Assembly (NCBI GenBank): GCA_903893565.1
Contig: CAITMU010000108.1
Span: forward strand, 24,415 to 88,414
Source of the DNA: an uncultured beta proteobacterium
GTDB taxonomy: Bacteria > Pseudomonadota > Gammaproteobacteria > Burkholderiales > SG8-41
Direction: 5' to 3'
Length of the DNA: 64,000 bases
Shown here: positions 1 to 64,000 of the stretch, piece after piece
Layout: each line of letters starts with the position of its first letter
How positions within the stretch are numbered: the first letter of the stretch is position 1
Translations under genes and position numbers: made by a program
Notes under the pieces: model-generated
What the model saw: the letters and a program-made list of their open reading frames with translations, nothing else
The model's database searches: none
Told to the model about the DNA's origin: nothing

Positions 1-143
1 AAGGCCTTTTCCTCCTCACACAAGCGCTTCACCGCTAAAGACCTCGGCGCAAAAAAAGTTAAAAAAACCACCCTCACCCAATAAGCCACCCTTTCTTTTT
101 CATCACAAAGACCCTCTTAATCACTTTTTCTTCCCTCACCTTT

Positions 144-779
144 ATGTTCAATATCGCCCACATCCACGAAGAATATCTACGCGCAGGACTATTAGAACGC
201 GATCTAAATCCGGACCCGCTCCTCCAATTTGAACGTTGGTTCAAAGAGGCGCAGGAGGCTCAAATACCGCTACCAAACGCCATGAGCCTTTCCACCGTAT
301 CGCCTGAAGGTCAACCAAGCTCTCGGGTAGTCTTACTCAAAGACGTCGACCACGGAGGATTTGTTTTTTATACCAACTACGAAAGCCACAAAGGCCAGCA
401 CCTCTTAGTCAATCCCCGAGCCGCTTTGCTTTTTGCTTGGCTCCCCCTCGAACGACAAATTCGCATCGAAGGCTCATTACACCGAGTCAGCTCAGAAGAA
501 TCGGAGGCCTATTTTAACCACCGTCCGTTGGGTAGCCGTCATGCGGCTATCGCCTCTGCACAAAGCACACGAGTGGCCGATCGCCAAGCGCTGGAAACAG
601 CGTTCAATGCAGTAGCACTAGAACAAAAAGATCAGCCCAAACGCCCCCCCCATTGGGGTGGATATCGCCTGATGCCCGAGCGTTTAGAATTTTGGCAAGG
701 ACGGCCTAGCCGTCTTCATGATCGACTGGTCTATCGGCTTGCCCATCCAACTTGGCTCATTGAACGCCTAGCCCCTTAG
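144..779 (+). CDS. pdxH: pyridoxamine 5'-phosphate oxidase
   Basis: 211-aa ORF with ATG start. It is collinear with E. coli PdxH as I recall it (FERWF..., VFYTNYESHKG, LEFWQGRPSRLHDR...RLAP C-terminus). Confidence 0.9.
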   Translation: MFNIAHIHEEYLRAGLLERDLNPDPLLQFERWFKEAQEAQIPLPNAMSLSTVSPEGQPSSRVVLLKDVDHGGFVFYTNYESHKGQHLLVNPRAALLFAWLPLERQIRIEGSLHRVSSEESEAYFNHRPLGSRHAAIASAQSTRVADRQALETAFNAVALEQKDQPKRPPHWGGYRLMPERLEFWQGRPSRLHDRLVYRLAHPTWLIERLAP

Positions 780-1121
780 GTAAAACTGTGGCATGAATCT
801 CATCTCACACCTTGGCTCGACGTGGGATTCTTGAGTCTTCATCCAAAGTGTTGCCAAAAAATGGACTTTGACTTTACCGTCTAGAACGCATTCCACTTTA
901 TGATTCTGAGCAGACAAAGTGTTTTACCTAGCAGGCCTCTTCAAGTAACCTTGCCCCTCCTTACTTAGGTTAACGCCTCTTTTATTCAAGCTCGAGGGCA
1001 AACAACAAAAAGAGGGTTCAAGCTATAATGAGTCTCAAAAGGGTTGCCGTACGGAGTCTGCTATTAAAAAATTCTATGCACTAACCCCCCTTTCATATCA
1101 ATCAGCTGCACGTGGATTCAT

Positions 1122-2093
1122 TTGCCATTGTTGCCCTCCTCTTTCCTCGCCCCCCCTTACCGGCTTAAACGCTGGTTAAAACCGTTACTGGCTTGGTATT
1201 TTGTCATTATTTGGGGCAGTGGCTTTATAGCGACCAAAATTGCCATGCAACATACTTCGCCCTTCACTTTTCTAAGCATTCGCTTTGGCTTTGGCACCGC
1301 TTGCCTTATCCCGATCATTTGGCTCATACGTCCGCAATGGCCTAAAACAGCGAAGGCTTTTTTTCACGTTATCGTTGCAGGCTTACTCATGCACGCAGTG
1401 CATCTCGGTGGCAGTCATTACTCACAATACTTAGGATTGTCTGCTGGCATCACCGCAGTACTCCTGTGCGCTCAACCCGTATTGACCGCTTTATTTGCTG
1501 CCCGCTGGCTCAATGAGAAATTAAGTCCTTATCAATTAATCGGTATTGTGCTGGGTTTAGCAGGAGTCACATTAATTGTTTGGCATAAGCTATCCCTTTC
1601 TGGTACGAGTATCGGCGGCTTCATCGCTGTAGGGGTGGCTTTATTGGGTGTGACTGTGGGCACACTGTATCAGCGTTATTTTTGTGCTGATGTAGATCTT
1701 CGGGCTGCCGCCTTACTGCAGTTTAGCGCCACCTTCTGTACCGTTACCCCATTAGCGTTCATTTTCGAAACACATCAAGTGCGTTGGTCATGGGCCTTAT
1801 GTGGCGCGTTACTTTTTTTAGTCATTGGAGCGTCATTACTCGCGGTGAGTGCTTGGCATTACCTAATGCGAGAGGGCGAGGCGACTCGGGTATCGAGCCT
1901 CATTTATCTCACCCCCGCCTTTGCTATCGTCCCGGAGTACTTTTGGTTTGGTATTGAACCCACCTTGTTTAGCGCTATCGGTATTATCATGACCTGTCTG
2001 GGGGTCGCACTCGTAGCCTATCGAACCCGAGTGCCTCCTGCCCCACAAAAGTCTTCCCCCTCCCACGCTTCGCCCTCCCCCTCTGAGCGGTAA
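1122..2093 (+). CDS. EamA/DMT-family permease
   Basis: 323-aa ORF that is very hydrophobic, with about 10 TM segments in two similar halves typical of EamA transporters. The TTG start is uncertain. Confidence 0.7.
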   Translation: MPLLPSSFLAPPYRLKRWLKPLLAWYFVIIWGSGFIATKIAMQHTSPFTFLSIRFGFGTACLIPIIWLIRPQWPKTAKAFFHVIVAGLLMHAVHLGGSHYSQYLGLSAGITAVLLCAQPVLTALFAARWLNEKLSPYQLIGIVLGLAGVTLIVWHKLSLSGTSIGGFIAVGVALLGVTVGTLYQRYFCADVDLRAAALLQFSATFCTVTPLAFIFETHQVRWSWALCGALLFLVIGASLLAVSAWHYLMREGEATRVSSLIYLTPAFAIVPEYFWFGIEPTLFSAIGIIMTCLGVALVAYRTRVPPAPQKSSPSHASPSPSER

Positions 2094-2098
2094 GAACC

Positions 2099-3223
2099 TT
2101 GAAACTGTCTCTTATTTTTTTACTCACTATTTTGATGCATGTGACTTTTTCAGCCTGTCGGGTCACGCTTTCTTTGTTTGCGCTGAACTTGGGCGCCAGT
2201 GCGTTCACCGTGGGAACAATCATTTCTTTAATTGCCGCCATCCCCATCATTTTTTGTGTCCGCTGGGGCCGTCATATTGACCATAGTGGTATCTATACGC
2301 CGATGTTGTTGGCCAGCGCCTTGGAATTAACTGCCACCCTGCTGGCTTACTGTGTGCCGCGAATTGAAACTTTATTTATCGTCAGTCTCTTAGTTGGGTC
2401 AGGGTTTATGCTTTTTCACATCTGCATTAACCAAGCCACGGCATTGATCGGTAGCGCTGAAGAGCGCACTAAAAACTTCAACACGTTAGCGCTGGCTTTT
2501 TCCACCTCAGGATTCATCGGTCCGGTCACCGCTGGATTTTCCATAGATGCCATTGGACATCGTAATACTTTTTTATTAAGCGCCTTATTTGCCTTACTGG
2601 CTATGGGTTTGCTGCGATACCACCACAAAGTTATTAAAAAACAAGCCCCGCGCCAGACGGCAGAAGTATCTCGCCATGAATTAAGTTTGCTTCATATACC
2701 GGAAATGGTCAGAGTGTTTATTATTAGTGGTCTTTTATCCATGTGTTGGGATTTATATTCTTTTGTCATGCCTATTCATGGATCGAGCTTAGGCTTATCG
2801 GCCACCACTATCGGCTTAATTCTAGGCTCCTTTGGCATCGCCATCTTTGGCTTTCGTTTAATCATGCCTTGGATTATTCAACACTTCACTGAGCGCCAAA
2901 TTCTACTTTGTGCGATGGTACTCACTGGGTTAGTGTTCATTGTATTACCCTTGGTCAAAAGTGTCCCTTTACTGATGCTAGTGTCCTTCGTTATGGGTAT
3001 TGGCTTAGGTGGCACTCAGCCGATCATCATGGCCATGCTCTTCGAACAGGCCCCAGCCGGCAGAGGAGCTGAAGCGGCGGCCATTCGCACTCGCCTTTTT
3101 AATATCACGCAGGCTGGCATTCCGATGATTTTTGGGGCACTGGGCGCTTGGATGGGTATGACCCCAATCTTTGTCACGATGGGCCTCGCACTCTTGGTAG
3201 GGGCTTGGTATGCCCGAGGCTAA
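2099..3223 (+). CDS. MFS transporter
   Basis: 374-aa multi-TM ORF with an MFS-like loop 2-3 motif (VRWGRHIDHSG). It starts 5 nt after the upstream stop, with a TTG start. Confidence 0.7.
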   Translation: MKLSLIFLLTILMHVTFSACRVTLSLFALNLGASAFTVGTIISLIAAIPIIFCVRWGRHIDHSGIYTPMLLASALELTATLLAYCVPRIETLFIVSLLVGSGFMLFHICINQATALIGSAEERTKNFNTLALAFSTSGFIGPVTAGFSIDAIGHRNTFLLSALFALLAMGLLRYHHKVIKKQAPRQTAEVSRHELSLLHIPEMVRVFIISGLLSMCWDLYSFVMPIHGSSLGLSATTIGLILGSFGIAIFGFRLIMPWIIQHFTERQILLCAMVLTGLVFIVLPLVKSVPLLMLVSFVMGIGLGGTQPIIMAMLFEQAPAGRGAEAAAIRTRLFNITQAGIPMIFGALGAWMGMTPIFVTMGLALLVGAWYARG

Positions 3224-3271
3224 CGCTTAGCTGCCCTTATTTGTAGACTTATAGCCACGATACAAAAAATT

Positions 3272-3302
3272 AAAGCCCCGTTTATTTAATCTACGGGGCT
3301 TT
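3272..3302. terminator. hairpin terminator between convergent MFS and SWIB genes
   Basis: AAAGCCCCG-13 nt-CGGGGCTTT, a perfect 9-bp stem. On the minus strand it is followed by AATTTTTTG, so it fits best as the terminator of the SWIB gene. Confidence 0.55.
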
Positions 3303-3385
3303 AATCAACGTCTAATCATTGGGCTTGGTTTTAAATCTATTGAAATCCATTGCACCCTAAACCCAATGACTCCACAAGGGCTAAC

Positions 3386-3694
3386 TTAGCCCAAATGCTT
3401 ACTCACTAACTTGGTCATCTCAAACATACTCACTTGTTTTTTCCCACCAAATACTTTTTTCAACAAGTCATCGGCATTAATGTTGCGACGATTTTTGCTG
3501 TCTTGCAAATCGTGTTTTTTAATGTAGGCCCAGATTTTTTTAGTCACTTCGGTGCGCGGCATTGCAGCAGTACCAATCACTGCACCCAACTCAGCACTGG
3601 GTTTCATGGGTTTCATGAATGCGGCATTGGGCTTGCGTTTAGCAGCCTTCTTTTTAGCCGGTGCTTTCTTGGTAGCTTTTTTCTTTGCAGCCAT
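3386..3694 (-). CDS. SWIB/MDM2-domain protein with Lys/Ala-rich N-terminal tail
   Basis: 102 aa. The tail is MAAKKKATKKAPAKKKAAKRK, followed by a SWIB-like core (TEVTKKIWAYIKKHDLQD...INADDLLKKVFG...FEMTKLVSKHL). GGAG lies 7 nt upstream of the ATG. Confidence 0.8.
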   Translation of the reverse strand: MAAKKKATKKAPAKKKAAKRKPNAAFMKPMKPSAELGAVIGTAAMPRTEVTKKIWAYIKKHDLQDSKNRRNINADDLLKKVFGGKKQVSMFEMTKLVSKHLG

Positions 3695-3713
3695 TGAGAA
3701 TCTCCGTTAGAGG

Positions 3714-4055
3714 TTAATTAAAATAGATGTTGGTTTTTACGCTATTTGCTCTTGTCTCCCAGCCAAACATCGGCTCGGTTGTGAGAGGATGCCGACGGAA
3801 ATAGAGCTTGTCAATGGTTTTCTCGAGTGAAAGCCACAATTTTTTGCTCTGCAAAGCTTTCTTAAAAACCAGTACACACCCATTCGGCGGGCTGTATCCC
3901 GCGTTCATGAACACGTAGATAAACCCCTCTTCACGTATTTTCAAAGATTTGTCTGCGGTAACGTTTCCTCCAAACGTGTCATTTTGAGCTGTCGCTGTAA
4001 CGGGGTAAGTCAGACTAAATCCAACGAAAATCTCACCCCACAGACAATGCTCCAC
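3714..4055 (-). CDS. hypothetical protein (orphan ORF upstream of SWIB gene)
   Basis: 113-aa ORF with a GTG start. Its stop is 19 nt from the SWIB ATG on the same strand. I recognised no family, and the N-terminus is only weakly signal-peptide-like. Confidence 0.3.
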   Translation of the reverse strand: MEHCLWGEIFVGFSLTYPVTATAQNDTFGGNVTADKSLKIREEGFIYVFMNAGYSPPNGCVLVFKKALQSKKLWLSLEKTIDKLYFRRHPLTTEPMFGWETRANSVKTNIYFN

Positions 4056-4274
4056 AATCGATTACGTAAACTAAGTGCTTATTTTTTAATGTATTCATTG
4101 TTCATACCCCTTCGCTTACACGAAGGGGTATGGGCCGGTATGAGCCTGTGGCATTGGATAGCCAGCCAACGGGGTGCTTGATTTTTGTTAAAAAAAGGGG
4201 CCTCAAGCCAGCCATTGGCCTACTCATTTTCACTACCTGGCTATGCTATTGCAGTTAAGTCAAAGAAAGAAGGG

Positions 4275-4832
4275 TCAGGACGTCGCTTTTCGCTTGTCAG
4301 CAAAACGCTTTCGAAATTTAGCCACTTTAGGGGCCACCACAAACTGGCAATAACCCGCTCCGGGATTACGAACAAAATAATTCTGATGATAGCTTTCAGC
4401 ACCATAAAAAGAACTAGCCGGGGCGAGCTCCGTCACAATCGGCGAAGACCATAAACCTGCGCTTTGTTGCTCCTGCATGAAGGCCTGAGCCTCTTTTTTT
4501 TGTTCGGGAGAGTGGTAAAAAATGGCTGAGCGATACTGCGTGCCCGAATCATTCCCTTGCCGATTAAGTGTCGTAGGATCGTGAATGACAAAAAATACCT
4601 CGAGAATTTCACGAAAGGTGATTCGCTCTGGATCAAACTCTAACTGCACCACTTCAGCATGGCCGGTCTCACCACCACAAACCGCCTCATAAGTTGGAGC
4701 CGGGTCTGCGCCTCCCATATATCCAGACACTACCGAATGCACACCATTTAATTCATCAAACACCGCTTCAAGGCACCAAAAACATCCACCGGCCAACGTG
4801 GCTTTCATCAGCGATATCGTGGGGGGAGGCAT
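4275..4832 (-). CDS. msrA: peptide-methionine (S)-S-oxide reductase
   Basis: GGCFWC active-site motif, plus the HDPTTLNRQGND and GTQYRSAIFY family signatures. AGGA lies 6 nt upstream of the ATG at 4832. Confidence 0.9.
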   Translation of the reverse strand: MPPPTISLMKATLAGGCFWCLEAVFDELNGVHSVVSGYMGGADPAPTYEAVCGGETGHAEVVQLEFDPERITFREILEVFFVIHDPTTLNRQGNDSGTQYRSAIFYHSPEQKKEAQAFMQEQQSAGLWSSPIVTELAPASSFYGAESYHQNYFVRNPGAGYCQFVVAPKVAKFRKRFADKRKATS

Positions 4833-5049
4833 CTCAAATCCTTTCTCTAGTCAATGGACGAAATAACAATATTAAAATCTTACTTTCCTGAAGGCCGACA
4901 GCGCGCGATAGCGTGTGAAAATTTCTCAGTCCCACCAAAAACGAGGCTATACTTCTCTTAGCTTTTGCACCGATGAAGGCAGAAAACTCAAAAATGATCT
5001 CACACATTCATTCTTTCTTTACCCATCACTCACCTACCCACTAACCCCC

Positions 5050-5799
5050 ATGCCCTCCTTTATCAAACCTTGGTATCAACTCGGCTACATCATACCCCAC
5101 CTTTACACCGATCAGGATGCCTACCAATTCTACCGCGTCGCCCCCGATGGAATGATGTTGGTGACCACGGGTCTTAACTTACGCGAATACAGTCTGGCTG
5201 CTGTCGAAGAGAATTTACCGACCTTATGGGAGCGTTTCAATTTACTCGCCCAAAAAAAGGTGGATCGTATTTCTCTGTCAGGGGTTCCCGTAGCCTCTGC
5301 TTTGGGGCGCCCCAAGATGTTAGAAATTTTGCAAGAGGCCGAAGCGCGCACAGGACTGGTCTGCGACACCGATCTAGAGGCCCATATCGCGGCTTTAAAA
5401 GCGCTGGGAGCGACTCAAATTGCGCTCGCCACGCGTTGGCCTGAGGCCATCAATCAAATGCTGACTCGATACTTAGCCCTAGCGGACATTCATGTGCTGG
5501 GTTGCTGCTCGCGGTCACGCTCGTTGGATCAAAATAAAGGAGCCAATGCGAGTGACGACCATGAGCTCGCGCTTGAATTAGGTCGTCAGGCATTGCAGCA
5601 ATTTCCGCAAGCACAAGCTTTATTAATGCCCGGGGGATTATGGTATGCCATTTATGCCGCCCCTCAGTTAGAGTCGGAATTTGGCAAGCCTGTATTGTTA
5701 AATATTTTATCGACTACTTGGGCAGCCCTTCAATCGGCATCGCAACCCCTCGTCCAGCGCCCCCAAAATCACTGGGGCATGCTCTTATCTCGACTGTAA
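5050..5799 (+). CDS. Asp/Glu/hydantoin-racemase-superfamily protein (maleate isomerase / arylmalonate decarboxylase-like)
   Basis: The size is about 250 aa from the internal ATG at 5050. The pattern (LGYIIPH..., ISLSGVPVA, ALATRWP) resembles this superfamily. The family assignment is tentative. Confidence 0.45.
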   Translation: MPSFIKPWYQLGYIIPHLYTDQDAYQFYRVAPDGMMLVTTGLNLREYSLAAVEENLPTLWERFNLLAQKKVDRISLSGVPVASALGRPKMLEILQEAEARTGLVCDTDLEAHIAALKALGATQIALATRWPEAINQMLTRYLALADIHVLGCCSRSRSLDQNKGANASDDHELALELGRQALQQFPQAQALLMPGGLWYAIYAAPQLESEFGKPVLLNILSTTWAALQSASQPLVQRPQNHWGMLLSRL

Positions 5800-5823
5800 G
5801 CTAGGGGAGGAGGGTTTGACTCT

Positions 5824-7119
5824 CTAAACGGTTTTGTTTGTGTTTTTTGGCTTTTCAAAATCGGTTCGCTCATTCATTGGCAAACCTTGTAAATGACGAC
5901 GCAAACTATCTAACCCCATCTCCACCGCCCCAAGCCTCACCCATTCGCGCCCTCCGGCAATGCGGCTCAAACGGCTAAAGCAATGGCCGTTAGCATCCGC
6001 AATGGCTACACTGACTTCGCCAGAAAATTCCACTCGGTCAACCCCCTCATCCACCACCACCAAGATCGCCATACCGAGAGTGCTTCCGCTTTGCAATCTT
6101 GCGGCGATGGCTGCTTGCTTGGCATTGGCAACATCCAAGGCGCTAAGCGGCAACGACAAGCCTAGGGCTGAACTTAATTGAGCCTTGTCCTGCGCGACGG
6201 TGTTGCGTAATACCCGACCCTGAGCCTGCGGCAACGGCATCAATCGTGCACTGATTTGGCCTGCGGTAAAAGTTTCCACCAAGGTCAACGTGGCATTAGC
6301 TTTGATCAGTTCATCGACAATAACGCCTTCCAAGCTTTGGTCATCCTCGCCAATAATAAAATGCCCCAATCGTGCTCGCACTTCGTTTTCCAACGGGGCC
6401 ATCATAGCGCGAAGGGCATTAACCTCCTCACCACGGGCCGTAAGTTTTGTTTCTAATTGGGGGTAATGGGCACGGAAACCTAATTTAACGCTGCCCGATG
6501 GGGCCAAGGATTCGAGCCCGCTTAACAACTCATCCGCATGCGATTCTCCGATCCCATAGGAATGAAATCGTTTTAATAACACCACACTTTGTCGACCATT
6601 TTGTTTTAATAGTCTCGGTACGATTTGCTCCTCTAGCATCCGAAACAATTCGCGGGGCACTCCAGGGGTGAAATAAAACCGAGCTTTGCCTATCAATAAT
6701 GCAAAGCCACAGGCTGTGCCAATTGGATTATCAAGAACTTCAGCACCCTCAGGCAACATCGCTTGTTTAATATTGTTCGCGGGCATGATGCGACCCCGCT
6801 TGGTGAAAAACGATTCCATACTTACCAACCAAGTCTTATTCAAGACTAATGACACGCCTGCCGCTTGGGCTGCGATTTCTTGAGATAAGTCGTCGACTGT
6901 TGGTCCCAGGCCCCCATTAACAATCACTGCGTCAGCCCGTTGACTCGCCAAACGAAAAGCCAGTAACAAACTCTCCCGATCATCACCCACCGTGGTTTCC
7001 CAATCTAAAGAAAAACCAAAATCTCCCAGCTTTTGACTAATGAAGCTGAAATTGGAATTCACGACCTTGCCACTTAATACTTCGTCCCCAGTACAAATGA
7101 CTTCTATTCGCATATTCAA
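5824..7119 (-). CDS. cinA: CinA-like competence/damage-inducible protein (MoCF-binding domain plus divergent PncC-like domain)
   Basis: The N-terminus (IEVICTGDEVLSGKVVNSN...VIVNGGLGPTVDD) is typical of CinA. The C-terminal domain is present, but the canonical ESCTGG is replaced by ETFTAG. Confidence 0.8.
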   Translation of the reverse strand: MNMRIEVICTGDEVLSGKVVNSNFSFISQKLGDFGFSLDWETTVGDDRESLLLAFRLASQRADAVIVNGGLGPTVDDLSQEIAAQAAGVSLVLNKTWLVSMESFFTKRGRIMPANNIKQAMLPEGAEVLDNPIGTACGFALLIGKARFYFTPGVPRELFRMLEEQIVPRLLKQNGRQSVVLLKRFHSYGIGESHADELLSGLESLAPSGSVKLGFRAHYPQLETKLTARGEEVNALRAMMAPLENEVRARLGHFIIGEDDQSLEGVIVDELIKANATLTLVETFTAGQISARLMPLPQAQGRVLRNTVAQDKAQLSSALGLSLPLSALDVANAKQAAIAARLQSGSTLGMAILVVVDEGVDRVEFSGEVSVAIADANGHCFSRLSRIAGGREWVRLGAVEMGLDSLRRHLQGLPMNERTDFEKPKNTNKTV

Positions 7120-7174
7120 TAGGAATTATCTTAAATTAATCCAGCATGACCAAGCACTCTAGCAAATCCAAGCA

Positions 7175-8176
7175 TCATTGATGTTGCTGGTAATAATGGC
7201 CGATTAATTCGACCTCCTTTTTTGATCCCAAAATAACGCCCTGACGTTGATGCAGTTTTTTGGGTACAACGTCCATGATGCTTTCGTGGCCATTGATCGC
7301 GGCCCCCCCGGCCTGCTCCACAATAAAGGCCATTGGATTGGCTTCGTAGAGCAAACGCAAACGCCCTTCTGTGTGTTTGGCATCTGCTGGGTACATGAAA
7401 ACCCCACCGCGCGTGAGAATGCGATAAACATCAGCCACCATGGAGGCCACCCAGCGCATATTGAAATCTTTGCCTCGCACCCCGCCCTTGCCGGCGAGGC
7501 ACTCATCGATATAACGCACAACCGGTGCTGGCCAATTACGCCGATTGGACATGTTGATAGAAAACTCCTGCGTCTCTTCTGGAATCTGGATCTGTGGCTG
7601 GGTCAGAATCCAACTGCCTGATTGGCGATCTAAAGTAAAACCGACGACCCCGTGGCCTAGCGTTAATACCATCAAGGTCGATGGGCCATACACGACAAAG
7701 CCCGCAGCGACTTGGCTCACCCCCGGTTGGAAAAACACTTTCTCATCCGTAGGATCTGCCTCAGCGGGACATTTTAAAATTGAAAAAATCGTACCCACCG
7801 ACACGTTGACATCAATATTGGAAGATCCATCCAGCGGATCAAAAACCAAAAGATAGGGCCCCTTTGGGTAGTGGGACGCAATACTAATCGGGTGCTCCAT
7901 CTCTTCTGAAGCCATGCCCGCCAGGCTGCCCCCCCATTCGGTGGCTTGCATCATTAAATCATTGGATATTACATCTAATTTTTTTTGTGCTTCCCCCTGT
8001 ATATTGTCAGAACCGGCACCACCGAGGACGCCAGCCAGCGCCCCTTGGTTGATGGCATGGGCAATGGACTGACAAGACTGGCCTACCGACTCGATTAACT
8101 GACGCAGGTGCATCCCCACGCCGCCTTGGGTGCGCTCTTGCTGGAGTAGGTATTCCGATAGTGAAATGCGCTTCAT
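7175..8176 (-). CDS. fbp: fructose-1,6-bisphosphatase class 1
   Basis: 333 aa with FBPase motifs ([33 protein letters not shown]). Confidence 0.92.
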
Positions 8177-8279
8177 TTGATTCCCTTCATAACTTTTAAA
8201 TGGTTGCGTAATAAAGCCTACAGGGTCGCTTTGTAAAATCGGTGCGGATTAGAGAATATTCACCAAGAGCCGCACGAGT

Positions 8280-9467
8280 TTATGGTTGCAAATTTAATCG
8301 GGCAAACTTTCTTTTGCCTACTTGAACCACAAAAATTCCTTGGTTGAGTTTTCGAGTTTTATCCGTCACTTTCTCTCCGTCGATACGCACACCCCCTTGC
8401 TCAATCATACGCACCGCTTCATTAGTGCTTGAAGTCAAATGAGCGAGCTTTAATAATTGCGTAATAGCAACTCCCTCCCCGACTGCCAAACTAATCTCGT
8501 CCATGGTCTCAGGCATAGCCCCATGCTTAAACCGAGCCTCAAAATCTGCCAAAGCATCAACACTGGCCTGCGGGTTATGAAATCGGGCCACAATCTCTTG
8601 GGCCAATTGAACCTTGATATCACGCGGATTGGCCCCGTCTGTAACCGATTGCTTCCACTGATCTACCTGTGCCACTGAAGAAAATGAGAGTAATTCAAAA
8701 TAACGCCACATCAAATCATCCGAAATGGACATGAGCTTTCCGAAAATTTCATTCGGGGCTTCATTAATGCCAACGTAGTTGCCCAAAGATTTGGACATTT
8801 TATTGACCCCATCGAGCCCCTCCAATAACGGCATCGTCAAAATACACTGGGGTGACTGACCATAATGCTTTTGCAACTCCCGTCCCATCAGCAAATTAAA
8901 CTTCTGGTCCGTTCCTCCCAGTTCCAAATCAGCTCTTAAAGCAACCGAATCGTAGCCTTGTACCAGTGGGTAGAGAAACTCGTGAATAGCAATCGGTTGA
9001 TTCGATTTATAGCGCTTCGTAAAATCATCTCGCTCCAACATGCGCGCTACAGTGTGCGTCGAGGCTAATTTAATCAGATCTGCCGCCCCCATCGGTTGCA
9101 TCCAAGTGGAATTAAACACGACTTCCGTCTTGTGGCGGTCCAGAATCTTAAAAACCTGCTCCGTATACGTTTCGGCATTACGACTGACTTCCTCACTCGT
9201 TAATGGAGGGCGTGTTGCATTTTTACCTGTCGGATCCCCGATCATGCCGGTAAAATCCCCGATCAAAAACAAAATATGGTGGCCTAAATCCTGTAATTGA
9301 CGCAGTTTATTGATTAATACGGTGTGTCCGAGGTGCAAATCGGGTGCCGTCGGATCAAAGCCTGCTTTGACCCTCAAGGGTCGACCTGTTCGCAATTTTG
9401 CGACCAATTCCTCCTCGATCAGCAACTCATCACAACCGCGTCGAATAATTTCCAGCTGATTTTGCAT
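8280..9467 (-). CDS. tyrS: tyrosine--tRNA ligase
   Basis: HLGH (HIGH-type) and KMSKS motifs are both present ([16 protein letters not shown]). A C-terminal S4-like domain is also present. Confidence 0.93.
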
Positions 9468-9571
9468 GATCCAATGCCGATTCTAAAAGTTCATATTATG
9501 AAAAAAAGGTTGACCCTACTCACAGTACTGTTAAGCTCAGTCATCAATCGATCGACTTGACTTAACCCACA

Positions 9572-10930
9572 GTGAAACAACACATTTTAACGCAAAAACT
9601 GCTGCGCCCTATCAGCGCGTTGCGTCAAACTCGGCCTTGGCATTGGGCGATAGCCCTCTTATTGCCTTTTTTTGGTATGGTCACCGCCTTTGGTGTGGCC
9701 CCCAATACTATTACGGAGTCGGTGTCTCAAGTCAGTGTGATAGAAGAGGTGAAGCTGCCGCCCTTAGACACCTTACGTGCCGAAAGCCCCTCTGGAAAAC
9801 CCAGTGCTCAGAACGCACTCCCAGAGCAACAAAGCTACTGGCATGAAGAGCGGATTGAACAAGGCGATACCGTGGCGAGCTTACTCGAGCGACTGGGTGT
9901 CGAAAACCGTGCGGCCTACGACTATCTTCGCACTACCCGCTCGGCTCGAGCCTTATACCACCTGATTCCGGGACGCTCTGTCAGCGCGCAAACAACCGCC
10001 CAAGGCGACTTGATCACCTTACGCTATTTAAATGGCGATACCTTACTAACCGTCAAGCAAGTTGGCTCAAGCTACGAGGCCATTGAAAAACCTGCCGAAT
10101 TACAAACCCAGGTTGTTTCCTCTTCAGGCACTATCAGTAGCTCCTTATTTGCAGCAACCGATGAAGCCAACATTCCTGATTCTGTGGCAATGCAATTAGT
10201 GGAAATTTTTTCAACAGACATCGATTTTCACAAAGATCTTAAAAAAAATGATCATTTTTCAGTCGAATATGAAATGATCTACGATCGTGGAGAAGCCGTA
10301 CGATCGGGTCGAATTTTGTCAGCCGAATTTATTAATCAAGGCAAAGTGCATCATGCCATCTGGTATAAATCTAGCGACAGTGAAGGCGCCTACTATAATT
10401 TGGAAGGTAAAAATGCTCGTAAGGCCTTCCTACGCTCCCCATTAGAATTTTCACGGGTAACCTCTGGCTTCACCTTAGCGCGTTTTCATCCGATTTTGCA
10501 GTCTTGGCGTGCCCATACCGGTGTCGATTTTTCAGCTCCGATGGGCACTCGCATAAAATCCACCTCTAAAGGGGTCGTAGAGTTTATGGGAAGTCAAGCA
10601 GGCTACGGTAATGTGATTATTTTGCGCCATGCAGCTGGACTGACCACGCTTTATGGTCATATGTCTGGGTTTGCCCCTCATTTGCAAAAGGGCAGCTCAG
10701 TTGACCAAGGCGAAGTCATCGGTTATGTGGGAATGACTGGCTTGGCAACGGGACCTCATGTTCATTACGAATTTAGAGTGAATGGCGTTTTTCGCGATCC
10801 CTTGTCTGTGTCCCTGCCGGTCGCGGTCTCCCTCAGTGCTGATCAAAAAATTAGTTTCCTCCAATCCGTTGCCCCTCATGTGCAATTACTCGAAAAACTT
10901 CGCGGCTTGAGCGCCAGTAACTTCGATTAG
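9572..10930 (+). CDS. M23-family peptidoglycan endopeptidase
   Basis: The C-terminal LytM domain motifs are HTGVDFSAP and GLATGPHVHYE. There is an N-terminal membrane anchor. GTG start. Confidence 0.85.
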   Translation: MKQHILTQKLLRPISALRQTRPWHWAIALLLPFFGMVTAFGVAPNTITESVSQVSVIEEVKLPPLDTLRAESPSGKPSAQNALPEQQSYWHEERIEQGDTVASLLERLGVENRAAYDYLRTTRSARALYHLIPGRSVSAQTTAQGDLITLRYLNGDTLLTVKQVGSSYEAIEKPAELQTQVVSSSGTISSSLFAATDEANIPDSVAMQLVEIFSTDIDFHKDLKKNDHFSVEYEMIYDRGEAVRSGRILSAEFINQGKVHHAIWYKSSDSEGAYYNLEGKNARKAFLRSPLEFSRVTSGFTLARFHPILQSWRAHTGVDFSAPMGTRIKSTSKGVVEFMGSQAGYGNVIILRHAAGLTTLYGHMSGFAPHLQKGSSVDQGEVIGYVGMTGLATGPHVHYEFRVNGVFRDPLSVSLPVAVSLSADQKISFLQSVAPHVQLLEKLRGLSASNFD

Positions 10931-10938
10931 ACTTTGTA

Positions 10939-12027
10939 ATGCCGCAGACTTTAATCGGGTTAATGTCCGGCACCAGTCTGGATGGAGTTGATGCAGTGCT
11001 CGTGCAATTTGCCCCCCGCATTCGACTGCTCCAAACCGAGCATATGGCATATGGGGCTGGGTTAAAAAAAGATTTATTAGCCCTTTTACACAGCGGGCCT
11101 AACGAATTACATCGAAGTGCCCTGATTACCAATCAAATTACTGACCTTTACGCCGAGTGCATTGCCAAATTACTGGCCCGAACCAACTTTACTCACACGG
11201 ATATCAGCGCTATCGGTTGCCACGGGCAGACCGTTCGTCATAAACCCGAGCTGGGCTACTCCCTACAACTCATGAATGGGGCCAGACTCGCAGAAGCAAC
11301 CCACATCCCTGTTATCTGTGATTTTCGTAGTCGCGACATTGCAGCCGGAGGGCAAGGCGCCCCGTTAGTGCCCGCCTTTCACCGATTAGTCTTTGGATCT
11401 CATCAAGAACACCGATGCATCATCAACATTGGCGGCATTGCCAATATTACCGACTTGCCCATCGATGAGATCAGCGCAGGCTTTGACTGTGGTCCCGGAA
11501 ATGCTTTAATGGATGAGTGGACCCAAAAGCATCGGGGTGAAGACTTCGACCGTGACGGCCAGTGGGCCAGTCAGGGCAAGGTATTAGCACCCTTACTAGA
11601 AACATGGCTAGCGCACGAGTTTTTTCATCACCCTCCCCCAAAAAGCAGTGGTCGAGATACCTTTAATCTTCATTGGGCTCTTCAATTTTGTAACGGACTG
11701 GAGGCTGCGGTCGACATTCAAGCCACCTTGCTCGAACTCACCGTGCGCAGCATTTGCCAAGCCCTACAGTCCTACTGCCAAGGGGTTAAATCGATTTTTA
11801 TTTGCGGCGGAGGGGCCCGTAACAAGACCCTCATGCATCGATTAATGCAACTTTGTCCTTTACAAAAAGTTCAAAGCACAAGCGCCTTGGGAATTGATGA
11901 ACAGTGGGTAGAGGCGTTAGCGTTTGCTTGGCTTGCCTTACAGAATCTGAACCAACGGCCTGCCAATGTAGCCGCCCTCACCGGGGCCAGAGGAGAAAGA
12001 ATTCTTGGGGCTATTTATCCAGCCTAA
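10939..12027 (+). CDS. anmK: anhydro-N-acetylmuramic acid kinase
   Basis: The N-terminus (LIGLMSGTSLDGVD) and the overall 362-aa length are typical of AnmK. Confidence 0.9.
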   Translation: MPQTLIGLMSGTSLDGVDAVLVQFAPRIRLLQTEHMAYGAGLKKDLLALLHSGPNELHRSALITNQITDLYAECIAKLLARTNFTHTDISAIGCHGQTVRHKPELGYSLQLMNGARLAEATHIPVICDFRSRDIAAGGQGAPLVPAFHRLVFGSHQEHRCIINIGGIANITDLPIDEISAGFDCGPGNALMDEWTQKHRGEDFDRDGQWASQGKVLAPLLETWLAHEFFHHPPPKSSGRDTFNLHWALQFCNGLEAAVDIQATLLELTVRSICQALQSYCQGVKSIFICGGGARNKTLMHRLMQLCPLQKVQSTSALGIDEQWVEALAFAWLALQNLNQRPANVAALTGARGERILGAIYPA

Positions 12028-12381
12028 CTATGCAGAAAACGATGATCCACAACCGCAAGTCGAAGTCGCATTAGGATTTTTAATCACGAACTGTGCGCCT
12101 TCCACATTTTCCTGATAATCAATCTCAGCGCCCAAAAGATATTGCAAGCTCATTGGGTCAACCAACAAGGTCACCCCTTCCTTATTGAGCGATGTGTCAT
12201 CATCGCTCACCGCTTCTTCAAAAGTAAATCCGTATTGAAAACCTGAACATCCCCCGCCTGAGACAAAGACACGTAATTTCAGATCAGGGTTACCTTCTTC
12301 CTCAATCAATTGTTTAACCTTGTTTGCCGCATTATCCGTAAAGACTAAGGGTTCTGGGAGTTGTTCTGTGATGGCATTCAT
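12028..12381 (-). CDS. erpA: iron-sulfur cluster insertion protein (IscA/ErpA family)
   Basis: 117 aa with GGGCSGFQY and a C-terminal CGCGSSF motif. Confidence 0.88.
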
Positions 12382-12395
12382 ACGATAAACCTCAA

Positions 12396-12420
12396 TAAAA
12401 AACGCACAAGACGCTTTGCG
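12396..12420 (-). terminator. putative intrinsic terminator downstream of the bactofilin gene
   Basis: On the minus strand: CGCAAAG-CGT-CTT(G)TGCG, a 7-bp stem with one bulge, followed by TTTTTTATTG. Confidence 0.4.
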
Positions 12421-12472
12421 ATTAATTCATTTTCCTACGGTAGTCCGACTCTATAGCAATTAATACGACCTG

Positions 12473-12880
12473 TCACTCTGCCGTATTAGTTTTTAATTGG
12501 ACCACTTTATCAGAGTGGTTATGAGGAACATAAATCAGTTGCCCTTGTATGACCGCACCCATCTGCATTTCTAATTTCTGGTAATGCAAATCACCTTCCA
12601 CATTGGCTTTGGATTGTAATTCAATGCTTTGCGCCGCATACACTGGGCCCTTCACCCGGCCATTGATCATCACATGGTCTACTCGTATTTCACCTTCGAC
12701 CAAAGCTTGCTCTGAAATCACTAGCATCCCGGGTTGCTCAACGCTGCACGAGACATTGCCACGTACTTGCCCATCGACACGAAGGCCCCCAGAGAACGTA
12801 ATATTGCCCTCAATGGCGGTGCCAACACCGATCAGAGTGTCAATACGACTTTGTGGTTTTTTACTTTCATTTCCAAACAT
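12473..12880 (-). CDS. bactofilin-family polymer-forming cytoskeletal protein
   Basis: 135 aa. The repetitive beta-helix pattern (G.I.F.G.LRVDG.V.G.V...) is typical of the bactofilin (DUF583) domain. Confidence 0.85.
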   Translation of the reverse strand: MFGNESKKPQSRIDTLIGVGTAIEGNITFSGGLRVDGQVRGNVSCSVEQPGMLVISEQALVEGEIRVDHVMINGRVKGPVYAAQSIELQSKANVEGDLHYQKLEMQMGAVIQGQLIYVPHNHSDKVVQLKTNTAE

Positions 12881-12893
12881 AGTAGGTCCTTCA

Positions 12894-13640
12894 TTAAAAT
12901 TTAAGACTTTGCGTCAGTTTAGGGGTGTCATTGCCTTTTTGATAAACTTGGATGTCGATCCCTTTAATCTGACTGCCAGGGGCTAATCGGATCAAACCTT
13001 CAAGGCGCTGATAGGATTTAAAGTTTAACTCAAATGCCTTCGTCTCCACAGTTTTATCGTCCGGCAAGCGTAAAACCATCTGTTCTGACCCTTTTTGAAC
13101 TCTCAGTATTAAGGTAAAATTTCCTTTAAAATCAATGGGTCTTTGACCTTCTTGGGCTAATAACAAGCGGTATCGGAAACTGCCTGATGTCACCTCAGGC
13201 ACTAGTTTAAAACGACTCACCACCAATGCCCCATCCTTGCCGGACACCGGTAGCAACGATTGAAAAAATGCCAAGTCGGCCTTCAACGCCACATTGTCTG
13301 CCACCAGCGTCTGCATTTGATGGGTCAGATCTGCAATACTTGCTGCGTCTATTTTTACTTGATTTTGCGTTTGAATCAAGGTTTGTCGAATCTCGCCTAA
13401 TTGTCTTAATTGGTCCTCATTAAGGGCCGTTAAACGGGTGATTTTTTCATTACTCTCAATATGATGAAATCCGGCGAATTCACTACCAAAATGATAGGTG
13501 ACTAGTCCCACACACCCCACGACAATAACCAGGCCTAATATCAAGGTGCTTTGAAAATACCAAGGCAAGCGAGTGCTCACAATCACTTTTGGCGCCGCCA
13601 CACCGAGTCGTTTTTTTTGCCACTTTGTCCAAATTTTCAT
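12894..13640 (-). CDS. membrane-anchored coiled-coil protein, co-oriented with bactofilin
   Basis: 248 aa with one N-terminal TM segment (LILGLVIVVGCVGLVTY) followed by a heptad-like region. It ends 13 nt upstream of the bactofilin ATG. It may belong to a DUF family that pairs with bactofilin, but I am not certain of this. Confidence 0.6.
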   Translation of the reverse strand: MKIWTKWQKKRLGVAAPKVIVSTRLPWYFQSTLILGLVIVVGCVGLVTYHFGSEFAGFHHIESNEKITRLTALNEDQLRQLGEIRQTLIQTQNQVKIDAASIADLTHQMQTLVADNVALKADLAFFQSLLPVSGKDGALVVSRFKLVPEVTSGSFRYRLLLAQEGQRPIDFKGNFTLILRVQKGSEQMVLRLPDDKTVETKAFELNFKSYQRLEGLIRLAPGSQIKGIDIQVYQKGNDTPKLTQSLKF

Positions 13641-13757
13641 GAGCTTAACTGTCCATTACACTTGGAATGGGATAATTTTTAGGCTCATCCCCCCTACCCT
13701 CAGCGGCTTAGCCGATCAGAACTCTTTTTTTAAAACATTGCCAACCGTCCTAGGTAA

Positions 13758-14801
13758 TTAGGGTAGCAACGCTATTTGCTGAAGTCCCAGTGTTTCTTCA
13801 AAGCCGAACATCAGGTTCATGTTTTGCACCGCCTGACCTGCCGCTCCTTTTACCAAATTATCAATTACCGATAACACTACTACGGTGTCACCATTTTGAG
13901 GTCTATGTATGGCAATTCGACATTGGTTGGAGCCCCGAACAGAACGCGTATCGGGATGAGACCCTGCTGGTAAGACATCCACAAAGGGCTCATTGGCATA
14001 GCGTTTTTCGAAAAGGGCTTGTAAATCCCCCGCACTCTTATCTAAGCGTGCGTACAAGGTCGCATGAATACCTCGAATCATGGGCGTCAGGTGGGGAGTA
14101 AAAATCAAACCCACAGACTCATGAGCCATCTGAGCCAAGCCCTGACTGATTTCAGGCCAATGTCGGTGTCCTGACACTCCATACGCCTTGAAATTGTCCG
14201 CCGCTTCCGCCAACAAAGTATGCACCTCGGCCTTTCGTCCCGCACCTGAAACACCCGATTTGGCATCTGCAATCAAGTGTGACACATCCACACATCCCGA
14301 TTCAAGGAGGGGTAAAAACCCCAGTTGGACCGCCGTTGGGTAACACCCCGGATTGGCCACTAGCTGTGCGCCCCGTATTTTTTCCCGATTCAGCTCAGGT
14401 AATCCGTAAACGGCTTGGCGAACCCAATCGGGGCTGGCATGTGTTAATTGATACCACTGCTCCCACACAGCAATGTTTTGAATTCTAAAATCTGCCGCCA
14501 GATCGATCACCCTGACTCCGGCCTTTAAAAGCGGTGGCGCCTCTTGCATCGCAATGCCATTCGGCGTGGCATAAAAAACCAGATCACAATGCTCCAATGG
14601 CGCCTTTTCGGGTGTAACAAAATGAAGATCCACATATCCGCGCAAATTAGGAAACATCTGAGCCACCGCCATCCCGGCCTCAGAGCGCGAGGTGATCGCC
14701 TCTAGACTGACATGAGGATGCAAGGCTAACAAACGCAATAATTCAACACCCGTGTAACCCGTGCCACCGACCACACCGACTTTGATGGTTTTTTGTTTCA
14801 T
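13758..14801 (-). CDS. argC: N-acetyl-gamma-glutamyl-phosphate reductase
   Basis: [11 protein letters not shown]ossmann N-terminus and the active-site region NPGCYPT. I chose the in-frame ATG at 14801 ([10 protein letters not shown]) over the longest ORF start at 14840. Confidence 0.9.
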
Positions 14802-14979
14802 AGTTTCGCCTTTGCTAAGTCTTGCCCAATTGCAAGCCATTTTACGAAAACCCCCAGCAAACTGCTAGGGCTAGAACGCCATCACAGCAACCCGCCCTAG
14901 GTCATGATCTGTCTGGCGATGAATAAATTAAAGCGGGCTACCCTCACAACGGTTACATTTTTTAACCCATTCCAACAAC

Positions 14980-15002
14980 AAAGCCGCCCAGAGGGCGGCT
15001 TT
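14980..15002 (-). terminator. intrinsic terminator of rplM-rpsI
   Basis: AAAGCCGCCC-AGA-GGGCGGCTTT, a perfect 10-bp stem 26 nt downstream of the rpsI stop. On the minus strand it is followed by GTTGTTGG. Confidence 0.55.
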
Positions 15003-15027
15003 GAAGAATATAAACACTGGCAATCGA

Positions 15028-15423
15028 TTAGCGTTTGGAGAACTGCTTACGACGACGTGCTTTACGTAGACCCACTTTCTTACGTTCCACTTCACGAGCA
15101 TCACGCGTCACTAAACCAGCTTTTTTCAAAGGGGGTTTCAAAGTGGCATCATAATCGATCAAGGCACGGGTAATACCATGTCGAACGGCTCCCGCCTGAC
15201 CCGACTCTCCACCACCAATCACATTCACACGAATATCAAAGCGTTCCGTATTTTCGGTCAACACGAGAGGTTGACGAACAATCATACGACCCGTTTCGCG
15301 AGAGAAAAACTCGTCCACTGGTTTGCCATTAACAATAATAGCGCCTTTACCTGGCTTTAAAAAAACGCGTGCCACAGCACTTTTGCGCCGACCGGTTCCA
15401 TAATTCGTTTGAACTGCTACCAT
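15028..15423 (-). CDS. rpsI: 30S ribosomal protein S9
   Basis: 131 aa with the canonical [12 protein letters not shown] start region and the [12 protein letters not shown]-terminus. Confidence 0.96.
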
Positions 15424-15465
15424 AAAATATTGCCTCGCTTAGCTGACTGATTCAGAGTGATCAAA

Positions 15466-15900
15466 TTAAAATTGCAATGGCTTGGGTTGTTGCGCCGTAT
15501 GGGGGTGAACTTCACCAGCGTAGGCTTTCATCTTTTTAATCATGGCATAACCTAAGGGACCTTTAGGCAACATTCCCTTGACAGCCTTTTCCAACGCACG
15601 ACCTGGATGGTCCGCTTGCATCGATTCAAAGGTTGTGGTCCGAATACCACCGGGATAACCCGTATGACGGTGATACAGTTTGTTTTTTAACTTATCCCCT
15701 GTGACACGCAACTTATCGACATTGACCACCACGATATAGTCACCCGTATCGACATGGGGAGTGAACTCAGGCTTGTGTTTACCACGAAGTCTGTGGGCAA
15801 TCTCGGCCGCCAAACGGCCCAAGACCTTGCCGCCTGCATCCACTATGAACCAGCCGTGTTCTACGGTTTCTGCTTTGGCATTATAAGTTTTCATCGACAA
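15466..15900 (-). CDS. rplM: 50S ribosomal protein L13
   Basis: 144 aa with W.IVDA..K.LGRLA...A..LRGKHKP..TPH.D.GD, typical of L13. It sits immediately upstream of rpsI. Confidence 0.96.
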
Positions 15901-15970
15901 ATTCCATTTCTAAATTTCTATAGGTAACATCTACCCTGCATTTCAATCGTCAAGATGTTTCTTGTAAACA

Positions 15971-16010
15971 TCTGTTCGTTGTATCTCGTTATATCTCGTT
16001 ATATCTCGTA
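15971..16010. repeat. tandem 10-bp repeat (consensus ATATCTCGTT), 3 good copies plus 1 degenerate
   Basis: The sequence reads tctgttcgtt gtatctcgtt atatctcgtt atatctcgta. It lies 70-110 nt upstream of the rplM start codon. Confidence 0.75.
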
Positions 16011-16188
16011 TCCGACGCTTAATTGCGAACGCGGACATACGACTAACACCAGACTGACCTTCCCTTTAAGGGGCTTACCCCCACTTCAGTCCCTGCCACC
16101 TTGCAAGTTCCACAAACCATACTTGCCATTAAAATTTCATCTATTATGATCATTTGCATCGTTTACACTATTACCATGAACGAAGAAG

Positions 16189-16218
16189 CAATCACGGCCC
16201 AAACAATCACGACCCAAA
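16189..16218. repeat. tandem 15-nt direct repeat (CAATCACGRCCCAAA x2)
   Basis: Positions 16189-16203 and 16204-16218 match at 14 of 15 positions. The repeat lies inside a G-poor non-coding tract. Confidence 0.7.
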
Positions 16219-16488
16219 AAAACCCAATAGACGAATCAACTACTCCCACTTTTTATCCACGCACCCTGCCTAGCTATGGCCCGCTTCAAATAACGCTAAA
16301 CGCACATCCAACTCTTCACAACACACTCTTTTCACCCAGCCTCCAGCGTTACAATAACCGCCCGATCTCAGGGAAACCATGAATTGTATTTGAAATCAGT
16401 ACCCTGTGTCAATATTTCACTAAAATAACCCCCATCTGTCCCTCGCGGTTTTAATTTAAATAATTGAAAGAAAAACAGGGAATTAATA

Positions 16489-17253
16489 ATGACTTGGCTG
16501 CTGACCAATAGTTTGGCTTCATGGCTATTACCCCCCGGGTGCCTGATTTTAACCGGCGGTTTTGGCCTGTGGCGCCTCTGGCGACAACACCGCACATCAG
16601 GCTACAGTCTCATTATTTTTACGTTAGTCAGTTTATGGCTACTCTCAACCCCATGGGTATCACACCGGCTAGCCCAGCAAATCGAGCCTCCCGCGCTCGA
16701 TTTAAAGCACTTACCCAAAGCACAAGCCATCGTCATTTTAGGAGGGGGCAAATATCATGCACCCCCAGAATATCCCGAAACTGATAGTGTCAATCGTCCC
16801 ACTCTCTCGCGACTACGCTATGGCGCAAAACTCTACCACCAGACGCATTTGCCCATTTTGGTGACAGGAGGCAACCCTGAAGGCGGCACGCTTTCAGAGG
16901 CACAGGTCATGAAAGCCTGCCTTGAAGAGGACTTTCATACCCCTGTGACTTGGACAGAGAATCGATCAACGACCACCCAAAGCAATGCCAGCGAAAGTTT
17001 TTCGGTATTGAAAACCCATGGCGTCAGCCGTATTTTTCTAGTCACTCAAGCGTGGCATATGCCCCGTGCCACTCGCGCTTTTACTCGGGCCGGCTTCACT
17101 GTCACCCCCGCGCCTATCGATTTTTCTACCCACTCCTCCACGCCTCTACTCGATTGGATGCCCAAAGCTGAAAAGTTAATGCTTTCCAGCTTAGTCGCGC
17201 ATGAGTTGATCGGAGAGCTCTGGTATCAGCTAAAATTCTCACTTCACTTTTAG
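16489..17253 (+). CDS. YdcF/ElyC-family (DUF218) protein
   Basis: 254 aa with N-terminal TM segments. DUF218-type motifs are present (AIVILGGG, ILVTGG, LVTQAWHMPRA). Confidence 0.8.
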   Translation: MTWLLTNSLASWLLPPGCLILTGGFGLWRLWRQHRTSGYSLIIFTLVSLWLLSTPWVSHRLAQQIEPPALDLKHLPKAQAIVILGGGKYHAPPEYPETDSVNRPTLSRLRYGAKLYHQTHLPILVTGGNPEGGTLSEAQVMKACLEEDFHTPVTWTENRSTTTQSNASESFSVLKTHGVSRIFLVTQAWHMPRATRAFTRAGFTVTPAPIDFSTHSSTPLLDWMPKAEKLMLSSLVAHELIGELWYQLKFSLHF

Positions 17254-17265
17254 GAATTGATCGCC

Positions 17266-17682
17266 ATGAAAGCACGTATTAAATGGTTAGAAAATGTGGC
17301 CTTTGTGGCCGAATCGGAAAGCGGCCACGCCATGGTCATGGATGGAGCGCCCGAAGGCGGGGGGCGAAACCTAGGACCTCGTCCGATGGAGACCCTACTC
17401 ATGGCCGCCGGCGGTTGTACGGCTTATGATGTGGTATTTATTCTTAAAAAATCGCGCGCCCCAGTCACTGATTGCGTTTTACAAATCGAGGCTGAGCGGG
17501 CCAATGAAGATCCGAAAGTCTTCACTAAAATTCATTTTCATTTTATTGTCACGGGCAAAGGTCTTAAACCTCAGCAAGTCGAACGAGCCGTACACTTATC
17601 TGCAGAAAAATATTGCTCAGCTTCCATTATGCTAGGCAAAACTGCCCAAGTGAGTCATGACTTTGAACTCATAGAAGGCTAA
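17266..17682 (+). CDS. OsmC-family peroxiredoxin-like protein
   Basis: About 138 aa with an OsmC-like pattern (GP.P.E.LL.A.GGC...D...IL.K.R, ...HLSAEKYCSAS). I prefer the ATG at 17266 to the TTG at 17257. Confidence 0.8.
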   Translation: MKARIKWLENVAFVAESESGHAMVMDGAPEGGGRNLGPRPMETLLMAAGGCTAYDVVFILKKSRAPVTDCVLQIEAERANEDPKVFTKIHFHFIVTGKGLKPQQVERAVHLSAEKYCSASIMLGKTAQVSHDFELIEG

Positions 17683-17699
17683 ATCTGGCGATTGACCCT

Positions 17700-18323
17700 C
17701 TACAACCAATAAGTCGTACTGGTCATTAACTTCGCACTAAGGCTCATCCCCATTTTCACCGGTTTAGGCAACGCTATGCCGCCGCCCTCCAGCGCGCGCT
17801 TTGCGTGAGTTAATTCGTCCTCACACATTTGACTCACGATGGCTCGGCTTTTTTGATCTTGAGGGGGTAGTCGATTAAGATGGGATTGCAAGTGTTTGGC
17901 GACCTGACGCTCCGTTTCAACGACAAACCCCAAGCTCCAACGGTCCCCCAATAAACCACTCAGGGCACCTACGGTTAAGGACCCTACGAAAAAAAAGGGG
18001 TTCAGGATACTTTTTTCTCCTCCCAGTTCTTTCAATCGCGCTTCGGTCCAGGCTAAATGCTCCCCCTCCTCTAAGGCTGACTGCGCCATCGAGGCTTTTA
18101 TGCGTTGGGTTTTTGCGGTGAGGGCTTGGCCTTGATACAACCCTTGCGCGCACACCTCCCCGCAGTGATTAATTCTCATCATGGCGATAGACTCTCGACG
18201 CTCTTCGGTCCCCAACACAACGTCATCAAACGCCTGACCAGGAACCGGTCTAACCGTCTGGGCCGGGGCCCATAAGGTTCGTAAACCCTTATCAAAAGCC
18301 TCAATTAAGGTATCGATCTGCAT
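17700..18323 (-). CDS. coq7: demethoxyubiquinone hydroxylase (di-iron carboxylate)
   Basis: Two E..H di-iron motifs (EEGEHLAW and EDELTHA) and MMRINHCGEVCAQ. The ATG at 18323 gives about 207 aa, the usual Coq7 length, and lies 4 nt after the trpC stop. Confidence 0.85.
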   Translation of the reverse strand: MQIDTLIEAFDKGLRTLWAPAQTVRPVPGQAFDDVVLGTEERRESIAMMRINHCGEVCAQGLYQGQALTAKTQRIKASMAQSALEEGEHLAWTEARLKELGGEKSILNPFFFVGSLTVGALSGLLGDRWSLGFVVETERQVAKHLQSHLNRLPPQDQKSRAIVSQMCEDELTHAKRALEGGGIALPKPVKMGMSLSAKLMTSTTYWL

Positions 18324-18327
18324 TTTT

Positions 18328-19122
18328 TTATAGCACGCCAAATAAGCGCTGCAATTGCTCACCCGGTTCATCCGCCCGCATGAAGGCTTCCCCGACTAAG
18401 AATCCATGGACACCGTGTTGACGCATTTTATGAACATCGTCGCTTTTTAAAATACCACTTTCAGTAATCACCATCCGCTCCTGAGGAATACTGGCGAGTA
18501 AATCCAAGGTTGTTTCAAGACGCGTTTCAAAGGTCTTCAAATTACGGTTATTGACCCCAATAAGGGGGGTGTCTAATTCCAGGGCCCAGTCCAACTCGGA
18601 AGCCGCATGCACCTCCACTAGCACGGACAAACCTAAGTGTTTTGCCACCGCGTTCAATTCATGCAACTGTGTCCTAGCCAGTGCCGCCACAATCAGTAAG
18701 ATGCAATCTGCCCCCGCTGCACGCGCCTCAAACAACTGATAAGGGTCAATCATAAAGTCCTTACGCAGCACCGGCAAATCACATGCTTGGCGGGCAGCCT
18801 GAAGATGGCTCAAATGGCCCTGAAAAAACGATTCATCTGTCAACACTGATAGACAAGCTGCACCATGCTGGGCATAACTTTTGGCAATGTGAACGGGATC
18901 AAAATTGGCTCGGATCACCCCTTTGCTAGGACTGGCCTTTTTGATTTCACAAATGACCCCCGACTGGCCTGCGGCAACTTTACGCTGCAAGGCGAGCTTA
19001 AAATCTCGAATCACAGGACCCTTCGCCGCGGCCTGTTGCACTTGTTCTAATGAAAGGAGCGCTTTGGCCCGAATCACCTCTTCGTGCTTCACTTTAAGTA
19101 TTCGTTGCAGAATGTCTGACAT
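18328..19122 (-). CDS. trpC: indole-3-glycerol-phosphate synthase
   Basis: 264 aa with the motifs [19 protein letters not shown] and RKDF. Confidence 0.93.
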
Positions 19123-19139
19123 GGGTGTTTAAAAAAAAT

Positions 19140-20171
19140 TTAGTGTGATGCACTTTGCGTGTAGGCGACCAATTGGTCCACTTTTTTCCGGGCAGCCCCA
19201 GACTGTATGATCATTAGCGCCGCGGTAACTCCCTGCCCTAGGCTCGAAGCCAAACCCGCCAAATAAAGGCTCGCACCCGCATTAAAGGCCACAATATCAC
19301 GTGCGGGACTGGGCTTATTACTTAATGCATCCAAGAGCATCGCTCTTGATTGCTCGATTCCTTCCACTTGCAAGGCTTCGGGAGCGCAAACCTCAAAGCC
19401 CACATCCGCAGGACTCACCTCATACTCTTTAATTTCACCGCCCTTTAACTCCCCAATCAAGGTAGGGCCACACAACGAAATTTCATCCAAGCCCTCTCGG
19501 CCATGAACCACCATCACCCTTCGGCTGCCCAAGCGCTCGAGCACACGAACTTGAATACCCACCAAATCCGGGTGAAAAACGCCCATGAGTTGTTGTTTCG
19601 CACCCGCTGGGTTGGTCAGTGGGCCCAGGATATTAAAAATCGTTTTAACTCCCAGCTCTCGCCGAACCGGAGCCGCGTATTTCATCGCACTGTGGTGGTT
19701 CGGTGCGAACATAAAACCCACCCCCACGGCTTGTATACACTGGGCGACTTTTTCAGGACTTAACTGAATATTGACGCCCAAAGCTTCCAGAACATCCGCA
19801 CTACCCGATTGACTAGAGACCGAACGCCCCCCATGTTTGGCTACCTTAGCCCCCCCCGCAGCGGCTACAAACATGGCCGCCGTAGAGATGTTGAAAGTGT
19901 GAGCCCCATCCCCTCCGGTACCGCAAGTATCAATAAGTTCTGTTGCGTCAGACACAGGCACCTGAGTGGCGAATTCACGCATGACCTGCGCTGCCGCTGA
20001 AATTTCAACAATGGATTCTTTTTTTACCCGAAGTGCCGTAATAAAAGCCGCAATCAACAGCGGGGAGACCTCCCCCCTCATAATCTGTCGCATCACATCC
20101 AGCATTTGCGCTTGGTCTAAGGACTTGGAATCAATAATCTGGGCAAGGGCTTGTTGTGGCGTCATGGTCAT
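19140..20171 (-). CDS. trpD: anthranilate phosphoribosyltransferase
   Basis: 343 aa with CGTGGDG, FNISTAA and KHGGRS motifs. It overlaps trpG by 4 nt. Confidence 0.93.
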
Positions 20172-20734
20172 CCCTGAGACAAGAAATTTTTTAAAAGCGC
20201 ATGGCCATGCTCAGTCAGAATGGATTCGGGATGGAACTGCACACCCTCAACCTTATAGGATTTATGTCGCACCCCCATGATTTCACCATCTTCTGACCAA
20301 GCCGTCACTTCAAGGCAATCGGGTAGGCTTTCTTTTTCAATCACCAAAGAATGGTATCGGGTTGCCAAGAAAGGCGCCGGCAAACCTTTAAATACACCCT
20401 GATCTTTATGGGTAATAGACGAAGTCTTGCCATGCATGACTTTTTTAGCATGGATAATTTTACCGCCAAAAGCCTGACCAATACTTTGATGCCCAAGACA
20501 AACCCCTAGCAAAGGAATTTTACCCGCGAAGTACTCGATCACCGGCACTGAAATGCCCGCCTCAAAGGGAGTGCAAGGTCCGGGAGAAATCACAATACGC
20601 TGCGGATGCAGGTTTTGAACCGCCTCAAGAGTAATTTCATCGTTACGAAATACCCTAACCTCTTCACCTAATTGGGCGAAATACTGGACCAAGTTGTAGG
20701 TAAACGAGTCATAGTTGTCGATCATCAATAACAT
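20168..20734 (-). CDS. trpG: anthranilate synthase component II (glutamine amidotransferase)
   Basis: 188 aa. It opens with [15 protein letters not shown] and carries the catalytic GVCLGHQ and FHPES motifs. Confidence 0.93.
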
Positions 20735-21147
20735 AAACCACTAACCTATTGTTTTTAATTCATTAAATACATGATTGCGCATCATGGCACCTACCATTAA
20801 ATCCATCGTTTGGGTGGCTTGTCAATACCCAAACCCGCCCGCCTTGTGTTACGGCATACGGAAAGGAAACATTGTCTCTTATATTCCACATCCGGCAAAC
20901 TACGCTCACCATTTCTTCGTATGCATTCGCGCTCGGTAAAGATTTTATCAAACACGACGCACTGAGGCCCTAGGCACAATTGCGACCCACTTAAATCATG
21001 CAGTGACTCGCGGTTTTTCCCTTTGGTTTCATGAATACGGTTGTTTGAACGCACTCCATTCGTGAACTCAAAACCTTTCCCTTTTTCCCTTGACGATTCT
21101 GTCACATCGGCTTAACTAAAATCGCCACTGATCAATCCATGGTTCCA

Positions 21148-21996
21148 CTACAAACGAATACCAATCTCTTTTTCAAAGACCCTTAAGCCTTGTGGCAAAT
21201 CCTCGCCCGTGTATCGCAAACAATCTTCATGAACCCCCCGATGATATAGGTCTTTGCCTGTTTTCCGGCAATGCTCAAGCCAATGCATATCTTTGTTATT
21301 TTCATTAGCAAATTCTGTATGCGCCATCGTTTCTATTTTTGCGCGAATTTCTGACTGCGTCATAAAGTAGGAAAAATGCCAACCCGCTTGCTTCAATGAC
21401 CACTTGGCAAAAGCCGTATTGACTCGAATCTCATCCAGCGGGTATTTACCTAAGCCTTGGTCACTGATCACAAAGGGATGGTCCCAGGTAAAACGCTTGA
21501 TCCAATCCGAAGAGTAATAGAAAAAATGCATCTGCAACTTATGCGGCTCTGCTAAATAATCATAAAACTTATAAAGATTCTCAACCATTTCTCGTCGCGG
21601 GATCTCGTCCACATCGCACACGAATAGTAGCCAAGGGGCCAACGTTAATTTTTCACGTAGATACGTTTCCGCAAAATTTCTCTGATAACTTTCTCTGAAC
21701 CAGACTTGCGGTTTTTCTACAAAATGACGTTGCGCCAACACCGACAATTGTTGGTCATCAGGGGCAGGAAATTGATCAATAATTAGACGGGTTATTTTTT
21801 TATTGTATTTTTCAAATAAGGCAGCGTTTTTTTCCAAATGTAATTCTTGTTTTTTTACCCCCACATGGGTCTCAAGTGCTTCAATAATAATAAATTCATC
21901 AACGACATCCCAAAGATATTGCAATCTAAAAAGGGCTATTGATTCCCCATTGTAAGGAAAACAATCGTAGATACGCATGCTGTATGCCTTGTTCAA
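21148..21996 (-). CDS. glycosyltransferase family 17-like (beta-1,4-mannosyl-glycoprotein GlcNAc-transferase-like)
   Basis: MRIYDCFPYNGE...L..RL..L.DVVDEFIIIE and GWHFSYF match the GT17 pattern as I recall it. The true start may be the ATG at 21978. Confidence 0.7.
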   Translation of the reverse strand: MNKAYSMRIYDCFPYNGESIALFRLQYLWDVVDEFIIIEALETHVGVKKQELHLEKNAALFEKYNKKITRLIIDQFPAPDDQQLSVLAQRHFVEKPQVWFRESYQRNFAETYLREKLTLAPWLLFVCDVDEIPRREMVENLYKFYDYLAEPHKLQMHFFYYSSDWIKRFTWDHPFVISDQGLGKYPLDEIRVNTAFAKWSLKQAGWHFSYFMTQSEIRAKIETMAHTEFANENNKDMHWLEHCRKTGKDLYHRGVHEDCLRYTGEDLPQGLRVFEKEIGIRL

Positions 21997-22298
21997 TATG
22001 TAAAGTGATTGCGGTTTGAGGAGATTAAACCCATCGCCATTATAAATAGTCGCCTAAAAGGCAATGGCCTTTTCTGAATGAAATAAAAATGTATTGAAGT
22101 ATCAAAACGCTCTTTTATCTTACGCTTAACCGGCTGAGTGCCATAAATCAGGGATTTACACCCCTCAACACAGGATTATCTACCCTGGCTTCTACTACAA
22201 GGTATGATTATATCTTTAGGGACATCGGTTTGATTTTGTAACGATTCCAATTCACTTCTTAGACGTAAAAATAAGGGCTTTTCGCCTACTACATTGTT

Positions 22299-22715
22299 TT
22301 GAAACAAAAACCTCTATTCTTTTTTTGTATCATAACGGCCTTCGCCTCGATTTGCGGATGCGCCAGTCAGTCTCTACGAACCGCCAAAAAACTAGATCCC
22401 TTACTACCGCAATATCAAAGCGCTGAATGTCAAAAAGCCCTCAAGGCGGCAAATGATCAGGAAAACATTCGGCGTGCTCGATTGATCCTATCGCCATTGC
22501 TGACTTTTGTTTCCGCTGGCACCCTAGCCTTACCGGTGGTGGCACTGAATTCGGGTCTAGAAACGGTAGACTATTCTCATGCGTCTAAAATGGCGTTGGA
22601 CTGCGGGGGAAAAGAAAAATCTACGCAAGAAGTCACTTTTGGCGTTTTAACCAGTGCTGGCATGGGTCTACTAACTAACGGCCTTGGCTCTGGCATTAAT
22701 CCTACGTTAAAATGA
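22299..22715 (+). CDS. putative lipoprotein
   Basis: 138 aa. The N-terminus has a hydrophobic signal and a lipobox-like ASICGC. The TTG start has no clear SD, and I recognised no family. Confidence 0.45.
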   Translation: MKQKPLFFFCIITAFASICGCASQSLRTAKKLDPLLPQYQSAECQKALKAANDQENIRRARLILSPLLTFVSAGTLALPVVALNSGLETVDYSHASKMALDCGGKEKSTQEVTFGVLTSAGMGLLTNGLGSGINPTLK

Positions 22716-22840
22716 TTTTACTAAAAAATCACTTTTTTTCTTAGATTGGCTTTGCCTGGCCTCAATGTACATTGTATTTTTGCCCATATTATGGCCAATC
22801 TCTTGAGTCTTTTCATCCCTAAGGTTATGATTTTTCGACT

Positions 22841-24052
22841 ATGAATGCTCCCGACATAAAACCCCTCGATTTTTCTAGCGTCGATTACGACGAGGCCATT
22901 GATCGGGCTAGAGGCCTCATCCCTTTCTTACGCCAACACGCCGATGCCAACGACAAAGCCACAAAGCTTGTTCCTGAAGTGGTTCGGGCGTTACATGAAA
23001 ATGGCCTTTTTAGGTATATTCAACCTAAAATCTGGGGGGGCATGGAGCTTGACTTTGTGTCTTATTTCGATATTCCTGAGATGTTGGGTCGAGGTGACGC
23101 TGCGACCGGTTGGGTCGTTGCTAATTTAGCCTCACACCACAGAGGTCTTTGCTTGTGGCCACTTAAAACCCAAGAAGAAATCTGGGGAAATGACCCTGAT
23201 ACCCTGATTGCCTCTGGTATCGCCTATGCGCAAGGTAGCGCGACCTTAGTCGAAGGTGGAATAGAATTAACCGGCAAATGGGGATTCTCCTCTGGCGTTG
23301 ACCACTCGGAGTGGGAGCAATTGGCGTGTGTGGTCAAGGACGCGGAAGGCAAGCCCATCGATTGGCGCATGTGTCAGGTTCCGCAATCCCAGTTTACCGT
23401 CATTAATGATTGGCAAACCTTGGGCATGCGAGGCACCGGGAGCCGCACCGTGACTTGCCAGAAGATTTTTGTGCCTGATTACCGGGCCTTATCCATGCAC
23501 ATAGCCAATCCAAAGCATGAATTCCCCGGCTTAAAATTACACTCCAACTCGATGTTCAAAATACCCACCGCGTCCTTGGGAGGGCACTGCATAGCGGGAG
23601 CCATGACCGGCAATGCTCAGGCCGCATTAGAATTAACTACCGAGATGGTCAAACTAAGAAGCACCAACTATACCGGTGCAAAAATGAGAGATTTTCAGAC
23701 CGTTCAATTACGGATTGGCATGGCCGGGGCTAAAATTGATGCCGTTCGAACTTGGTTACGTAATGACTGTTTGGAAGCGCACAATCTTTATCGCATCGGC
23801 GGAAAACTGACGATCGAAGCCAAATTGCGCTATAAACGCAACTGTGCCATGGGAATGAAGCTTTTGGTCGAAGCGGTTGATACCTTATTTGAAATGTCTG
23901 GCGCGATGGGAATCTACGACAATAGCCCCCTGCAACGCATTTACAGAGACCAACATGCTGCAGCAGGACACTTTAGTTTCAGCACCGATGCTCAGCTCAC
24001 CCCATGGGCTCAGGTCCAATTAGGCGGCGAATTTAAAAGCCCTACGCTTTAA
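22841..24052 (+). CDS. acyl-CoA-dehydrogenase-fold flavin-dependent monooxygenase/dehydrogenase
   Basis: 403 aa. Its layout and motifs (GLFRY.QP...GG.E, G.W.F.SG..H..W) resemble the ACAD type-2 / two-component monooxygenase oxygenase subunits. The substrate is unknown. Confidence 0.65.
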   Translation: MNAPDIKPLDFSSVDYDEAIDRARGLIPFLRQHADANDKATKLVPEVVRALHENGLFRYIQPKIWGGMELDFVSYFDIPEMLGRGDAATGWVVANLASHHRGLCLWPLKTQEEIWGNDPDTLIASGIAYAQGSATLVEGGIELTGKWGFSSGVDHSEWEQLACVVKDAEGKPIDWRMCQVPQSQFTVINDWQTLGMRGTGSRTVTCQKIFVPDYRALSMHIANPKHEFPGLKLHSNSMFKIPTASLGGHCIAGAMTGNAQAALELTTEMVKLRSTNYTGAKMRDFQTVQLRIGMAGAKIDAVRTWLRNDCLEAHNLYRIGGKLTIEAKLRYKRNCAMGMKLLVEAVDTLFEMSGAMGIYDNSPLQRIYRDQHAAAGHFSFSTDAQLTPWAQVQLGGEFKSPTL

Positions 24053-25533
24053 TCCATCTGACTATCCAGCCCAGCCTCCGCCATTTCTGCAGCGCGCAAT
24101 AAAGCACGCGCTTTATTTTGCGTTTCTTGCCACTCCGCTTCCGGTTGTGAGTCGGCCACTACCCCACCTCCGGCTTGGGCATATAAAATGCCCCCTTTCA
24201 CCACGCCCGTGCGCAGTGCGATGGCCACATCCATATTTCCATCAAAGCCTAAGTAACCGACCGCCCCCGCATAAATACCTCGCTTGACCGGTTCTAGTTC
24301 GTCAATAATCTGCATCGCGCGCACCTTGGGTGCCCCTGAGACCGTTCCCGCAGGAAAAGTGGCCCGCAACACATCCATCGCCCCTAAGCCGGGTTTAAGG
24401 GTCGCCTCCACATTAGAAACAATATGCATCACGTGAGAATAGCGTTCGATCACCATTTGTTCCGTCACTCGCACCGTGCCCGTCTGTGCCACGCGTCCCG
24501 CATCATTGCGTCCTAAATCAACCAACATAATGTGTTCAGCCCGTTCCTTCGGATCGGCTAGCAATTCCGTCGCTAACGCCGTGTCCTCTTCGACCGTTGC
24601 TCCGCGTTTTCGGGTCCCTGCAATCGGACGAACCGTCACCCGATCACCCTCCAAACGAGCGAGGATTTCCGGTGATGCCCCTACCACATGAAAATCCTTA
24701 AAATCAAAATAAAACATATAAGGAGAAGGATTTAACGTGCGTAAGGCTCGATATAGCGCGAGAGGAGACGCTCTGAGCGGCTTAGACAGGCGTTGTGAAG
24801 GCACAACCTGCATAATATCGCCTTCAAAAATATACTTCTTTGCCCTTTCAATGGCAGCGTAATACGCCTTTTGACCAAAACCTGAAACCGCCGGCTCTGA
24901 GACTGCCGGCAAGCCCGTTGGAATGACCACGGGTAATCGTAGCTTTTTTAATAACGCTTTTAATCGAGAACGCGCTACCGTTAAAGCGTTAACTTCGCTT
25001 GGATTGGCATAAACCACCAAAAAAAGTTTTCCTGATAAATTATCAACGATGGCAATTTCTTCCGATACCAACAACGCGATATCAGGATTATTCAACGGAT
25101 CTGGCTTTTGACATTGGGCGAGCTTTTTTTCTACATAACGCACCGTATCGTAGCCAAAATAACCTACGAGTCCGCCACAAAACCGAGGTAACTGGGCCGT
25201 AGTCTTCACTGTCGCTACTTTAAAGCGCGCCAGATACTTTTCAATATAATCTAAAGGATCCGATTCTTTCGACTCTGCAATAACCTCATCGCCTGAAAAT
25301 TCTCGGCATTCGTAGCCCCTGATTTCCAATCGATTCTTTGCCGCTAAGCCAATAAATGAATAACGACCAAAGCGCTCTCCCCCGACGACCGATTCCAAAA
25401 GATAGGTAAAGGGTTGATTGGCCAACTTCAAATAGATAGACAAAGGCGTATCTAGATCGGCAAACGTCTCTAGAACCACGGGAATGCGATTAAAACCCTC
25501 CTTCGTGAGCTGTTCAAATTCAGCTTCCGTCAT
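24049..25533 (-). CDS. trpE: anthranilate synthase component I
   Basis: 494 aa with LLESV..GERFGRYSF, the chorismate-binding C-terminal region GAVGY and GGG.VADS. Confidence 0.93.
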   Translation of the reverse strand: MTEAEFEQLTKEGFNRIPVVLETFADLDTPLSIYLKLANQPFTYLLESVVGGERFGRYSFIGLAAKNRLEIRGYECREFSGDEVIAESKESDPLDYIEKYLARFKVATVKTTAQLPRFCGGLVGYFGYDTVRYVEKKLAQCQKPDPLNNPDIALLVSEEIAIVDNLSGKLFLVVYANPSEVNALTVARSRLKALLKKLRLPVVIPTGLPAVSEPAVSGFGQKAYYAAIERAKKYIFEGDIMQVVPSQRLSKPLRASPLALYRALRTLNPSPYMFYFDFKDFHVVGASPEILARLEGDRVTVRPIAGTRKRGATVEEDTALATELLADPKERAEHIMLVDLGRNDAGRVAQTGTVRVTEQMVIERYSHVMHIVSNVEATLKPGLGAMDVLRATFPAGTVSGAPKVRAMQIIDELEPVKRGIYAGAVGYLGFDGNMDVAIALRTGVVKGGILYAQAGGGVVADSQPEAEWQETQNKARALLRAAEMAEAGLDSQMD

Positions 25534-25654
25534 GCCCTGCTCCCTGCAAAAAAAGGTGGATAAAACACACCAGGCAACATTTTTACTTTCTAGCGCCTTT
25601 TATTCCGTGCTCTGCATATTCAATTAACTTTCTTCGCATAAAACCCTTGCCAGA

Positions 25655-26359
25655 TCAGCAAACTGAATCGTGCCTCGTAATGCGTGCACTGACTTCCACT
25701 AACGAACCCACTATAGCATCAACATCCAATTGCGAAACATCTTGTCCTTCGTTGTAACCATAGTTCACACAAAATATCGGACATCCTGCAGCTCGCGCGG
25801 CCTGTGCATCGTTTAATGAATCTCCGACCATTAACATGAATGAAGGCTCTACCCCTAATTGCTCGCAAGCATACAGCAAAGGGGCTGGATGAGGCTTTCT
25901 TTGCGCTAGGGTATCTCCCGCCACCACCGCCTTAAAGTAAGAAGCCAAACCCACATACTCAAGCAAAGGTAGGGTAAAGCGAGCAGATTTATTCGTCACG
26001 CATACCAATGGAAAACCCCGAGCACGTAACTCATTCAAACCTTCAAGAACCCCTGAATACATCGTCGTATGACGTCCATTCAGTGCCGTGTAGGCATTTT
26101 CATATAAGGGCAAAGCGCGATCAAAAAGTGCTTTTTCAGGCACCCCATCCATGCGTCCAGTCAACGAGCGTTCAATTAAGTTATGAATCCCTTTACCCAC
26201 AAACGTACGGATCAAGGACTCATCCAGACTCGGCTGTCCTAGTGCTTTGAGCATCGTGTTAACCGCAGCTGCCAGATCAGGAATGGTATCTAACATAGTA
26301 CCATCCAGATCAATCATGACGGCTTTCACACTGAATGGTGTTGTCGATTTCACGGTCAT
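25655..26359 (-). CDS. gph: phosphoglycolate phosphatase (HAD family)
   Basis: HAD motifs DLDGT(M)LD, VTNK and GDS.ND. It occupies the conserved rpe-gph-trpE position. Confidence 0.85.
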   Translation of the reverse strand: MTVKSTTPFSVKAVMIDLDGTMLDTIPDLAAAVNTMLKALGQPSLDESLIRTFVGKGIHNLIERSLTGRMDGVPEKALFDRALPLYENAYTALNGRHTTMYSGVLEGLNELRARGFPLVCVTNKSARFTLPLLEYVGLASYFKAVVAGDTLAQRKPHPAPLLYACEQLGVEPSFMLMVGDSLNDAQAARAAGCPIFCVNYGYNEGQDVSQLDVDAIVGSLVEVSARITRHDSVC

Positions 26360-26373
26360 TTTTCAGTCAACCA

Positions 26374-27036
26374 TTATTTAAAAGCCAATGCCCCATGCAT
26401 GGCATCCAGGGTTGCCTTGTAGTCTTGTGTGGAAAAAATTGCGCTTCCCGCAACGAAAGTATCCGCACCAGCCTTCGCAATTTGCGCAATATTTTCAATC
26501 TTCACGCCGCCATCGACTTCAAGCCAAATATCGCGGCCGGTTTGATCTATTTTTTGCCGGACTGCAGCAATTTTATTCAAAGCCTCGGGAATAAACGACT
26601 GCCCGCCAAATCCCGGATTCACTGACATGATCAATACCAAATCAATCTTATGCAATACATGATCGAGATAATGCAGCGGGGTAGCAGGATTAAAAACGAG
26701 TCCCGCCTTGCAGCCCTGTTCCTGAATAAGTCCAATCGTTCGATCAATATGATCGGAGGCTTCCGGATGAAAAGAAATAATATTGGCTCCCGCTTTGGCA
26801 AAATCCGGAATAATTCGATCAACGGGTTTGACCATCAAATGCACATCAATGGGCACTTCGATATGCGGTCGAATTGCCTCACACACCATAGGCCCAATCG
26901 TCAAATTAGGCACATAGTGATTATCCATGACATCAAAATGAATTAATTGCGCCCCGGCTTCGACTACGGCCTTCACTTCCTCGCCAAGTCGGGCAAAGTC
27001 GGCTGATAAGATACTGGGTGCGATGCGATATTTCAT
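26374..27036 (-). CDS. rpe: ribulose-phosphate 3-epimerase
   Basis: 220 aa with [26 protein letters not shown] and [10 protein letters not shown]. Confidence 0.94.
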
Positions 27037-27172
27037 AGTAATATTGTATCTGTTTCCGGATGCAACTGCCTAGTTTAGTCTGGCTTTTTGTCATTACTCC
27101 ACCAGGTTGCGGTTTTCGTATAAATCGTTGCTTGGTTTGCCCAACGCCCACCCTACAACATTGCCCCCCTTC

Positions 27173-27553
27173 ATGTCATCTAGCCCCCCCACTATCCAGA
27201 TCAAAATTCAATCGGCCTACATTGCCGAGCAATCCGACCCTGCCATCTTTCGCTATGTATTTTCTTATACGGTCACCCTCAGCCACCAAGGCGGTGTTCC
27301 AGCAAAGCTTTTGCGCCGTCACTGGATCATCACCGATGGGGAGAATAAAGTTCAAGAAGTAAAAGGTGAGGGAGTGGTCGGAGAGCAACCCCATTTAAAA
27401 CCAGGCCAGCAATTTGAATATACCAGTGGAACTATGATCGCTACTCCCGTAGGCACGATGCGTGGTAGCTACCATATGGTCACTGACGAAGGCGATGTCT
27501 TTGACGTCCTCATCCCGGAATTTGTGCTCAGTATGCCCCGCGTATTACACTGA
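27173..27553 (+). CDS. apaG: ApaG (DUF525) protein
   Basis: 126 aa from the ATG at 27173. It is collinear with E. coli ApaG as recalled (...Y.F.YT.T..., GEGVVG.QP.L.PG..F.YTSG....P.G.M.G.Y). Confidence 0.88.
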   Translation: MSSSPPTIQIKIQSAYIAEQSDPAIFRYVFSYTVTLSHQGGVPAKLLRRHWIITDGENKVQEVKGEGVVGEQPHLKPGQQFEYTSGTMIATPVGTMRGSYHMVTDEGDVFDVLIPEFVLSMPRVLH

Positions 27554-27621
27554 TTTTTACCCTGCCATAAAAAAATAAAAATCCCGTGGCCTCGCTAATG
27601 AGCTAACACCGCCAAAACAAA

Positions 27622-27762
27622 TTAAGCAGAATCTTCTGGTCGCTCTTTTTTTTCAATCGGTTTTTCTTGTTTGTGTCGCTTGGGTAAAGTCCACCAAATC
27701 AACAACACCAAAAAAATAGCCGCACCAAAAGCTTCAAACAAGAACCAACCTAAGGTTTCCAT
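27622..27762 (-). CDS. candidate 46-aa single-pass membrane protein (below the ORF-track cutoff)
   Basis: My own translation is METLGWFLFEAFGAAIFLVLLIWWTLPKRHKQEKPIEKKERPEDSA. It has one clean TM helix followed by a charged tail (positive-inside), an ATG start and only a weak SD. Confidence 0.35.
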   Translation of the reverse strand: METLGWFLFEAFGAAIFLVLLIWWTLPKRHKQEKPIEKKERPEDSA

Positions 27763-27794
27763 TGCACTCGATATTTATAAACTTGTGAATCATC

Positions 27795-29051
27795 ATGAAC
27801 TATATCCTGCAAAAAATCCACTCTTTCGTCAGTCTGACAGCCATTGGATTTTTGCTCATATTGGCGGGCTGTCAAACACTCCCCCCCCCCGTACAATCCC
27901 CAACGCTTCGCCTCCCAACACCTATCATTCCTGCACCACAGACTAGCTCAGAATCCAACGAACCCACTGCCGCTGTGCCAACGGCTCCGGTCACCGTCTT
28001 GCCATCGACAACCCCTCTGGCTGAAACACTAATTCCTGTCAATTGGAGTGACTTACCGGGCTGGTCCCAAGACAACCACGTAGCCGTATTGCCGGGCCTT
28101 TTGGCGAGTTGCCCCTTTTTAAAAAAACAAACTCCATGGCGACTGCCCTGTGAAGCGGCCCGTCAACCGAGCAGTCCTGAGGAAGCCAAATCGTATTTCG
28201 AAAATTATTTTACTGCCTACCGCGTCATGAATCCGCAGGGTAGTGGGGAGGGTCTCATTACTGGTTACTACGAACCCTTACTCAAAGGCTCCAGAAAATC
28301 CTCCGCTACCTATCGCTACCCGATCTATACAACCCCCAAAGACCTTCGTACGATTGAGCCGACGACCCAAAATCAAACTGGAAATCCCAACTTCACTAAA
28401 GGACGATGGCAAGACTCTCAATTCATCCCTTATTACGACAGGGCTCAAATCGATAGTGGAAAGTTCCCTTTAAACAATCAAGTCATCGCGTGGGTAGATG
28501 ACCCGATTGAACTTTTTTTCTTACATGTACAAGGTTCGGGACGTGTGGCTTTGGACAACGGCGAAATCATCCGCGTCGGATTTGCCAACCATAACGGATT
28601 AACCTACCGTTCGATAGGTAAAATTTTAGTCGACCGTGGTGATCTGAGCTTGGATCAGGCCTCGATGCAAGGCATTAAAGCCTGGGCGCAAGCAAACCCC
28701 AAGAAATTAACGCCCTTACTCAATCAAAACCCTCGCTATGTTTTTTTTCGTGAAGTCAAAAATGCCGATACTTCCCCTGCCGGCGCGCTTGGCATCGCGC
28801 TGACTCCTCAACGTAGTCTAGCCATCGATACCCGCTTTATACCGCTGGGCGCACCGGTCTACATTGATACCACTTGGCCACTTTCTAATAAATCACTACA
28901 ACAACTCATGCTCGCGCAAGATACCGGAGGAGCGATTCTTGGTGCCGTGCGTGCCGATTTTTTTTGGGGCAGTGGGCCTTTGGCAGAACTGGAATCTGGA
29001 CGAATGAAGCAAGCGCTTAAAATGTGGCTTTTATTACCAAAATCGCCGTAA
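27795..29051 (+). CDS. mltA: murein transglycosylase A
   Basis: 418 aa. It has a signal/lipobox LAGC, plus the MltA-type GYYEP, HVQGSGR and D.GGAI.G motifs. Confidence 0.87.
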   Translation: MNYILQKIHSFVSLTAIGFLLILAGCQTLPPPVQSPTLRLPTPIIPAPQTSSESNEPTAAVPTAPVTVLPSTTPLAETLIPVNWSDLPGWSQDNHVAVLPGLLASCPFLKKQTPWRLPCEAARQPSSPEEAKSYFENYFTAYRVMNPQGSGEGLITGYYEPLLKGSRKSSATYRYPIYTTPKDLRTIEPTTQNQTGNPNFTKGRWQDSQFIPYYDRAQIDSGKFPLNNQVIAWVDDPIELFFLHVQGSGRVALDNGEIIRVGFANHNGLTYRSIGKILVDRGDLSLDQASMQGIKAWAQANPKKLTPLLNQNPRYVFFREVKNADTSPAGALGIALTPQRSLAIDTRFIPLGAPVYIDTTWPLSNKSLQQLMLAQDTGGAILGAVRADFFWGSGPLAELESGRMKQALKMWLLLPKSP

Positions 29052-29147
29052 GTCACTTTATCCAATGGGCCCAGCATTCAGGCGCAACGAGCACAACACA
29101 CAGCGCGTGCCCAGGCGATTGAATGCAAGGTGTCTAACCGCTAAACA

Positions 29148-29867
29148 CTATTTATTGCGAAGCGCCTCCTCTACTTCTGCAACCGTCACAAAGCCACCTA
29201 ATTGCTTTCCATTAGGCAAATAAACCGCCGGAGTTCCATGCACGCTTAAACGCTCGGCCAAGGCTGAATTCTTAGCCAAAGGAGTTGAGCAACTTTTTGG
29301 CGCCTGCGCGAGTACACCCTTGGTCATCATCTGTTCCCAAGCCTTATTTCTATCCTTTGAACACCATACCGCTGTGGACTTAACCGTGGAATCTGGCGAC
29401 AAAATAGGAATTAAAAATGTGTAGACCGTTACGTCCGTCATCTTGGCCAGTTCTTTATACAATTGACGACAATAACCACAATTCGGATCTTCAAACGTAT
29501 AGAGCACTCGCTTGCCCGTACCACGAACGGTTTTAATTGCAGACTCTTCAGATGAGCTTAATTGTTTAGCAACCAATTTTTGGGTCGTCACTTCGGTGAT
29601 ATTGTGCGGTTTCGTGCCGCGCAAATCATACAAAGCCCCTCCACCCAACATATAACTCACCTGCAAATTGGTATAAATAACCTCCCCGTTTAAGATGACT
29701 TCATACAAGCTATCCAATGGCAATTTCACGACCGACTCTACGGCCATCTTCGGAAATTTTATAGCCAAGGCATGGCGTATTTTTATTTCATCACTGTCCT
29801 GGGCCACAACACTTCTAGATAAAATCATTGCGCCGAAGAAAGCGAATAACATCCAACGTAACAGCAT
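29148..29867 (-). CDS. thiol:disulfide interchange protein, DsbC/DsbG family
   Basis: 239 aa with a signal peptide, a CGYC thioredoxin motif and a downstream GTPA (cis-Pro loop). Confidence 0.8.
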   Translation of the reverse strand: MLLRWMLFAFFGAMILSRSVVAQDSDEIKIRHALAIKFPKMAVESVVKLPLDSLYEVILNGEVIYTNLQVSYMLGGGALYDLRGTKPHNITEVTTQKLVAKQLSSSEESAIKTVRGTGKRVLYTFEDPNCGYCRQLYKELAKMTDVTVYTFLIPILSPDSTVKSTAVWCSKDRNKAWEQMMTKGVLAQAPKSCSTPLAKNSALAERLSVHGTPAVYLPNGKQLGGFVTVAEVEEALRNK

Positions 29868-29893
29868 AAAATTTCCTTTTGAATAATTTTGAC

Positions 29894-31063
29894 TTAAATG
29901 ACTGCGTGATGAATCAATATTTTTTTTATTTGCCGTTGCCCTTGCAAGGTCCTGAGTCCGAAATTTCGAGCTCTTGCTATCCAGCTGTTTTCGGTCGCAA
30001 AAAGTTTTTGCAAGCCGTCGGTCACTACACGCAAGCTCAGCGCATCTTCTTTACGGGTTCTTTCGTAGCGACGCAGCAAACGATAGTCTCCAATCGACTC
30101 TCCTGAAACACGTTCTGACACTACTCGAAGCAGACTCTGTGCATCCCTAAACCCTAAATTAACACCCTGACCTGCCAGAGGATGTACGCTATGGGCAGCA
30201 TCCCCAACCAAAGCCAGTTGGGGTTGAACCCATTGCGCTGCTTGACGCCAATATAAAGGAAAAATCTGCGGGTCACTGAGGCGTTGAAAAGTCCCCAACA
30301 ATCCCTTTGTTGCTTGATGCACTTGGTGCGCTAAATCTTGGCTACTGCCTTGCATCAATTCGTTGGCGTGGGCATGATCTGTTGACCATACCATGGAAAC
30401 TCGATCTCCTGGCAATGGCAATAAAGCCAAAATGCCAGGTGCATTAAACCATTGAAAGGCACATTGCTCATGAGCCCGTTCACAAGAAAAATTAATGATC
30501 ACTGCGCTTTGTTTATAAACACTTTGCGAAGTTTTAATCTTCGCTTGATTTCTGACCCATGAGGAGCTCCCGTCTGCACCAATGAGTAAATGGGAGTGGA
30601 TAACCCGACCATCTTCCAGTTGTAATTCATTGTACGCGCCATTTACGGCCCAGCTCTGCGGTTTAACGGGGCAAAAGCATTGGATATGAGGCTCAAGTTG
30701 AATCCTTTCGGCCAGTATTCTTGCCAACGCTTGGTGCTCGATAATAACGGCCAGTTCCGATAAGCCAGCCTCATAAGCATCAAACTCTAATGGATCCGAC
30801 GCACTATCTCCGAATAGGCGCATCCTCTGCACTGAAGCCATTCTACTTTTTTCGCAGTATGACCATACCCCCAGCGATTGTAAAAAACTGACCGATCCGG
30901 GACTCAGCGCATAAATACGACTATCCCACCCGGTGGAATGGGGCGGCACAGTCGGATTGCTATCAATCAAAGCCACATTTACACCCAAAGCGCCCAATCC
31001 CAAGGCAAGACTGGATCCCACCAACCCTGCCCCAATAATCGTCACATCAAAATTTAATTGCAT
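29894..31063 (-). CDS. UbiH/UbiF/VisC-family FAD-dependent ubiquinone-biosynthesis hydroxylase
   Basis: 389 aa with the GAGLVGSSLALGL dinucleotide-binding motif, plus GADG..S.VR and GDAAH..HPLAGQG.N.G..D. Confidence 0.85.
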   Translation of the reverse strand: MQLNFDVTIIGAGLVGSSLALGLGALGVNVALIDSNPTVPPHSTGWDSRIYALSPGSVSFLQSLGVWSYCEKSRMASVQRMRLFGDSASDPLEFDAYEAGLSELAVIIEHQALARILAERIQLEPHIQCFCPVKPQSWAVNGAYNELQLEDGRVIHSHLLIGADGSSSWVRNQAKIKTSQSVYKQSAVIINFSCERAHEQCAFQWFNAPGILALLPLPGDRVSMVWSTDHAHANELMQGSSQDLAHQVHQATKGLLGTFQRLSDPQIFPLYWRQAAQWVQPQLALVGDAAHSVHPLAGQGVNLGFRDAQSLLRVVSERVSGESIGDYRLLRRYERTRKEDALSLRVVTDGLQKLFATENSWIARARNFGLRTLQGQRQIKKILIHHAVI

Positions 31064-31273
31064 ACGCTAATCGTGCGATGGGCACTTCTGTGAAAAATGA
31101 TTGGCATCATAGCTATTTAACCGGTCACTCAAAGACTCATTTTACAGTACAAGCTCCCTCTAACAGGCTAAGAAACGAGAAAGAACACCAACCAATCGTA
31201 GGCATTGTTATAGGTGTTCTGTGCTAAGCTTCTGTTTAAAATAACTTATCCTCACCATATTGGGTCAATTCGC

Positions 31274-31302
31274 TTGACAAGATTGTTCCCAGTAATTAGA
31301 CT
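31274..31302 (+). promoter_or_regulatory. sigma70-type promoter of the tRNA gene
   Basis: TTGACA (31274-31279), a 17-nt spacer, then TAGACT (31297-31302). A GC-rich discriminator TCGCGGC follows. The mature tRNA 5' end is at 31316. Confidence 0.55.
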
Positions 31303-31315
31303 TCGCGGCTATTTT

Positions 31316-31391
31316 GGCGAGTTAGCTCAGTGGTTAGAGCAGTGGAATCATAATCCATTGGTCCGGGGTTCAAATCCCTGACTCGCCACCA
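31316..31391 (+). tRNA. tRNA with CAT anticodon (elongator Met or, more likely, lysidine-modified Ile2)
   Basis: I folded a 76-nt cloverleaf by hand. The acceptor is GGCGAGT/ACTCGCC, the D-arm GCTCAGTGGTTAGAGC, the anticodon stem GTGGA/TCCAT with loop ATCATAA, and the T-arm CGGGG-TTCAAAT-CCCTG, with an encoded CCA. The D-arm and the variable loop TGGTC resemble E. coli ileX as I recall it. Confidence 0.9.
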
Positions 31392-31414
31392 AAATTCCTT
31401 AAGAAACAGTGACT

Positions 31415-31436
31415 AAGCCGCCTCGTGCGGCTTTTT
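31415..31436 (+). terminator. intrinsic terminator after the tRNA
   Basis: AAGCCGC-CTCGT-GCGGCTT followed by TTT(CATT). Confidence 0.7.
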
Positions 31437-31655
31437 CATTCCCTACACAGCGATACTGCGTTTTTTATGCGGTAGTATGCTGTTGTTTTAGTGGGAGCCC
31501 TCATACTGCAAAAATGGACCTCACCTTAATGAGGCACTTATTACGGGTGTGGTCTGTGGCTTGATATCGATCTTTACACAAACTAGACTGTCTTTAAATT
31601 TTTTGCAATCCATTTAAGATAACTCCCCCCTTTTTCGCTGCCTATTAAATCCATC

Positions 31656-32636
31656 TTGACTAACCCCACCTCCCAAGAGCCTGATGAAAAATTTCAGGCT
31701 ATGGTCAAACAACGCTTCAAAGGCCAACCTCACGAAATTTGTGATCTCGGTGCGCGCATTGTCGTTGGACGAAACACCCCGACCTCACCCGTCGATGGGG
31801 AAGCCTTGTTACGAGAGGCCGCCGCACAAGGATGCGCTGAAGCTTGGGGTTACCTCAGCGTTTTAGCCGCTAGCGGTGTGGGCCGATCACAAAGCTGGTC
31901 GGATGCCTTGGACTACTTAAATACAGCAGCGACTCAAGGTGCGTCTGGGGCACAAAAAAATATCGACCTCCTTCGCACTAACCTTCTCGGCTCGGCCGAG
32001 GCCGTCAACCGCTGGTTAAATACCGCCCCGACATCTAACGAATTAAATGTAAGTCCGCCTTTTTCTTCTCACTCAGAATTCATTCCAGCCGATTTTTGCC
32101 GTCATTTGATGCGAACTTCGGAATCTCGCCTCAAACGGGCCCAAGTCAGAGATGCTAAAACGGGACACTTAAAAATAGATCCCATGCGTACGAATTCCAG
32201 TGCGGCCTACTCTTTAATCGATACGGATCTTATCTTTCAACTCATACGGGCCCGTATTGCTCAGCTGGCCCAAGTTAACGTAAGCCAGTTGGAACCCAGC
32301 GAAATTTTGCATTACAGCGTAGGAGAGCAATATCAATTGCATATCGACTTTTACCATGCTTCACGCTCTAACTACGCAGAAGAGATGCGTATTCGCGGAC
32401 AACGCATTAAAACCTGCCTCATTTATCTTAATCAAAATTATGAAGGGGGCAGTACAGCCTTCCCCCAGCTCAATCTTCGTTTTCGAGGACTCAGTGGCGA
32501 GGCGTTACTTTTTAGCAACGTCGATGATCAAGGAGCCGGTCATATGAAAACAATTCACGCTGGAGAGCCCGTGATCCAAGGAAAAAAATGGATTTTTTCA
32601 CAATGGATACGGGATAAAGCGCAATTGATCTCATAA
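31656..32636 (+). CDS. Sel1/TPR-like repeat protein fused to a prolyl 4-hydroxylase-type 2OG-Fe(II) oxygenase
   Basis: The N-terminal half has Sel1-like repeats (LLREAAAQGCAEAWGYL..., LNTAATQGASGAQ). The C-terminal half has an H-x-D (LHIDF), a distal His (TIHAGEPV) and a 2OG-binding Lys (GKKWIFSQWIR). The TTG start is uncertain, and the next ATG is at 31701. Confidence 0.72.
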   Translation: MTNPTSQEPDEKFQAMVKQRFKGQPHEICDLGARIVVGRNTPTSPVDGEALLREAAAQGCAEAWGYLSVLAASGVGRSQSWSDALDYLNTAATQGASGAQKNIDLLRTNLLGSAEAVNRWLNTAPTSNELNVSPPFSSHSEFIPADFCRHLMRTSESRLKRAQVRDAKTGHLKIDPMRTNSSAAYSLIDTDLIFQLIRARIAQLAQVNVSQLEPSEILHYSVGEQYQLHIDFYHASRSNYAEEMRIRGQRIKTCLIYLNQNYEGGSTAFPQLNLRFRGLSGEALLFSNVDDQGAGHMKTIHAGEPVIQGKKWIFSQWIRDKAQLIS

Positions 32637-32715
32637 TCTAAAATAACCCGCAAAGATCAATGACCCATCAGCACTGTGATTTATTCTACCTCAACACTGC
32701 GCCACAAAACTCGCC

Positions 32716-33507
32716 TCATCGGCCTTTATACACGGGCTTTCTTTTTTCTACAAAAGCCAATGCACTTTCTCGAAAGTCTTCTGACAAATGCAATGTTTTA
32801 GGGCGAATGGAATAGCTTTTAACATCCAACTGCTCCAACTGAGCACGACGAGCCTCTACAATCGCTCTGACTGCCAAGGGAGGGTTTTTGAGAATCTCTG
32901 TGGCGAGCAGTTCGGCTTGCAACAGATGCTCACCGGGCTCCGTTAATCGATTTAAAAGATGATGGTGTTGCGCCTCTTCGGCCAACCATACCCGACCCGT
33001 TAAACAAACATCGTCCGCAAAAATACCTGCGCCTCGCTCACTTAACATCATCCAAAATGGGATGCCATCAATGCCACGCGCTACCTCAGTGACTTGAAAC
33101 TTAGTGCCTTTACTGGCGACCGTTAAGTCACAATAAAGCGCAATTCTTAATCCTACGCCATAAACGTAACCATGCATGGCCGCGATAATGGGTTTAGCCT
33201 GTGGGGGCTTGAAAAAAGGATGGCGAATATTTCCTTCCCGCGCTGAAGGCCCGCCTAATTTTTTCAAGTCTTCTTTGGGACGTAACTGACGCTGCTTTAC
33301 ATCAGCACCGCTACAAAACGCTTTACCGTTACCAGAAATGATTCCCACCATAGCCTCTTCATCATCATAAAACTGATAAAGTGCATCGCACAGTGCCATA
33401 CTCACTTCATCAGAAATAGCATTGAGCTTTTCAGGCCGATTCAGCGTTATATATCCAATTTTTTCTTTGCGTTGATATTCAACTAAAGCCATATTCGATT
33501 CTTTCAA
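32716..33507 (-). CDS. enoyl-CoA hydratase/isomerase (crotonase) family protein
   Basis: 263 aa with ITLNRPEKLNA, FCSGADV and a crotonase-fold pattern. Confidence 0.8.
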   Translation of the reverse strand: MKESNMALVEYQRKEKIGYITLNRPEKLNAISDEVSMALCDALYQFYDDEEAMVGIISGNGKAFCSGADVKQRQLRPKEDLKKLGGPSAREGNIRHPFFKPPQAKPIIAAMHGYVYGVGLRIALYCDLTVASKGTKFQVTEVARGIDGIPFWMMLSERGAGIFADDVCLTGRVWLAEEAQHHHLLNRLTEPGEHLLQAELLATEILKNPPLAVRAIVEARRAQLEQLDVKSYSIRPKTLHLSEDFRESALAFVEKRKPVYKGR

Positions 33508-33666
33508 TGAAAAGATTAATGAAATCTACAAAGTCATCTATCTGGTTATTGGGGGTCGTTCAATTTTTCTAATCCCTCACTTATCGCCAGTTTACCTATT
33601 ATAATCGTGCCAAAGCTCGCTAGCTTACCTTTAAGCCCTAAAATTTTTATTACCCTAAGACTCTTT

Positions 33667-34155
33667 ATGATTATCATGACTAAACGGTGGTCTTTTTTTC
33701 TGGCACTAGTATTTTTCTTACCGATGTCCGGTTGCATCGGCATGCCGCCTACCGATACATTAATCGGACAAGATAGGTCAATTTTAATTGCTCAATGGGG
33801 AGAGCCGCGAAATGAACAAACGCAAGATTTACTCACTCATCTTGAATACCACCGAGGTATCCAAACCTTCATTTTTAGTCTTAATACCAACCAACGAATC
33901 GAATCGTGGGAGCAGGTTTTAGATGAAGCGCATTTCGCAAAAATACACCCTGGCATGAGTACTTTTGAAGTCAGTTGGCTGATTGGTCAGCCTGATCAAA
34001 AAAGTCAGACCGGCTTCACCAATAGCCACATTTGGTCCTACCGGGATCAAAATGCATTGAGTTTTTGTCGATGGTTTGAAATTGAGTTTTCCGCTCTTGG
34101 ACGGGTGAAGTCGAGCGGCTATGATTACTTACCGTATTGTAAGAGCCAATTATAA
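33667..34155 (+). CDS. lipoprotein with SmpA/OmlA (BamE-like) repeats
   Basis: It has a signal peptide and the lipobox LPMSGC. Two BamE-like segments are present (...IAQWGEP..., HPGMSTFEVSWLIGQPD...WSY). I chose the ATG at 33667 over the longest ORF. Confidence 0.6.
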   Translation: MIIMTKRWSFFLALVFFLPMSGCIGMPPTDTLIGQDRSILIAQWGEPRNEQTQDLLTHLEYHRGIQTFIFSLNTNQRIESWEQVLDEAHFAKIHPGMSTFEVSWLIGQPDQKSQTGFTNSHIWSYRDQNALSFCRWFEIEFSALGRVKSSGYDYLPYCKSQL

Positions 34156-35931
34156 TAAAGTGGGTTTATCGGTCTGTGGGGATGCATGGGCCCGGTGCTG
34201 TCGTTGCCCCCCCTCACAAAGCCTACCAATATCTACGGCTACCGTCTCCAGCACTGTACTCCAGTCGCTGCGAGTGGACTGGCGATATAAGGTAAGGCTT
34301 GAATACCAGACACAGTCTGTACGATCCAACAACCATCGCCAATCGGGGACATAAGGCAGCAAGACCCAAGCCTGCAGACCCAAAGCCCCTGCTAAGTGAG
34401 CAACACTGGTATCGACACAGATCAGTAAATCCAGATTCGCCAATAGGGCAGCCGTCTCTGCAAAATCAGCATTAACCAAATCTAGCACGACACATTGGGT
34501 ATGGCGTTTAAGCCATGCCAATTCATCGCTTGATATGTCCTTTTGCAAGCATACCCATTCAACATCGAGATCAAACCAACTCACTAGGTCGGAAAGACGG
34601 ATGCTGCGATTCAAATCATTTTTATGATTTTTATTGCCTCGCCATACAAAACCCAAACGAGGACGTTTTTTTTCACCCAATTGCGCCATCCAATGATTAT
34701 GTTTTAGCGCCTCAATAGCCAAGTATTTTTGGAGGGGCTGGGCCTCAATCTGCATCCTATTTAAAGCAAGAGGCAGACTCATTAAGGGACAATGACAATC
34801 AAAAGCAGGCAATGACTCATACTGTATGACCCATTGATCAACACCCTCCAATGTCCTCATTAACCGTTCCAATTCGCGCGGCACCTCTAAAATCACGCGT
34901 GCACCCAATGCCTTAACAAAGGGGACAAAACGGCAAAACTGAATCGTGTCGCCTAAACCTTGTTCGGCATGAAGCAATATCGTTTGGTTTTTAAGACTAC
35001 TGCGCCCTAACCAAAGGGGCTGCAGAAAATTTCTCTTCGGCGAAGTGAATCCTTCACGCTGCCAACGCCATTCATAGAGTAAAAACCCTGCTTCGTAGTG
35101 ACCTTGTAGCAATTCGAGCAACGATTTATTCCAGTAGCTTTCCGCATATTGCGGATCAATTCTGATGGCTTTATCGTAACTGGACAATGCCCTTTCAAGC
35201 TGCTGCAATTCTTGTAGCAATACGCCGTAATTACTCACGACTTTTGCATCCTCGGGCTTTAGCGCGATGGATCGCTCATAGCCTATCTTGGCCTGAGACC
35301 ATTGAAGTCCTTGCTGCAACGCGATCGCCCGGTCCCCATGGGCCTGAGCATATTCGGGTTGGATCCACAAAGCTTTATCATAACTCGCAATAGCCCCCGC
35401 CAATTGCCCTAACTCCCTTAAAGCGATACCTTGATTAAAGTAGGCCTCTGAGTAGGTAGGGTTAATTGCCAAAGCGTGTTGATAACACACCATAGCCTCG
35501 GGTAGCACGCCTTGGCTTTTTTTGACATTCCCCCAATTATTGTAGGCTTCGGCATAAAGGGGATTATGTTGGGTGGCTAAACGATAACTCGCCTCGGCTT
35601 CATTCCATTGCTTCAAATACTGGTAAGCCAGCGCCAAGTTATAATGGGTTACGGCATGGGTAGCATCAATGTTTAACGCTTTTTTTAATACCGTAATGGC
35701 CAATACATATTGCTGACGTTGACCGAACAAAGTCCCCAATAATTGCAACGCATCAAAATGCCGTGGCTTTTTTTGCAAGAGTTGTTCGTAACAATACTGC
35801 GCACGCTCCCATTCCCCACGTCGATGAAAGGCCAAGGCCTCAGCCAACAATTGCCCCAGATCCTCAGACAGTGGACTCGCGAGCGCCTCACGTCCTTGGG
35901 AGAGAGTTTTATTGCGTGAACGTTTAGACAT
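34150..35931 (-). CDS. TPR-repeat protein fused to a GT9 (heptosyltransferase-like) glycosyltransferase domain
   Basis: 593 aa with about 8 TPR units (residues roughly 20-290). The C-terminal domain carries EQGLGDTIQFCRF..., CVDTSVAHLAGALG, typical of GT9-like TPR fusions. Confidence 0.75.
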   Translation of the reverse strand: MSKRSRNKTLSQGREALASPLSEDLGQLLAEALAFHRRGEWERAQYCYEQLLQKKPRHFDALQLLGTLFGQRQQYVLAITVLKKALNIDATHAVTHYNLALAYQYLKQWNEAEASYRLATQHNPLYAEAYNNWGNVKKSQGVLPEAMVCYQHALAINPTYSEAYFNQGIALRELGQLAGAIASYDKALWIQPEYAQAHGDRAIALQQGLQWSQAKIGYERSIALKPEDAKVVSNYGVLLQELQQLERALSSYDKAIRIDPQYAESYWNKSLLELLQGHYEAGFLLYEWRWQREGFTSPKRNFLQPLWLGRSSLKNQTILLHAEQGLGDTIQFCRFVPFVKALGARVILEVPRELERLMRTLEGVDQWVIQYESLPAFDCHCPLMSLPLALNRMQIEAQPLQKYLAIEALKHNHWMAQLGEKKRPRLGFVWRGNKNHKNDLNRSIRLSDLVSWFDLDVEWVCLQKDISSDELAWLKRHTQCVVLDLVNADFAETAALLANLDLLICVDTSVAHLAGALGLQAWVLLPYVPDWRWLLDRTDCVWYSSLTLYRQSTRSDWSTVLETVAVDIGRLCEGGQRQHRAHASPQTDKPTLL

Positions 35932-36163
35932 GCAGATTAATACTACCTTTTACAAAACAAGCAGGACTACATCCAGATACCTTTTTATAGTATTCCCGCA
36001 ATGCGTATTGCCCCCACACCCCTTCCTTTTTTATCCTCTCTGTTGCACTTAAAGACAGGGACTTTAATCGGGATATCCACGAACGCTTAAACCGATGGCC
36101 TACTGTTTTCAGTATTTTTACCGCGTTTGAGTTCACTTCTTTGACGAGATTGATCTTCTTCAT
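35924..36163 (-). CDS. hypothetical small basic protein
   Basis: 79-aa ORF with an ATG start 17 nt after the aminotransferase stop. Its stop overlaps the TPR-GT9 ATG (ATGTCTAA). It is very Lys/Arg-rich, and I recognised no family. Confidence 0.3.
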   Translation of the reverse strand: MKKINLVKEVNSNAVKILKTVGHRFKRSWISRLKSLSLSATERIKKEGVWGQYALREYYKKVSGCSPACFVKGSINLHV

Positions 36164-36180
36164 CCCATACGATTATAGGA

Positions 36181-37497
36181 TTATTTTTCAGCCATAGCCT
36201 CACGAATCGACTGCGATGCGATGTCCTCCAACCAAGCCAAATCCACCGTTTGGTGGGCCTCGCAAAGAAACCAAGGCTCGCGCGAATCGGGTTCAAGCAT
36301 GACGCCTTTTCCAATCATTTTCCAGGCAAAATTTCGATACAAGGTACTGTTGGTTAAGCGCCACTCACGATATGTCATAGGCACTTGTGGTGTAAAGTGA
36401 ATACCAAACATGGCCGGTGGTCCTGCAAAACAATGTTCAAGCCCTACGCTCGTAAAAGCACGGCTTAGCAAGGCTTGTATCTTGCCTCCCATTTGATCCA
36501 CCGTCTGCAACGCATTCGTTTCAGCCAGAATTTTTAACGTTGCGCTAGCGGCACTTAACGCAATCATATTGGCTGTATATGTGCCCCCATGAACCACGCC
36601 ACCGGGATGAGACCCCACCACATCCATCACATCGGCCCGACCCCCAAAGGCAGCCACCGGATAGCCATTACCCATGGCTTTAGCATAAGTAGTTAAGTCC
36701 GCATTCACCCCATACAAAGCCTGCGCTCCACCTTTGGCCACTCTAAAGCCTGTCTTCACTTCATCCATTAAAAGCAAAGTGCCGTAGTCATTACATAATT
36801 GCCTCAGCCGTTTAAGCCACTCTGGACTTGCCGAGATACTGCCACAATTACCCACTATCGACTCAAGAACGACACAGGCTAGTTTTTCCTTGTTTTTTAA
36901 AAAAACCGATTCCAGTGCCTCTGCGTCATTTAAAGAAATGATATCCACCCGCTCACGGCTTTGCTTAGGAATGCCACCCCCAAAGGGAATTACCAACGGA
37001 TCTTTTTGACTCAGTGGGTCCCAACTCTCCACGTCTGACTTCCACATCATTTCATCATATAAGCCATGAAATCCACCTTCCACAATCACAATCCTATCGC
37101 GCCGGGTATAGCCTCTGGCCGTACGCACTGCCCCCATGACAGCCTCTGTACCCGAGTTAGCAAAGCGCAATTTTTCAATATTCGGACACAATTGCTTAAT
37201 TTGCTTGACGACGTGCGTATCCAAAGCGGTGGAAAATCCACTTAAGGTTCCCCGTTGAGTGATTTGCTCTACCACCGCCTGATCAACGCGCGCATCCCGA
37301 TAACCTAAAATGATCGGTCCGTAGCCCAAACGAAAATCAACAAAACGACGGCCATCACAATCGATTAATTCACAACCCTGGGCCTGCTCAATAAAAACCG
37401 TTTGCTGTTGACCCCAATATCGATAATTTTCAGCCACCCCTTGTGGCATATGCTTTAAAGCTTCCTGCATTAATGCTGGCTGTTTACTAGAATTCAT
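36181..37497 (-). CDS. class-III (GSA-aminomutase-like) PLP-dependent aminotransferase
   Basis: 438 aa with F.NSGTEA...A.R.AR..T.R, the DEV.TGFR motif and YAKA.GNG.P. Confidence 0.85.
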   Translation of the reverse strand: MNSSKQPALMQEALKHMPQGVAENYRYWGQQQTVFIEQAQGCELIDCDGRRFVDFRLGYGPIILGYRDARVDQAVVEQITQRGTLSGFSTALDTHVVKQIKQLCPNIEKLRFANSGTEAVMGAVRTARGYTRRDRIVIVEGGFHGLYDEMMWKSDVESWDPLSQKDPLVIPFGGGIPKQSRERVDIISLNDAEALESVFLKNKEKLACVVLESIVGNCGSISASPEWLKRLRQLCNDYGTLLLMDEVKTGFRVAKGGAQALYGVNADLTTYAKAMGNGYPVAAFGGRADVMDVVGSHPGGVVHGGTYTANMIALSAASATLKILAETNALQTVDQMGGKIQALLSRAFTSVGLEHCFAGPPAMFGIHFTPQVPMTYREWRLTNSTLYRNFAWKMIGKGVMLEPDSREPWFLCEAHQTVDLAWLEDIASQSIREAMAEK

Positions 37498-38480
37498 GAA
37501 AGATTACCTGAAGAAGAATTCGTTTGAGCCATTGGGCTGTCTGTATTGCCTCGTGAGTCAGCCTGCGGCCTGAGAAATAATCCTACTCGTTCTTCTAGTA
37601 GTCGCACCACGTTTAATTCTCCGGCATTGTCACCGTAGGTTAGCCTCGCTTGCTCGAATAGCGACTGAGCAACCCCCCCCATCTTCAAATCGTAACCCTG
37701 TCGTTTGGCAATATCATTAATCAGGTTCAAATCTTTACAACACAGCGCCAAAGAAAAACTCGGGTCATAATGACCAGCAAAAATGGACGGCACATCATGC
37801 TCGGCGACCCAGCTATTACCGGCGCTGGACTTGATGGCCTCCCAAACAGTGGGTAAATCAATACCCGCTTTTGCCCCCAGCATTAAACCCTCTCCAATGG
37901 CTGCTGCACTGACAAACCACAACAAATTTGTCAGCAATTTTATTGTAGCGCCATTGCCAACAGGCCCTACATGGAAAATTTTCTCACCAATTACCTTAAA
38001 TAAGGGTAGGTGTTTTTCATAACAAGTTTTTTCACCTCCCACAAAAATTGACAATTTTCCTAAAGCAGCAAAATCAACCGCATTCGTCACTGGAGCTTCT
38101 AAAAAAAACAGTCCTCGCGACTCACAGTTCGTTTGCATCTCTTGTGCCAATTCGACTGAGCTCGTCGACGAGTCAATCACACTCGCCCCTGGTTTCAAGT
38201 GCGCTAACAGTCCGTTCTCACTTAACATCAACTCTCGCACCTGAGCTGGCCCTGGCAACGAAGTCATGATGACATCAGCCTGACTAGCAACACTATTTAG
38301 TGGATCTGCCCACTTTGCCCCGAGGGGAAGCAAATTAGTCGCCTTTTCTGGCACTCGGTCAAATACCGTTAAAGGATAACCCGCCCTCAATAGGTTAGCC
38401 GCCATGGGGTTACCCATATTGCCTACCCCAATAAATAATACATGAGGTTTATTCACTGAACCGTTATTCGATTGCATCAT
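37494..38480 (-). CDS. NAD(P)-dependent beta-hydroxyacid dehydrogenase (3-hydroxyisobutyrate dehydrogenase-like)
   Basis: VLFIGVGNMGNPMA Rossmann motif and a HIBADH-like core. An Asn/Ser-rich C-terminal tail of about 25 aa follows. There is a 4-nt ATGA overlap with the aminotransferase gene. Confidence 0.8.
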   Translation of the reverse strand: MMQSNNGSVNKPHVLFIGVGNMGNPMAANLLRAGYPLTVFDRVPEKATNLLPLGAKWADPLNSVASQADVIMTSLPGPAQVRELMLSENGLLAHLKPGASVIDSSTSSVELAQEMQTNCESRGLFFLEAPVTNAVDFAALGKLSIFVGGEKTCYEKHLPLFKVIGEKIFHVGPVGNGATIKLLTNLLWFVSAAAIGEGLMLGAKAGIDLPTVWEAIKSSAGNSWVAEHDVPSIFAGHYDPSFSLALCCKDLNLINDIAKRQGYDLKMGGVAQSLFEQARLTYGDNAGELNVVRLLEERVGLFLRPQADSRGNTDSPMAQTNSSSGNLS

Positions 38481-38502
38481 TTAATAGGCTGGTAATTAAT
38501 CT

Positions 38503-39210
38503 TTACATTTTCTTAAATTCAAGAAAAGTTCCATTGCCGACACTATTGGGCTGAAAATGAAATCCATATCGGGACATCAATTGCTTCGCTTGCGAGAAAC
38601 TATACGTGCGGTAATGAATAGTTTGTGCCATCAACGTTTCTGAGGGTGAATGTAAATAATAATGCTTTGTAAAGCCTACTTCATTGGGTTCAATTCTTTG
38701 CGAATAGATCAAACCAGTAGAAATGGGTTTTTCATAATCAAAATGAGGCCCTTGTATTCCCAGTAACAATCTGCCTTCCCTACACACATGCGCCGCCAAG
38801 CGGTCAAACCCCGACTCATTATCTTCCCCTTTTGCTAAGTGACTGACTAAAAGGGGCTCTTGATCGCCATCAATGACAAAGTACCATACCCCACCGTAAG
38901 AAAAAACACATTCAAACTGGTTTTGTAAAGAAAAATCGGTAATATTTTGAAGGCTCAAATTAACCTGAGAAAAGCTTTCTAAACGTTTTTGGGCAATATT
39001 GAGCATTGCTTGCGTTAAGTCCATGCCAGTGAGTGAGATAGCCGGATTTCGTTTGGCAATCTCTTCCAGAATGAGACCAGTACCGCAGCCAATTTCCAAT
39101 ATATTGGCACTCGGTTGATTCAAAATGCCATCCACTATTTTTTTGTAGTCATAATAGCCCGAGGTCATTATGACGTCATAGTATGTGGACATGCTCGTAT
39201 AGTCGCCCAT
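38503..39210 (-). CDS. class I SAM-dependent methyltransferase
   Basis: 235 aa with motif I (ILEIGCGTGL) and a post-I acidic residue (GMDL). The gene is AT-rich by eye. Confidence 0.8.
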   Translation of the reverse strand: MGDYTSMSTYYDVIMTSGYYDYKKIVDGILNQPSANILEIGCGTGLILEEIAKRNPAISLTGMDLTQAMLNIAQKRLESFSQVNLSLQNITDFSLQNQFECVFSYGGVWYFVIDGDQEPLLVSHLAKGEDNESGFDRLAAHVCREGRLLLGIQGPHFDYEKPISTGLIYSQRIEPNEVGFTKHYYLHSPSETLMAQTIHYRTYSFSQAKQLMSRYGFHFQPNSVGNGTFLEFKKM

Positions 39211-39840
39211 GAAAACCTTCTTTTTTAGGTTCGTTTATTAGACCTTCATCTTGTAAGGCAAGGGCATCCTCTGAACACGTCGCCGAGAAATTTGGATCGT
39301 TAATCAAGACTCCCCTCTCCCCCCCACATACTACTGACAGTCGGCCAAGGTGATCGTTATAACGACCACCTGAGCTCAGTAAAGGATATTTAATGTTTAA
39401 TTCTTCTAACTATAAGGGATTTATAAACATTTTATACCATCCCTTTGTACTCAGCCAATCCACCCGTGGCGAATATAGACAGTTAGGGGGAGTCACGGTT
39501 TTGTTGTCGTTTCCCCAAATAAGATAGTTTTTTGAATCCCACATCCACTCTTGAGACTCTGCGCATGACATTTGGCCTTGAAATTAAGGGCCTTATCTAT
39601 CGAAAAAATACGATACTTTGTGCTTCATCGAATCGTCAGCGATACGTTGGACTGTTCTCTCAGCGTCTGATCAATCTTTGAAAGACAAACGCATGAAGTC
39701 AATATCAGTATCTTCACTAGGGTCATTGTAGCGGGTGCTATTTCCCATCGATGGCCGTGTCTTTTTAGAACAACGGGGTTGGGTTATTTCAACTTGCTCG
39801 GACACTACCCTGAAAAACACCGTGACCCATGGTATTTATA

Positions 39841-40509
39841 TTAAAAACGATAACCAAAACCAATGTGGAAGGTGGATGGATTGGAGGGGTTAAATAATTT
39901 ATTAGTCGGTAGGCTCGCATCGACAGCATTTTTCGAATAACTATATTCTGCAAAACCATAGACGTCGTTTTTATAAAAATGCTTGTAACCTAAACCATAA
40001 AATCTTGAGCCACTTTTTGCACCCGTCCAAAATGAATTCGCCTCTAACGAACTGGCTGTATTATTCGATCTCGTATACCCAAGCTTTAAATAAGCCATAC
40101 CCGATGCATTCATCGTATAACTCGGGGTCAAGAGCATTTGGTAATGAGCGTTATTCTGTTCATGGGTGTAGGCATTAGCAGTACAGGAAAGACAGTGGGG
40201 ATAAGCCGTGGTTGCGCCTAAATGATAATTCACCTGAAATTGGGTAAACCATTTGTCTGCCCATTCCAACCCATAAGACAAAGCCCAATTCATCGAGGGG
40301 CGCGCAGGGGTTGAATTCACCATCGAGAACTGTGTGGACTGCGTGCTAATGACCGGGGAGGACAAATGAGTCAATTCAAGACCACTTTTGTATAACGCGA
40401 GGCTTGCCTCTGTCGCCTTTAAACCATTCCATAGGCCAAACCCCTCTTGCGCGCTGACTTGAGCAACTAAAAGGAACCCTGCGAGCAAAAGGAAAGGATA
40501 TTTTTTCAC
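39841..40509 (-). CDS. small outer-membrane beta-barrel protein
   Basis: It has a signal peptide (MKKYPFLLLAGFLLVAQVSAQE), alternating aromatic/hydrophilic strands and a C-terminal ...IGFGYRF ending in Phe. Confidence 0.7.
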   Translation of the reverse strand: MKKYPFLLLAGFLLVAQVSAQEGFGLWNGLKATEASLALYKSGLELTHLSSPVISTQSTQFSMVNSTPARPSMNWALSYGLEWADKWFTQFQVNYHLGATTAYPHCLSCTANAYTHEQNNAHYQMLLTPSYTMNASGMAYLKLGYTRSNNTASSLEANSFWTGAKSGSRFYGLGYKHFYKNDVYGFAEYSYSKNAVDASLPTNKLFNPSNPSTFHIGFGYRF

Positions 40510-40852
40510 GGAAAAATTTAAAGAATTAGAGTTAGTTCGGGTATTTTACGTAAAATTACTTAATAAATACCCTAGTAGTCCGCAAAATGGGCTATTTTGA
40601 TCAGGATTGTGCAAAAAACAACACTATCGTTCAGTTAATCGGCAAGCAATACCATTGATCCCCAAGCTGAACCCTTCTGCTTTTGAATATGCCATCGCAT
40701 TTTATTACTTTTTATGGCGGCGAAAACCCTATCCATCTTTTAAAGATCGCCCCCCGATAGACCCTAGGCAAGTGGTTGAAGAGCCTCCGAGATAACACGA
40801 CTCTCCGACCGCAGACCTCATCAGTTCGGTCCCCAAACCCAATGATACGAGA

Positions 40853-41698
40853 TTAAGTGTTCTTGGCTTTAGGTAAGCTCACTACAGTATCTGCTAGATT
40901 TTTAGGTAAAAAACGATTTAAAAAACGGATGAAATCGGGGTACGAAGCCATACAAAGGCCGCGCTCGGCTAGTAATTGAAAATCACTTGGTTCTGGCAAC
41001 CGATAATAACGGTTCAATTGAGGATCCTGCCGATTTAATGTCAGGCTTTGGCCTGCTTCCAATTGAGCCAAAAGCTCGATTAAACTTTGCAAACCTAATT
41101 GATATAAATCACTGATGTGGGAAAAAACACTTCGTTGCGGCTCTGCCAATCGATAGGACACCGAATATATTGGCCCTGTATCTATACCCTCATCCACTTT
41201 ATGCAAAGTGCAACCCAAGCGAGACTCCCCATTTAAAAGAGCACGCATAGGAGCATACAAACCGCCATAGCCCGGCAAGGCCCCAGGATGAATATTAAAT
41301 ATTCCCCACCTGGGTATCTGCAAATGCTCGGATTTGAAAATAAGGCTAAATCGTGCGGAAACAATCACATCTGGGCCCCATTGACGTAATGCTTGGGTCG
41401 GCTGAGGATCCTTAAACGAATTTAAGATCGTCGCTTCATATTCGTACTTCAACTCCAGGGCCTTGAAAGTTAACCATTCACCACTTAACTGGGTAGCATC
41501 CAGTAACGGAAAAATAGTTTGCAACGGCAAGTCTCGCTCAAGAAACTTTTCTTCTGCCAAAGGGGCGACCATATTTTCTGCAGGCCTCGTCTTGTCTGAA
41601 AGCCACACTCGAACCTCATGGCCCTTCAATCGAGGCATAATCCAATTTAGAATAAAAGCACCGAATAAATCATTTTTTGTGCAAAAAAGAATTTTCAT
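40853..41698 (-). CDS. formyltransferase-family protein (Fmt/ArnA N-terminal-domain-like)
   Basis: 281 aa. The catalytic-core pattern is NIHPGALPGYGG...GCTLHKVDEGIDTGPI. There is no obvious Fmt C-terminal tRNA-binding domain. Confidence 0.72.
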   Translation of the reverse strand: MKILFCTKNDLFGAFILNWIMPRLKGHEVRVWLSDKTRPAENMVAPLAEEKFLERDLPLQTIFPLLDATQLSGEWLTFKALELKYEYEATILNSFKDPQPTQALRQWGPDVIVSARFSLIFKSEHLQIPRWGIFNIHPGALPGYGGLYAPMRALLNGESRLGCTLHKVDEGIDTGPIYSVSYRLAEPQRSVFSHISDLYQLGLQSLIELLAQLEAGQSLTLNRQDPQLNRYYRLPEPSDFQLLAERGLCMASYPDFIRFLNRFLPKNLADTVVSLPKAKNT

Positions 41699-41866
41699 TT
41701 AAGCGTTTTAAAATCCTTGTTTTCTCGAATCAAGCAGTAAACCGCCTATTTTATCCGAAAACTCATCTGGAGCACGGCATTCCTTAACGGTTGATCGCAC
41801 TTAAAAACAGAAAGTCTGCCTACCTGCAACCCGATGGCTAAAAGTGATTGATACAAAGCGAACAGT

Positions 41867-41892
41867 AAAAAAGCGCCGAGTTGGGTCGCTTT
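41867..41892 (-). terminator. putative intrinsic terminator after the response-regulator gene
   Basis: On the minus strand, an imperfect stem AAGCGACC...CGGCGCTT is followed by TTTTTTAC. Confidence 0.4.
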
Positions 41893-42069
41893 GTGAAGGG
41901 TAAATCCTATAAAAAATCACTTAACGATATAACTTTCTCGATTTCAAAAGTAGTCCAAATGATCGCATTACTCCATGCTCATCGTTGCCAGCAACACTCA
42001 TATTACATTCACGCGGCCTTTGCATGCTAATTTACTTACGAAAAAATACGTGTCCTGCCTCATAAATGC

Positions 42070-42711
42070 TTATCCCTCAACAACCGAGCTCGTTTTTTCT
42101 CCCATACGCAATATATCAATAACATTGCGAGCCCCCAATTTTTCCATGATATGCGCTTTATGCACTTCAACCGTTCTATGACTGATACCGAGTTGTTCGC
42201 CTATTTCTTTGGCATGCAAGCCACGGGTCAAATACCCCACTACCTCTCGCTCCCTAGGAGACAAGAGCAAAAATTGTGACTCCCACTTTCGCTTCTCCGT
42301 CATTGATTTAATACGTTCTCGTTCTTTTTTAAAAGCATTTTCAACCGCATTGATCAATTGATTAAAATCAAAAGGCTTTTCCAAAAAATCCAAAGCACTG
42401 TTACGAAACGCCTGGCATGCAGAATTCACGTCCCCATGTCCTGTAATGATCACCACTGGCAATAGACAATCTCGCTTGATTAATTCATTTTGCAATTGCA
42501 AACCGCTGATGCCTGGCATTCGGATATCAGCCACGACACAGCCCACCCAACTATCCTCAGCGGCATTTAAAAAATCCTCCGCACTGGCAAATTGACGCAA
42601 CTGGTAACCACGCAAACTTAACGCAAGTGATATAGAGTCCCGAATCGCCGCATCGTCATCGACCACAAATACCGTTAGTAAATTAACCGCCTCATCTAGA
42701 ACTATGTTCAT
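42070..42711 (-). CDS. response regulator, FixJ/NarL (LuxR HTH) family
   Basis: The receiver domain has VVDDD...D.RMPG. The C-terminal LuxR-type HTH reads LSPREREV...G...KEIG..LGIS..TVE.H. Confidence 0.88.
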   Translation of the reverse strand: MNIVLDEAVNLLTVFVVDDDAAIRDSISLALSLRGYQLRQFASAEDFLNAAEDSWVGCVVADIRMPGISGLQLQNELIKRDCLLPVVIITGHGDVNSACQAFRNSALDFLEKPFDFNQLINAVENAFKKERERIKSMTEKRKWESQFLLLSPREREVVGYLTRGLHAKEIGEQLGISHRTVEVHKAHIMEKLGARNVIDILRMGEKTSSVVEG

Positions 42712-44399
42712 ATTTTCTTTCCTTCAAATAAACTCTGTGATTCATTGGCCAGCACATCACCAATGGGGAGTGTAAAACAAATATTACCCATCTGACCTGG
42801 GTTGGCCCATATTTTCCCACCATGCGCCGAAATAATAGCCCGACTGATGGCCAATCCCATTCCCATGCCATTAGATTTCGTGGATACAAATGAGTCAAAC
42901 ATTCGTTCCACATCTTCAGAACGAATCCCACTCCCATTGTCGGCGACCTCGATTCGTACTTCATTCGGCGAATCGGAATTGATTAAAACCGAGACCCATC
43001 CATCATCCTTATTTAATTGAGCAACACTTTCTATCGCATTTATTAATAGATTACGAAGCACGACCTCCATTTGAATGAGATCGACTAAGACAGCGGTTGT
43101 AGTGGGTAATTTTTTGAATTGCAAATCAACACCCGCCTCAGTCGCCTTAGATTTAACCGATAGGATCACTTGCATGACAAAATCGTTTATTTCAATCGCT
43201 TCCAAATAAATATCGCCTTGACGAAAAAAATCTCTTAATCGACGCACTACCGCCGCCGTTCTTTTTGTTTCATCCATTATTTTTTGCATAATACTATTTA
43301 GCTGCAATCGATCGACCTCGGGCATGGACGCAACCTGCTGCCCTGCTGAGGCGTAACCGGACAATGCGGTCAGGGGTTGATTAATCTCATGGGTGATCGC
43401 AGCAGATAATTCACCGGCTGCGGCTAACTTCAATGAATCTCGGAAATTATTGGTTGCTCGTCTTTGCTCATCAATGGATACCCCTAGCAATAACCCCGTT
43501 AACACCAGCGTCATCAACAGTAACTGAAGCTCAAACATCGATAAGGGTTGATAAGTGGCTATATGAAAAATGACAAAAATACCACATTGGATCAGCATTA
43601 ACGCGCTCACAGCACCTCTCAAACCAAAACACGTTGCCGTCCAAATCAAGGGCAAAAACAAGACGTAGAAATTGCGAATTCGGTCATCTTCTTCACTTAA
43701 AAAAATCCACCACAAACAAACAAAAATCGATATGACCTGTAACCAAAAGAGCCTTGAAAAAAATAATTGCTTGAATTCTCGGCATCGTTTATCACTGTGC
43801 AGCATCAATAAAAAGGGGGCTGCGACTAAAACGCCAACACTGTAGCCAATAAAAAAACGACGTACAGCGAAAAAATAGCGATCCATCGGGCCAATATTAT
43901 AAGTCACCAAAGTAAAAACGTAGGCTATCCCCATAAAAAGCATGCCGACTAAAGAAACGCCTATTAAGCGGGTGATGTTTTGACGCGTCTCAAGCTCAAT
44001 ATCAATGCGATATCGTCCGCAGAGCAATGAAGACATCAAACAAAATCCCGCCGCCAAAACGCCGCCATTAATAAGAATCAAACCCAAGGGCCGCACTTCA
44101 GTAGGCAAGGCAAACTCACCCCAAATCGCTGCCAAAAAAATGACGGGCCAGTAACGAATCCCCCCTAACATCAGTATGACCAAAGCAATCGCCGCCTCAG
44201 GATTAAACGGTGTAATACCAAAGCGAGACGGATTAACGTAGGTTATCCAGTCAAGAAATATATATAAAAGAAAGAAAAACACTACCCCCGACGGCCCGAG
44301 CTGCTTTTCCGGGCGAAGAGGAATGAAACGACGTAAAAACTTTAATGTGGGATTCAGATTCATGACCAAATTTTCCCATAAGTGGCCGTATTGATCCAT
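42708..44399 (-). CDS. sensor histidine kinase with MASE1-like membrane domain
   Basis: 563 aa. About 8 N-terminal TM segments show a MASE1-like pattern. The H-box is ITHEINQPLTAL, and N/G boxes (LLINAIES, DNGSGI, GMGMGL) are present. It overlaps the regulator gene by 4 nt. Confidence 0.85.
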   Translation of the reverse strand: MDQYGHLWENLVMNLNPTLKFLRRFIPLRPEKQLGPSGVVFFFLLYIFLDWITYVNPSRFGITPFNPEAAIALVILMLGGIRYWPVIFLAAIWGEFALPTEVRPLGLILINGGVLAAGFCLMSSLLCGRYRIDIELETRQNITRLIGVSLVGMLFMGIAYVFTLVTYNIGPMDRYFFAVRRFFIGYSVGVLVAAPFLLMLHSDKRCREFKQLFFSRLFWLQVISIFVCLWWIFLSEEDDRIRNFYVLFLPLIWTATCFGLRGAVSALMLIQCGIFVIFHIATYQPLSMFELQLLLMTLVLTGLLLGVSIDEQRRATNNFRDSLKLAAAGELSAAITHEINQPLTALSGYASAGQQVASMPEVDRLQLNSIMQKIMDETKRTAAVVRRLRDFFRQGDIYLEAIEINDFVMQVILSVKSKATEAGVDLQFKKLPTTTAVLVDLIQMEVVLRNLLINAIESVAQLNKDDGWVSVLINSDSPNEVRIEVADNGSGIRSEDVERMFDSFVSTKSNGMGMGLAISRAIISAHGGKIWANPGQMGNICFTLPIGDVLANESQSLFEGKKI

Positions 44400-44686
44400 G
44401 CCAATAGATCAAACGCCCCGTCCTTTATCGAGCATTGCATGCACCCCACCCCTGTGTTATTGTAAATGCTGATAAGATATTGCTTTTATTGATGAATTAT
44501 ACTTTTTCGCTTCACTCACTATACGCTATTAAAGCGCTTGCTGAGTCAGAGCACCCTTGGCACTATGCTGTCAAATACACTTCGCCCCTCAAAATACAAA
44601 AATTGCCAACAATATCATCAAGACTCCCCCCTTTTGTCTTCGTCTGTCCTTTCAAACACCGCAATTAACCTATAGAAAGCTAAGCC

Positions 44687-46039
44687 TTGGCCAAAGTCTA
44701 TATTAAGACCTTCGGCTGCCAAATGAACGAGTATGACTCGGACAAAATGGCAGATGTTTTACAAGCCTCTCACGGATTACAACCTACCGATGATCCCGCC
44801 GAGGCAGATGTCATTTTATTCAACACCTGTTCCGTCAGAGAAAAGGCCCAAGAAAAGGTCTTTCACGATCTAGGTCGGGTAAGAAAATTCAAGCGCAACA
44901 AACCCAATCTCATCATTGGCGTGGGCGGTTGTGTGGCGAGCCAAGAGGGCGCCTCCATTGTTAGTCGCGCCCCTTTTGTTGACTTGGTGTTTGGGCCCCA
45001 GACCCTCCACCGCTTACCCCAACTAATTGAAGCTCGCCGTCGAAGCGGCAAACCCCAAGTTGATATTTCATTTCCTGAGGTGGAAAAATTTGATCATCTT
45101 CCACCCGCCAAAGTCGAGGGCGTCAGCGCCTTTGTCTCCATTATGGAAGGCTGTAGTAAATACTGCACTTTTTGTGTCGTCCCTTACACAAGGGGCGAAG
45201 AAATCTCTCGCCCCTTGCAAGATGTTTTAGCAGAAATTGCTGAGTTAGCCCTTCAAGGTGTGCGCGAAGTGACTCTACTCGGACAAAATGTCAACGCGTA
45301 TCGGTTTACGCTCGAAGATGGGCAAAGGGTTGATTTTGCTCTGCTCATCGATTACGTCGCGGAGATTCCGGGCATTGAGCGCATTCGCTACACGACCTCT
45401 CACCCCAAAGAATTTACCCAACGCCTCATTGAGGCCTACGCCACCCAGCCCAAGTTGGTTAGTCAAGTCCATCTACCCGTACAATCCGGCTCAGATAGCG
45501 TGCTCGCCGCCATGAAACGCGGCTATACCGCGATTGAATACAAATCCATTATTCGACGGCTACGGGCGGTTCGCCCAGAAATCTCAATCTCCTCGGATTT
45601 CATCATTGGATTCCCCGGCGAAAGCGAAAAAGATTTTGAATCGACGATGAAACTCATTGAAGAGTTGAAGTTTGATGGCAGTTTTAATTTTGTCTACAGT
45701 CGCCGCCCGGGTACTCCTGCGGCCGATTTAAAAGACGATACGCCTAACGATGTTAAATTAGCTCGATTACAACGATTACAAAGCACCGTCGATGAGCAAC
45801 AACACCAATTTAGCCTTGCCATGGTCGGAACTCAACAGCGAGTATTAGTGACCGGGCACGCCAAACGCACCCCAACGGGACTTGAATTGGCTGGACGTAC
45901 TGATAACAATCGAGTCGTTAATTTCACGGGCCCTCAATCCCTCATCCATCAATTTGCACAAGTACGTATTACAGAAGCGTTACGCTACACTCTGCGTGGA
46001 ACTTGGGTAGAGGCCCCTCACATAGAGACTACTTCGTGA
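44687..46039 (+). CDS. miaB: tRNA-i6A37 methylthiotransferase
   Basis: It opens with [15 protein letters not shown] and has the radical-[14 protein letters not shown] motif and a TRAM C-terminus. TTG start. Confidence 0.93.
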
Positions 46040-47040
46040 AAAACTCTTCGATCGAAGTCCAATTCACCCCAGTCAATAATCAGCGACTAGCCAACCTGTG
46101 CGGTGCGCTCGATGAGAACTTACGACGCATTGAATCTAGTTGTGACATTGTTATCTCGCGGCGAAGCGGCTTATTTACCTTAATAGGCCCTACCCATAAA
46201 ACACAAATAGCGGCCCGCGTTTTAGAAACGTTCTATGGCTTAGCTATCCATCCGATAGAGCCCGAAGCACTCCAACTCGGACTGGTTCAGGCCGCTCATA
46301 CCCCCTCTACCACCTCTGCCACGGGAGAACCCGTATTACTGACTCGTCGCAACGACCTTCAAGGGCGCACCCCTCACCAGGTCGAATATCTAAAAAAAAT
46401 TCAGGAACATGATATTACTTTTGGTATTGGTCCTGCCGGTACTGGAAAAACCTATCTGGCCGTAGCGAGTGCGGTGGACGCTTTTGAAAGGGATTCGGTC
46501 AAACGCTTGGTCTTAGTTCGCCCCGCAGTCGAAGCCGGTGAGAGACTCGGCTTTTTACCAGGGGATATGGCACAAAAAGTGGACCCTTATCTTCGTCCGC
46601 TTTATGATGCTTTGTATGATTTGATGGGATATGACAAAGTCAGTAAAATGTTTGAGCGAGGCGCTATTGAAGTGGCTCCCTTGGCCTTTATGCGCGGCCG
46701 CACATTAAATCATGCTTTTGTTATCTTGGACGAAGCACAAAATACTACGCCGGAACAAATGAAAATGTTTTTGACCCGGATTGGCTTTGGTAGCCGTGTG
46801 GTGGTCACAGGAGATATCACTCAAATTGACCTCGCTCGAGGACAAAAAAGCGGTTTAATTGATGCACATGAAATCTTACAAAAAGTCAAAGGCATTGCGA
46901 TGACTTACTTTGGGAGCGAAGACGTGGTTCGACATCCATTAGTGCAGCGTATCGTTAACGCCTATGAACGGCGCACAAAAATGGCTGACAGCCCTAACGC
47001 CTCTGTCAAAACGGGCCTTGGACGACCCTCCTCTTCATAA
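46036..47040 (+). CDS. ybeZ: PhoH-like ATPase
   Basis: The Walker A motif is GPAGTGKT, and the PhoH core motifs LPGD...[11 protein letters not shown] and ILDEAQN are present. I prefer the GTG at 46036, which overlaps the miaB stop as GTGA. Confidence 0.88.
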
Positions 47041-47078
47041 TTTTATCAATGATGAGATGAACCCTAGGATAGTCCATT

Positions 47079-47528
47079 ATGCCGTTAATTACTAAAAAAA
47101 ATACACTTCAATTGTGCGTTCAATACCAGCTGTCCTCAAAGCGTCAACCAACCCGCCCACAGTTTCGGCGATGGGCCCAGGTCGGCTTAAAAGACTCGGC
47201 TCAAGTGACGATTCGCTTAGTGGGACTTACCGAAGGTCGTCGCTTGAATTTGTGTTATCGAAAAAAAGATCGTCCTACCAATGTTTTAACTTTCGTATTA
47301 CAAGATCACTCACCGTTGATCGGCGATATAGTCTTGTGTGCTCCTCTTATCTTAAAAGAGGCTCAATTACAAAAAAAACGACTACTCCATCATTACGCCC
47401 ATTTAGTGATTCATGCGCTTTTACATTTACAAGGCTATGATCACCAAAATAATACGGATGCAAAAAAAATGGAAACCTTAGAAATTAAGCTTTTAGCCGG
47501 CTTGGGCATTGCCAATCCTTATGCATAA
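47079..47528 (+). CDS. ybeY: rRNA maturation endoribonuclease YbeY
   Basis: 149 aa with the zinc motif HALLHLQGYDH. Confidence 0.88.
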   Translation: MPLITKKNTLQLCVQYQLSSKRQPTRPQFRRWAQVGLKDSAQVTIRLVGLTEGRRLNLCYRKKDRPTNVLTFVLQDHSPLIGDIVLCAPLILKEAQLQKKRLLHHYAHLVIHALLHLQGYDHQNNTDAKKMETLEIKLLAGLGIANPYA

Positions 47529-47557
47529 CAATGCTCACTTAAAGATAGCCTGCCTTC

Positions 47558-48376
47558 ATGATCGTGAATAAAACATCACTAAGATCGCGTTTGCACTCCG
47601 TTTTATTACGCGACCCAGAAAACCGCGAACAGCTGATCCATGTCTTGCGCTCCAGTGCTCGGCGTCAGATTCTTGATGCGGATTGCCTAGAAATGATGGA
47701 AGGTGCCCTAGAAATATCCGCTATGCAGGCACGCGATATCATGGTGCCTCGCGTGCAAATGGACATCATTGACGCGGCTCAATCGCCCTCCCAGTTTATC
47801 CCGATGGTCATGGAGACCGCTCACTCCCGATTTCCTGTGATTTTAGAGCATAAGGATCACGTGATTGGGATCCTTATGGCCAAAGATTTGCTACGCTACT
47901 ATGCCAAAAAAGAAGAGTTTAACCTTCACGACATGCTACGGCCGGCGGTTTTTATCCCTGAATCAAAGCCGCTGAATATTTTATTAAAAGAATTTCGCAC
48001 TAACCGCAACCACATTGCCATCGTTGTTGACGAATATGGTGGCGTCGCCGGATTAGTCACCATTGAGGATGTATTGGAGCAAATTGTCGGTGATATTGAA
48101 GATGAACATGATGTGGGCGATATTGATGAGCAAATCGTTCCTCAGGCCGAAGGGCAATATCGGGTGAAGGCACTGACTCAGATCGCTGACTTTAATGCGT
48201 TTTTTAACACGCAATTTGATGATGCAATTTTTGATACCATTGGTGGCCTCGTCATGCATAAATTTGCTCATATCCCCAAGCGGGGCGAGCAAATCAGCAT
48301 GCATAACCTTACCTTCAAGGTCTTGCGAGCCGACGGGCGACGGCTCCACCTACTGCAAGTGCGTCAGGCGCCTTAA
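47558..48376 (+). CDS. corC: CorC/HlyC-family magnesium/cobalt efflux-associated protein (CBS pair plus CorC_HlyC)
   Basis: A CBS-pair region (ARDIMVPR...) is followed by VVDEYGG.AGLVT.EDVLE.IVG.I.DE. Confidence 0.88.
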   Translation: MIVNKTSLRSRLHSVLLRDPENREQLIHVLRSSARRQILDADCLEMMEGALEISAMQARDIMVPRVQMDIIDAAQSPSQFIPMVMETAHSRFPVILEHKDHVIGILMAKDLLRYYAKKEEFNLHDMLRPAVFIPESKPLNILLKEFRTNRNHIAIVVDEYGGVAGLVTIEDVLEQIVGDIEDEHDVGDIDEQIVPQAEGQYRVKALTQIADFNAFFNTQFDDAIFDTIGGLVMHKFAHIPKRGEQISMHNLTFKVLRADGRRLHLLQVRQAP

Positions 48377-48378
48377 CC

Positions 48379-49923
48379 ATGAACTCGCCCTTAGCGACGA
48401 CCCCGGTCTTTACCCAAGATCGGAAAAAAACTATTTCGGTTTTGACTCTCGCGTTTATAGCAGGTGCTTTGACGGTTTGCGGATTTGCCCCCTTTCACGT
48501 TTACGTTATCCCTTTTTTTAGTCTCGCAATCCTCTTTCAGTTGTGGCGTCACGCACCCACGACGCGTTTGGCTTTTCTAACGGGCTGGTATTTTGGGTTT
48601 GGTTTTTTTCTATTGGGTGTGTCTTGGATTTATGTCAGCTTACACACCTTTGGTAGCATGCCGGCCCCATTGGCGGGACTGGCCACTGTGCTCTTTTGTG
48701 CTTTTTTAGCCCTTTTTCCTGCTGTAGCCGGTTTTCTGGTGGCCTGGCGCCGCCCCTCCCCAATCATTTTATTCACTTTGACCGCTCCGGCCCTTTGGAC
48801 TGTATTAGAGTGGATGCGAAGCTGGGTTTTCACGGGCTTTCCTTGGTTAAGCTTAGGCTATAGTCAAGTCTCAGAAAGTCCTTTGGCAGGATTGGCCCCG
48901 GTAGGCGGGGTATTTTTGGTCAGTTTATTACTCTGCCTGAGTGCTGGACTAATCGCACTCGCTTGGGAAAAAAAATCCCAGGCTATTTATCCTTTGGCTC
49001 TTTTAATGGGCCTTCTTTTCATAAGTTGGAATTTAAAATCAATACAGTGGACTCAACCCACCGGAACCGTCACTACCGTGAGCCTACTGCAAGGCAATCG
49101 TCTACAAGATGAAAAATGGCGGCCCGAAAACCTCATTACAACCCTCAAGCTATACCGTGATATGGTTTTGCAAAGTCACAGCCAACTGATTGTTATGCCT
49201 GAAACCGCCTTACCGGTTTTTTTGCACCAACTGCCCCCTGGCTACATTGAGCAACTCGCAGAGCATGCTCAACATCAACAAGGTGCGGTGTTAGTCGGCA
49301 CCGTCGAACAAACGGGCGCTGGGGTATATTTCAACAGCCTTGTTGCTCTGGGTGCCTCCTCACGCCCAGCCTATCGTAAAACCCATTTAGTGCCTTTTGG
49401 GGAATATATACCGCTACGACCACTGTGGGGGTGGATTGTTGGGCTATTGGCCATTCCCTTACAAGACATGTCACGCGGAGCCTCCAACGCGCAACCTTTA
49501 TTCATTGCCGGTCAATGGGTTGCGCTCAATATTTGCTATGAAGATGCCTTTGGGGATGAAATTCGTCGTCAATTACCTCTGGCCACCGTCTTGATCAATG
49601 CGAGCAACGTTGCCTGGTTTGGCCACTCCATCGCTCCACAGCAGCATCTACAAATTTCACAAATGCGGGCACTCGAAACAGGCCGCTTTATGCTTCGGGC
49701 AACCAATACCGGATTAACCGCCATCATCAACAACCAAGGCCAAGTGGTTTCGGCCGCTCCAGAATTTACCACCACTCGCTTAACCGGATCGGTCCCGGGC
49801 TTTAAAGGTGTTACCCCTTTCGTGCGCTGGGGCGATCAATTGCCCATCCTCATATCCATTTTTCTATGGTTGTCGGGATTTTTACTTCATCGTTACGCGC
49901 ATCGACCAACTTCTCCTCTCTAA
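48379..49923 (+). CDS. lnt: apolipoprotein N-acyltransferase
   Basis: 514 aa with multi-TM N-terminal segments, a CN-hydrolase domain (VMPE, ICYE) and the conserved position after corC. Confidence 0.9.
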   Translation: MNSPLATTPVFTQDRKKTISVLTLAFIAGALTVCGFAPFHVYVIPFFSLAILFQLWRHAPTTRLAFLTGWYFGFGFFLLGVSWIYVSLHTFGSMPAPLAGLATVLFCAFLALFPAVAGFLVAWRRPSPIILFTLTAPALWTVLEWMRSWVFTGFPWLSLGYSQVSESPLAGLAPVGGVFLVSLLLCLSAGLIALAWEKKSQAIYPLALLMGLLFISWNLKSIQWTQPTGTVTTVSLLQGNRLQDEKWRPENLITTLKLYRDMVLQSHSQLIVMPETALPVFLHQLPPGYIEQLAEHAQHQQGAVLVGTVEQTGAGVYFNSLVALGASSRPAYRKTHLVPFGEYIPLRPLWGWIVGLLAIPLQDMSRGASNAQPLFIAGQWVALNICYEDAFGDEIRRQLPLATVLINASNVAWFGHSIAPQQHLQISQMRALETGRFMLRATNTGLTAIINNQGQVVSAAPEFTTTRLTGSVPGFKGVTPFVRWGDQLPILISIFLWLSGFLLHRYAHRPTSPL

Positions 49924-49965
49924 GTAAAATCCCTGTACAATTCTTTCTTTGACTTTGGTTTACCT

Positions 49966-50910
49966 ATGCGCTCCTTCCAACAACTCATTCTCACCTTAAA
50001 CCATTACTGGGACCGACATCACTGCGCCCTACTGCAATCCTATGATATGGAGGTTGGGGCAGGCACCTTTCACACGGCGACCTTTTTAAGAGCCATTGGT
50101 CCTGAACCCTGGAAAGCGGCCTACGTACAACCCTCACGACGACCCAAAGACGGTCGGTATGGTGAGAACCCTAATCGCTTACAGCACTACTATCAATATC
50201 AGGTCGTTCTGAAACCCTCTCCTTCCAATATTCTGGACCTCTACCTTGGCTCACTAAAAGAAATTGGTATCAATCCCCAAGAGCATGACATTCGGTTTGT
50301 GGAAGACGATTGGGAATCACCCACACTCGGCGCCTGGGGGCTTGGCTGGGAGGTTTGGTTAGATGGCATGGAAGTCACGCAATTTACCTACTTTCAGGAA
50401 GTGGGGGGTATTGCCTGTAAACCGATCATGGGAGAAATCACCTATGGACTTGAACGCCTAGCCATGTATCTTCAGGGCGTAGACAGCGTCTACGATCTGC
50501 AATGGGCCCCAGGAGTGAGCTACCGAGATGTCTTCCACCAGAACGAAGTGGAACAATCCACCTTTAACTTTGAACACGCCAATGTGGAGTTTCTCCTACA
50601 GCAATTTGGTCAATTTGAATCAGAAGCCAAACGACTATTTGCTCTAGGATTAGCTCTGCCTGGTTATGAAATGGTCATGAAATGCTCCCACAGCTTTAAT
50701 TTACTGGATGCACGTGGGGCCATTTCCGTCACGGAAAGAGCCGCTTATATCGGCCGCGTACGCGCAATCGCCCGATTAGCAGCACAAGCCTACTACGAGT
50801 CGCGCAAACGACGGGGCTTCGAAAGAGCCAGCGAAGAGTCCCTCAAAGCCTACCTATCTAGCGAGGAGCTCGAACAAGCCCTAGCAGCACGGACAGGAGC
50901 ACACTCATGA
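49966..50910 (+). CDS. glyQ: glycine--tRNA ligase alpha subunit
   Basis: FQ.LIL.L..YW....[33 protein letters not shown]. Confidence 0.95.
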
Positions 50911-53030
50911 AAAGTCTGCCCCTTCTTGTAGAGCTCGTCACTGAAGAATTGCCCCCCAAAGCACTTCAAAAACTCAGCCAAGCTTTTGCTCACCATCTCA
51001 CGCAAATGCTCACCGCTCAAGGCTTAGTGGCTCAAGACAGCGTGAGTGAGATATTTGCGACGCCTCGGCGTTTAGCCGTTCGCCTTTCAAAAGTATTCGA
51101 GCAGGCGCCGGACCGTTTGGTCGATGAACGTTTATTACCGGAAAAAGTCGGGCTCGATAGCTCGGGGCACGCAACCCCTGCACTACTAAAAAAATTAGCG
51201 GGCCTGGGGTTAGATGATAGTGTTATCGGATCGCTTAAAAAAATCCATGACGGCAAGCTCACCCTGCTGTATTTAACACAAACCGTGGTCGGACAAACCT
51301 TGCCCGTCGGGCTTCTCAGCGCTTTGGATAAGACACTTTTAAGTCTGCCAATTCCCAAGCTCATGAGCTATCAATTGGACCACAGTACTGAAACCATTAA
51401 ATTTGTTCGCCCGGCTCATGGCCTTATCGCTTTACATGGAAGCCATGTCGTAGCGGTACGTGCGTTAGGTTTGGATTCAACTCGTCGCACCTTTGGTCAT
51501 CGTTTTTTGGGTGAAACCGAATTTTTAATCGATGACGCCATGAGCTATGAGACTCAGCTTCACGACCAAGGCAAAGTGATTGCTTCGTTTGAAAAACGAC
51601 GGGAACTCATTCAATCTTTATTGACCCAACAAGCGCAACAACTTAACTGCCAATTGGGCGATTACCAAACACTGCTTGACGAGGTTTGTGCTCTAGTGGA
51701 GTGGCCTGCCGTTTATGTGGCGAGCTTTGATACTGAATTTTTAAAAATTCCTCAAGAGTGCCTGATACTCACCATGCGCACGAACCAAAAATATTTTCCC
51801 TTATTCGATGCGCAGGGTAAATTAATTGAAAAGTTTTTGTTAGTCAGCAATATGAGCGTCAAAGAACCCAAACCCATCATTGAAGGCAATCAAAAAGTAG
51901 TGCGTCCCCGGTTAGCCGATGCACGGTTTTTCTACGAGCAAGATCGAAAGCACTCCCTCGCCTCCCGTGTCCCGCGCTTAGCCCAAGTGGTCTATCACAA
52001 CCAACTCGGCACACAACTGGAGCGGGTCGAGCGGCTCAAGAAACTAGCCGGACTTATCGCCGCTCTTCTGGGAACTGATGTGAACCAGAGCGAACGGGCC
52101 GCTTGGCTTGCCAAGGCGGATCTTTTAACCGGTATGGTTGGAGAGTTTCCAGAGCTTCAAGGTCTCATGGGGCGCTACTACGCGCAACATGACAAGGAGC
52201 CTGACGTGGTATGTGAGGCGATAGCTGAACACTATCTACCCCGATTTGCAGGGGATGTTTTGCCCTCCAGTTCTGTTGCCTGTGCCGTGGCTCTAGCAGA
52301 CAAGCTCGACACACTCGTAGGAATTTTCGGTACGGGCCATCTGCCTAGTGGAGATAAAGACCCGTTTGCTTTGCGCCGACTAGCGCTGGGAATCGTGCGC
52401 ATTCTGGTCGAACGTGAACTGCCTGTCTCGATTCTAAGTCTCTTGGATCTGGCTCATAAAAATTTCCCGCCAAATATTTTACTCTCCCATCATCCTCAAT
52501 TACATCAAATGTCTAATGTCGAGGCGGTTCATGTTTTTATCATTGAACGAGCCAAGAGCTATCTGCGCGAACGTGATTATGGAGCACTCGAAGTGGAATC
52601 GGTCATGGACTTATCCCCCCTACCCTTAGAATATAAGGGGCGTTTAAATGCGACTCGGGAATTTCTTGCCCTACCCGAAGCGGCAGGGCTTGCACAGGCT
52701 GACAAACGAATTCGACATATTCTCAGCAAATCATCGGCGAGCACCGCAGCGCATCGGGTTGAGGAATCCGATTTGATTGAAAGCGCAGAAAAACAACTGC
52801 TCACAATAACCCGTGAACTACAAATTAAAGTCAATGCCCTGCTAGAAGTAGGTCAGTTTACCCAGGCCCTGCGTCTAACGGCTCAATTACATCATCCAGT
52901 CACCACTTTTTTTGATCAAGTGCTGGTCAATGCAAAGGACCCACAACTTCGTCTTCATCGCTTTTCGCTTTTACAGGAAGTGCTGGAACTGACCAACCGG
53001 GTTACCAACCTCTCCAAACTCGCTCTATGA
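50907..53030 (+). CDS. glyS: glycine--tRNA ligase beta subunit
   Basis: 707 aa opening with LLVEL.TEELPPK. It overlaps glyQ by 4 nt. Confidence 0.93.
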
Positions 53031-53560
53031 AACTCGTGATTCTTGATCGCGATGGGGTTATTAACCACGACAGCACCGCCTACATCAAGTCACCGGACGA
53101 ATGGCGTCCCATCGCGGGCAGTCTGGATGCAATTGCTCGGTTAAATCAATCGGGCTTTCATGTGGCACTTGCCACCAATCAGGCCGGATTAGGACGAGGT
53201 CTTTTTGATATGGGCACATTAAACGCCATTCATACCAAAATGCATCTACTGCTCTCACAAGTCGGTGGGCACATCGATGCTATCTTCTTTTGTCCTCACC
53301 GGGCTGATGATCACTGCGACTGTAGGAAGCCTAAAACGGGGCTTCTTGAAGATATTGCACAACGCTTTAATACTTCACTTAAAAATGTACCCCTGATTGG
53401 CGATAGTCTGCGAGACCTTCAAGCAGCAGAAGCGGCGGGTGCCACCCCGATACTCGTATTAACCGGCAATGGCAAAAAAACACAGCTTGACCCCCTCATG
53501 CCTCGCAATACCCGCATTTACCCCGATTTAGCTGCTGCCGTCAGCGCGCTTGTGGAGTAG
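53027..53560 (+). CDS. gmhB: D-glycero-beta-D-manno-heptose-1,7-bisphosphate 7-phosphatase
   Basis: HAD motif ILDRDGVIN, the Zn-binding C..H....C.CRKP and GDS.RD. Confidence 0.88.
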   Translation: MKLVILDRDGVINHDSTAYIKSPDEWRPIAGSLDAIARLNQSGFHVALATNQAGLGRGLFDMGTLNAIHTKMHLLLSQVGGHIDAIFFCPHRADDHCDCRKPKTGLLEDIAQRFNTSLKNVPLIGDSLRDLQAAEAAGATPILVLTGNGKKTQLDPLMPRNTRIYPDLAAAVSALVE

Positions 53561-53565
53561 GACAG

Positions 53566-54294
53566 GTGCTGTGTCTCTTACGATCTCTAGTTTTTTTAGC
53601 CCTTCAGATTGTGATAACCCCGGTGTTTACTCTGATTGCACTCATTTGCTGCCCGCTACCCGCCTTGGTTCGCTACCAAGTCATATCCTGTTGGTCGAAA
53701 ATATTAATTGTCGCCCTTCAATACATCTGTGGAATTCGTTATGAGGTATTCGGTCGTGAAAACATTCCTACCCAACCTTGTATCATCCTTTGCAAACACC
53801 AATCCGCCTGGGAGACCTTGGCCTTACAAAGCATATTCCCTCCCCAAGTCTGGGTTTTGAAAAAAGAATTACTTTGGATCCCTTTTTTTGGATGGGGCTT
53901 AGCTACTTTATCCCCAATAGCCATCAACCGGCGCGCCGGAACAAAAGCGTTAAAACATATGGCAATCGAAGGGAAGAAAAGATTAGCGGCTGGGTTTTTT
54001 ATTGTCATTTTCCCTGAAGGTACGCGCGTGGCCCCTGGCACACGCATCCCCTATCAGCCTGGCGGCGCTTGGTTAGCTCGCAAAACCAACTGCCCAGTGG
54101 TGCCCGTTGCACATAATGCAGGAACCTGCTGGCCAAAAAATGCCCTGATCAAATATCCTGGGGTGATTCGCGTCTATATCGGCAAACCCATCGATCCGAC
54201 AGGGCTCAGTACCGATGCGCTTCTATATCAAGTAGAAAATTGGATCGAAGAAAAAATGTTAACGCTATCGCCTCATGCAAAGCCTCCTGCATAA
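53566..54294 (+). CDS. plsC: 1-acyl-sn-glycerol-3-phosphate acyltransferase
   Basis: Acyltransferase motifs: the H....D block is present as KHQSAWE, and FPEGTR is present. GTG start. Confidence 0.83.
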   Translation: MLCLLRSLVFLALQIVITPVFTLIALICCPLPALVRYQVISCWSKILIVALQYICGIRYEVFGRENIPTQPCIILCKHQSAWETLALQSIFPPQVWVLKKELLWIPFFGWGLATLSPIAINRRAGTKALKHMAIEGKKRLAAGFFIVIFPEGTRVAPGTRIPYQPGGAWLARKTNCPVVPVAHNAGTCWPKNALIKYPGVIRVYIGKPIDPTGLSTDALLYQVENWIEEKMLTLSPHAKPPA

Positions 54295-55036
54295 TCAACT
54301 GGAATTGCCTTTCCCGACATTGTCCCCCGCGGCTGTGATACCTGCCGCCTTGGTGCTGGACGGTCAATTAATCTCTTACGTGCTTCATCGCAGTCGCGGC
54401 AGGCGACGTATAGGGCTTTCTATCGATGAGCGTGGACTTCGCGTTGGCGCCCCCCTCAGTGCCTCTAAAAGTGCCATTGAAGTTGTATTAATCGCTCATA
54501 CTCGCTGGATTCTTGATCATCTGGCGCAGTGGAAAGACAAAAAAAAAGTGCAGCGCTCCTGGGTCAGTGGGGAGAACCTGATGGTATTGGGTCGGTCCCT
54601 TGAATTGATCATTACTGAAGGCCCCCAACGGATCCTTCAGTGCGATCACCAACTCCAGGTCCACACCCCTCACGCCACTCCCGAACACATTGCCACCCTT
54701 GTTTTGGGTTGGTTGCGTCAATTGGCTTTGTCCGACTTTGCCCAAAGAGTGGATCACTATGGACAAAAAATGCAACTCAACCCTACTGACATTCATTTAT
54801 CTAACGCCCGTTCTCGTTGGGGCAGTTGCCATGCCAGTGGTCGAATACAACTGAATTGGCGACTGATCCATTTGCCTACACGTCTGATCGATTACGTTGT
54901 GGTCCATGAGTTAGCGCATTTACGCGAAATGAATCACTCCCCTGCATTTTGGGCGAGAGTTGCCACACAAATCCCTGATTTTCTGGCGCGCCGACGTGAA
55001 ATTCGTCGCGATGCCCACCGTTTCCTCATCGATTAA
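54275..55036 (+). CDS. YgjP-like (DUF45/M48-type) metal-dependent hydrolase
   Basis: RWGSC.....I.LN..L...P....DYVVVHELAHL.E.NHS..FW. Confidence 0.8.
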   Translation: MQSLLHNQLELPFPTLSPAAVIPAALVLDGQLISYVLHRSRGRRRIGLSIDERGLRVGAPLSASKSAIEVVLIAHTRWILDHLAQWKDKKKVQRSWVSGENLMVLGRSLELIITEGPQRILQCDHQLQVHTPHATPEHIATLVLGWLRQLALSDFAQRVDHYGQKMQLNPTDIHLSNARSRWGSCHASGRIQLNWRLIHLPTRLIDYVVVHELAHLREMNHSPAFWARVATQIPDFLARRREIRRDAHRFLID

Positions 55037-55091
55037 TACTCTGAGCCCATGCTACACTGAAAAAAACTAACGGTTACACCACTCCTTTTTT

Positions 55092-55280
55092 ATGAATATC
55101 CTTGTCCATCGTCACATTGTTGTCCTCGTGAGCTTATTTTTCTGCTTCTGCCTTACGAATTGTGGCCACAAAACGCCATTGAGTTTACCCAATCCCAGCG
55201 CTGGGCCTAGAACCGTGTCAGCTCCACCCCCTACCCCTCAGCCTCCTCCTTCTTTCGCGCCAGTGCCCCCCTCACCATGA
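55092..55280 (+). CDS. small lipoprotein (LptM/YifL-like) preceding lysA
   Basis: 62 aa. The lipobox LTNC is followed by GHKTPL, which resembles the CG.KGPL signature. The tail is Pro-rich. It overlaps lysA by 4 nt. Confidence 0.55.
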   Translation: MNILVHRHIVVLVSLFFCFCLTNCGHKTPLSLPNPSAGPRTVSAPPPTPQPPPSFAPVPPSP

Positions 55281-56527
55281 GCCCATCGCCCTTTGCTGCC
55301 TCCTCCTTCATGATCGAGGGCATAAGTGCCCTTGAAATCGCCCAGTTGTATGGCACCCCCTGCTACGTTTACTCACGCGCAGCGCTCACTCAGTCGTATC
55401 AGAAGTTTGCCGCCGCCTTCACAACCCACCCTGCCCTCATTTGCTTTGCGGTTAAGTCCAATCCGAATTTGGCAGTACTGAATTTATTTGCCCGACTGGG
55501 CAGTGGTTTTGATATTGTTTCAGGCGGAGAGCTAAGCCGTGTTTTGGCCGCAGGCGGTAGCGCACAAAAAGTGGTTTTCTCCGGAGTAGGAAAATCTCGT
55601 GCTGAGATCACTCAAGCACTCTTGGCCGGTATTTTATGTTTTAACGTTGAATCGGCTGCAGAACTCGACAGAATCAATGAGATTGCTGGCAAATTGCAAA
55701 TGAGGGCGCCCGTAAGCTTGCGAGTCAACCCTGATGTAGATGCTAAAACTCACCCCTACATCGCCACAGGACTCAAAGAAAGCAAGTTTGGTGTCGCTTT
55801 TAACGAAGCCATTGCGCTCTACCAAAGGGCAAAGACACTCAAAAATCTCACCATTAAAGGCATTGATTGCCATATTGGTTCTCAACTAACCGATATTGCT
55901 CCCTTTTTGGCTGCCACCGATCGAGTCTTGGCGCTTGTCGATGCCTTACGCGAGCATGGGATAGAACTTTCTCATATCGATTTAGGCGGCGGCTTAGGCA
56001 TTCCTTACGAAACACACGAGTCTGCCCCTCCGATTGAAAAGTATGCAAGTGCCATACTTGAAAAAATGTCTGGCCGTAAAGAATCTCTGATTTTTGAACC
56101 AGGTCGCTATCTCACAGGCAATGCCGGTTTTTTATTAACTCAAGTCGAATACCTCAAAGAAGGACAAGATCGCCACTTTGCCATTGTAAATGCAGCGATG
56201 AATGACTTGATGAGACCTGCGCTTTACAGTGCGTGGCATGACATTATTCCCGCACAAACTCGAGATCAGCCTGAAAAAATCTGGGACATTGTTGGTCCTG
56301 TCTGTGAAAGCGGCGATTTTCTAGGCCGCTCACGCAGTCTTGCGCTAATGGAGGGCGACTTATTGGTCATTCGCTCTGCAGGCGCCTATGGTATGAGCAT
56401 GAGCTCAAACTACAACACGCGCCCACGCGCGGCAGAAGTCATGATCGATGGCAAGAATCACCATCTCATACGCGAACGCGAAAAGATTAATGATCTTTTT
56501 AGCGGCGAATTTTGTTTACCCTTGTAA
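55277..56527 (+). CDS. lysA: diaminopimelate decarboxylase
   Basis: 416 aa with the PLP Lys motif (FAVKSN), plus GGGLGI, CESGD and GAYG. Confidence 0.93.
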   Translation: MSPSPFAASSFMIEGISALEIAQLYGTPCYVYSRAALTQSYQKFAAAFTTHPALICFAVKSNPNLAVLNLFARLGSGFDIVSGGELSRVLAAGGSAQKVVFSGVGKSRAEITQALLAGILCFNVESAAELDRINEIAGKLQMRAPVSLRVNPDVDAKTHPYIATGLKESKFGVAFNEAIALYQRAKTLKNLTIKGIDCHIGSQLTDIAPFLAATDRVLALVDALREHGIELSHIDLGGGLGIPYETHESAPPIEKYASAILEKMSGRKESLIFEPGRYLTGNAGFLLTQVEYLKEGQDRHFAIVNAAMNDLMRPALYSAWHDIIPAQTRDQPEKIWDIVGPVCESGDFLGRSRSLALMEGDLLVIRSAGAYGMSMSSNYNTRPRAAEVMIDGKNHHLIREREKINDLFSGEFCLPL

Positions 56528-56838
56528 AAATTTTTCGCTAACATCGCATCACGACTCAAAAAAACATCCTTCGAATAAGAAAATAAATCCCTTATTGCTT
56601 TTATATTCGTCTCAAAAATCTTGAATGTTGTACGAATGCGACATAAAAGATCATTTTTATAAAAAAAAGTCAATAAAGTTGTTGCAATTTTTTTATACTG
56701 TGGAATAAAATCCACACACCATGCATGGATTCGTTGTGCATCACGTGTCAAAGCGTGTACGTTCTTCGGTTTATGAATGGTGTTGCGGAAAAATATCCGC
56801 AGCAAAAAATGCCAAAGTTAACTAAAAAGGAGACTCAC

Positions 56839-56904
56839 ATGGCAGCAAAGAAAAAAGCAGCTAAGAAAAAAGTAGCTAAGAAAAAAGTAGCTAAGAAGAA
56901 GTAG
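56839..56904 (+). CDS. 21-aa Lys/Ala-rich micro-ORF (MAAKKKAAKKKVAKKKVAKKK)
   Basis: AAGGAG lies 6 nt upstream of the ATG, and a strong intrinsic terminator lies 13 nt after the TAG. A 15-nt in-frame tandem unit GCTAAGAAAAAAGTA occurs twice. The first 18 nt match the SWIB gene 5' end at 17 of 18 positions. Confidence 0.5.
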   Translation: MAAKKKAAKKKVAKKKVAKKK

Positions 56905-56917
56905 TTGTAGTTTAACG

Positions 56918-56951
56918 ACGGGGACTGGAACTTTCAGTCCCCGTTGTTTTT
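56918..56951 (+). terminator. intrinsic terminator of the micro-ORF transcript
   Basis: ACGGGGACTG-GAACTTT-CAGTCCCCGT, a perfect 10-bp stem, followed by TGTTTTT. Confidence 0.8.
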
Positions 56952-57404
56952 GGTGCAGGCCTCCCCTGCAAGCGCCTCTTCATCTTTACAATCATTCTGA
57001 ATCATTCCTTCAGGGTTTGACCCTAAAGTCTTTTTTTTCAAACTCTGACTCGCCGTCATCTCTTCGGCCTTCATAGCTTACTCTGTATTGCCCTTGATGC
57101 GCCTTTTCGGCTTCGATTGCATTGTGCATAGGCAAGTTATCCTCAGGTCCACCTGATACTGCATCAAATTCATGGGCCTTGGTCTTTACCCTTCGCGTTT
57201 TTTCAGAGGCACGGCCCACTTCAGTTAAGCTCTTTTATGAGTGGTGAAAATCAAAAGAGAACATTTTGGGAGATACTGTTGGGCTTTTCTACCGATGGCC
57301 CCTAGATTAGCAAGGGCTTAAGGGCAAGAAAGAGGCACTCCAACGAAGGCGCGGATGGCAGAAGTAGGTTTCTTGTCATCGGTTGATGCCCGATGCAACA
57401 CCCT

Positions 57405-58847
57405 TCAAACTAAAAACAATGTGGCTAATCCCAGAAAAATAAAAAAACCACCACTATCCGTGATGGCTGTGATCATCACGCTTGAGCCCACAGCAGGGTC
57501 TTTACCCAGTTTATCCATCGTCATTGGGATCAATACCCCCATAAAAGCTGCTAACAATAAATTTAACATCATCGCCAGCATCATCACCAAGCCTAAATGC
57601 CAATTATGGTAGATCAAAAAGGCAAATACACCCACCACTCCACCCCAAATCAAACCATTTAATGCACTCACACTCAATTCTTTAGCAAAAAGCTTTGCCG
57701 CGTTATCACGCGTGATCTGCCCCAACGCGAGCGCTCGAACGATCATGGTAATGGTCTGATTACCTGAATTACCACCAATGCCAGCAATAATCGGCATTAA
57801 AGCGGCTAACGCTACCAATTTGGCAATCGAGCCTTCAAACAATCCGATGACCCTAGAGGCCATAAATGCAGTACAAAGATTAATCGCAAGCCATGCCCAA
57901 CGGTTACGCACGCTCTTCCATACCGAGGCAAAAATATCCTCATCTTCTTGCAAACCGCCGGCGCTCAACATTTCGCTATCGGTTTTCTCGCGCATGTAGT
58001 CAACGACTGCATTGACCGTCATACGCCCTACCAAGGCGCCACTGTCATCCACCACAGGGGCAGAGACCAAATCATAACGTTCGAAGGCAGAGGCCGCCTC
58101 TGCAGCCTCCTCATCGGCGTTAAATTGAACAAACTCACGTGTCATGACCGTACCGACCGTCACGTCCGGGTCCGTTACCAAAAGCCGATTAATGGGCACT
58201 AAACCTTGCAGCTTTTGTTCCCGATCGACAACGAAGAGCTGATCGGTGTGGTCGGGCAATTCATCCAATCGCCTCAGATAACGCAACACCACCTCGAGCG
58301 TGACATCCTCACGGATTTCTACCATATCAAAATCCATTAAAGCCCCTACCGTATCCTCCGGATAGGACATCGCCTCACGCAGTTGTTCGCGCTCCTCAGG
58401 TGGCAGCAAACGAAACACATCGGCAATCACTTCACTGGGTAAATCAGGAGCCAAATCGGCAATTTCGTCGGTATCTAATTGCCCCGTGGCTGCCACAAGC
58501 TCATGATCATCCATGTGCTCAATGAGAGTTTCACGAACCGCATCAGACACTTCCAATAAAATCTCACCGTCCCGATCAGCTTTGACCAAATCCCACAGTG
58601 CCAATCGATCCTTTAGCGGCAAAGCCTCCAGGATATAAGCCACATCGGCCGGATGCATCGGGTCGAGCAGGGCTTGTAGTGAAGCGAGAATTTTTAAGGC
58701 AGCAGTATTTTGATCCCCAGAATGGCTTTGTTCCGGAGTCGCCTCATACCCCAAATCCGTTAACGACTGTCGCTCCTGCAGCAAAGCGGTGACGCGTTCA
58801 AGGGATTCGTAGATGTCGGGGCTATTATGGTTGCGGTCCGTTTCCAT
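57405..58847 (-). CDS. mgtE: magnesium transporter MgtE
   Basis: 480 aa with the MgtE N-domain, a CBS pair and a C-terminal 5-TM domain carrying GNSGNQ and D..G...F. Confidence 0.92.
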   Translation of the reverse strand: METDRNHNSPDIYESLERVTALLQERQSLTDLGYEATPEQSHSGDQNTAALKILASLQALLDPMHPADVAYILEALPLKDRLALWDLVKADRDGEILLEVSDAVRETLIEHMDDHELVAATGQLDTDEIADLAPDLPSEVIADVFRLLPPEEREQLREAMSYPEDTVGALMDFDMVEIREDVTLEVVLRYLRRLDELPDHTDQLFVVDREQKLQGLVPINRLLVTDPDVTVGTVMTREFVQFNADEEAAEAASAFERYDLVSAPVVDDSGALVGRMTVNAVVDYMREKTDSEMLSAGGLQEDEDIFASVWKSVRNRWAWLAINLCTAFMASRVIGLFEGSIAKLVALAALMPIIAGIGGNSGNQTITMIVRALALGQITRDNAAKLFAKELSVSALNGLIWGGVVGVFAFLIYHNWHLGLVMMLAMMLNLLLAAFMGVLIPMTMDKLGKDPAVGSSVMITAITDSGGFFIFLGLATLFLV

Positions 58848-58923
58848 ATCGGGAAATTACTCTGCCGCCCCACAATGGAGCAATAAGAATGTGTGCAATT
58901 CTAGGTCGATAGCGAGTATTTGT

Positions 58924-59610
58924 CTAAATGTTTTTCAAGCCGGCACAATACAACATGGCTTCATGCTCTCGAAACCAATGGGACGCATACTCGCAGTCCT
59001 TAAAAGCTGAAAAATAAGGTCCCCCCAAAGTAAAATGCACAAGGCTGGCTTGAGCGCTCGGTGGGTTATAACCCACCAGATGATTCCACGCCGAGGGTAA
59101 TTCTCCTATCAAGCCCTCATCGACAAGCCAATGAAACTGATGCAAGGCAAGACCAGAGGCATCGTTCACATACTGCGGAGTCAATTGCTGGCAAAGGGCG
59201 TTATTAAAAAGCATCACACTAGACCAGTTTTTTTTCGCATACTGGCTCTGGGGCTCACCTAAAAATTTGTGAGTTTCCACTGGCACATGATGGTGTTTGA
59301 CCACCATAACCGCATACCGCTCATCTCTGAGGGCAAAGAGCCGCTCAACGTCATCTAACATCAGCATGTCGCAATCCATAAAAAGCGACCAACCCTGATA
59401 GCCCGACAAATAAGGCGTTAGAAACCGTGAAAATGAAAAATCCGTACTTTGCAACGGATGCCGCTCTCGGGTTAACACCCCTGACAATTGACTTAACTTA
59501 AGGGCAGCAATTGCCACTGGCTTCGAGGCTCTGCTCTGAATGCTATGGGCCAGCACATTAAAAGCAATCGTTTCTCGCGGATCATACCCAATAAAAATAG
59601 CGTTCATCAA
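58924..59610 (-). CDS. GT-A-fold (GT8-like) nucleotide-sugar glycosyltransferase
   Basis: 228 aa. The N-terminus IFIGYD..E..A..V...S and a DxD-type FMDCDML match a family of small GT8-related transferases. The specificity is unknown. Confidence 0.55.
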   Translation of the reverse strand: MMNAIFIGYDPRETIAFNVLAHSIQSRASKPVAIAALKLSQLSGVLTRERHPLQSTDFSFSRFLTPYLSGYQGWSLFMDCDMLMLDDVERLFALRDERYAVMVVKHHHVPVETHKFLGEPQSQYAKKNWSSVMLFNNALCQQLTPQYVNDASGLALHQFHWLVDEGLIGELPSAWNHLVGYNPPSAQASLVHFTLGGPYFSAFKDCEYASHWFREHEAMLYCAGLKNI

Positions 59611-59749
59611 TCACCTTCATCCTACTATTTGATTATCAATACGGCTAATCTTCGTTTTATACACTTGGATACACCGCGCAAAGTGCCGTCTTGGCAAGCC
59701 CCGTTGTGTCATGTCAGGCCTGAAGCACTGAAACTGTTTTACCTCGCCC

Positions 59750-60613
59750 TTATTGCCTCCTGAACGCTCTTAATGGGCCTTTGAGGCGATTGCCTTGCAA
59801 GGACTCTATTGATAGATCGTCGCGCTTCCACAGACCACACGCCAGATGCATTAATCCGATCTTATCGTGAGGTAAATTCGGCTCCACGTAAATACCCCGA
59901 CTCTCATCCCAGAGAGGCTGAGCATGGCAAGCCATCCAATTATGTCTTGCCGGTAAAAAATGAGGCTGGATATTTTGCGTATAAACGGTCATATTTAATG
60001 CGGTTTGCTCTAAAAAATTAGAGCAATATTTTTTAATCGCCCCAGACATGGTCGTTTGCCACTGCTTCCACAAAGGGTGCTCACGCATCAATGCAAAAGC
60101 ACCGCAATTAATCAAAGGAAAATGAATCAATCGATTGGCCACTTCAGGCCCATAGTATCGACTCAGATTGTCATGATAGATTTCGCGGCTGGCATTTTTT
60201 AAGAAAACATTGGCGTAAGTTCTCTCCAATTCCAAGCACACCGCCAGTTGACCTTGACGCGCGGCCCTGACAAAGTCATAGAGCATGTCCAAGTCCTGAA
60301 CCCAGATATCGGCATCAAGCCATAAGATCAAATCCGCTTGAGTAATATACTGCGGTAAAAAGGGTCGCGCAGACATCGCCTTAAACCACTCTGGCACCCC
60401 TTTCCAGGCCGATATATCGACATCCCACCCCGGTTGAATCAAGTGATGGCCCGTTTTTAATAAAGACTCTCTTTGCTCGACCGATAGACCCACATCGAGG
60501 ATATGAATACTCACCGTTTCTGACCACTGCCCCACACCCTCAATAGAGCTTAAAAGGGCTTGCAGGCTAGCGTAATAGCCCTCATTGGAGGCCGTCGCAA
60601 TTGCAATTCGCAT
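59750..60613 (-). CDS. GT8-like glycosyltransferase
   Basis: It opens MRIAIATASNEGYYASLQALLSS and carries the DxD motif LWLDADIWV. I prefer the ATG at 60613 to the TTG at 60622. Confidence 0.62.
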   Translation of the reverse strand: MRIAIATASNEGYYASLQALLSSIEGVGQWSETVSIHILDVGLSVEQRESLLKTGHHLIQPGWDVDISAWKGVPEWFKAMSARPFLPQYITQADLILWLDADIWVQDLDMLYDFVRAARQGQLAVCLELERTYANVFLKNASREIYHDNLSRYYGPEVANRLIHFPLINCGAFALMREHPLWKQWQTTMSGAIKKYCSNFLEQTALNMTVYTQNIQPHFLPARHNWMACHAQPLWDESRGIYVEPNLPHDKIGLMHLACGLWKRDDLSIESLQGNRLKGPLRAFRRQ

Positions 60614-60879
60614 AAAACCCAACCATTTCCTCTAAATCCATCCATTAACCGTATGCCACTCTTCCCACAACAAAATACAGGCTCTAACCGAGGTGCACTG
60701 TAGCATAGCCTTAAAAGGGGCGTAAACCACCGTGAACGGCAACAAGGGGGTCCCCCTCTTATGAAATGCCCATGCTTGAGGCCGTTGCTCGAAGGCAGGC
60801 TTGCGGCTCTGATGAAAGCGCCCCATGAAGCCTTCAATACCCCCATAAGCTAAGCTCACGCAGTAAGACTATAATCTTC

Positions 60880-63390
60880 ATGCCATTTCTTATTAATAAC
60901 ACTATGCCTAGCCTGAAACAACAACTACAAAAAGCGCAAAATCAACTACAACAGGGCCTTCGAGTAGAGGCGGCTCAATGCATTGATGAGATTTTAAAGC
61001 GCGCGCCTAAAAATCCTGAGGCATTGTGGCTCTTAGGCGTTTTACGCCTCGAGACCGGGCATGCCCATCTAGCCGTAGCCCCACTGCAACAATCGATTCA
61101 ATCAGATCCTCGGAACGGCAAAGTACTCGACACGCTGGGCTTAGCCTATCTCCAACTTTCAAGATTTGATGAAGCGGCCAGCGTATTAGAACAGGCGGCC
61201 CGACTCGCTCACGCCCCTGCCATCGTATTTTCCCGATGGGGTCTTGCTTTAATGAATGTAGGACGCATTCAAGAAAGTTTAATCCCCCTTCAAAAAGCAG
61301 TCCAGTTAGAGGGCCAAAACCCCAGCTTTCATCTAAACTTGGGTCAAGCCCTGTTTCACCACCACCAATTACCATCGGCACGAGATGCGTTCACTCAAGC
61401 CATCAAACTCGCCCCTCATCTTATCGAGGCCTACACCCAATTAAGCCTAAGCTATCGTGAAGAGGGCGATTTTAGCTCAGCTGCACTGTGGTTAGAAAAA
61501 GCACTCCCTTACTCACCCGTTCAAACCGAACTGTGGCATGAGTTAGGATTAATTTGGGAAATGAGTCTCCAAGGCGATAAGGCCAAGCACTGCTTTACAA
61601 AGGCGCTAAATATTAACCCGCGTTGGGTCCCATCGATCAACGGACTTGCACGCGCCTTGGCGCGAGAAGGTCAACCACAATTAGCCCGATTACAATATCG
61701 AGAAGCCTTAGCGCTAGATGCCGATAGCTTGGATGCTCATGATGGTCTCGCCATGAGCTGCCTAGCGCTAGGGCGCTTTACTGAGGCAATTCCCCATCTT
61801 CGTGTACTGTTACAAGCCGAACCCCAGAACCTAACAGCGTTACATGCGCTCGCCTCGGCTTTACTTGAAATCGGCGAATTGATAGAAGCAGAAGCTCGTG
61901 CTCTGCAATTAATCGAATTAGCCCCCGAGGCAGTCTATGCCATACGATGCCTAGCGACCTTATTGTTTTTAAGAGGGGCCGACGTTGAAGCTATTGATCG
62001 ATTAGAAAAAGGCTACGAAGCCACCCAAGAACCTGAGTTACTGGGATTTTTAGCCTTTCAATACCGACAAATCTGTGATTGGCCTCGTTGGCAGGCCGCT
62101 TGGTCAAAGCTCGCCCCTTTGGTATCGACCGATGCTACGCTGGGCAGCCCTTTCTGGCTCTTATGCGAACCCATTTCGGCCGCCCAGCAGTTGCAATACA
62201 CCCGCGCGTGGGCCTTGAGACGCTTTGGTCCAGTCGCCACTCGTCAAGTTTCCCAGTCACGCCCTACCCCTTCAACCACCGTAAATAGCTCGGATCGCAT
62301 CAGAATCGGTTATTTATCATCTGATTTTCAAGAGCATGCGGCTGCCTATCTGATTGCCGAGGTGATTGAACAACACGATCGCGAACAATTCGAGGTCTTT
62401 GCCTACTCTTACGGACCGACCGACAAAAGTCCCATGCGAACACGTTTACTCAGTGCTTTTGAACACTTTGTGGATATCAGTTGGGAAACCGACGACAGTG
62501 CTGCAGAACGGATTCGGTCCGATAAGATTGATATCCTCATTGAACTAAAAGGTTATACCGTGGGAGATCGTATCTCCATTATGGCACGTCGCCCCTGTGA
62601 TATTCAGGTTACTTGGTTAGGTTATCCGGGCACCTTAGGTGTGGACTTCGTTGACTACCTCATTGCTGATCCCCATATTATTCCACTCGGAGAGGAATCC
62701 TCTTGCTCGGAAACCGTTCTACGCCTGCCGTATTGCTATCAGCCCAATGATCGAAAAAAAATCATTGCGACTGCACTGCCTCGTAAAGCCTATGGACTGC
62801 CTGACACAGGGTTTATTTTTTGCTGTTTTAATCAAACCTATAAAATTACGCCTGAAATTTTTGCCGTCTGGATGCGGCTTTTAAAGCGTGTGGGGGGCAG
62901 CACACTGTGGTTGGTTGATCAAAACGAAATAACGAAAAAAAATCTTCTCGCTTGCGCACAATCACACGGGGTCGGCATCGATCGCCTGGTGTTTGCACCC
63001 CGTGCACCCTATGCTGAGCATTTGGCACGTTACACCGTTGCGCATTTGGCGCTAGACACACATCCCTATACCTCTCATACCACCGCGAGTGACGCACTCT
63101 GGTGCCGTTGTCCCATGGTGGGATTAGAGCAAGGAGATTTATTCGCTGCACGGGTTTCTGCCAGTATATTAATGGCCGCGGGCTTTAGTGAATTAATTAC
63201 TCATAATCTTCAGGACTATGAAACCCTTGCCTATGAAATAGCCACCGATCCGGCAAAGCTTGCATCCTTACGAGAACGTTTAGATGAATCTATTGCTAAA
63301 GCGCCCATGTTTAATTCCAAAGCTTTTACGATGAATTTAGAGGCACTATTTAAAACGGTCTTACCTCAAAAGGTACAGTCAACTGCGTAA
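60880..63390 (+). CDS. TPR-repeat protein fused to GT41 (O-GlcNAc-transferase/SPINDLY-like) domain
   Basis: 836 aa with about 10 TPR units. The C-terminal half reads IRIGYLSSDF..HA...L.....H.R..FEV..YS and VTWLGYPGT.G....DY.I.D, ending FCCFN...KI.PE.F..W..LL. An alternative start is at 60904. Confidence 0.85.
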   Translation: MPFLINNTMPSLKQQLQKAQNQLQQGLRVEAAQCIDEILKRAPKNPEALWLLGVLRLETGHAHLAVAPLQQSIQSDPRNGKVLDTLGLAYLQLSRFDEAASVLEQAARLAHAPAIVFSRWGLALMNVGRIQESLIPLQKAVQLEGQNPSFHLNLGQALFHHHQLPSARDAFTQAIKLAPHLIEAYTQLSLSYREEGDFSSAALWLEKALPYSPVQTELWHELGLIWEMSLQGDKAKHCFTKALNINPRWVPSINGLARALAREGQPQLARLQYREALALDADSLDAHDGLAMSCLALGRFTEAIPHLRVLLQAEPQNLTALHALASALLEIGELIEAEARALQLIELAPEAVYAIRCLATLLFLRGADVEAIDRLEKGYEATQEPELLGFLAFQYRQICDWPRWQAAWSKLAPLVSTDATLGSPFWLLCEPISAAQQLQYTRAWALRRFGPVATRQVSQSRPTPSTTVNSSDRIRIGYLSSDFQEHAAAYLIAEVIEQHDREQFEVFAYSYGPTDKSPMRTRLLSAFEHFVDISWETDDSAAERIRSDKIDILIELKGYTVGDRISIMARRPCDIQVTWLGYPGTLGVDFVDYLIADPHIIPLGEESSCSETVLRLPYCYQPNDRKKIIATALPRKAYGLPDTGFIFCCFNQTYKITPEIFAVWMRLLKRVGGSTLWLVDQNEITKKNLLACAQSHGVGIDRLVFAPRAPYAEHLARYTVAHLALDTHPYTSHTTASDALWCRCPMVGLEQGDLFAARVSASILMAAGFSELITHNLQDYETLAYEIATDPAKLASLRERLDESIAKAPMFNSKAFTMNLEALFKTVLPQKVQSTA

Positions 63391-63669
63391 AGCATCCTGT
63401 CCGAATGCCTATGTTTTAAACCATCCGAATATCCTCACTGACTTCGACCTCCATCGACCGACGTTAAAATGGGTCGACCTCAATGCTTGAGGGCTGACCT
63501 ATTGATGGCATCCCCAGCTTTAGGACAACAGTAAAAATTACACAAAATGAGTCCTGCAATCGGTGCCACACTGAATCTCTAAGTGGATGCATTCGCTCAT
63601 CCCTTTATTAAAGTTCAACAGCCTTTCGTTATTTTCATTGATCTTAATCGGTGATCGACTCGAACGACT

Positions 63670-63990
63670 TAAAGTGCGACTCAATGATTAGTGCATCGCT
63701 GCCCTTTCAGGCATAAGGTGGGATCTCCCTCAGGTAAGGGCGCACTCCTTCGCTGCACTACCGCCGGATCTACACCCCCTCGCTTTGATCACCAGAGCTT
63801 CGTGGTTTACGGCCCACTCGCCCTGCTTGGCAGTGCCTCGTATCCGATTCTTGTTCATCGGCACACCGTTTATGTCCCACGCTTTCTTCCCACACTCGGT
63901 CACCCTTATGCCGTTGCGCTTCCCTTCGCTCGTCGTGATCAACTTGCGACGGGACTTTCACACGCAGGAGTGCACCCATGCTGCGCGCAC
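63670..63990 (-). mobile_element. probable 5' fragment (domain I) of a group II intron, truncated, no reverse-transcriptase ORF
   Basis: The minus strand starts GTGCGCGCAGCATGGGTGCAC...GTGAAAGTCCCGTCGC...CGAGCGAAGGGAAGC... This gives a GUGCG 5' end and a GC-rich structured sequence reminiscent of bacterial group II domain I. The similarity fades near 63.67-63.70 kb, and only about 600 nt separate it from the upstream gene. Confidence 0.4.
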
Positions 63991-64000
63991 ATAAAAAAAC

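Follow-up and report, generated by a model that had tools for sequence, protein, structure and literature searches.

The window analyzed here, 64,000 nt of DNA from an uncultured beta proteobacterium, carries seven co-oriented minus-strand open reading frames at 34150-41698, as an earlier sequence-only reading had proposed, together with the two-component system that this reading placed immediately upstream. Three of the genes, encoding a methyltransferase, a dehydrogenase and an aminotransferase, are referred to below as the trio. From upstream to downstream, the features are:

42708-44399, minus strand: MASE1 histidine kinase, upstream neighbor
42070-42711, minus strand: FixJ-like regulator, upstream neighbor
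40853-41698, minus strand: formyltransferase-family ORF, 281 aa (Formyl_trans_N)
39841-40509, minus strand: small outer-membrane β-barrel-like ORF, 222 aa (OMP_b-brl, signal peptide)
38503-39210, minus strand: SAM-dependent methyltransferase, trio gene 1, 235 aa (Methyltransf_25)
37494-38480, minus strand: β-hydroxyacid (HIBADH-family) dehydrogenase, trio gene 2, 328 aa (NAD_binding_2 and NAD_binding_11)
36181-37497, minus strand: class-III GSA-aminomutase-like aminotransferase, trio gene 3, 438 aa (Aminotran_3)
35932-36180, minus strand: aminotransferase to TPR-GT9 spacer, 249 nt, holding the 79-aa ORF minus its last 8 nt
35924-36163, minus strand: 79-aa ORF, probably not a gene, lying mostly in the 249-nt spacer
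34150-35931, minus strand: TPR-GT9 protein, 593 aa (TPR families and PF01075)

The domain assignments of the sequence-only reading (Formyl_trans_N, Methyltransf_25, NAD_binding_2/NAD_binding_11, Aminotran_3, and TPR with Glyco_transf_9) were all recovered, as were the distances it gave between successive ORFs of the last five (22 nt, a 4-nt overlap, 17 nt and an 8-nt overlap). The gaps further upstream measure 630 nt (methyltransferase to barrel gene), 343 nt (barrel gene to formyltransferase) and 371 nt (formyltransferase to regulator). The tight coupling attributed to the last five ORFs applies to the trio and would not extend to the TPR-GT9 gene if the 79-aa ORF is non-coding. An apparent AT-richness of several genes is real in three cases, with 40.5% GC in the methyltransferase gene, 43.1% in that of the formyltransferase and 43.6% in that of the barrel protein, given a long-ORF mean of 48.3 ± 2.7%, but not for the dehydrogenase, aminotransferase and TPR-GT9 genes (46.5-48%), which are near average.

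The 79-aa ORF shows no purifying selection: of its codon changes relative to a strain variant, 8 are nonsynonymous and 3 synonymous (3/5/5 differences by codon position). Homologues are absent from 84 related loci and no public annotation of the contig calls it, so it is probably non-coding. Consequently, the aminotransferase and TPR-GT9 genes would be spaced by 249 nt and not tightly coupled, and the small ORF once counted as a cluster member is probably unconstrained spacer. Nucleotide identity to the strain variant is 94.4% in the spacer and 97.6-98.8% in the flanking genes.

The methyltransferase is present in 175 species genomes, and we surveyed the neighborhoods of the best 80 loci from these genomes together with several metagenome contigs. 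Every sufficiently long locus among the best 80 contained methyltransferase, dehydrogenase and aminotransferase in that invariant order, at 56-78% identity, and no other neighbor family occurred in more than 17 of 84 loci. The trio was also found in three additional contexts. Dehydrogenase and aminotransferase are fused in 16 of 76 loci, and a single methyltransferase-dehydrogenase fusion (P0309) retains the TNA loop specific to this dehydrogenase family. Given the constant order across loci and the gene fusions, the trio represents one pathway. The impression of a pathway thus holds for these three co-conserved genes and not for the remaining ones, and the seven-gene system as a whole is not upheld. 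Orthology of the trio to a known primary-metabolic pathway was looked for and not found, the search turned up no characterized orthologue, and no described pathway was found to match its chemistry. Overall, the trio is most likely a self-contained three-gene operon, widespread in freshwater Burkholderiales, that encodes an uncharacterized orphan pathway.

The methyltransferase (Methyltransf_25, 51 bits) belongs to a narrow family: a comparison with 1.84 billion representatives gave 25 clusters at E<=1e-30, and orthologues of 56-64% identity occur in 84 loci. Foldseek neighbors of its AF2 model (pLDDT 94.3) include the amine N-methyltransferases TylM1, CypM, CalS10, KedS8, DesVI, CcbJ and NmbA, and in part C-methyltransferases. 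The fold therefore supports amine N-methylation, and we predict that the protein is an amine N-methyltransferase. A daptide methyltransferase model matched weakly (28 bits), and the GntF model was absent among the best 25 of 37 matches. The aminotransferase (Aminotran_3, 217 bits) is GSA-aminomutase-like rather than DegT-like, as had been noted, its best NCBIfam matches being GntE (418 bits, cutoff 525; the best-scoring curated model) and HemL (TIGR00713; 340 bits, cutoff 527); it falls below every NCBIfam equivalog cutoff. The PLP-lysine motif YAKAMGNGYPVAAFGG is conserved, and codon-position differences of 1/1/14 to the strain variant indicate strong purifying selection. Its homologues number thousands at 72-77% identity in Betaproteobacteria, many of them dehydrogenase-aminotransferase fusions of 740-759 aa.

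The dehydrogenase (NAD_binding_2, 150.9 bits; NAD_binding_11, 101 bits), also under strong purifying selection in the strain-variant comparison, scores under every NCBIfam equivalog cutoff. Its best PDB relatives, at just 160-164 bits, are tartronate semialdehyde reductase (1vpd) and 3obb/3q3c, deposited as probable 3-hydroxyisobutyrate dehydrogenase, which we take to be the L-serine dehydrogenase PA0743 of P. aeruginosa. The catalytic GxxxKxxxN (Lys/Asn) and KDL motifs are conserved. The carboxylate-binding substrate loop reads LEAPvTNA, not APVSGG, with at least 95% conservation over 76 loci, and so differs from the SGG of all characterized HIBADH enzymes; a "β-hydroxy acid" substrate is therefore an extrapolation.

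We judge it moderately probable that the trio makes a small N-methylated amine by oxidation, transamination and N-methylation, and we infer which way the pathway runs, how its steps follow one another and what its substrate and product are, as set out here. The dehydrogenase would act on a small hydroxy acid or hydroxy-amino acid and oxidize its β-hydroxyl, yielding a labile aldehyde or a β-keto acid, possibly with decarboxylation. The aminotransferase would convert this carbonyl into a primary amine, and the dehydrogenase-aminotransferase fusion found in many genomes would channel the intermediate. Finally, the methyltransferase would N-methylate the new amine, so that the pathway would end in a small amino acid or diamine bearing an N-methyl group. 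Against this proposal, the methyltransferase gene comes first in the operon, not last, and C-methyltransferases are among the structural neighbors of the enzyme it encodes.

The TPR-GT9 gene bears on a first alternative. The protein combines TPR (residues ~28-283) with a GT9-type GT-B domain (~285-575; Glyco_transf_9, 24.6 bits, cutoff 22), and its translation contains GLGD and DTSVAHLAGALG, which we take to be GT9 motifs. The AF2 model of the C-terminal domain (pLDDT 84.8) gave as top Foldseek matches the GT9 protein 3tov, WaaF (1psw), TibC (4rap) and WaaC (2h1h), at TM 0.5-0.57. No signal peptide was found in the protein, which should therefore be cytoplasmic; it is a credible GT9-type transferase. 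It belongs to a very large paralogous family (>7900 homologues at ~50% identity in many phyla).

Together, the four genes could form a protein- or peptide-modification system in which the TPR recognizes a protein or peptide target for glycosylation by the GT9 domain, while the trio tailors that target or makes a group that is attached to it. Such tailoring could resemble that of daptides, converting a C-terminal Ser/Thr into a methylated amine; a C-terminal Ser/Thr is a β-hydroxy acid, daptide tailoring employs the identical three activities, and CypM, one of the proteins that the methyltransferase model matches best in structure, is a peptide N-terminal dimethylase. TPR-GT9 follows the trio across a 249-nt spacer without promoter-like, terminator-like or Rfam matches, and may be co-transcribed with it. 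Furthermore, two other arrangements have non-orthologous TPR-GT9 members (27-40% identity) on the same strand, 1.7-4.1 kb past the downstream end of the trio, which makes a functional link possible. Of the 41 loci that extend 5 kb or more downstream, 6 carry a TPR-GT9-like gene no farther than 5.5 kb downstream from the trio, and the 927 kb of trio flanks contain no others, so the glycosyltransferase may be tied closer to the trio. However, the other 35 loci lack any TPR-GT9, opposite-strand genes (FTHFS and MAPEG, or DUF218) intervene in the other arrangements, and the closest relatives of the protein stand in contexts unrelated to the trio. A recurrent accessory-protein family was not found among the trio's neighbors in 84 loci, nor was a conserved precursor-like small ORF found flanking the trio, and the unconstrained 79-aa ORF would end in Val. 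We consequently find this four-gene reading unlikely; TPR-GT9 probably glycosylates proteins in the cytoplasm and is at best loosely linked to the trio.

A comparably doubtful alternative runs the trio in the catabolic or detoxifying direction, which could start from an amine and pass through an aldehyde to a hydroxy acid: the aminotransferase would deaminate an ω-amino acid or amine, the dehydrogenase would reduce the semialdehyde to a hydroxy acid (β-alanine would, for example, give 3-hydroxypropionate, and GABA 4-hydroxybutyrate), and the methyltransferase would esterify or otherwise mark the product. Class-III aminotransferases are reversible, succinic semialdehyde reductases also belong to the HIBADH family, and tartronate semialdehyde and sulfolactaldehyde reductases are among the dehydrogenase matches. 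BioC, a carboxyl methyltransferase, is the best NCBIfam match of the methyltransferase, although a weak one (45 bits), but the nearest structural relatives of the methyltransferase are mostly amine N-methyltransferases, and GntE, the best model of the aminotransferase, forms a primary amine from an aldehyde. C3/C4 acyl-CoA genes are found close to the trio in several contexts, either phaA/phaB or a crotonase gene such as the one in the window at 32716-33507; however, phaA/phaB are set apart from the trio by a terminator plus a separate promoter-like motif, and none of the transporters or regulators that usually accompany catabolic operons was conserved beside the trio in 84 loci.

The formyltransferase and barrel genes were read as contributing a possible N-formylation and a dedicated outer-membrane component. 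The formyltransferase (Formyl_trans_N, 72.5 bits) carries NIHPGALP and DEGIDTG, presumably its catalytic motifs, and has ~300 homologues, which align over 94-100% of the 281-aa ORF at 45-60% identity. For the barrel protein, a signal peptide and a C-terminal ...GYRF with terminal Phe make an outer-membrane barrel plausible, although the OMP_b-brl match is weak and below cutoff (25.7 bits, cutoff 28.7); strain differences of 5/5/6 show no third-position bias. Homologues of both genes are absent beside the trio in 84 of 84 loci, so neither the dedicated outer-membrane component nor the membership of these genes in the cluster was borne out, and the single full-length formyltransferase relative inspected (L090) has different neighbors. 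The FixJ-like regulator falls below the FixJ model cutoff (198 bits, cutoff 255), and no orthologous two-component pair was found beside the trio in 84 loci, with weak generic matches in a few. Formyltransferase, barrel protein and two-component system are independent neighbors of the trio in a slightly AT-richer stretch. A seven-gene system that builds a modified amino compound or amino sugar, perhaps carrying an N-formyl group, for TPR-GT9 to attach to a specific acceptor is thus very improbable: the shared orientation, the ~98% identity of the entire island in the strain variant, a formate-tetrahydrofolate ligase between trio and TPR-GT9 in one other lineage and an Arn-like logic (oxidative decarboxylation, transamination, N-formylation, transfer; weak ArnA-type formyltransferase match, 45.8 bits) speak for it, but the set is conserved only inside one species-level population, its 343-630 nt gaps evolve at near-neutral rates (92-94% identity), TPR-GT9 is cytoplasmic, and no nucleotidyltransferase, flippase or polymerase gene was found within ±10 kb, as the sequence-only reading had remarked. 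No evidence was found for its amino sugar or glycoconjugate product, and the trio is not a new glycoconjugate system.

Known systems share parts of this locus. FlmG of Caulobacter, a flagellin glycosyltransferase of 596 aa, is a cytoplasmic protein in which an N-terminal TPR binds the protein acceptor and a C-terminal GT-B domain transfers the sugar (PMC7591256; bioRxiv 10.1101/2023.12.03.569772). Compared by architecture, TPR-GT9 matches it at near-equal length (593 vs 596 aa), but flagellin and nonulosonic-acid genes are absent from the window, and FlmG is reported as limited to Caulobacterales. In structure, the C-terminal domain is best matched by the GT9 heptosyltransferases WaaC/WaaF and the protein heptosyltransferase TibC; it carries GLGD and DT[SG]xxHLAxAxG motifs, and gmhB in the window shows ADP-heptose synthesis to be available; however, identity is only 10-14%, these enzymes have no TPR array, and TPR-GT9 fails the heptosyltransferase I model (16 bits vs 185).

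Within the trio, the dehydrogenase has the fold, cofactor domains and catalytic motifs of the HIBADH family (GarR 1vpd; 3obb/3q3c) but TNA in place of its SGG loop. HemL (glutamate-1-semialdehyde 2,1-aminomutase) provides the closest solved structures to the aminotransferase (2e7u, 241 bits) and shares its PLP-lysine motif, but the aminotransferase fails the HemL equivalog cutoffs, and haem synthesis needs no dehydrogenase or methyltransferase partner, whereas the enzyme here is always paired or fused with both. In the guanitoxin route, GntE forms a primary amine from an aldehyde and GntF then N,N-dimethylates it, which resembles the transaminate-then-N-methylate logic proposed for the trio; the other gnt genes are absent here, and the guanitoxin aldehyde arises from a retro-aldol step whereas that of the trio would come from the dehydrogenase. 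In daptides, an oxidative decarboxylase, a class-III aminotransferase and a methyltransferase act on a C-terminal Thr (bioRxiv 10.1101/2023.03.08.531785). Their oxidoreductase is an Fe-ADH or SDR rather than HIBADH-type, and their clusters require Thr-ending precursor peptides, a DUF-RRE protein and an RRE-peptidase whereas the trio stands alone; the three activities of daptide tailoring (MpaC with MpaB, MpaD and MpaM) and their chemical order nevertheless match the chemistry proposed for the trio.

The window belongs to the core chromosome of a freshwater 'Betaproteobacteria bacterium' MAG, and the region studied here is bordered by miaB-phoH-ybeY on one side and by ubiH-like, dsbC, mltA, apaG, rpe, gph and trpE on the other. 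The seven minus-strand ORFs claimed by the sequence-only reading of this DNA were all present at exactly the coordinates it gave, and profile searches bore out its family assignments. The ORFs are as follows:

34150-35931, minus strand, TPR-GT9, a TPR array with a GT9-type glycosyltransferase domain (ORF call and profile search)
35924-36163, minus strand, 79-aa ORF (ORF call)
36181-37497, minus strand, aminotransferase (ORF call and profile search)
37494-38480, minus strand, dehydrogenase (ORF call and profile search)
38503-39210, minus strand, methyltransferase (ORF call and profile search)
39841-40509, minus strand, barrel-like protein (ORF call; below the Pfam cutoff)
40853-41698, minus strand, formyltransferase (ORF call and profile search)

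The spacings reported for the last five of these (22 nt, −4 nt, 17 nt and −8 nt) are right, and the two-component system placed upstream is there, as a MASE1 kinase and a FixJ-like regulator. The pathway seen in these genes is real and apparently undescribed, with three genes (methyltransferase, dehydrogenase and aminotransferase; hereafter the trio) rather than seven.

A scan with one genome per species detected the methyltransferase in 175 genomes. Neighborhoods were compared at the best 80 of these 175 loci, nearly all from freshwater Burkholderiales (Limnohabitans, Comamonadaceae and Oxalobacteraceae), and at 84 loci in all. The methyltransferase, dehydrogenase and aminotransferase genes occur in identical order at every locus of sufficient length. 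No homologue of the formyltransferase, the barrel protein or the 79-aa ORF was found beside the trio at any of the 84 loci, and when all neighboring ORFs were clustered, every other family was confined to 17 of these loci or fewer. Furthermore, the trio occurs without any other window gene in three unrelated settings, namely a Betaproteobacteria MAG, Sulfuritalea and an abundant population of Burkholderiaceae, whose methyltransferases are 57-60% identical to that of the window. As a module, the trio is self-contained and moves from one context to another. The neighborhood search that the earlier reading had proposed thus upholds its impression of a pathway for the trio, which is co-conserved in other genomes, but not for the formyltransferase, barrel and 79-aa genes, which do not accompany it.

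Gene fusions tie the three activities together in both directions. Dehydrogenase-aminotransferase fusions are present at 16 of 76 loci, and Betaproteobacteria contain a very large number of aminotransferase homologues (72-77% identity), many of which are dehydrogenase-aminotransferase fusions of 740-759 aa. The methyltransferase family is narrow (25 clusters at E<=1e-30 among 1.84 billion proteins), and one of its few representatives, P0309 (585 aa, on a contig of only 2.3 kb), is a methyltransferase-dehydrogenase fusion, the dehydrogenase half of which is 49% identical to that of the window and keeps the family-specific loop. In the plasmid collection, the sole methyltransferase homologue was a 35%-identical Streptomyces gene with neither a dehydrogenase nor an aminotransferase beside it. 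Literature searches on the three-family combination, on TPR and GT9 proteins, and on a serine dehydrogenase/diaminopropionate route gave no description of the trio operon.

The remaining members of the seven-gene set tell a different story. The formyltransferase carries NIHPGALP and DEGIDTG, the motifs expected of an active enzyme. Its public annotation starts 42 codons downstream (239 aa), but the long start is more likely: approximately 300 stand-alone homologues (45-60% identity) match the 281-aa ORF over 94-100% of its length, and the strain variant (locus L119) preserves the extension at 96.8% identity. A metagenome scan recovered generic domains and one full-length relative only (L090), flanked by a 465-aa protein without assignment and a solute-binding protein. 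The barrel protein has a signal peptide and a C-terminal Phe. Comparison of its gene with the strain variant (39841-40509 versus 3986-4654 of L119) showed 5/5/6 changes by codon position, with no third-position bias, and an amino-acid identity (96.0%) below the nucleotide identity (97.6%). This pattern is indicative of selection that is relaxed or diversifying, which surface proteins are expected to show. Nothing was found in support of an amino sugar or of a dedicated outer-membrane component, both of which had been proposed.

It is unlikely that the 79-aa ORF is a gene. Public annotation of the contig shows no gene in the 249 nt that separate the aminotransferase from TPR-GT9, and this stretch is only 94.4% identical to the strain variant, compared to 97.6-98.8% for the genes. 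The variant retains the open frame but differs at 8 nonsynonymous and 3 synonymous codons. By codon position, the ORF has 3/5/5 differences, against 1/1/14 in the aminotransferase and 3/1/13 in the dehydrogenase. It was rejected as a RiPP precursor or real gene, being unconstrained, lacking homologues at the 84 loci and ending in Val. Consequently, the claim that the last five genes are tightly coupled holds for the three trio genes, which are followed by a 249-nt spacer and then TPR-GT9. This spacer contains neither promoter-like nor terminator-like matches and shows no unusual fold, and the trio and TPR-GT9 may therefore be co-transcribed.

The gaps of 630, 343 and 371 nt near the barrel and formyltransferase genes are 92-94% identical to the strain variant, a near-neutral rate. 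The first of them (39211-39840, upstream of the methyltransferase; 93.7% identity) contains no ORF of at least 60 aa on either strand and no Rfam match; the only promoter-like match placed to drive the trio lies at 39458-39429. Rfam searches of the region upstream of the methyltransferase and of the spacers returned nothing at E<=1 but one chance match, the window intergenic regions showed no conservation at the other loci, and no convincing intrinsic terminators were found for the transcription units. At Limnohabitans-type loci (L012, L015, L019, L023 and L025-L029), the trio comes after phaA-phaB and a terminator. Immediately ahead of the ribosome-binding site, about 120 nt upstream of the methyltransferase, these loci have both a conserved promoter-like motif (ACCCGTCA ... 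TTTGnTAaAGT) and a small hairpin (TGGCA...TGCC).

Base composition does not delimit the seven genes either. The GC content of the methyltransferase, barrel, formyltransferase, regulator and kinase genes is 4-8 points under the window ORF mean, as the earlier reading had judged by eye for several genes, but the dehydrogenase, aminotransferase and TPR-GT9 genes show no such dip, which therefore does not outline the proposed cluster. As regards horizontal transfer, the methyltransferase alone falls about 3 sd under the ORF mean. Membership in O-antigen, capsule, Arn, Kdo8N or aminoglycoside 6'-amination pathways was rejected, since these use other enzyme families and their accessory genes are missing; as had been noted, Pfam-annotated genes within ±10 kb include no nucleotidyltransferase, Wzx flippase or Wzy polymerase, and likewise no ABC exporter or DegT-type aminotransferase.

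The TPR-GT9 protein (593 aa) consists of about eight TPRs (residues ~28-283) and a GT-B domain (~285-575), and, having no signal peptide, is cytoplasmic. Its C-terminal domain barely exceeds the GT9 Pfam cutoff (PF01075, 24.6 bits versus 22), and no PDB entry matches the C-terminal 310 residues by sequence. An AlphaFold model of this domain built with 30 homologues (pLDDT 84.8) retrieved GT9 enzymes as top Foldseek matches (3tov, WaaF 1psw, WaaC 2h1h and the protein heptosyltransferase TibC 4rap). GLGD occurs near the start and DTSVAHLAGALG near the end, presumably the N-terminal GD and C-terminal DTGxxHLAAA-type motifs of GT9. An assignment to LPS heptosyltransferase I/II was rejected (TIGR02193, 16.3 bits versus 185.3). 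The usual GT9 donor is ADP-heptose, and a gmhB gene (heptose 1,7-bisphosphate phosphatase; 53027-53560, plus strand; 239.7 bits versus a cutoff of 178) after glyQ-glyS implies that the organism makes it.

The C-domain family is very large (more than 7900 proteins at ~50% identity, in many phyla), three close or named relatives all lie in unrelated neighborhoods, and no characterized member was found in the literature on TPR and GT9 proteins. In architecture, length and cytoplasmic site, TPR-GT9 resembles the flagellin glycosyltransferase FlmG (596 aa), which has an acceptor-binding N-terminal TPR and a C-terminal GT-B domain (PMC7591256; bioRxiv 10.1101/2023.12.03.569772). This likeness is at the level of architecture, and the 64-kb window contains no flagellar or nonulosonic-acid genes. 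A second TPR-glycosyltransferase (60880-63390, plus strand, 836 aa) combines TPRs with a GT41 (OGT-like) domain (294 bits) and is divergent from a GT8-like gene (59750-60622, minus strand) and a 228-aa ORF without assignment (58924-59610, minus strand). The genome carries several cytoplasmic TPR-glycosyltransferase fusions of differing families. Note also a GT17-like glycosyltransferase (57.7 bits; 21148-21996, minus strand) within the tryptophan genes, between the trpE side and trpG/trpD, and a signal-peptide or lipoprotein-like ORF without family match (33607-34155, plus strand; public calls of 137-162 aa), convergent with TPR-GT9 and overlapping its stop by 6 nt.

TPR-GT9-like genes recur beside the trio. 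They were found, on the same strand and 1.7-4.1 kb downstream, at 6 of the 41 loci whose sequence extends 5 kb or more beyond the aminotransferase, and nowhere in the other 927 kb of flanking sequence. The six loci represent two arrangements, one in five loci of a single lineage (TPR-GT proteins mutually 53-67% identical), with FTHFS and a MAPEG gene intervening on the opposite strand, and the other at one locus with an intervening DUF218 gene. The TPR-GT proteins of both are 27-40% identical to that of the window; since unlinked family members reach ~50%, the juxtapositions must have arisen independently. Three independent juxtapositions suggest that TPR-GT9 is linked to the trio, a link that is not proven because most trio loci are without TPR-GT9; the recurrence offers one concrete context in which to seek its acceptor. 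In the five-locus Burkholderiales lineage (L050, L057, L071, L072 and L084), FTHFS and MAPEG lie ~3-5 kb downstream of the methyltransferase, between a fused dehydrogenase-aminotransferase and TPR-GT9. The presence of FTHFS there and of a formyltransferase near the window trio may be coincidence.

The trio enzymes point to the likely chemistry. The dehydrogenase matches NAD_binding_2 (150.9 bits, cutoff 21) and NAD_binding_11 (101 bits, cutoff 30) in Pfam, and its GNGATIKLLTNLLWF and CCKDL motifs, at least 95% conserved over 76 loci, fit what we take to be the HIBADH-family definitions (GxxGxGxxxKxxxN with catalytic Lys/Asn, and a C-terminal KDL). It reaches no equivalog cutoff, and throughout the family (76 loci) its carboxylate-binding loop reads LEAPVTNA in place of APVSGG; the family is a distinct HIBADH subfamily. 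The aminotransferase (Aminotran_3, 217 bits; PLP-lysine motif YAKAMGNGYPVAAFGG conserved at 76 loci) is class III, GSA-aminomutase-like rather than DegT-like as first described, and the curated model that scores best is that of the guanitoxin transaminase GntE. Identity with HemL (TIGR00713, 340.5 versus 527.3; NF000818, 358.4 versus 398) and with GntE itself (NF041362, 418.4 versus a cutoff of 525; no gnt-like neighbors) was rejected. Beyond HemL, its relatives of solved structure include secondary-metabolism transaminases, among them ForI and an entry deposited as 'Aminotransferase' (4zm3). The model of the methyltransferase (pLDDT 94.3) has a class-I SAM fold and matches TylM1 (E 1.8e-16, TM 0.66-0.70) and CypM (TM 0.76), its closest structures being TylM1, CypM, CalS10, KedS8, DesVI, CcbJ and NmbA, presumably all N-methylases of primary or secondary amines. 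By its modeled fold it looks like a member of the TylM1/CypM group of amine N-methyltransferases, with an amine as predicted acceptor. A more distant relative, P0357 (721 aa, 34% identity), has an AMP-binding adenylation domain as its fusion partner, a hint that members of the family act on carboxylic acids.

In the proposed pathway, the dehydrogenase would oxidize a hydroxyl β to a carboxylate, the aminotransferase would transaminate the resulting, often unstable, carbonyl, and the methyltransferase would N-methylate the new amine. Instability of the carbonyl intermediate would explain the dehydrogenase-aminotransferase fusions. Candidate substrates are 3-hydroxypropionate, 3-hydroxyisobutyrate, glycerate, serine, threonine and homoserine; some lineages have pha or crotonase genes near the trio, which give a weak hint at best. 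It is conceivable, though very improbable, that the trio converts a free β-hydroxy-amino acid into an N-methylated vicinal diamine by a route not recognized before. Such a route may lead from L-serine through 2-aminomalonate semialdehyde and 2,3-diaminopropionate to 3-N-methyl-2,3-diaminopropionate (BMAA), or from L-threonine through aminoacetone to N-methylated 1,2-diaminopropane. GSA-aminomutase chemistry proceeds via a vicinal diamine made from an α-amino aldehyde. Further features fit the diamine route: its very unstable intermediate would be channeled by the dehydrogenase-aminotransferase fusions, the methyltransferase resembles amine N-methylases, and the dehydrogenase is about as close to 3obb/3q3c (deposited as 'probable 3-hydroxyisobutyrate dehydrogenase', which we take to be the L-serine dehydrogenase PA0743) as to any other structure. 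The BMAA biosynthesis genes are unknown, the standing hypothesis being methylation of 2,3-DAP (PMC9414260).

The trio forms a compact operon that is strongly conserved and that some of the most abundant bacterioplankton of fresh water carry, and fusions both ways make it a well-defined target whose product could readily be tested for. Once identified, this product would be a new small nitrogen metabolite in freshwater microbial chemistry, for example an osmolyte, signal, toxin or building block. HIBADH-type dehydrogenases and GSA-aminomutase-like transaminases would also gain a new class of substrates.

Among known systems, the GntE/GntF steps of guanitoxin are mirrored by the transamination and N-methylation. 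In daptides, the C-terminal Thr is tailored by the same three activities (bioRxiv 10.1101/2023.03.08.531785). Assignment of the trio to a daptide cluster was rejected: such clusters include Thr-ending precursor peptides, a DUF-RRE (DapB) protein and an RRE-peptidase, whereas the trio is not flanked by any conserved small ORF, and no accessory-protein family recurs among its neighbors at the 84 loci. The trio shares with daptide tailoring the triad of oxidation, transamination and methylation, but its oxidoreductase is of the HIBADH type and that of daptides is an Fe-ADH or SDR.

Follow-up and report, generated by a model that had tools for sequence, protein, structure and literature searches.

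A predicted oligolysine micro-gene with a covarying leader RNA, conserved after lysA in uncultured Betaproteobacteria

Histone-H1-like repeat proteins of bacteria include Hc2/HctB of the chlamydiae (PF07382) and a Burkholderia/Bordetella type (NF038053), to which BpH1 and the HctB of B. cenocepacia belong. Other tiny polybasic proteins occur in ribosomes, where eL41, bTHX, bS22 and bL37 comprise only about 20–35 amino acids and are often missed by gene callers. Protamines, oligolysines and polyamines have a high charge density and no fold, and they bind by counter-ion release. Gene callers skip open reading frames (ORFs) below about 30 codons, and a conserved gene of this size has thus remained unannotated across a clade of environmental Betaproteobacteria. 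Our sequence comparisons indicate that this micro-gene is real and that it is conserved after lysA in many uncultured Betaproteobacteria. Judged by its predicted product, the closest known kind is that of the bacterial histone-H1-like repeat proteins (Hc2/HctB, BpH1, NF038053), and the micro-gene looks like a shrunken positional counterpart of an H1-like gene and not like a copy of the start of a SWIB gene, from which a previous sequence-only reading had derived it.

The window, by which we mean the whole stretch of 64,000 nucleotides that was analysed, contains the following features at this locus:

55277–56527, plus strand: lysA (diaminopimelate decarboxylase), with Orn/DAP/Arg decarboxylase Pfam domains in the product
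56625–56644, plus strand: candidate regulator site, inverted repeat ATGTTGTACGAATGCGACAT, a conserved block in promoter-upstream alignments
56682–56711, plus strand: sigma-70-like promoter, −35 TTGCAA at 56682–56687, 18-nt T-rich spacer, −10 TAAAAT at 56706–56711
56718–56838, plus strand: 5' leader of about 121 nt, counted from the predicted transcription start near 56718
56718–56781, plus strand: leader helix P1, in which the 5'-terminal arm 56718–56730 pairs with 56768–56781 around a variable insert
56782–56803, plus strand: leader hairpin P2, UUGCGG..CCGCAG in the window, GUGCGG..CCGCAC in the consensus
56810–56832, plus strand: near-invariant single-stranded tract TGCCAAAGTTAACT, then the Shine-Dalgarno (SD) sequence; palindrome AGTTAACT at 56816–56823
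56827–56832, plus strand: Shine-Dalgarno sequence AAGGAG, 6 nt 5' of the ATG
56839–56904, plus strand: micro-ORF of 21 codons, ATG at 56839–56841, TAG at 56902–56904
56914–56951, plus strand: intrinsic-terminator-like hairpin and T run, core stem 56918–56927/56935–56944, T run 56945–56951
57405–58847, minus strand: mgtE, convergent with the micro-gene

The micro-ORF encodes MAAKKKAAKKKVAKKKVAKKK, in which 12 of the 21 residues are Lys and none is acidic. The predicted peptide has 2.2–2.3 kDa and a net charge of about +12, and after Met removal it would read AAKKKAAKKKVAKKKVAKKK (about 2180 Da, as compared to about 2311 Da with Met). The ORF, its lysine content and the spacing of AAGGAG had all been described before and were reconfirmed from the sequence, and the in-frame 15-nt tandem repeat that had been noticed was confirmed by TRF, which reports 3.7 copies of a 15-nt period (95% matches) over 56842–56897, corresponding to the pentads AAKKK, AAKKK, VAKKK and VAKKK in the peptide. 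The AT-rich stretch of roughly 310 nt that had been seen between lysA and the ATG measures 311 nt (56528–56838), with a GC content of 0.33 as compared to 0.47 for the window. Three other metagenome assemblies with an identical LysA, which belong to the same species, match this interval at 100% identity, and an assembly artefact is thereby ruled out. The repeat had been regarded as slippage-prone and variable in length; its length does vary between species, where the ORF has 14–23 codons and always stays in frame, but not within the species, as there was no repeat-number polymorphism among the four assemblies compared.

To what extent the unit is shared was addressed by two scans. A LysA scan of the GTDB species representatives gave 80 loci, all Betaproteobacteria-like, the best LysA being 66% identical, and 12 of them have the unit immediately downstream of lysA in the same orientation, with an ORF of 14–23 codons that starts 241–377 nt past lysA. 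These 12 ORFs begin with MAAKKKA, with one exception (MAKKKA), and each of them has ..AGTTAACTTT.AAGGAGAC.. before it and a GC-rich hairpin after it. A lysA-independent scan of metagenome contigs, in which the DNA pattern consisted of the SD and the first seven codons, gave at least 120 loci and added at least 23 unit-bearing loci to the genome set. With the promoter/leader profile, there are 39 loci in all among the matches listed, with nhmmer E-values down to 8e-57. What these loci share is a sigma-70-like promoter, a leader of about 120 nt, an SD with ATG, 14–23 Lys/Ala codons and a hairpin. No cultured carrier was among the loci found. The LysA proteins of the carriers are only about 58–66% identical to that of the window, and the micro-gene must therefore be old. 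The sequence-only reading had described a free-standing unit that looked expressed, had asked for an alignment of relatives, and had named the loss of ORF, SD and terminator in relatives as evidence to the contrary; the alignment shows the ORF after lysA in the 12 genome loci with its varying length, and of 32 distinct downstream sequences, 31 keep SD, ORF and hairpin together, the lone exception being apparently chimeric.

The gene directly upstream is lysA, co-oriented with the micro-gene, in the window, in 12 genome loci and, among the matches listed, in all 21 leader-bearing metagenome loci whose contigs extend far enough to show it. On the other side, a convergent gene comes next, both in the window and in each of the 11 genome loci whose sequence continues beyond the unit. 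Its identity changes: the window and one relative have mgtE there, the others an anti-sigma/ECF-sigma pair. Between lysA and the promoter of the micro-gene we detected no strong terminator, and the hairpin behind the micro-gene may therefore, and probably does, also terminate lysA transcripts.

The strict lysA linkage had been overlooked in the first reading, as had the promoter and the structured leader. The promoter at 56682–56711 is the only promoter-like match within 56400–57500, and 13 genome loci as well as the metagenome loci have the corresponding block TTGCAT-N18-TAGAAT in near-invariant form; the micro-gene presumably uses this promoter. The inverted repeat upstream is a candidate regulator site, and its counterpart in relatives reads TTGTGG-N8-CCACAA or TGTTGC..CACA and lies about 40–55 nt upstream of the −35 element. 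For the leader, a covariance model (R1) scored 59–145 bits in 13 genome loci. P1 was found both in the minimum free energy (MFE) fold of the window transcript and by RNAalifold, and its inner helix has compensatory changes in 6 of 7 pairs, while in the 5-pair helix of P2 all cells are paired and compensatory changes are seen at two pairs. Across 31 sequences, 96.7% of the cells are paired, as compared to 27–48% in slid controls, none of 500 shuffles reaching the observed value, and 9 of the 16 leader pairs show compensatory changes. Taken by itself, the transcript of the window adopts these helices as well (z −7.1). Following the helices, GATGCC..AGTTAACT..AAGGAGA is at least 90% conserved in the 31 aligned sequences, and this tract is unpaired in the consensus; as RNA, the invariant unpaired part reads GAUGCC.AAGUUAACU, and the SD is next to it. 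Rfam gave no relevant match at E ≤ 1 in 56000–58000 and none at gathering score across the window, and the covarying leader is a new RNA motif that is absent from Rfam. CsrA-type GGA sites in P2 were also considered, but this idea was abandoned because GGA is not conserved in P2 of several relatives. We further observed that the leader is more conserved than the ORF.

At the 3' end, the hairpin arms ACGGGGACTG (56918–56927) and CAGTCCCCGT (56935–56944) are followed by TTGTTTTT. The hairpin had been noted 13 nt past the stop codon, where we also find it, and folding shows that the stem is even longer than had been thought, extending to 16 bp, with a ΔG of −29.8 kcal/mol (z −5.6; none of 200 shuffles was as stable). 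It is clearly detected by folding, whereas a simple terminator scan missed it. The relatives have GC-rich hairpins of 12–16 bp at 0–13 nt past the stop in 31 of 32 cases, and their stems differ in sequence yet stay complementary. Both the MFE and the centroid structure of the complete transcript show an isolated terminator to which the purine-rich ORF is not paired.

The ORF itself has been recovered in at least 25 distinct nucleotide alleles of 14–23 codons, plus one of 62 codons, and all length differences are multiples of three. In twelve 20-codon alleles, 0 of 13 first, 3 of 13 second and 7 of 13 third positions are variable, and the comparison of third positions (7/13) with first and second positions together (3/26) gives a Fisher p of 0.008, to be read as a test on 12 alleles of low-complexity sequence and on the codons outside the searched pattern. 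The second-position changes exchange A and V at two codons and convert A to G at one, and across all alleles the replacements are limited to A↔V, A→G and A→T. Among the 25 alleles there is no case of Lys having been replaced by Arg or Glu, and there are no frameshifts or premature stops, the +1 and +2 frames being usually closed by TAG and TAA inside GTAGCTAAG. This third-position bias points to selection on the peptide and not on an A-rich RNA tract, and the substitution pattern, being of the coding type, fits purifying selection on the peptide. AAA-AAA runs had been pointed out in the gene, but the comparison does not bear them out as a conserved trait: the choice between AAA and AAG tracks the GC content of the genome, relatives and GC-rich families freely use AAG, and poly(A) slippage or AAA-AAA runs as the conserved trait are therefore rejected.

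Where the micro-gene comes from is suggested by a neighbouring clade. In Gallionellaceae/Sideroxydans loci, the promoter profile matches just after lysA (nhmmer E 2e-5 to 1e-3), and the slot after lysA in Gallionellaceae encodes AKKPAAKK-repeat proteins of 71–189 aa that end with GILGA or GILKA. A long form of 168 aa reaches 72.7 bits with Pfam HC2 (cut-off 40) and 61 bits with NCBIfam hist_H1_lk_Burk (NF038053), the latter being below the cut-off of 80. The leaders of the long forms begin with ACCAAGC, which pairs with ..GTTTGG, and continue with GAGTGCAG..TGCAC, and the leader box ACCAAGC...TTTGGGAGTGCAG is common to the long forms and a subgroup of micro-type leaders. The R1 model recovers the Gallionellaceae leaders weakly (E 0.004–0.9), and the link to the long-form leaders is based on the promoter profile, the sequence box, the position and the LysA tree. 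An intermediate arrangement is seen at one locus (L120), which has a full micro-type leader, lysA upstream, and a 62-aa product MAAKKKA..(AKKPVAKKxx)4..KKKAAKKKVAKK that consists of the N and C termini of the micro-peptide with four AKKPVAKK units between them. In a neighbor-joining tree of LysA, the micro-form loci constitute one clade with L120 nested inside, and this clade and that of the long forms are sisters; the window, which is AT-rich, is on a long branch of this tree and its placement is unreliable. The Lys/Ala pentad composition and the repeat-number variation of H1-like proteins are also present in the micro-peptides. The simplest reading of these comparisons would be a lysA-linked H1-like ancestor gene whose repeat array collapsed in one lineage and which was then kept at 14–23 codons. 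The remnant or relative of a histone-like gene that had been listed among the possibilities comes close to this comparative picture, with long genes in the same slot and L120.

The origin that had been favoured, a partial duplication of the 5' end of the SWIB gene of the window, concerns a distant feature:

3386–3694, minus strand: SWIB gene (Pfam SWIB, 4e-31)

Its start, ATGGCTGCAAAGAAAAAA, indeed agrees with the start of the micro-gene at 17 of 18 positions, and in this respect the observation was correct. The identity is 17/18 over ATG GCN GCN AAG AAA AAA (MAAKKK) and then falls to 28/48, and the same start codons recur in many unrelated metagenome genes, including numerous SWIB genes. As the micro-gene is old and the match is confined to the MAAKKK codons, a recent partial duplication of the SWIB start is not supported.

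Searches of protein databases are uninformative for sequences that are so short and of such low complexity. Peptide searches in Pfam, NCBIfam, PHROGs and PDB gave no match. With the 20–22-aa peptides there was no match at E ≤ 10 in Pfam and NCBIfam, HC2 and NF038053 included, and it is because of its size that the micro-peptide fails every model-based membership test. As for bTHX, bS22, bL37 and eL41, there was no NCBIfam match and none to PDB chains at E ≤ 10. Nine micro-peptide alleles were looked up as exact sequences in a collection of 15 billion proteins and none was found, but the long forms and six other short forms are also absent from that collection, and the result therefore says little about annotation. 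A homologue search with the 62-aa product of L120 gave 2312 word candidates, none at E ≤ 0.001, probably owing to low-complexity correction. In the literature on peptide motifs, on H1-like proteins together with lysA, and on lysine-rich small proteins or smORFs, no relevant description was found, and a Ribo-seq paper on S. meliloti makes no mention of such a peptide.

Taken together, we favour an independently transcribed and translated micro-gene that is the collapsed counterpart of an H1-like gene, encodes an oligolysine polycation with an electrostatic action, and has a leader that stabilises the mRNA and tunes its translation, and we would give this reading a probability of roughly 0.55. 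The strong sigma-70-type promoter would drive a short transcript composed of leader, consensus SD, 21 codons and terminator. Loss of the internal repeat array would have left the N- and C-terminal Lys/Ala pentads, and purifying selection would have held the collapsed gene at 14–23 codons. The product would be an abundant unstructured polycation, acting much like an H1 tail, a protamine or a polyamine, and the polyanions it binds could be nucleoid DNA, RNA, ribosomes or polyphosphate. Within the leader, the helix at the 5' end probably makes the mRNA more stable, and translation is probably controlled or enhanced by the invariant single-stranded tract ahead of the SD. High expression is probable as well, and condensation of DNA by the micro-peptide is a candidate property, by analogy. 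The comparisons themselves show conservation, a substitution pattern of the coding type, covariation in the leader, synteny and the relation to the long forms; we infer the transcription start, the translation, the stability of the peptide, its binding targets and the function of the leader. Free unstructured peptides of 20 residues are usually degraded fast in the cytoplasm, and this speaks against the reading we favour, as do the conservation of the leader above that of the ORF and the weak homology of the leader to those of the long forms. We also note that simple electrostatics do not account for the strict absence of Arg, nor for the tight linkage of a gene with more than 50% Lys codons to lysA.

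As the conservation of the leader exceeds that of the ORF, a function of the RNA itself is conceivable. The transcript of about 235 nt could be a dual-function or mainly non-coding RNA that acts via the tract GAUGCCUAAGUUAACUUU, and the ORF would then be secondary, for example by retaining ribosomes. The near-invariant unpaired tract and the two covarying helices agree with this, as do the sRNA-like size of the transcript, its terminator hairpin, and an ORF full of A-rich ARN-like triplets. However, the SD, the ATG and codon-position-specific substitutions are conserved, in many relatives the T tail behind the hairpin is short and thus ill suited to an Hfq-type sRNA, there is neither a known target nor an Rfam family, and leaders of the same type precede ordinary protein genes of 71–189 aa in the sister clade. 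We therefore consider an RNA of this kind unlikely.

As Lys is never exchanged for Arg and the linkage to lysA is absolute, there is also room for a lysine-related role. The ORF might sense the lysine supply through the availability of Lys-tRNA and in turn act on the fate of the lysA mRNA or on its own expression. This would agree with lysA being always directly upstream while the downstream neighbour changes, with the missing strong terminator between lysA and the unit, and with codons that are 50–70% Lys and never swapped for Arg in 25 alleles. Against such a sensor, no output gene is present, the next gene being convergent in 11 of the 11 loci examined; stop and hairpin are only 13 nt apart, there is no alternative pairing with the purine-rich ORF, and the unit has a strong predicted promoter of its own. 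In addition, the same slot is occupied by long protein genes in the sister clade, and similar micro-genes elsewhere adjoin unrelated genes. The linkage may be inherited synteny. We regard a lysine-supply sensor as quite improbable, whether the ORF is translated near the end of transcripts that read through from lysA or on a transcript that starts at the promoter of the unit.

The long genes at presumably orthologous positions of the sister clade, and the 10–20 nt past the stop that resemble decayed repeat units (GTAGYWRG), could also mean that the ORF is the non-functional stump of a truncated H1-like gene, with promoter, leader and terminator kept for another reason, such as ending lysA transcripts. 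An unselected remnant should have decayed over the distances given by LysA identities of about 58–66%, though, and yet 25 intact alleles across a deep clade keep ATG, SD, frame and Lys/Ala pattern, with mostly synonymous changes, which makes a stump very doubtful. Finally, a classical amino-acid attenuator leader peptide for a downstream gene, as might be suspected from a short ORF with 12 Lys codons among 21, a terminator hairpin behind it and a gene of lysine biosynthesis close by, is refuted by the gene order and can practically be dismissed, as the sequence-only reading had done: both in the window and in 11 of 11 genome loci, the gene that comes next is encoded by the opposite strand, the unit is positioned after and not before lysA, and the fold contains no antiterminator alternative.

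Similar oligolysine micro-genes were also found outside this clade. The metagenome scan was run with a fixed MAAKKKA start, and a shared start between families is therefore by construction. A second family is an 11–13-aa MAAKKKAKKKR gene with at least 18 alleles, located among TIGR03436 acidobact_VWFA genes of Acidobacteriota, with a predicted TTGACA-17-TATACA promoter, a leader hairpin, a GGAGGAG SD and a terminator; in its 11-codon alleles, only synonymous changes occur outside the pattern, among them AGG/AGA/CGG for Arg. A third family is an 18-aa MAAKKKAAKKKAAKKKKQ gene about 90 nt past the stop of the gene for B12-dependent ribonucleotide reductase (nrdJ, NF005736), at loci with 63–66% GC. 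Several singleton oligolysine micro-ORFs were also seen in the scan. We would tentatively suggest that oligolysine genes of 11–25 residues might be a widespread class of unannotated bacterial micro-proteins, that is, an encoded polyamine or mini-protamine. If made in quantity, such peptides would be an unseen component of the charge balance of nucleoid, RNA, ribosome or polyphosphate. The novelty lies in a predicted lysA-linked micro-gene with a covarying leader RNA, and in analogous micro-genes in at least two other lineages. An H1-like repeat protein can apparently shrink to about 20 residues and still be selectively kept, which raises the question of what the minimal functional unit of nucleoid polycations is, and the linkage of a gene with more than 50% Lys codons to lysA is worth testing.

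How, then, does the micro-gene compare with known systems? Attenuator leader peptides of the his, thr, leu and pheA type resemble it in having a very short ORF dominated by one amino acid, a terminator and an adjoining pathway gene, but the micro-gene is downstream of lysA, no co-oriented gene follows the terminator, and there is no antiterminator helix. Dual-function sRNAs that encode a small peptide, a class that is the subject of a review (PMC12612679), likewise combine a short transcript, a structured non-coding part, a small ORF and a terminator; for the micro-gene, in contrast, there is no known base-pairing target or link to an RNA chaperone, and related leaders precede protein genes. 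The tiny ribosomal proteins are alike in size and extreme positive charge, but they are Arg-rich, non-repetitive and conserved, whereas the micro-peptide is a low-complexity Lys/Ala repeat of variable length. Unlike protamines, the micro-peptide has Lys and not Arg as its basic residue, and it would be synthesised on bacterial ribosomes from a micro-gene of its own. The HC2/NF038053 proteins have the same Lys/Ala pentad composition, almost no Arg, and a length variation by whole repeats, which for Hc2 is documented to cover 165–237 aa (PMC2848022). The micro-peptide differs from these H1-like proteins in its 14–23 residues, as compared to about 70–240, and in lacking the Pro-containing AKKP unit. 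We know of no description of a structured leader or of a lysA linkage for the long H1-like proteins, and it is these two features, the conserved structured leader and the strict linkage to lysA, that distinguish the micro-gene from the H1-like genes.

Upstream of the promoter of the lysA-linked micro-gene lies an inverted repeat that looks like a candidate binding site for a dimeric regulator. Its position and those of the other window features considered here are as follows:

3386-3694 (-), SWIB-domain gene with a Lys-rich N-terminal tail
55092-55280 (+), 62-aa lipoprotein-like ORF (Cys after a hydrophobic signal, Pro-rich tail), directly 5' of lysA and overlapping its start by 4 nt
56625-56644, inverted repeat ATGT-N12-ACAT, about 40-55 nt 5' of the -35 element
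57010-57219 (-), 69-aa ORF between micro-gene and mgtE, called as a gene in same-species ENA assemblies
63738-63909 (-), group II intron D1-D4-3 RNA domain at the window end (Rfam RF02001, 96.9 bits)

The repeat is conserved in the window and at the corresponding place of 30 related loci, where it reads TTGTGG-N8-CCACAA or TGTTGC..CACA, and a second TGTTGC overlaps the -35 element. At the other end of the gene, 10-20 nt separate the stop codon from the terminator stem in the window (56905-56917) and in its relatives (e.g., TTGTAGTTTAA, GTAGCAAGTAGTTAG), and this interval looks like copies of the repeat unit GTAGCTAAG that have decayed and shifted frame, as would fit a longer array having been truncated long ago. 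An exceptional metagenome locus, L145 (1-200), begins 6 nt past the predicted leader transcription start, departs from its close relatives immediately 3' of the stop codon and lacks the hairpin after it; this contig may be a chimeric assembly or transcript-derived. For the 69-aa ORF between the window micro-gene and mgtE, an NCBIfam search gave no match, and no Pfam family is recorded for the called gene.

The metagenome pattern scan fixed the MAAKKKA start, and the loci given for the other families below (L-numbers) are those among the matches listed. One family is the MAAKKKAKKKR micro-gene of 11-13 aa (e.g., L102 7585-7620, +), found in L090, L101, L102, L111, L133, L142, L150, L155, and at least about 20 further loci. 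It has its own promoter-like sequence (TTGACA-17-TATACA), a leader hairpin (CGCTCCGCCAGC..GCTGGCGG), a GGAGGAG SD, and a terminator. At least 18 alleles occur among the matches listed, and outside the searched pattern the 11-codon alleles differ exclusively by synonymous changes. As TIGR03436 acidobact_VWFA genes and a convergent rmuC-like gene adjoin it, its source is probably Acidobacteriota. Another micro-ORF, MAAKKKAAKKKAAKKKKQ (18 aa), lies 3' of a gene for B12-dependent ribonucleotide reductase (NF005736), about 90 nt from its stop codon, in L092, L127, L128, L168, L170, L175, L178, L181, L188, and L200; it is followed by a hairpin (GGCCAAAG..CTTTGGCC), the surrounding DNA is alphaproteobacteria-like with 63-66% GC, and its tail is frameshifted or altered in two loci (L188, L198).

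The MAAKKKA start also opens long H1-like genes of 119-205 aa (L130, L139, L162, L164, L174, L183, L091, L121). Upstream of these genes stands TTTAACTTTCA..AGGAGA, similar to the tract 5' of the micro-gene SD; none of them matched the leader profile, and lysA is not adjacent. SWIB-domain proteins with the tail MAAKKKA..KRKPNAAFMKP are common in metagenomes (L096, L099, L105, L129, L135, L144, L151, L158, L160, and L190, besides the window gene). On the sequences compared, the Lys-rich tail is a regular feature of that SWIB subfamily and not peculiar to the window genome.
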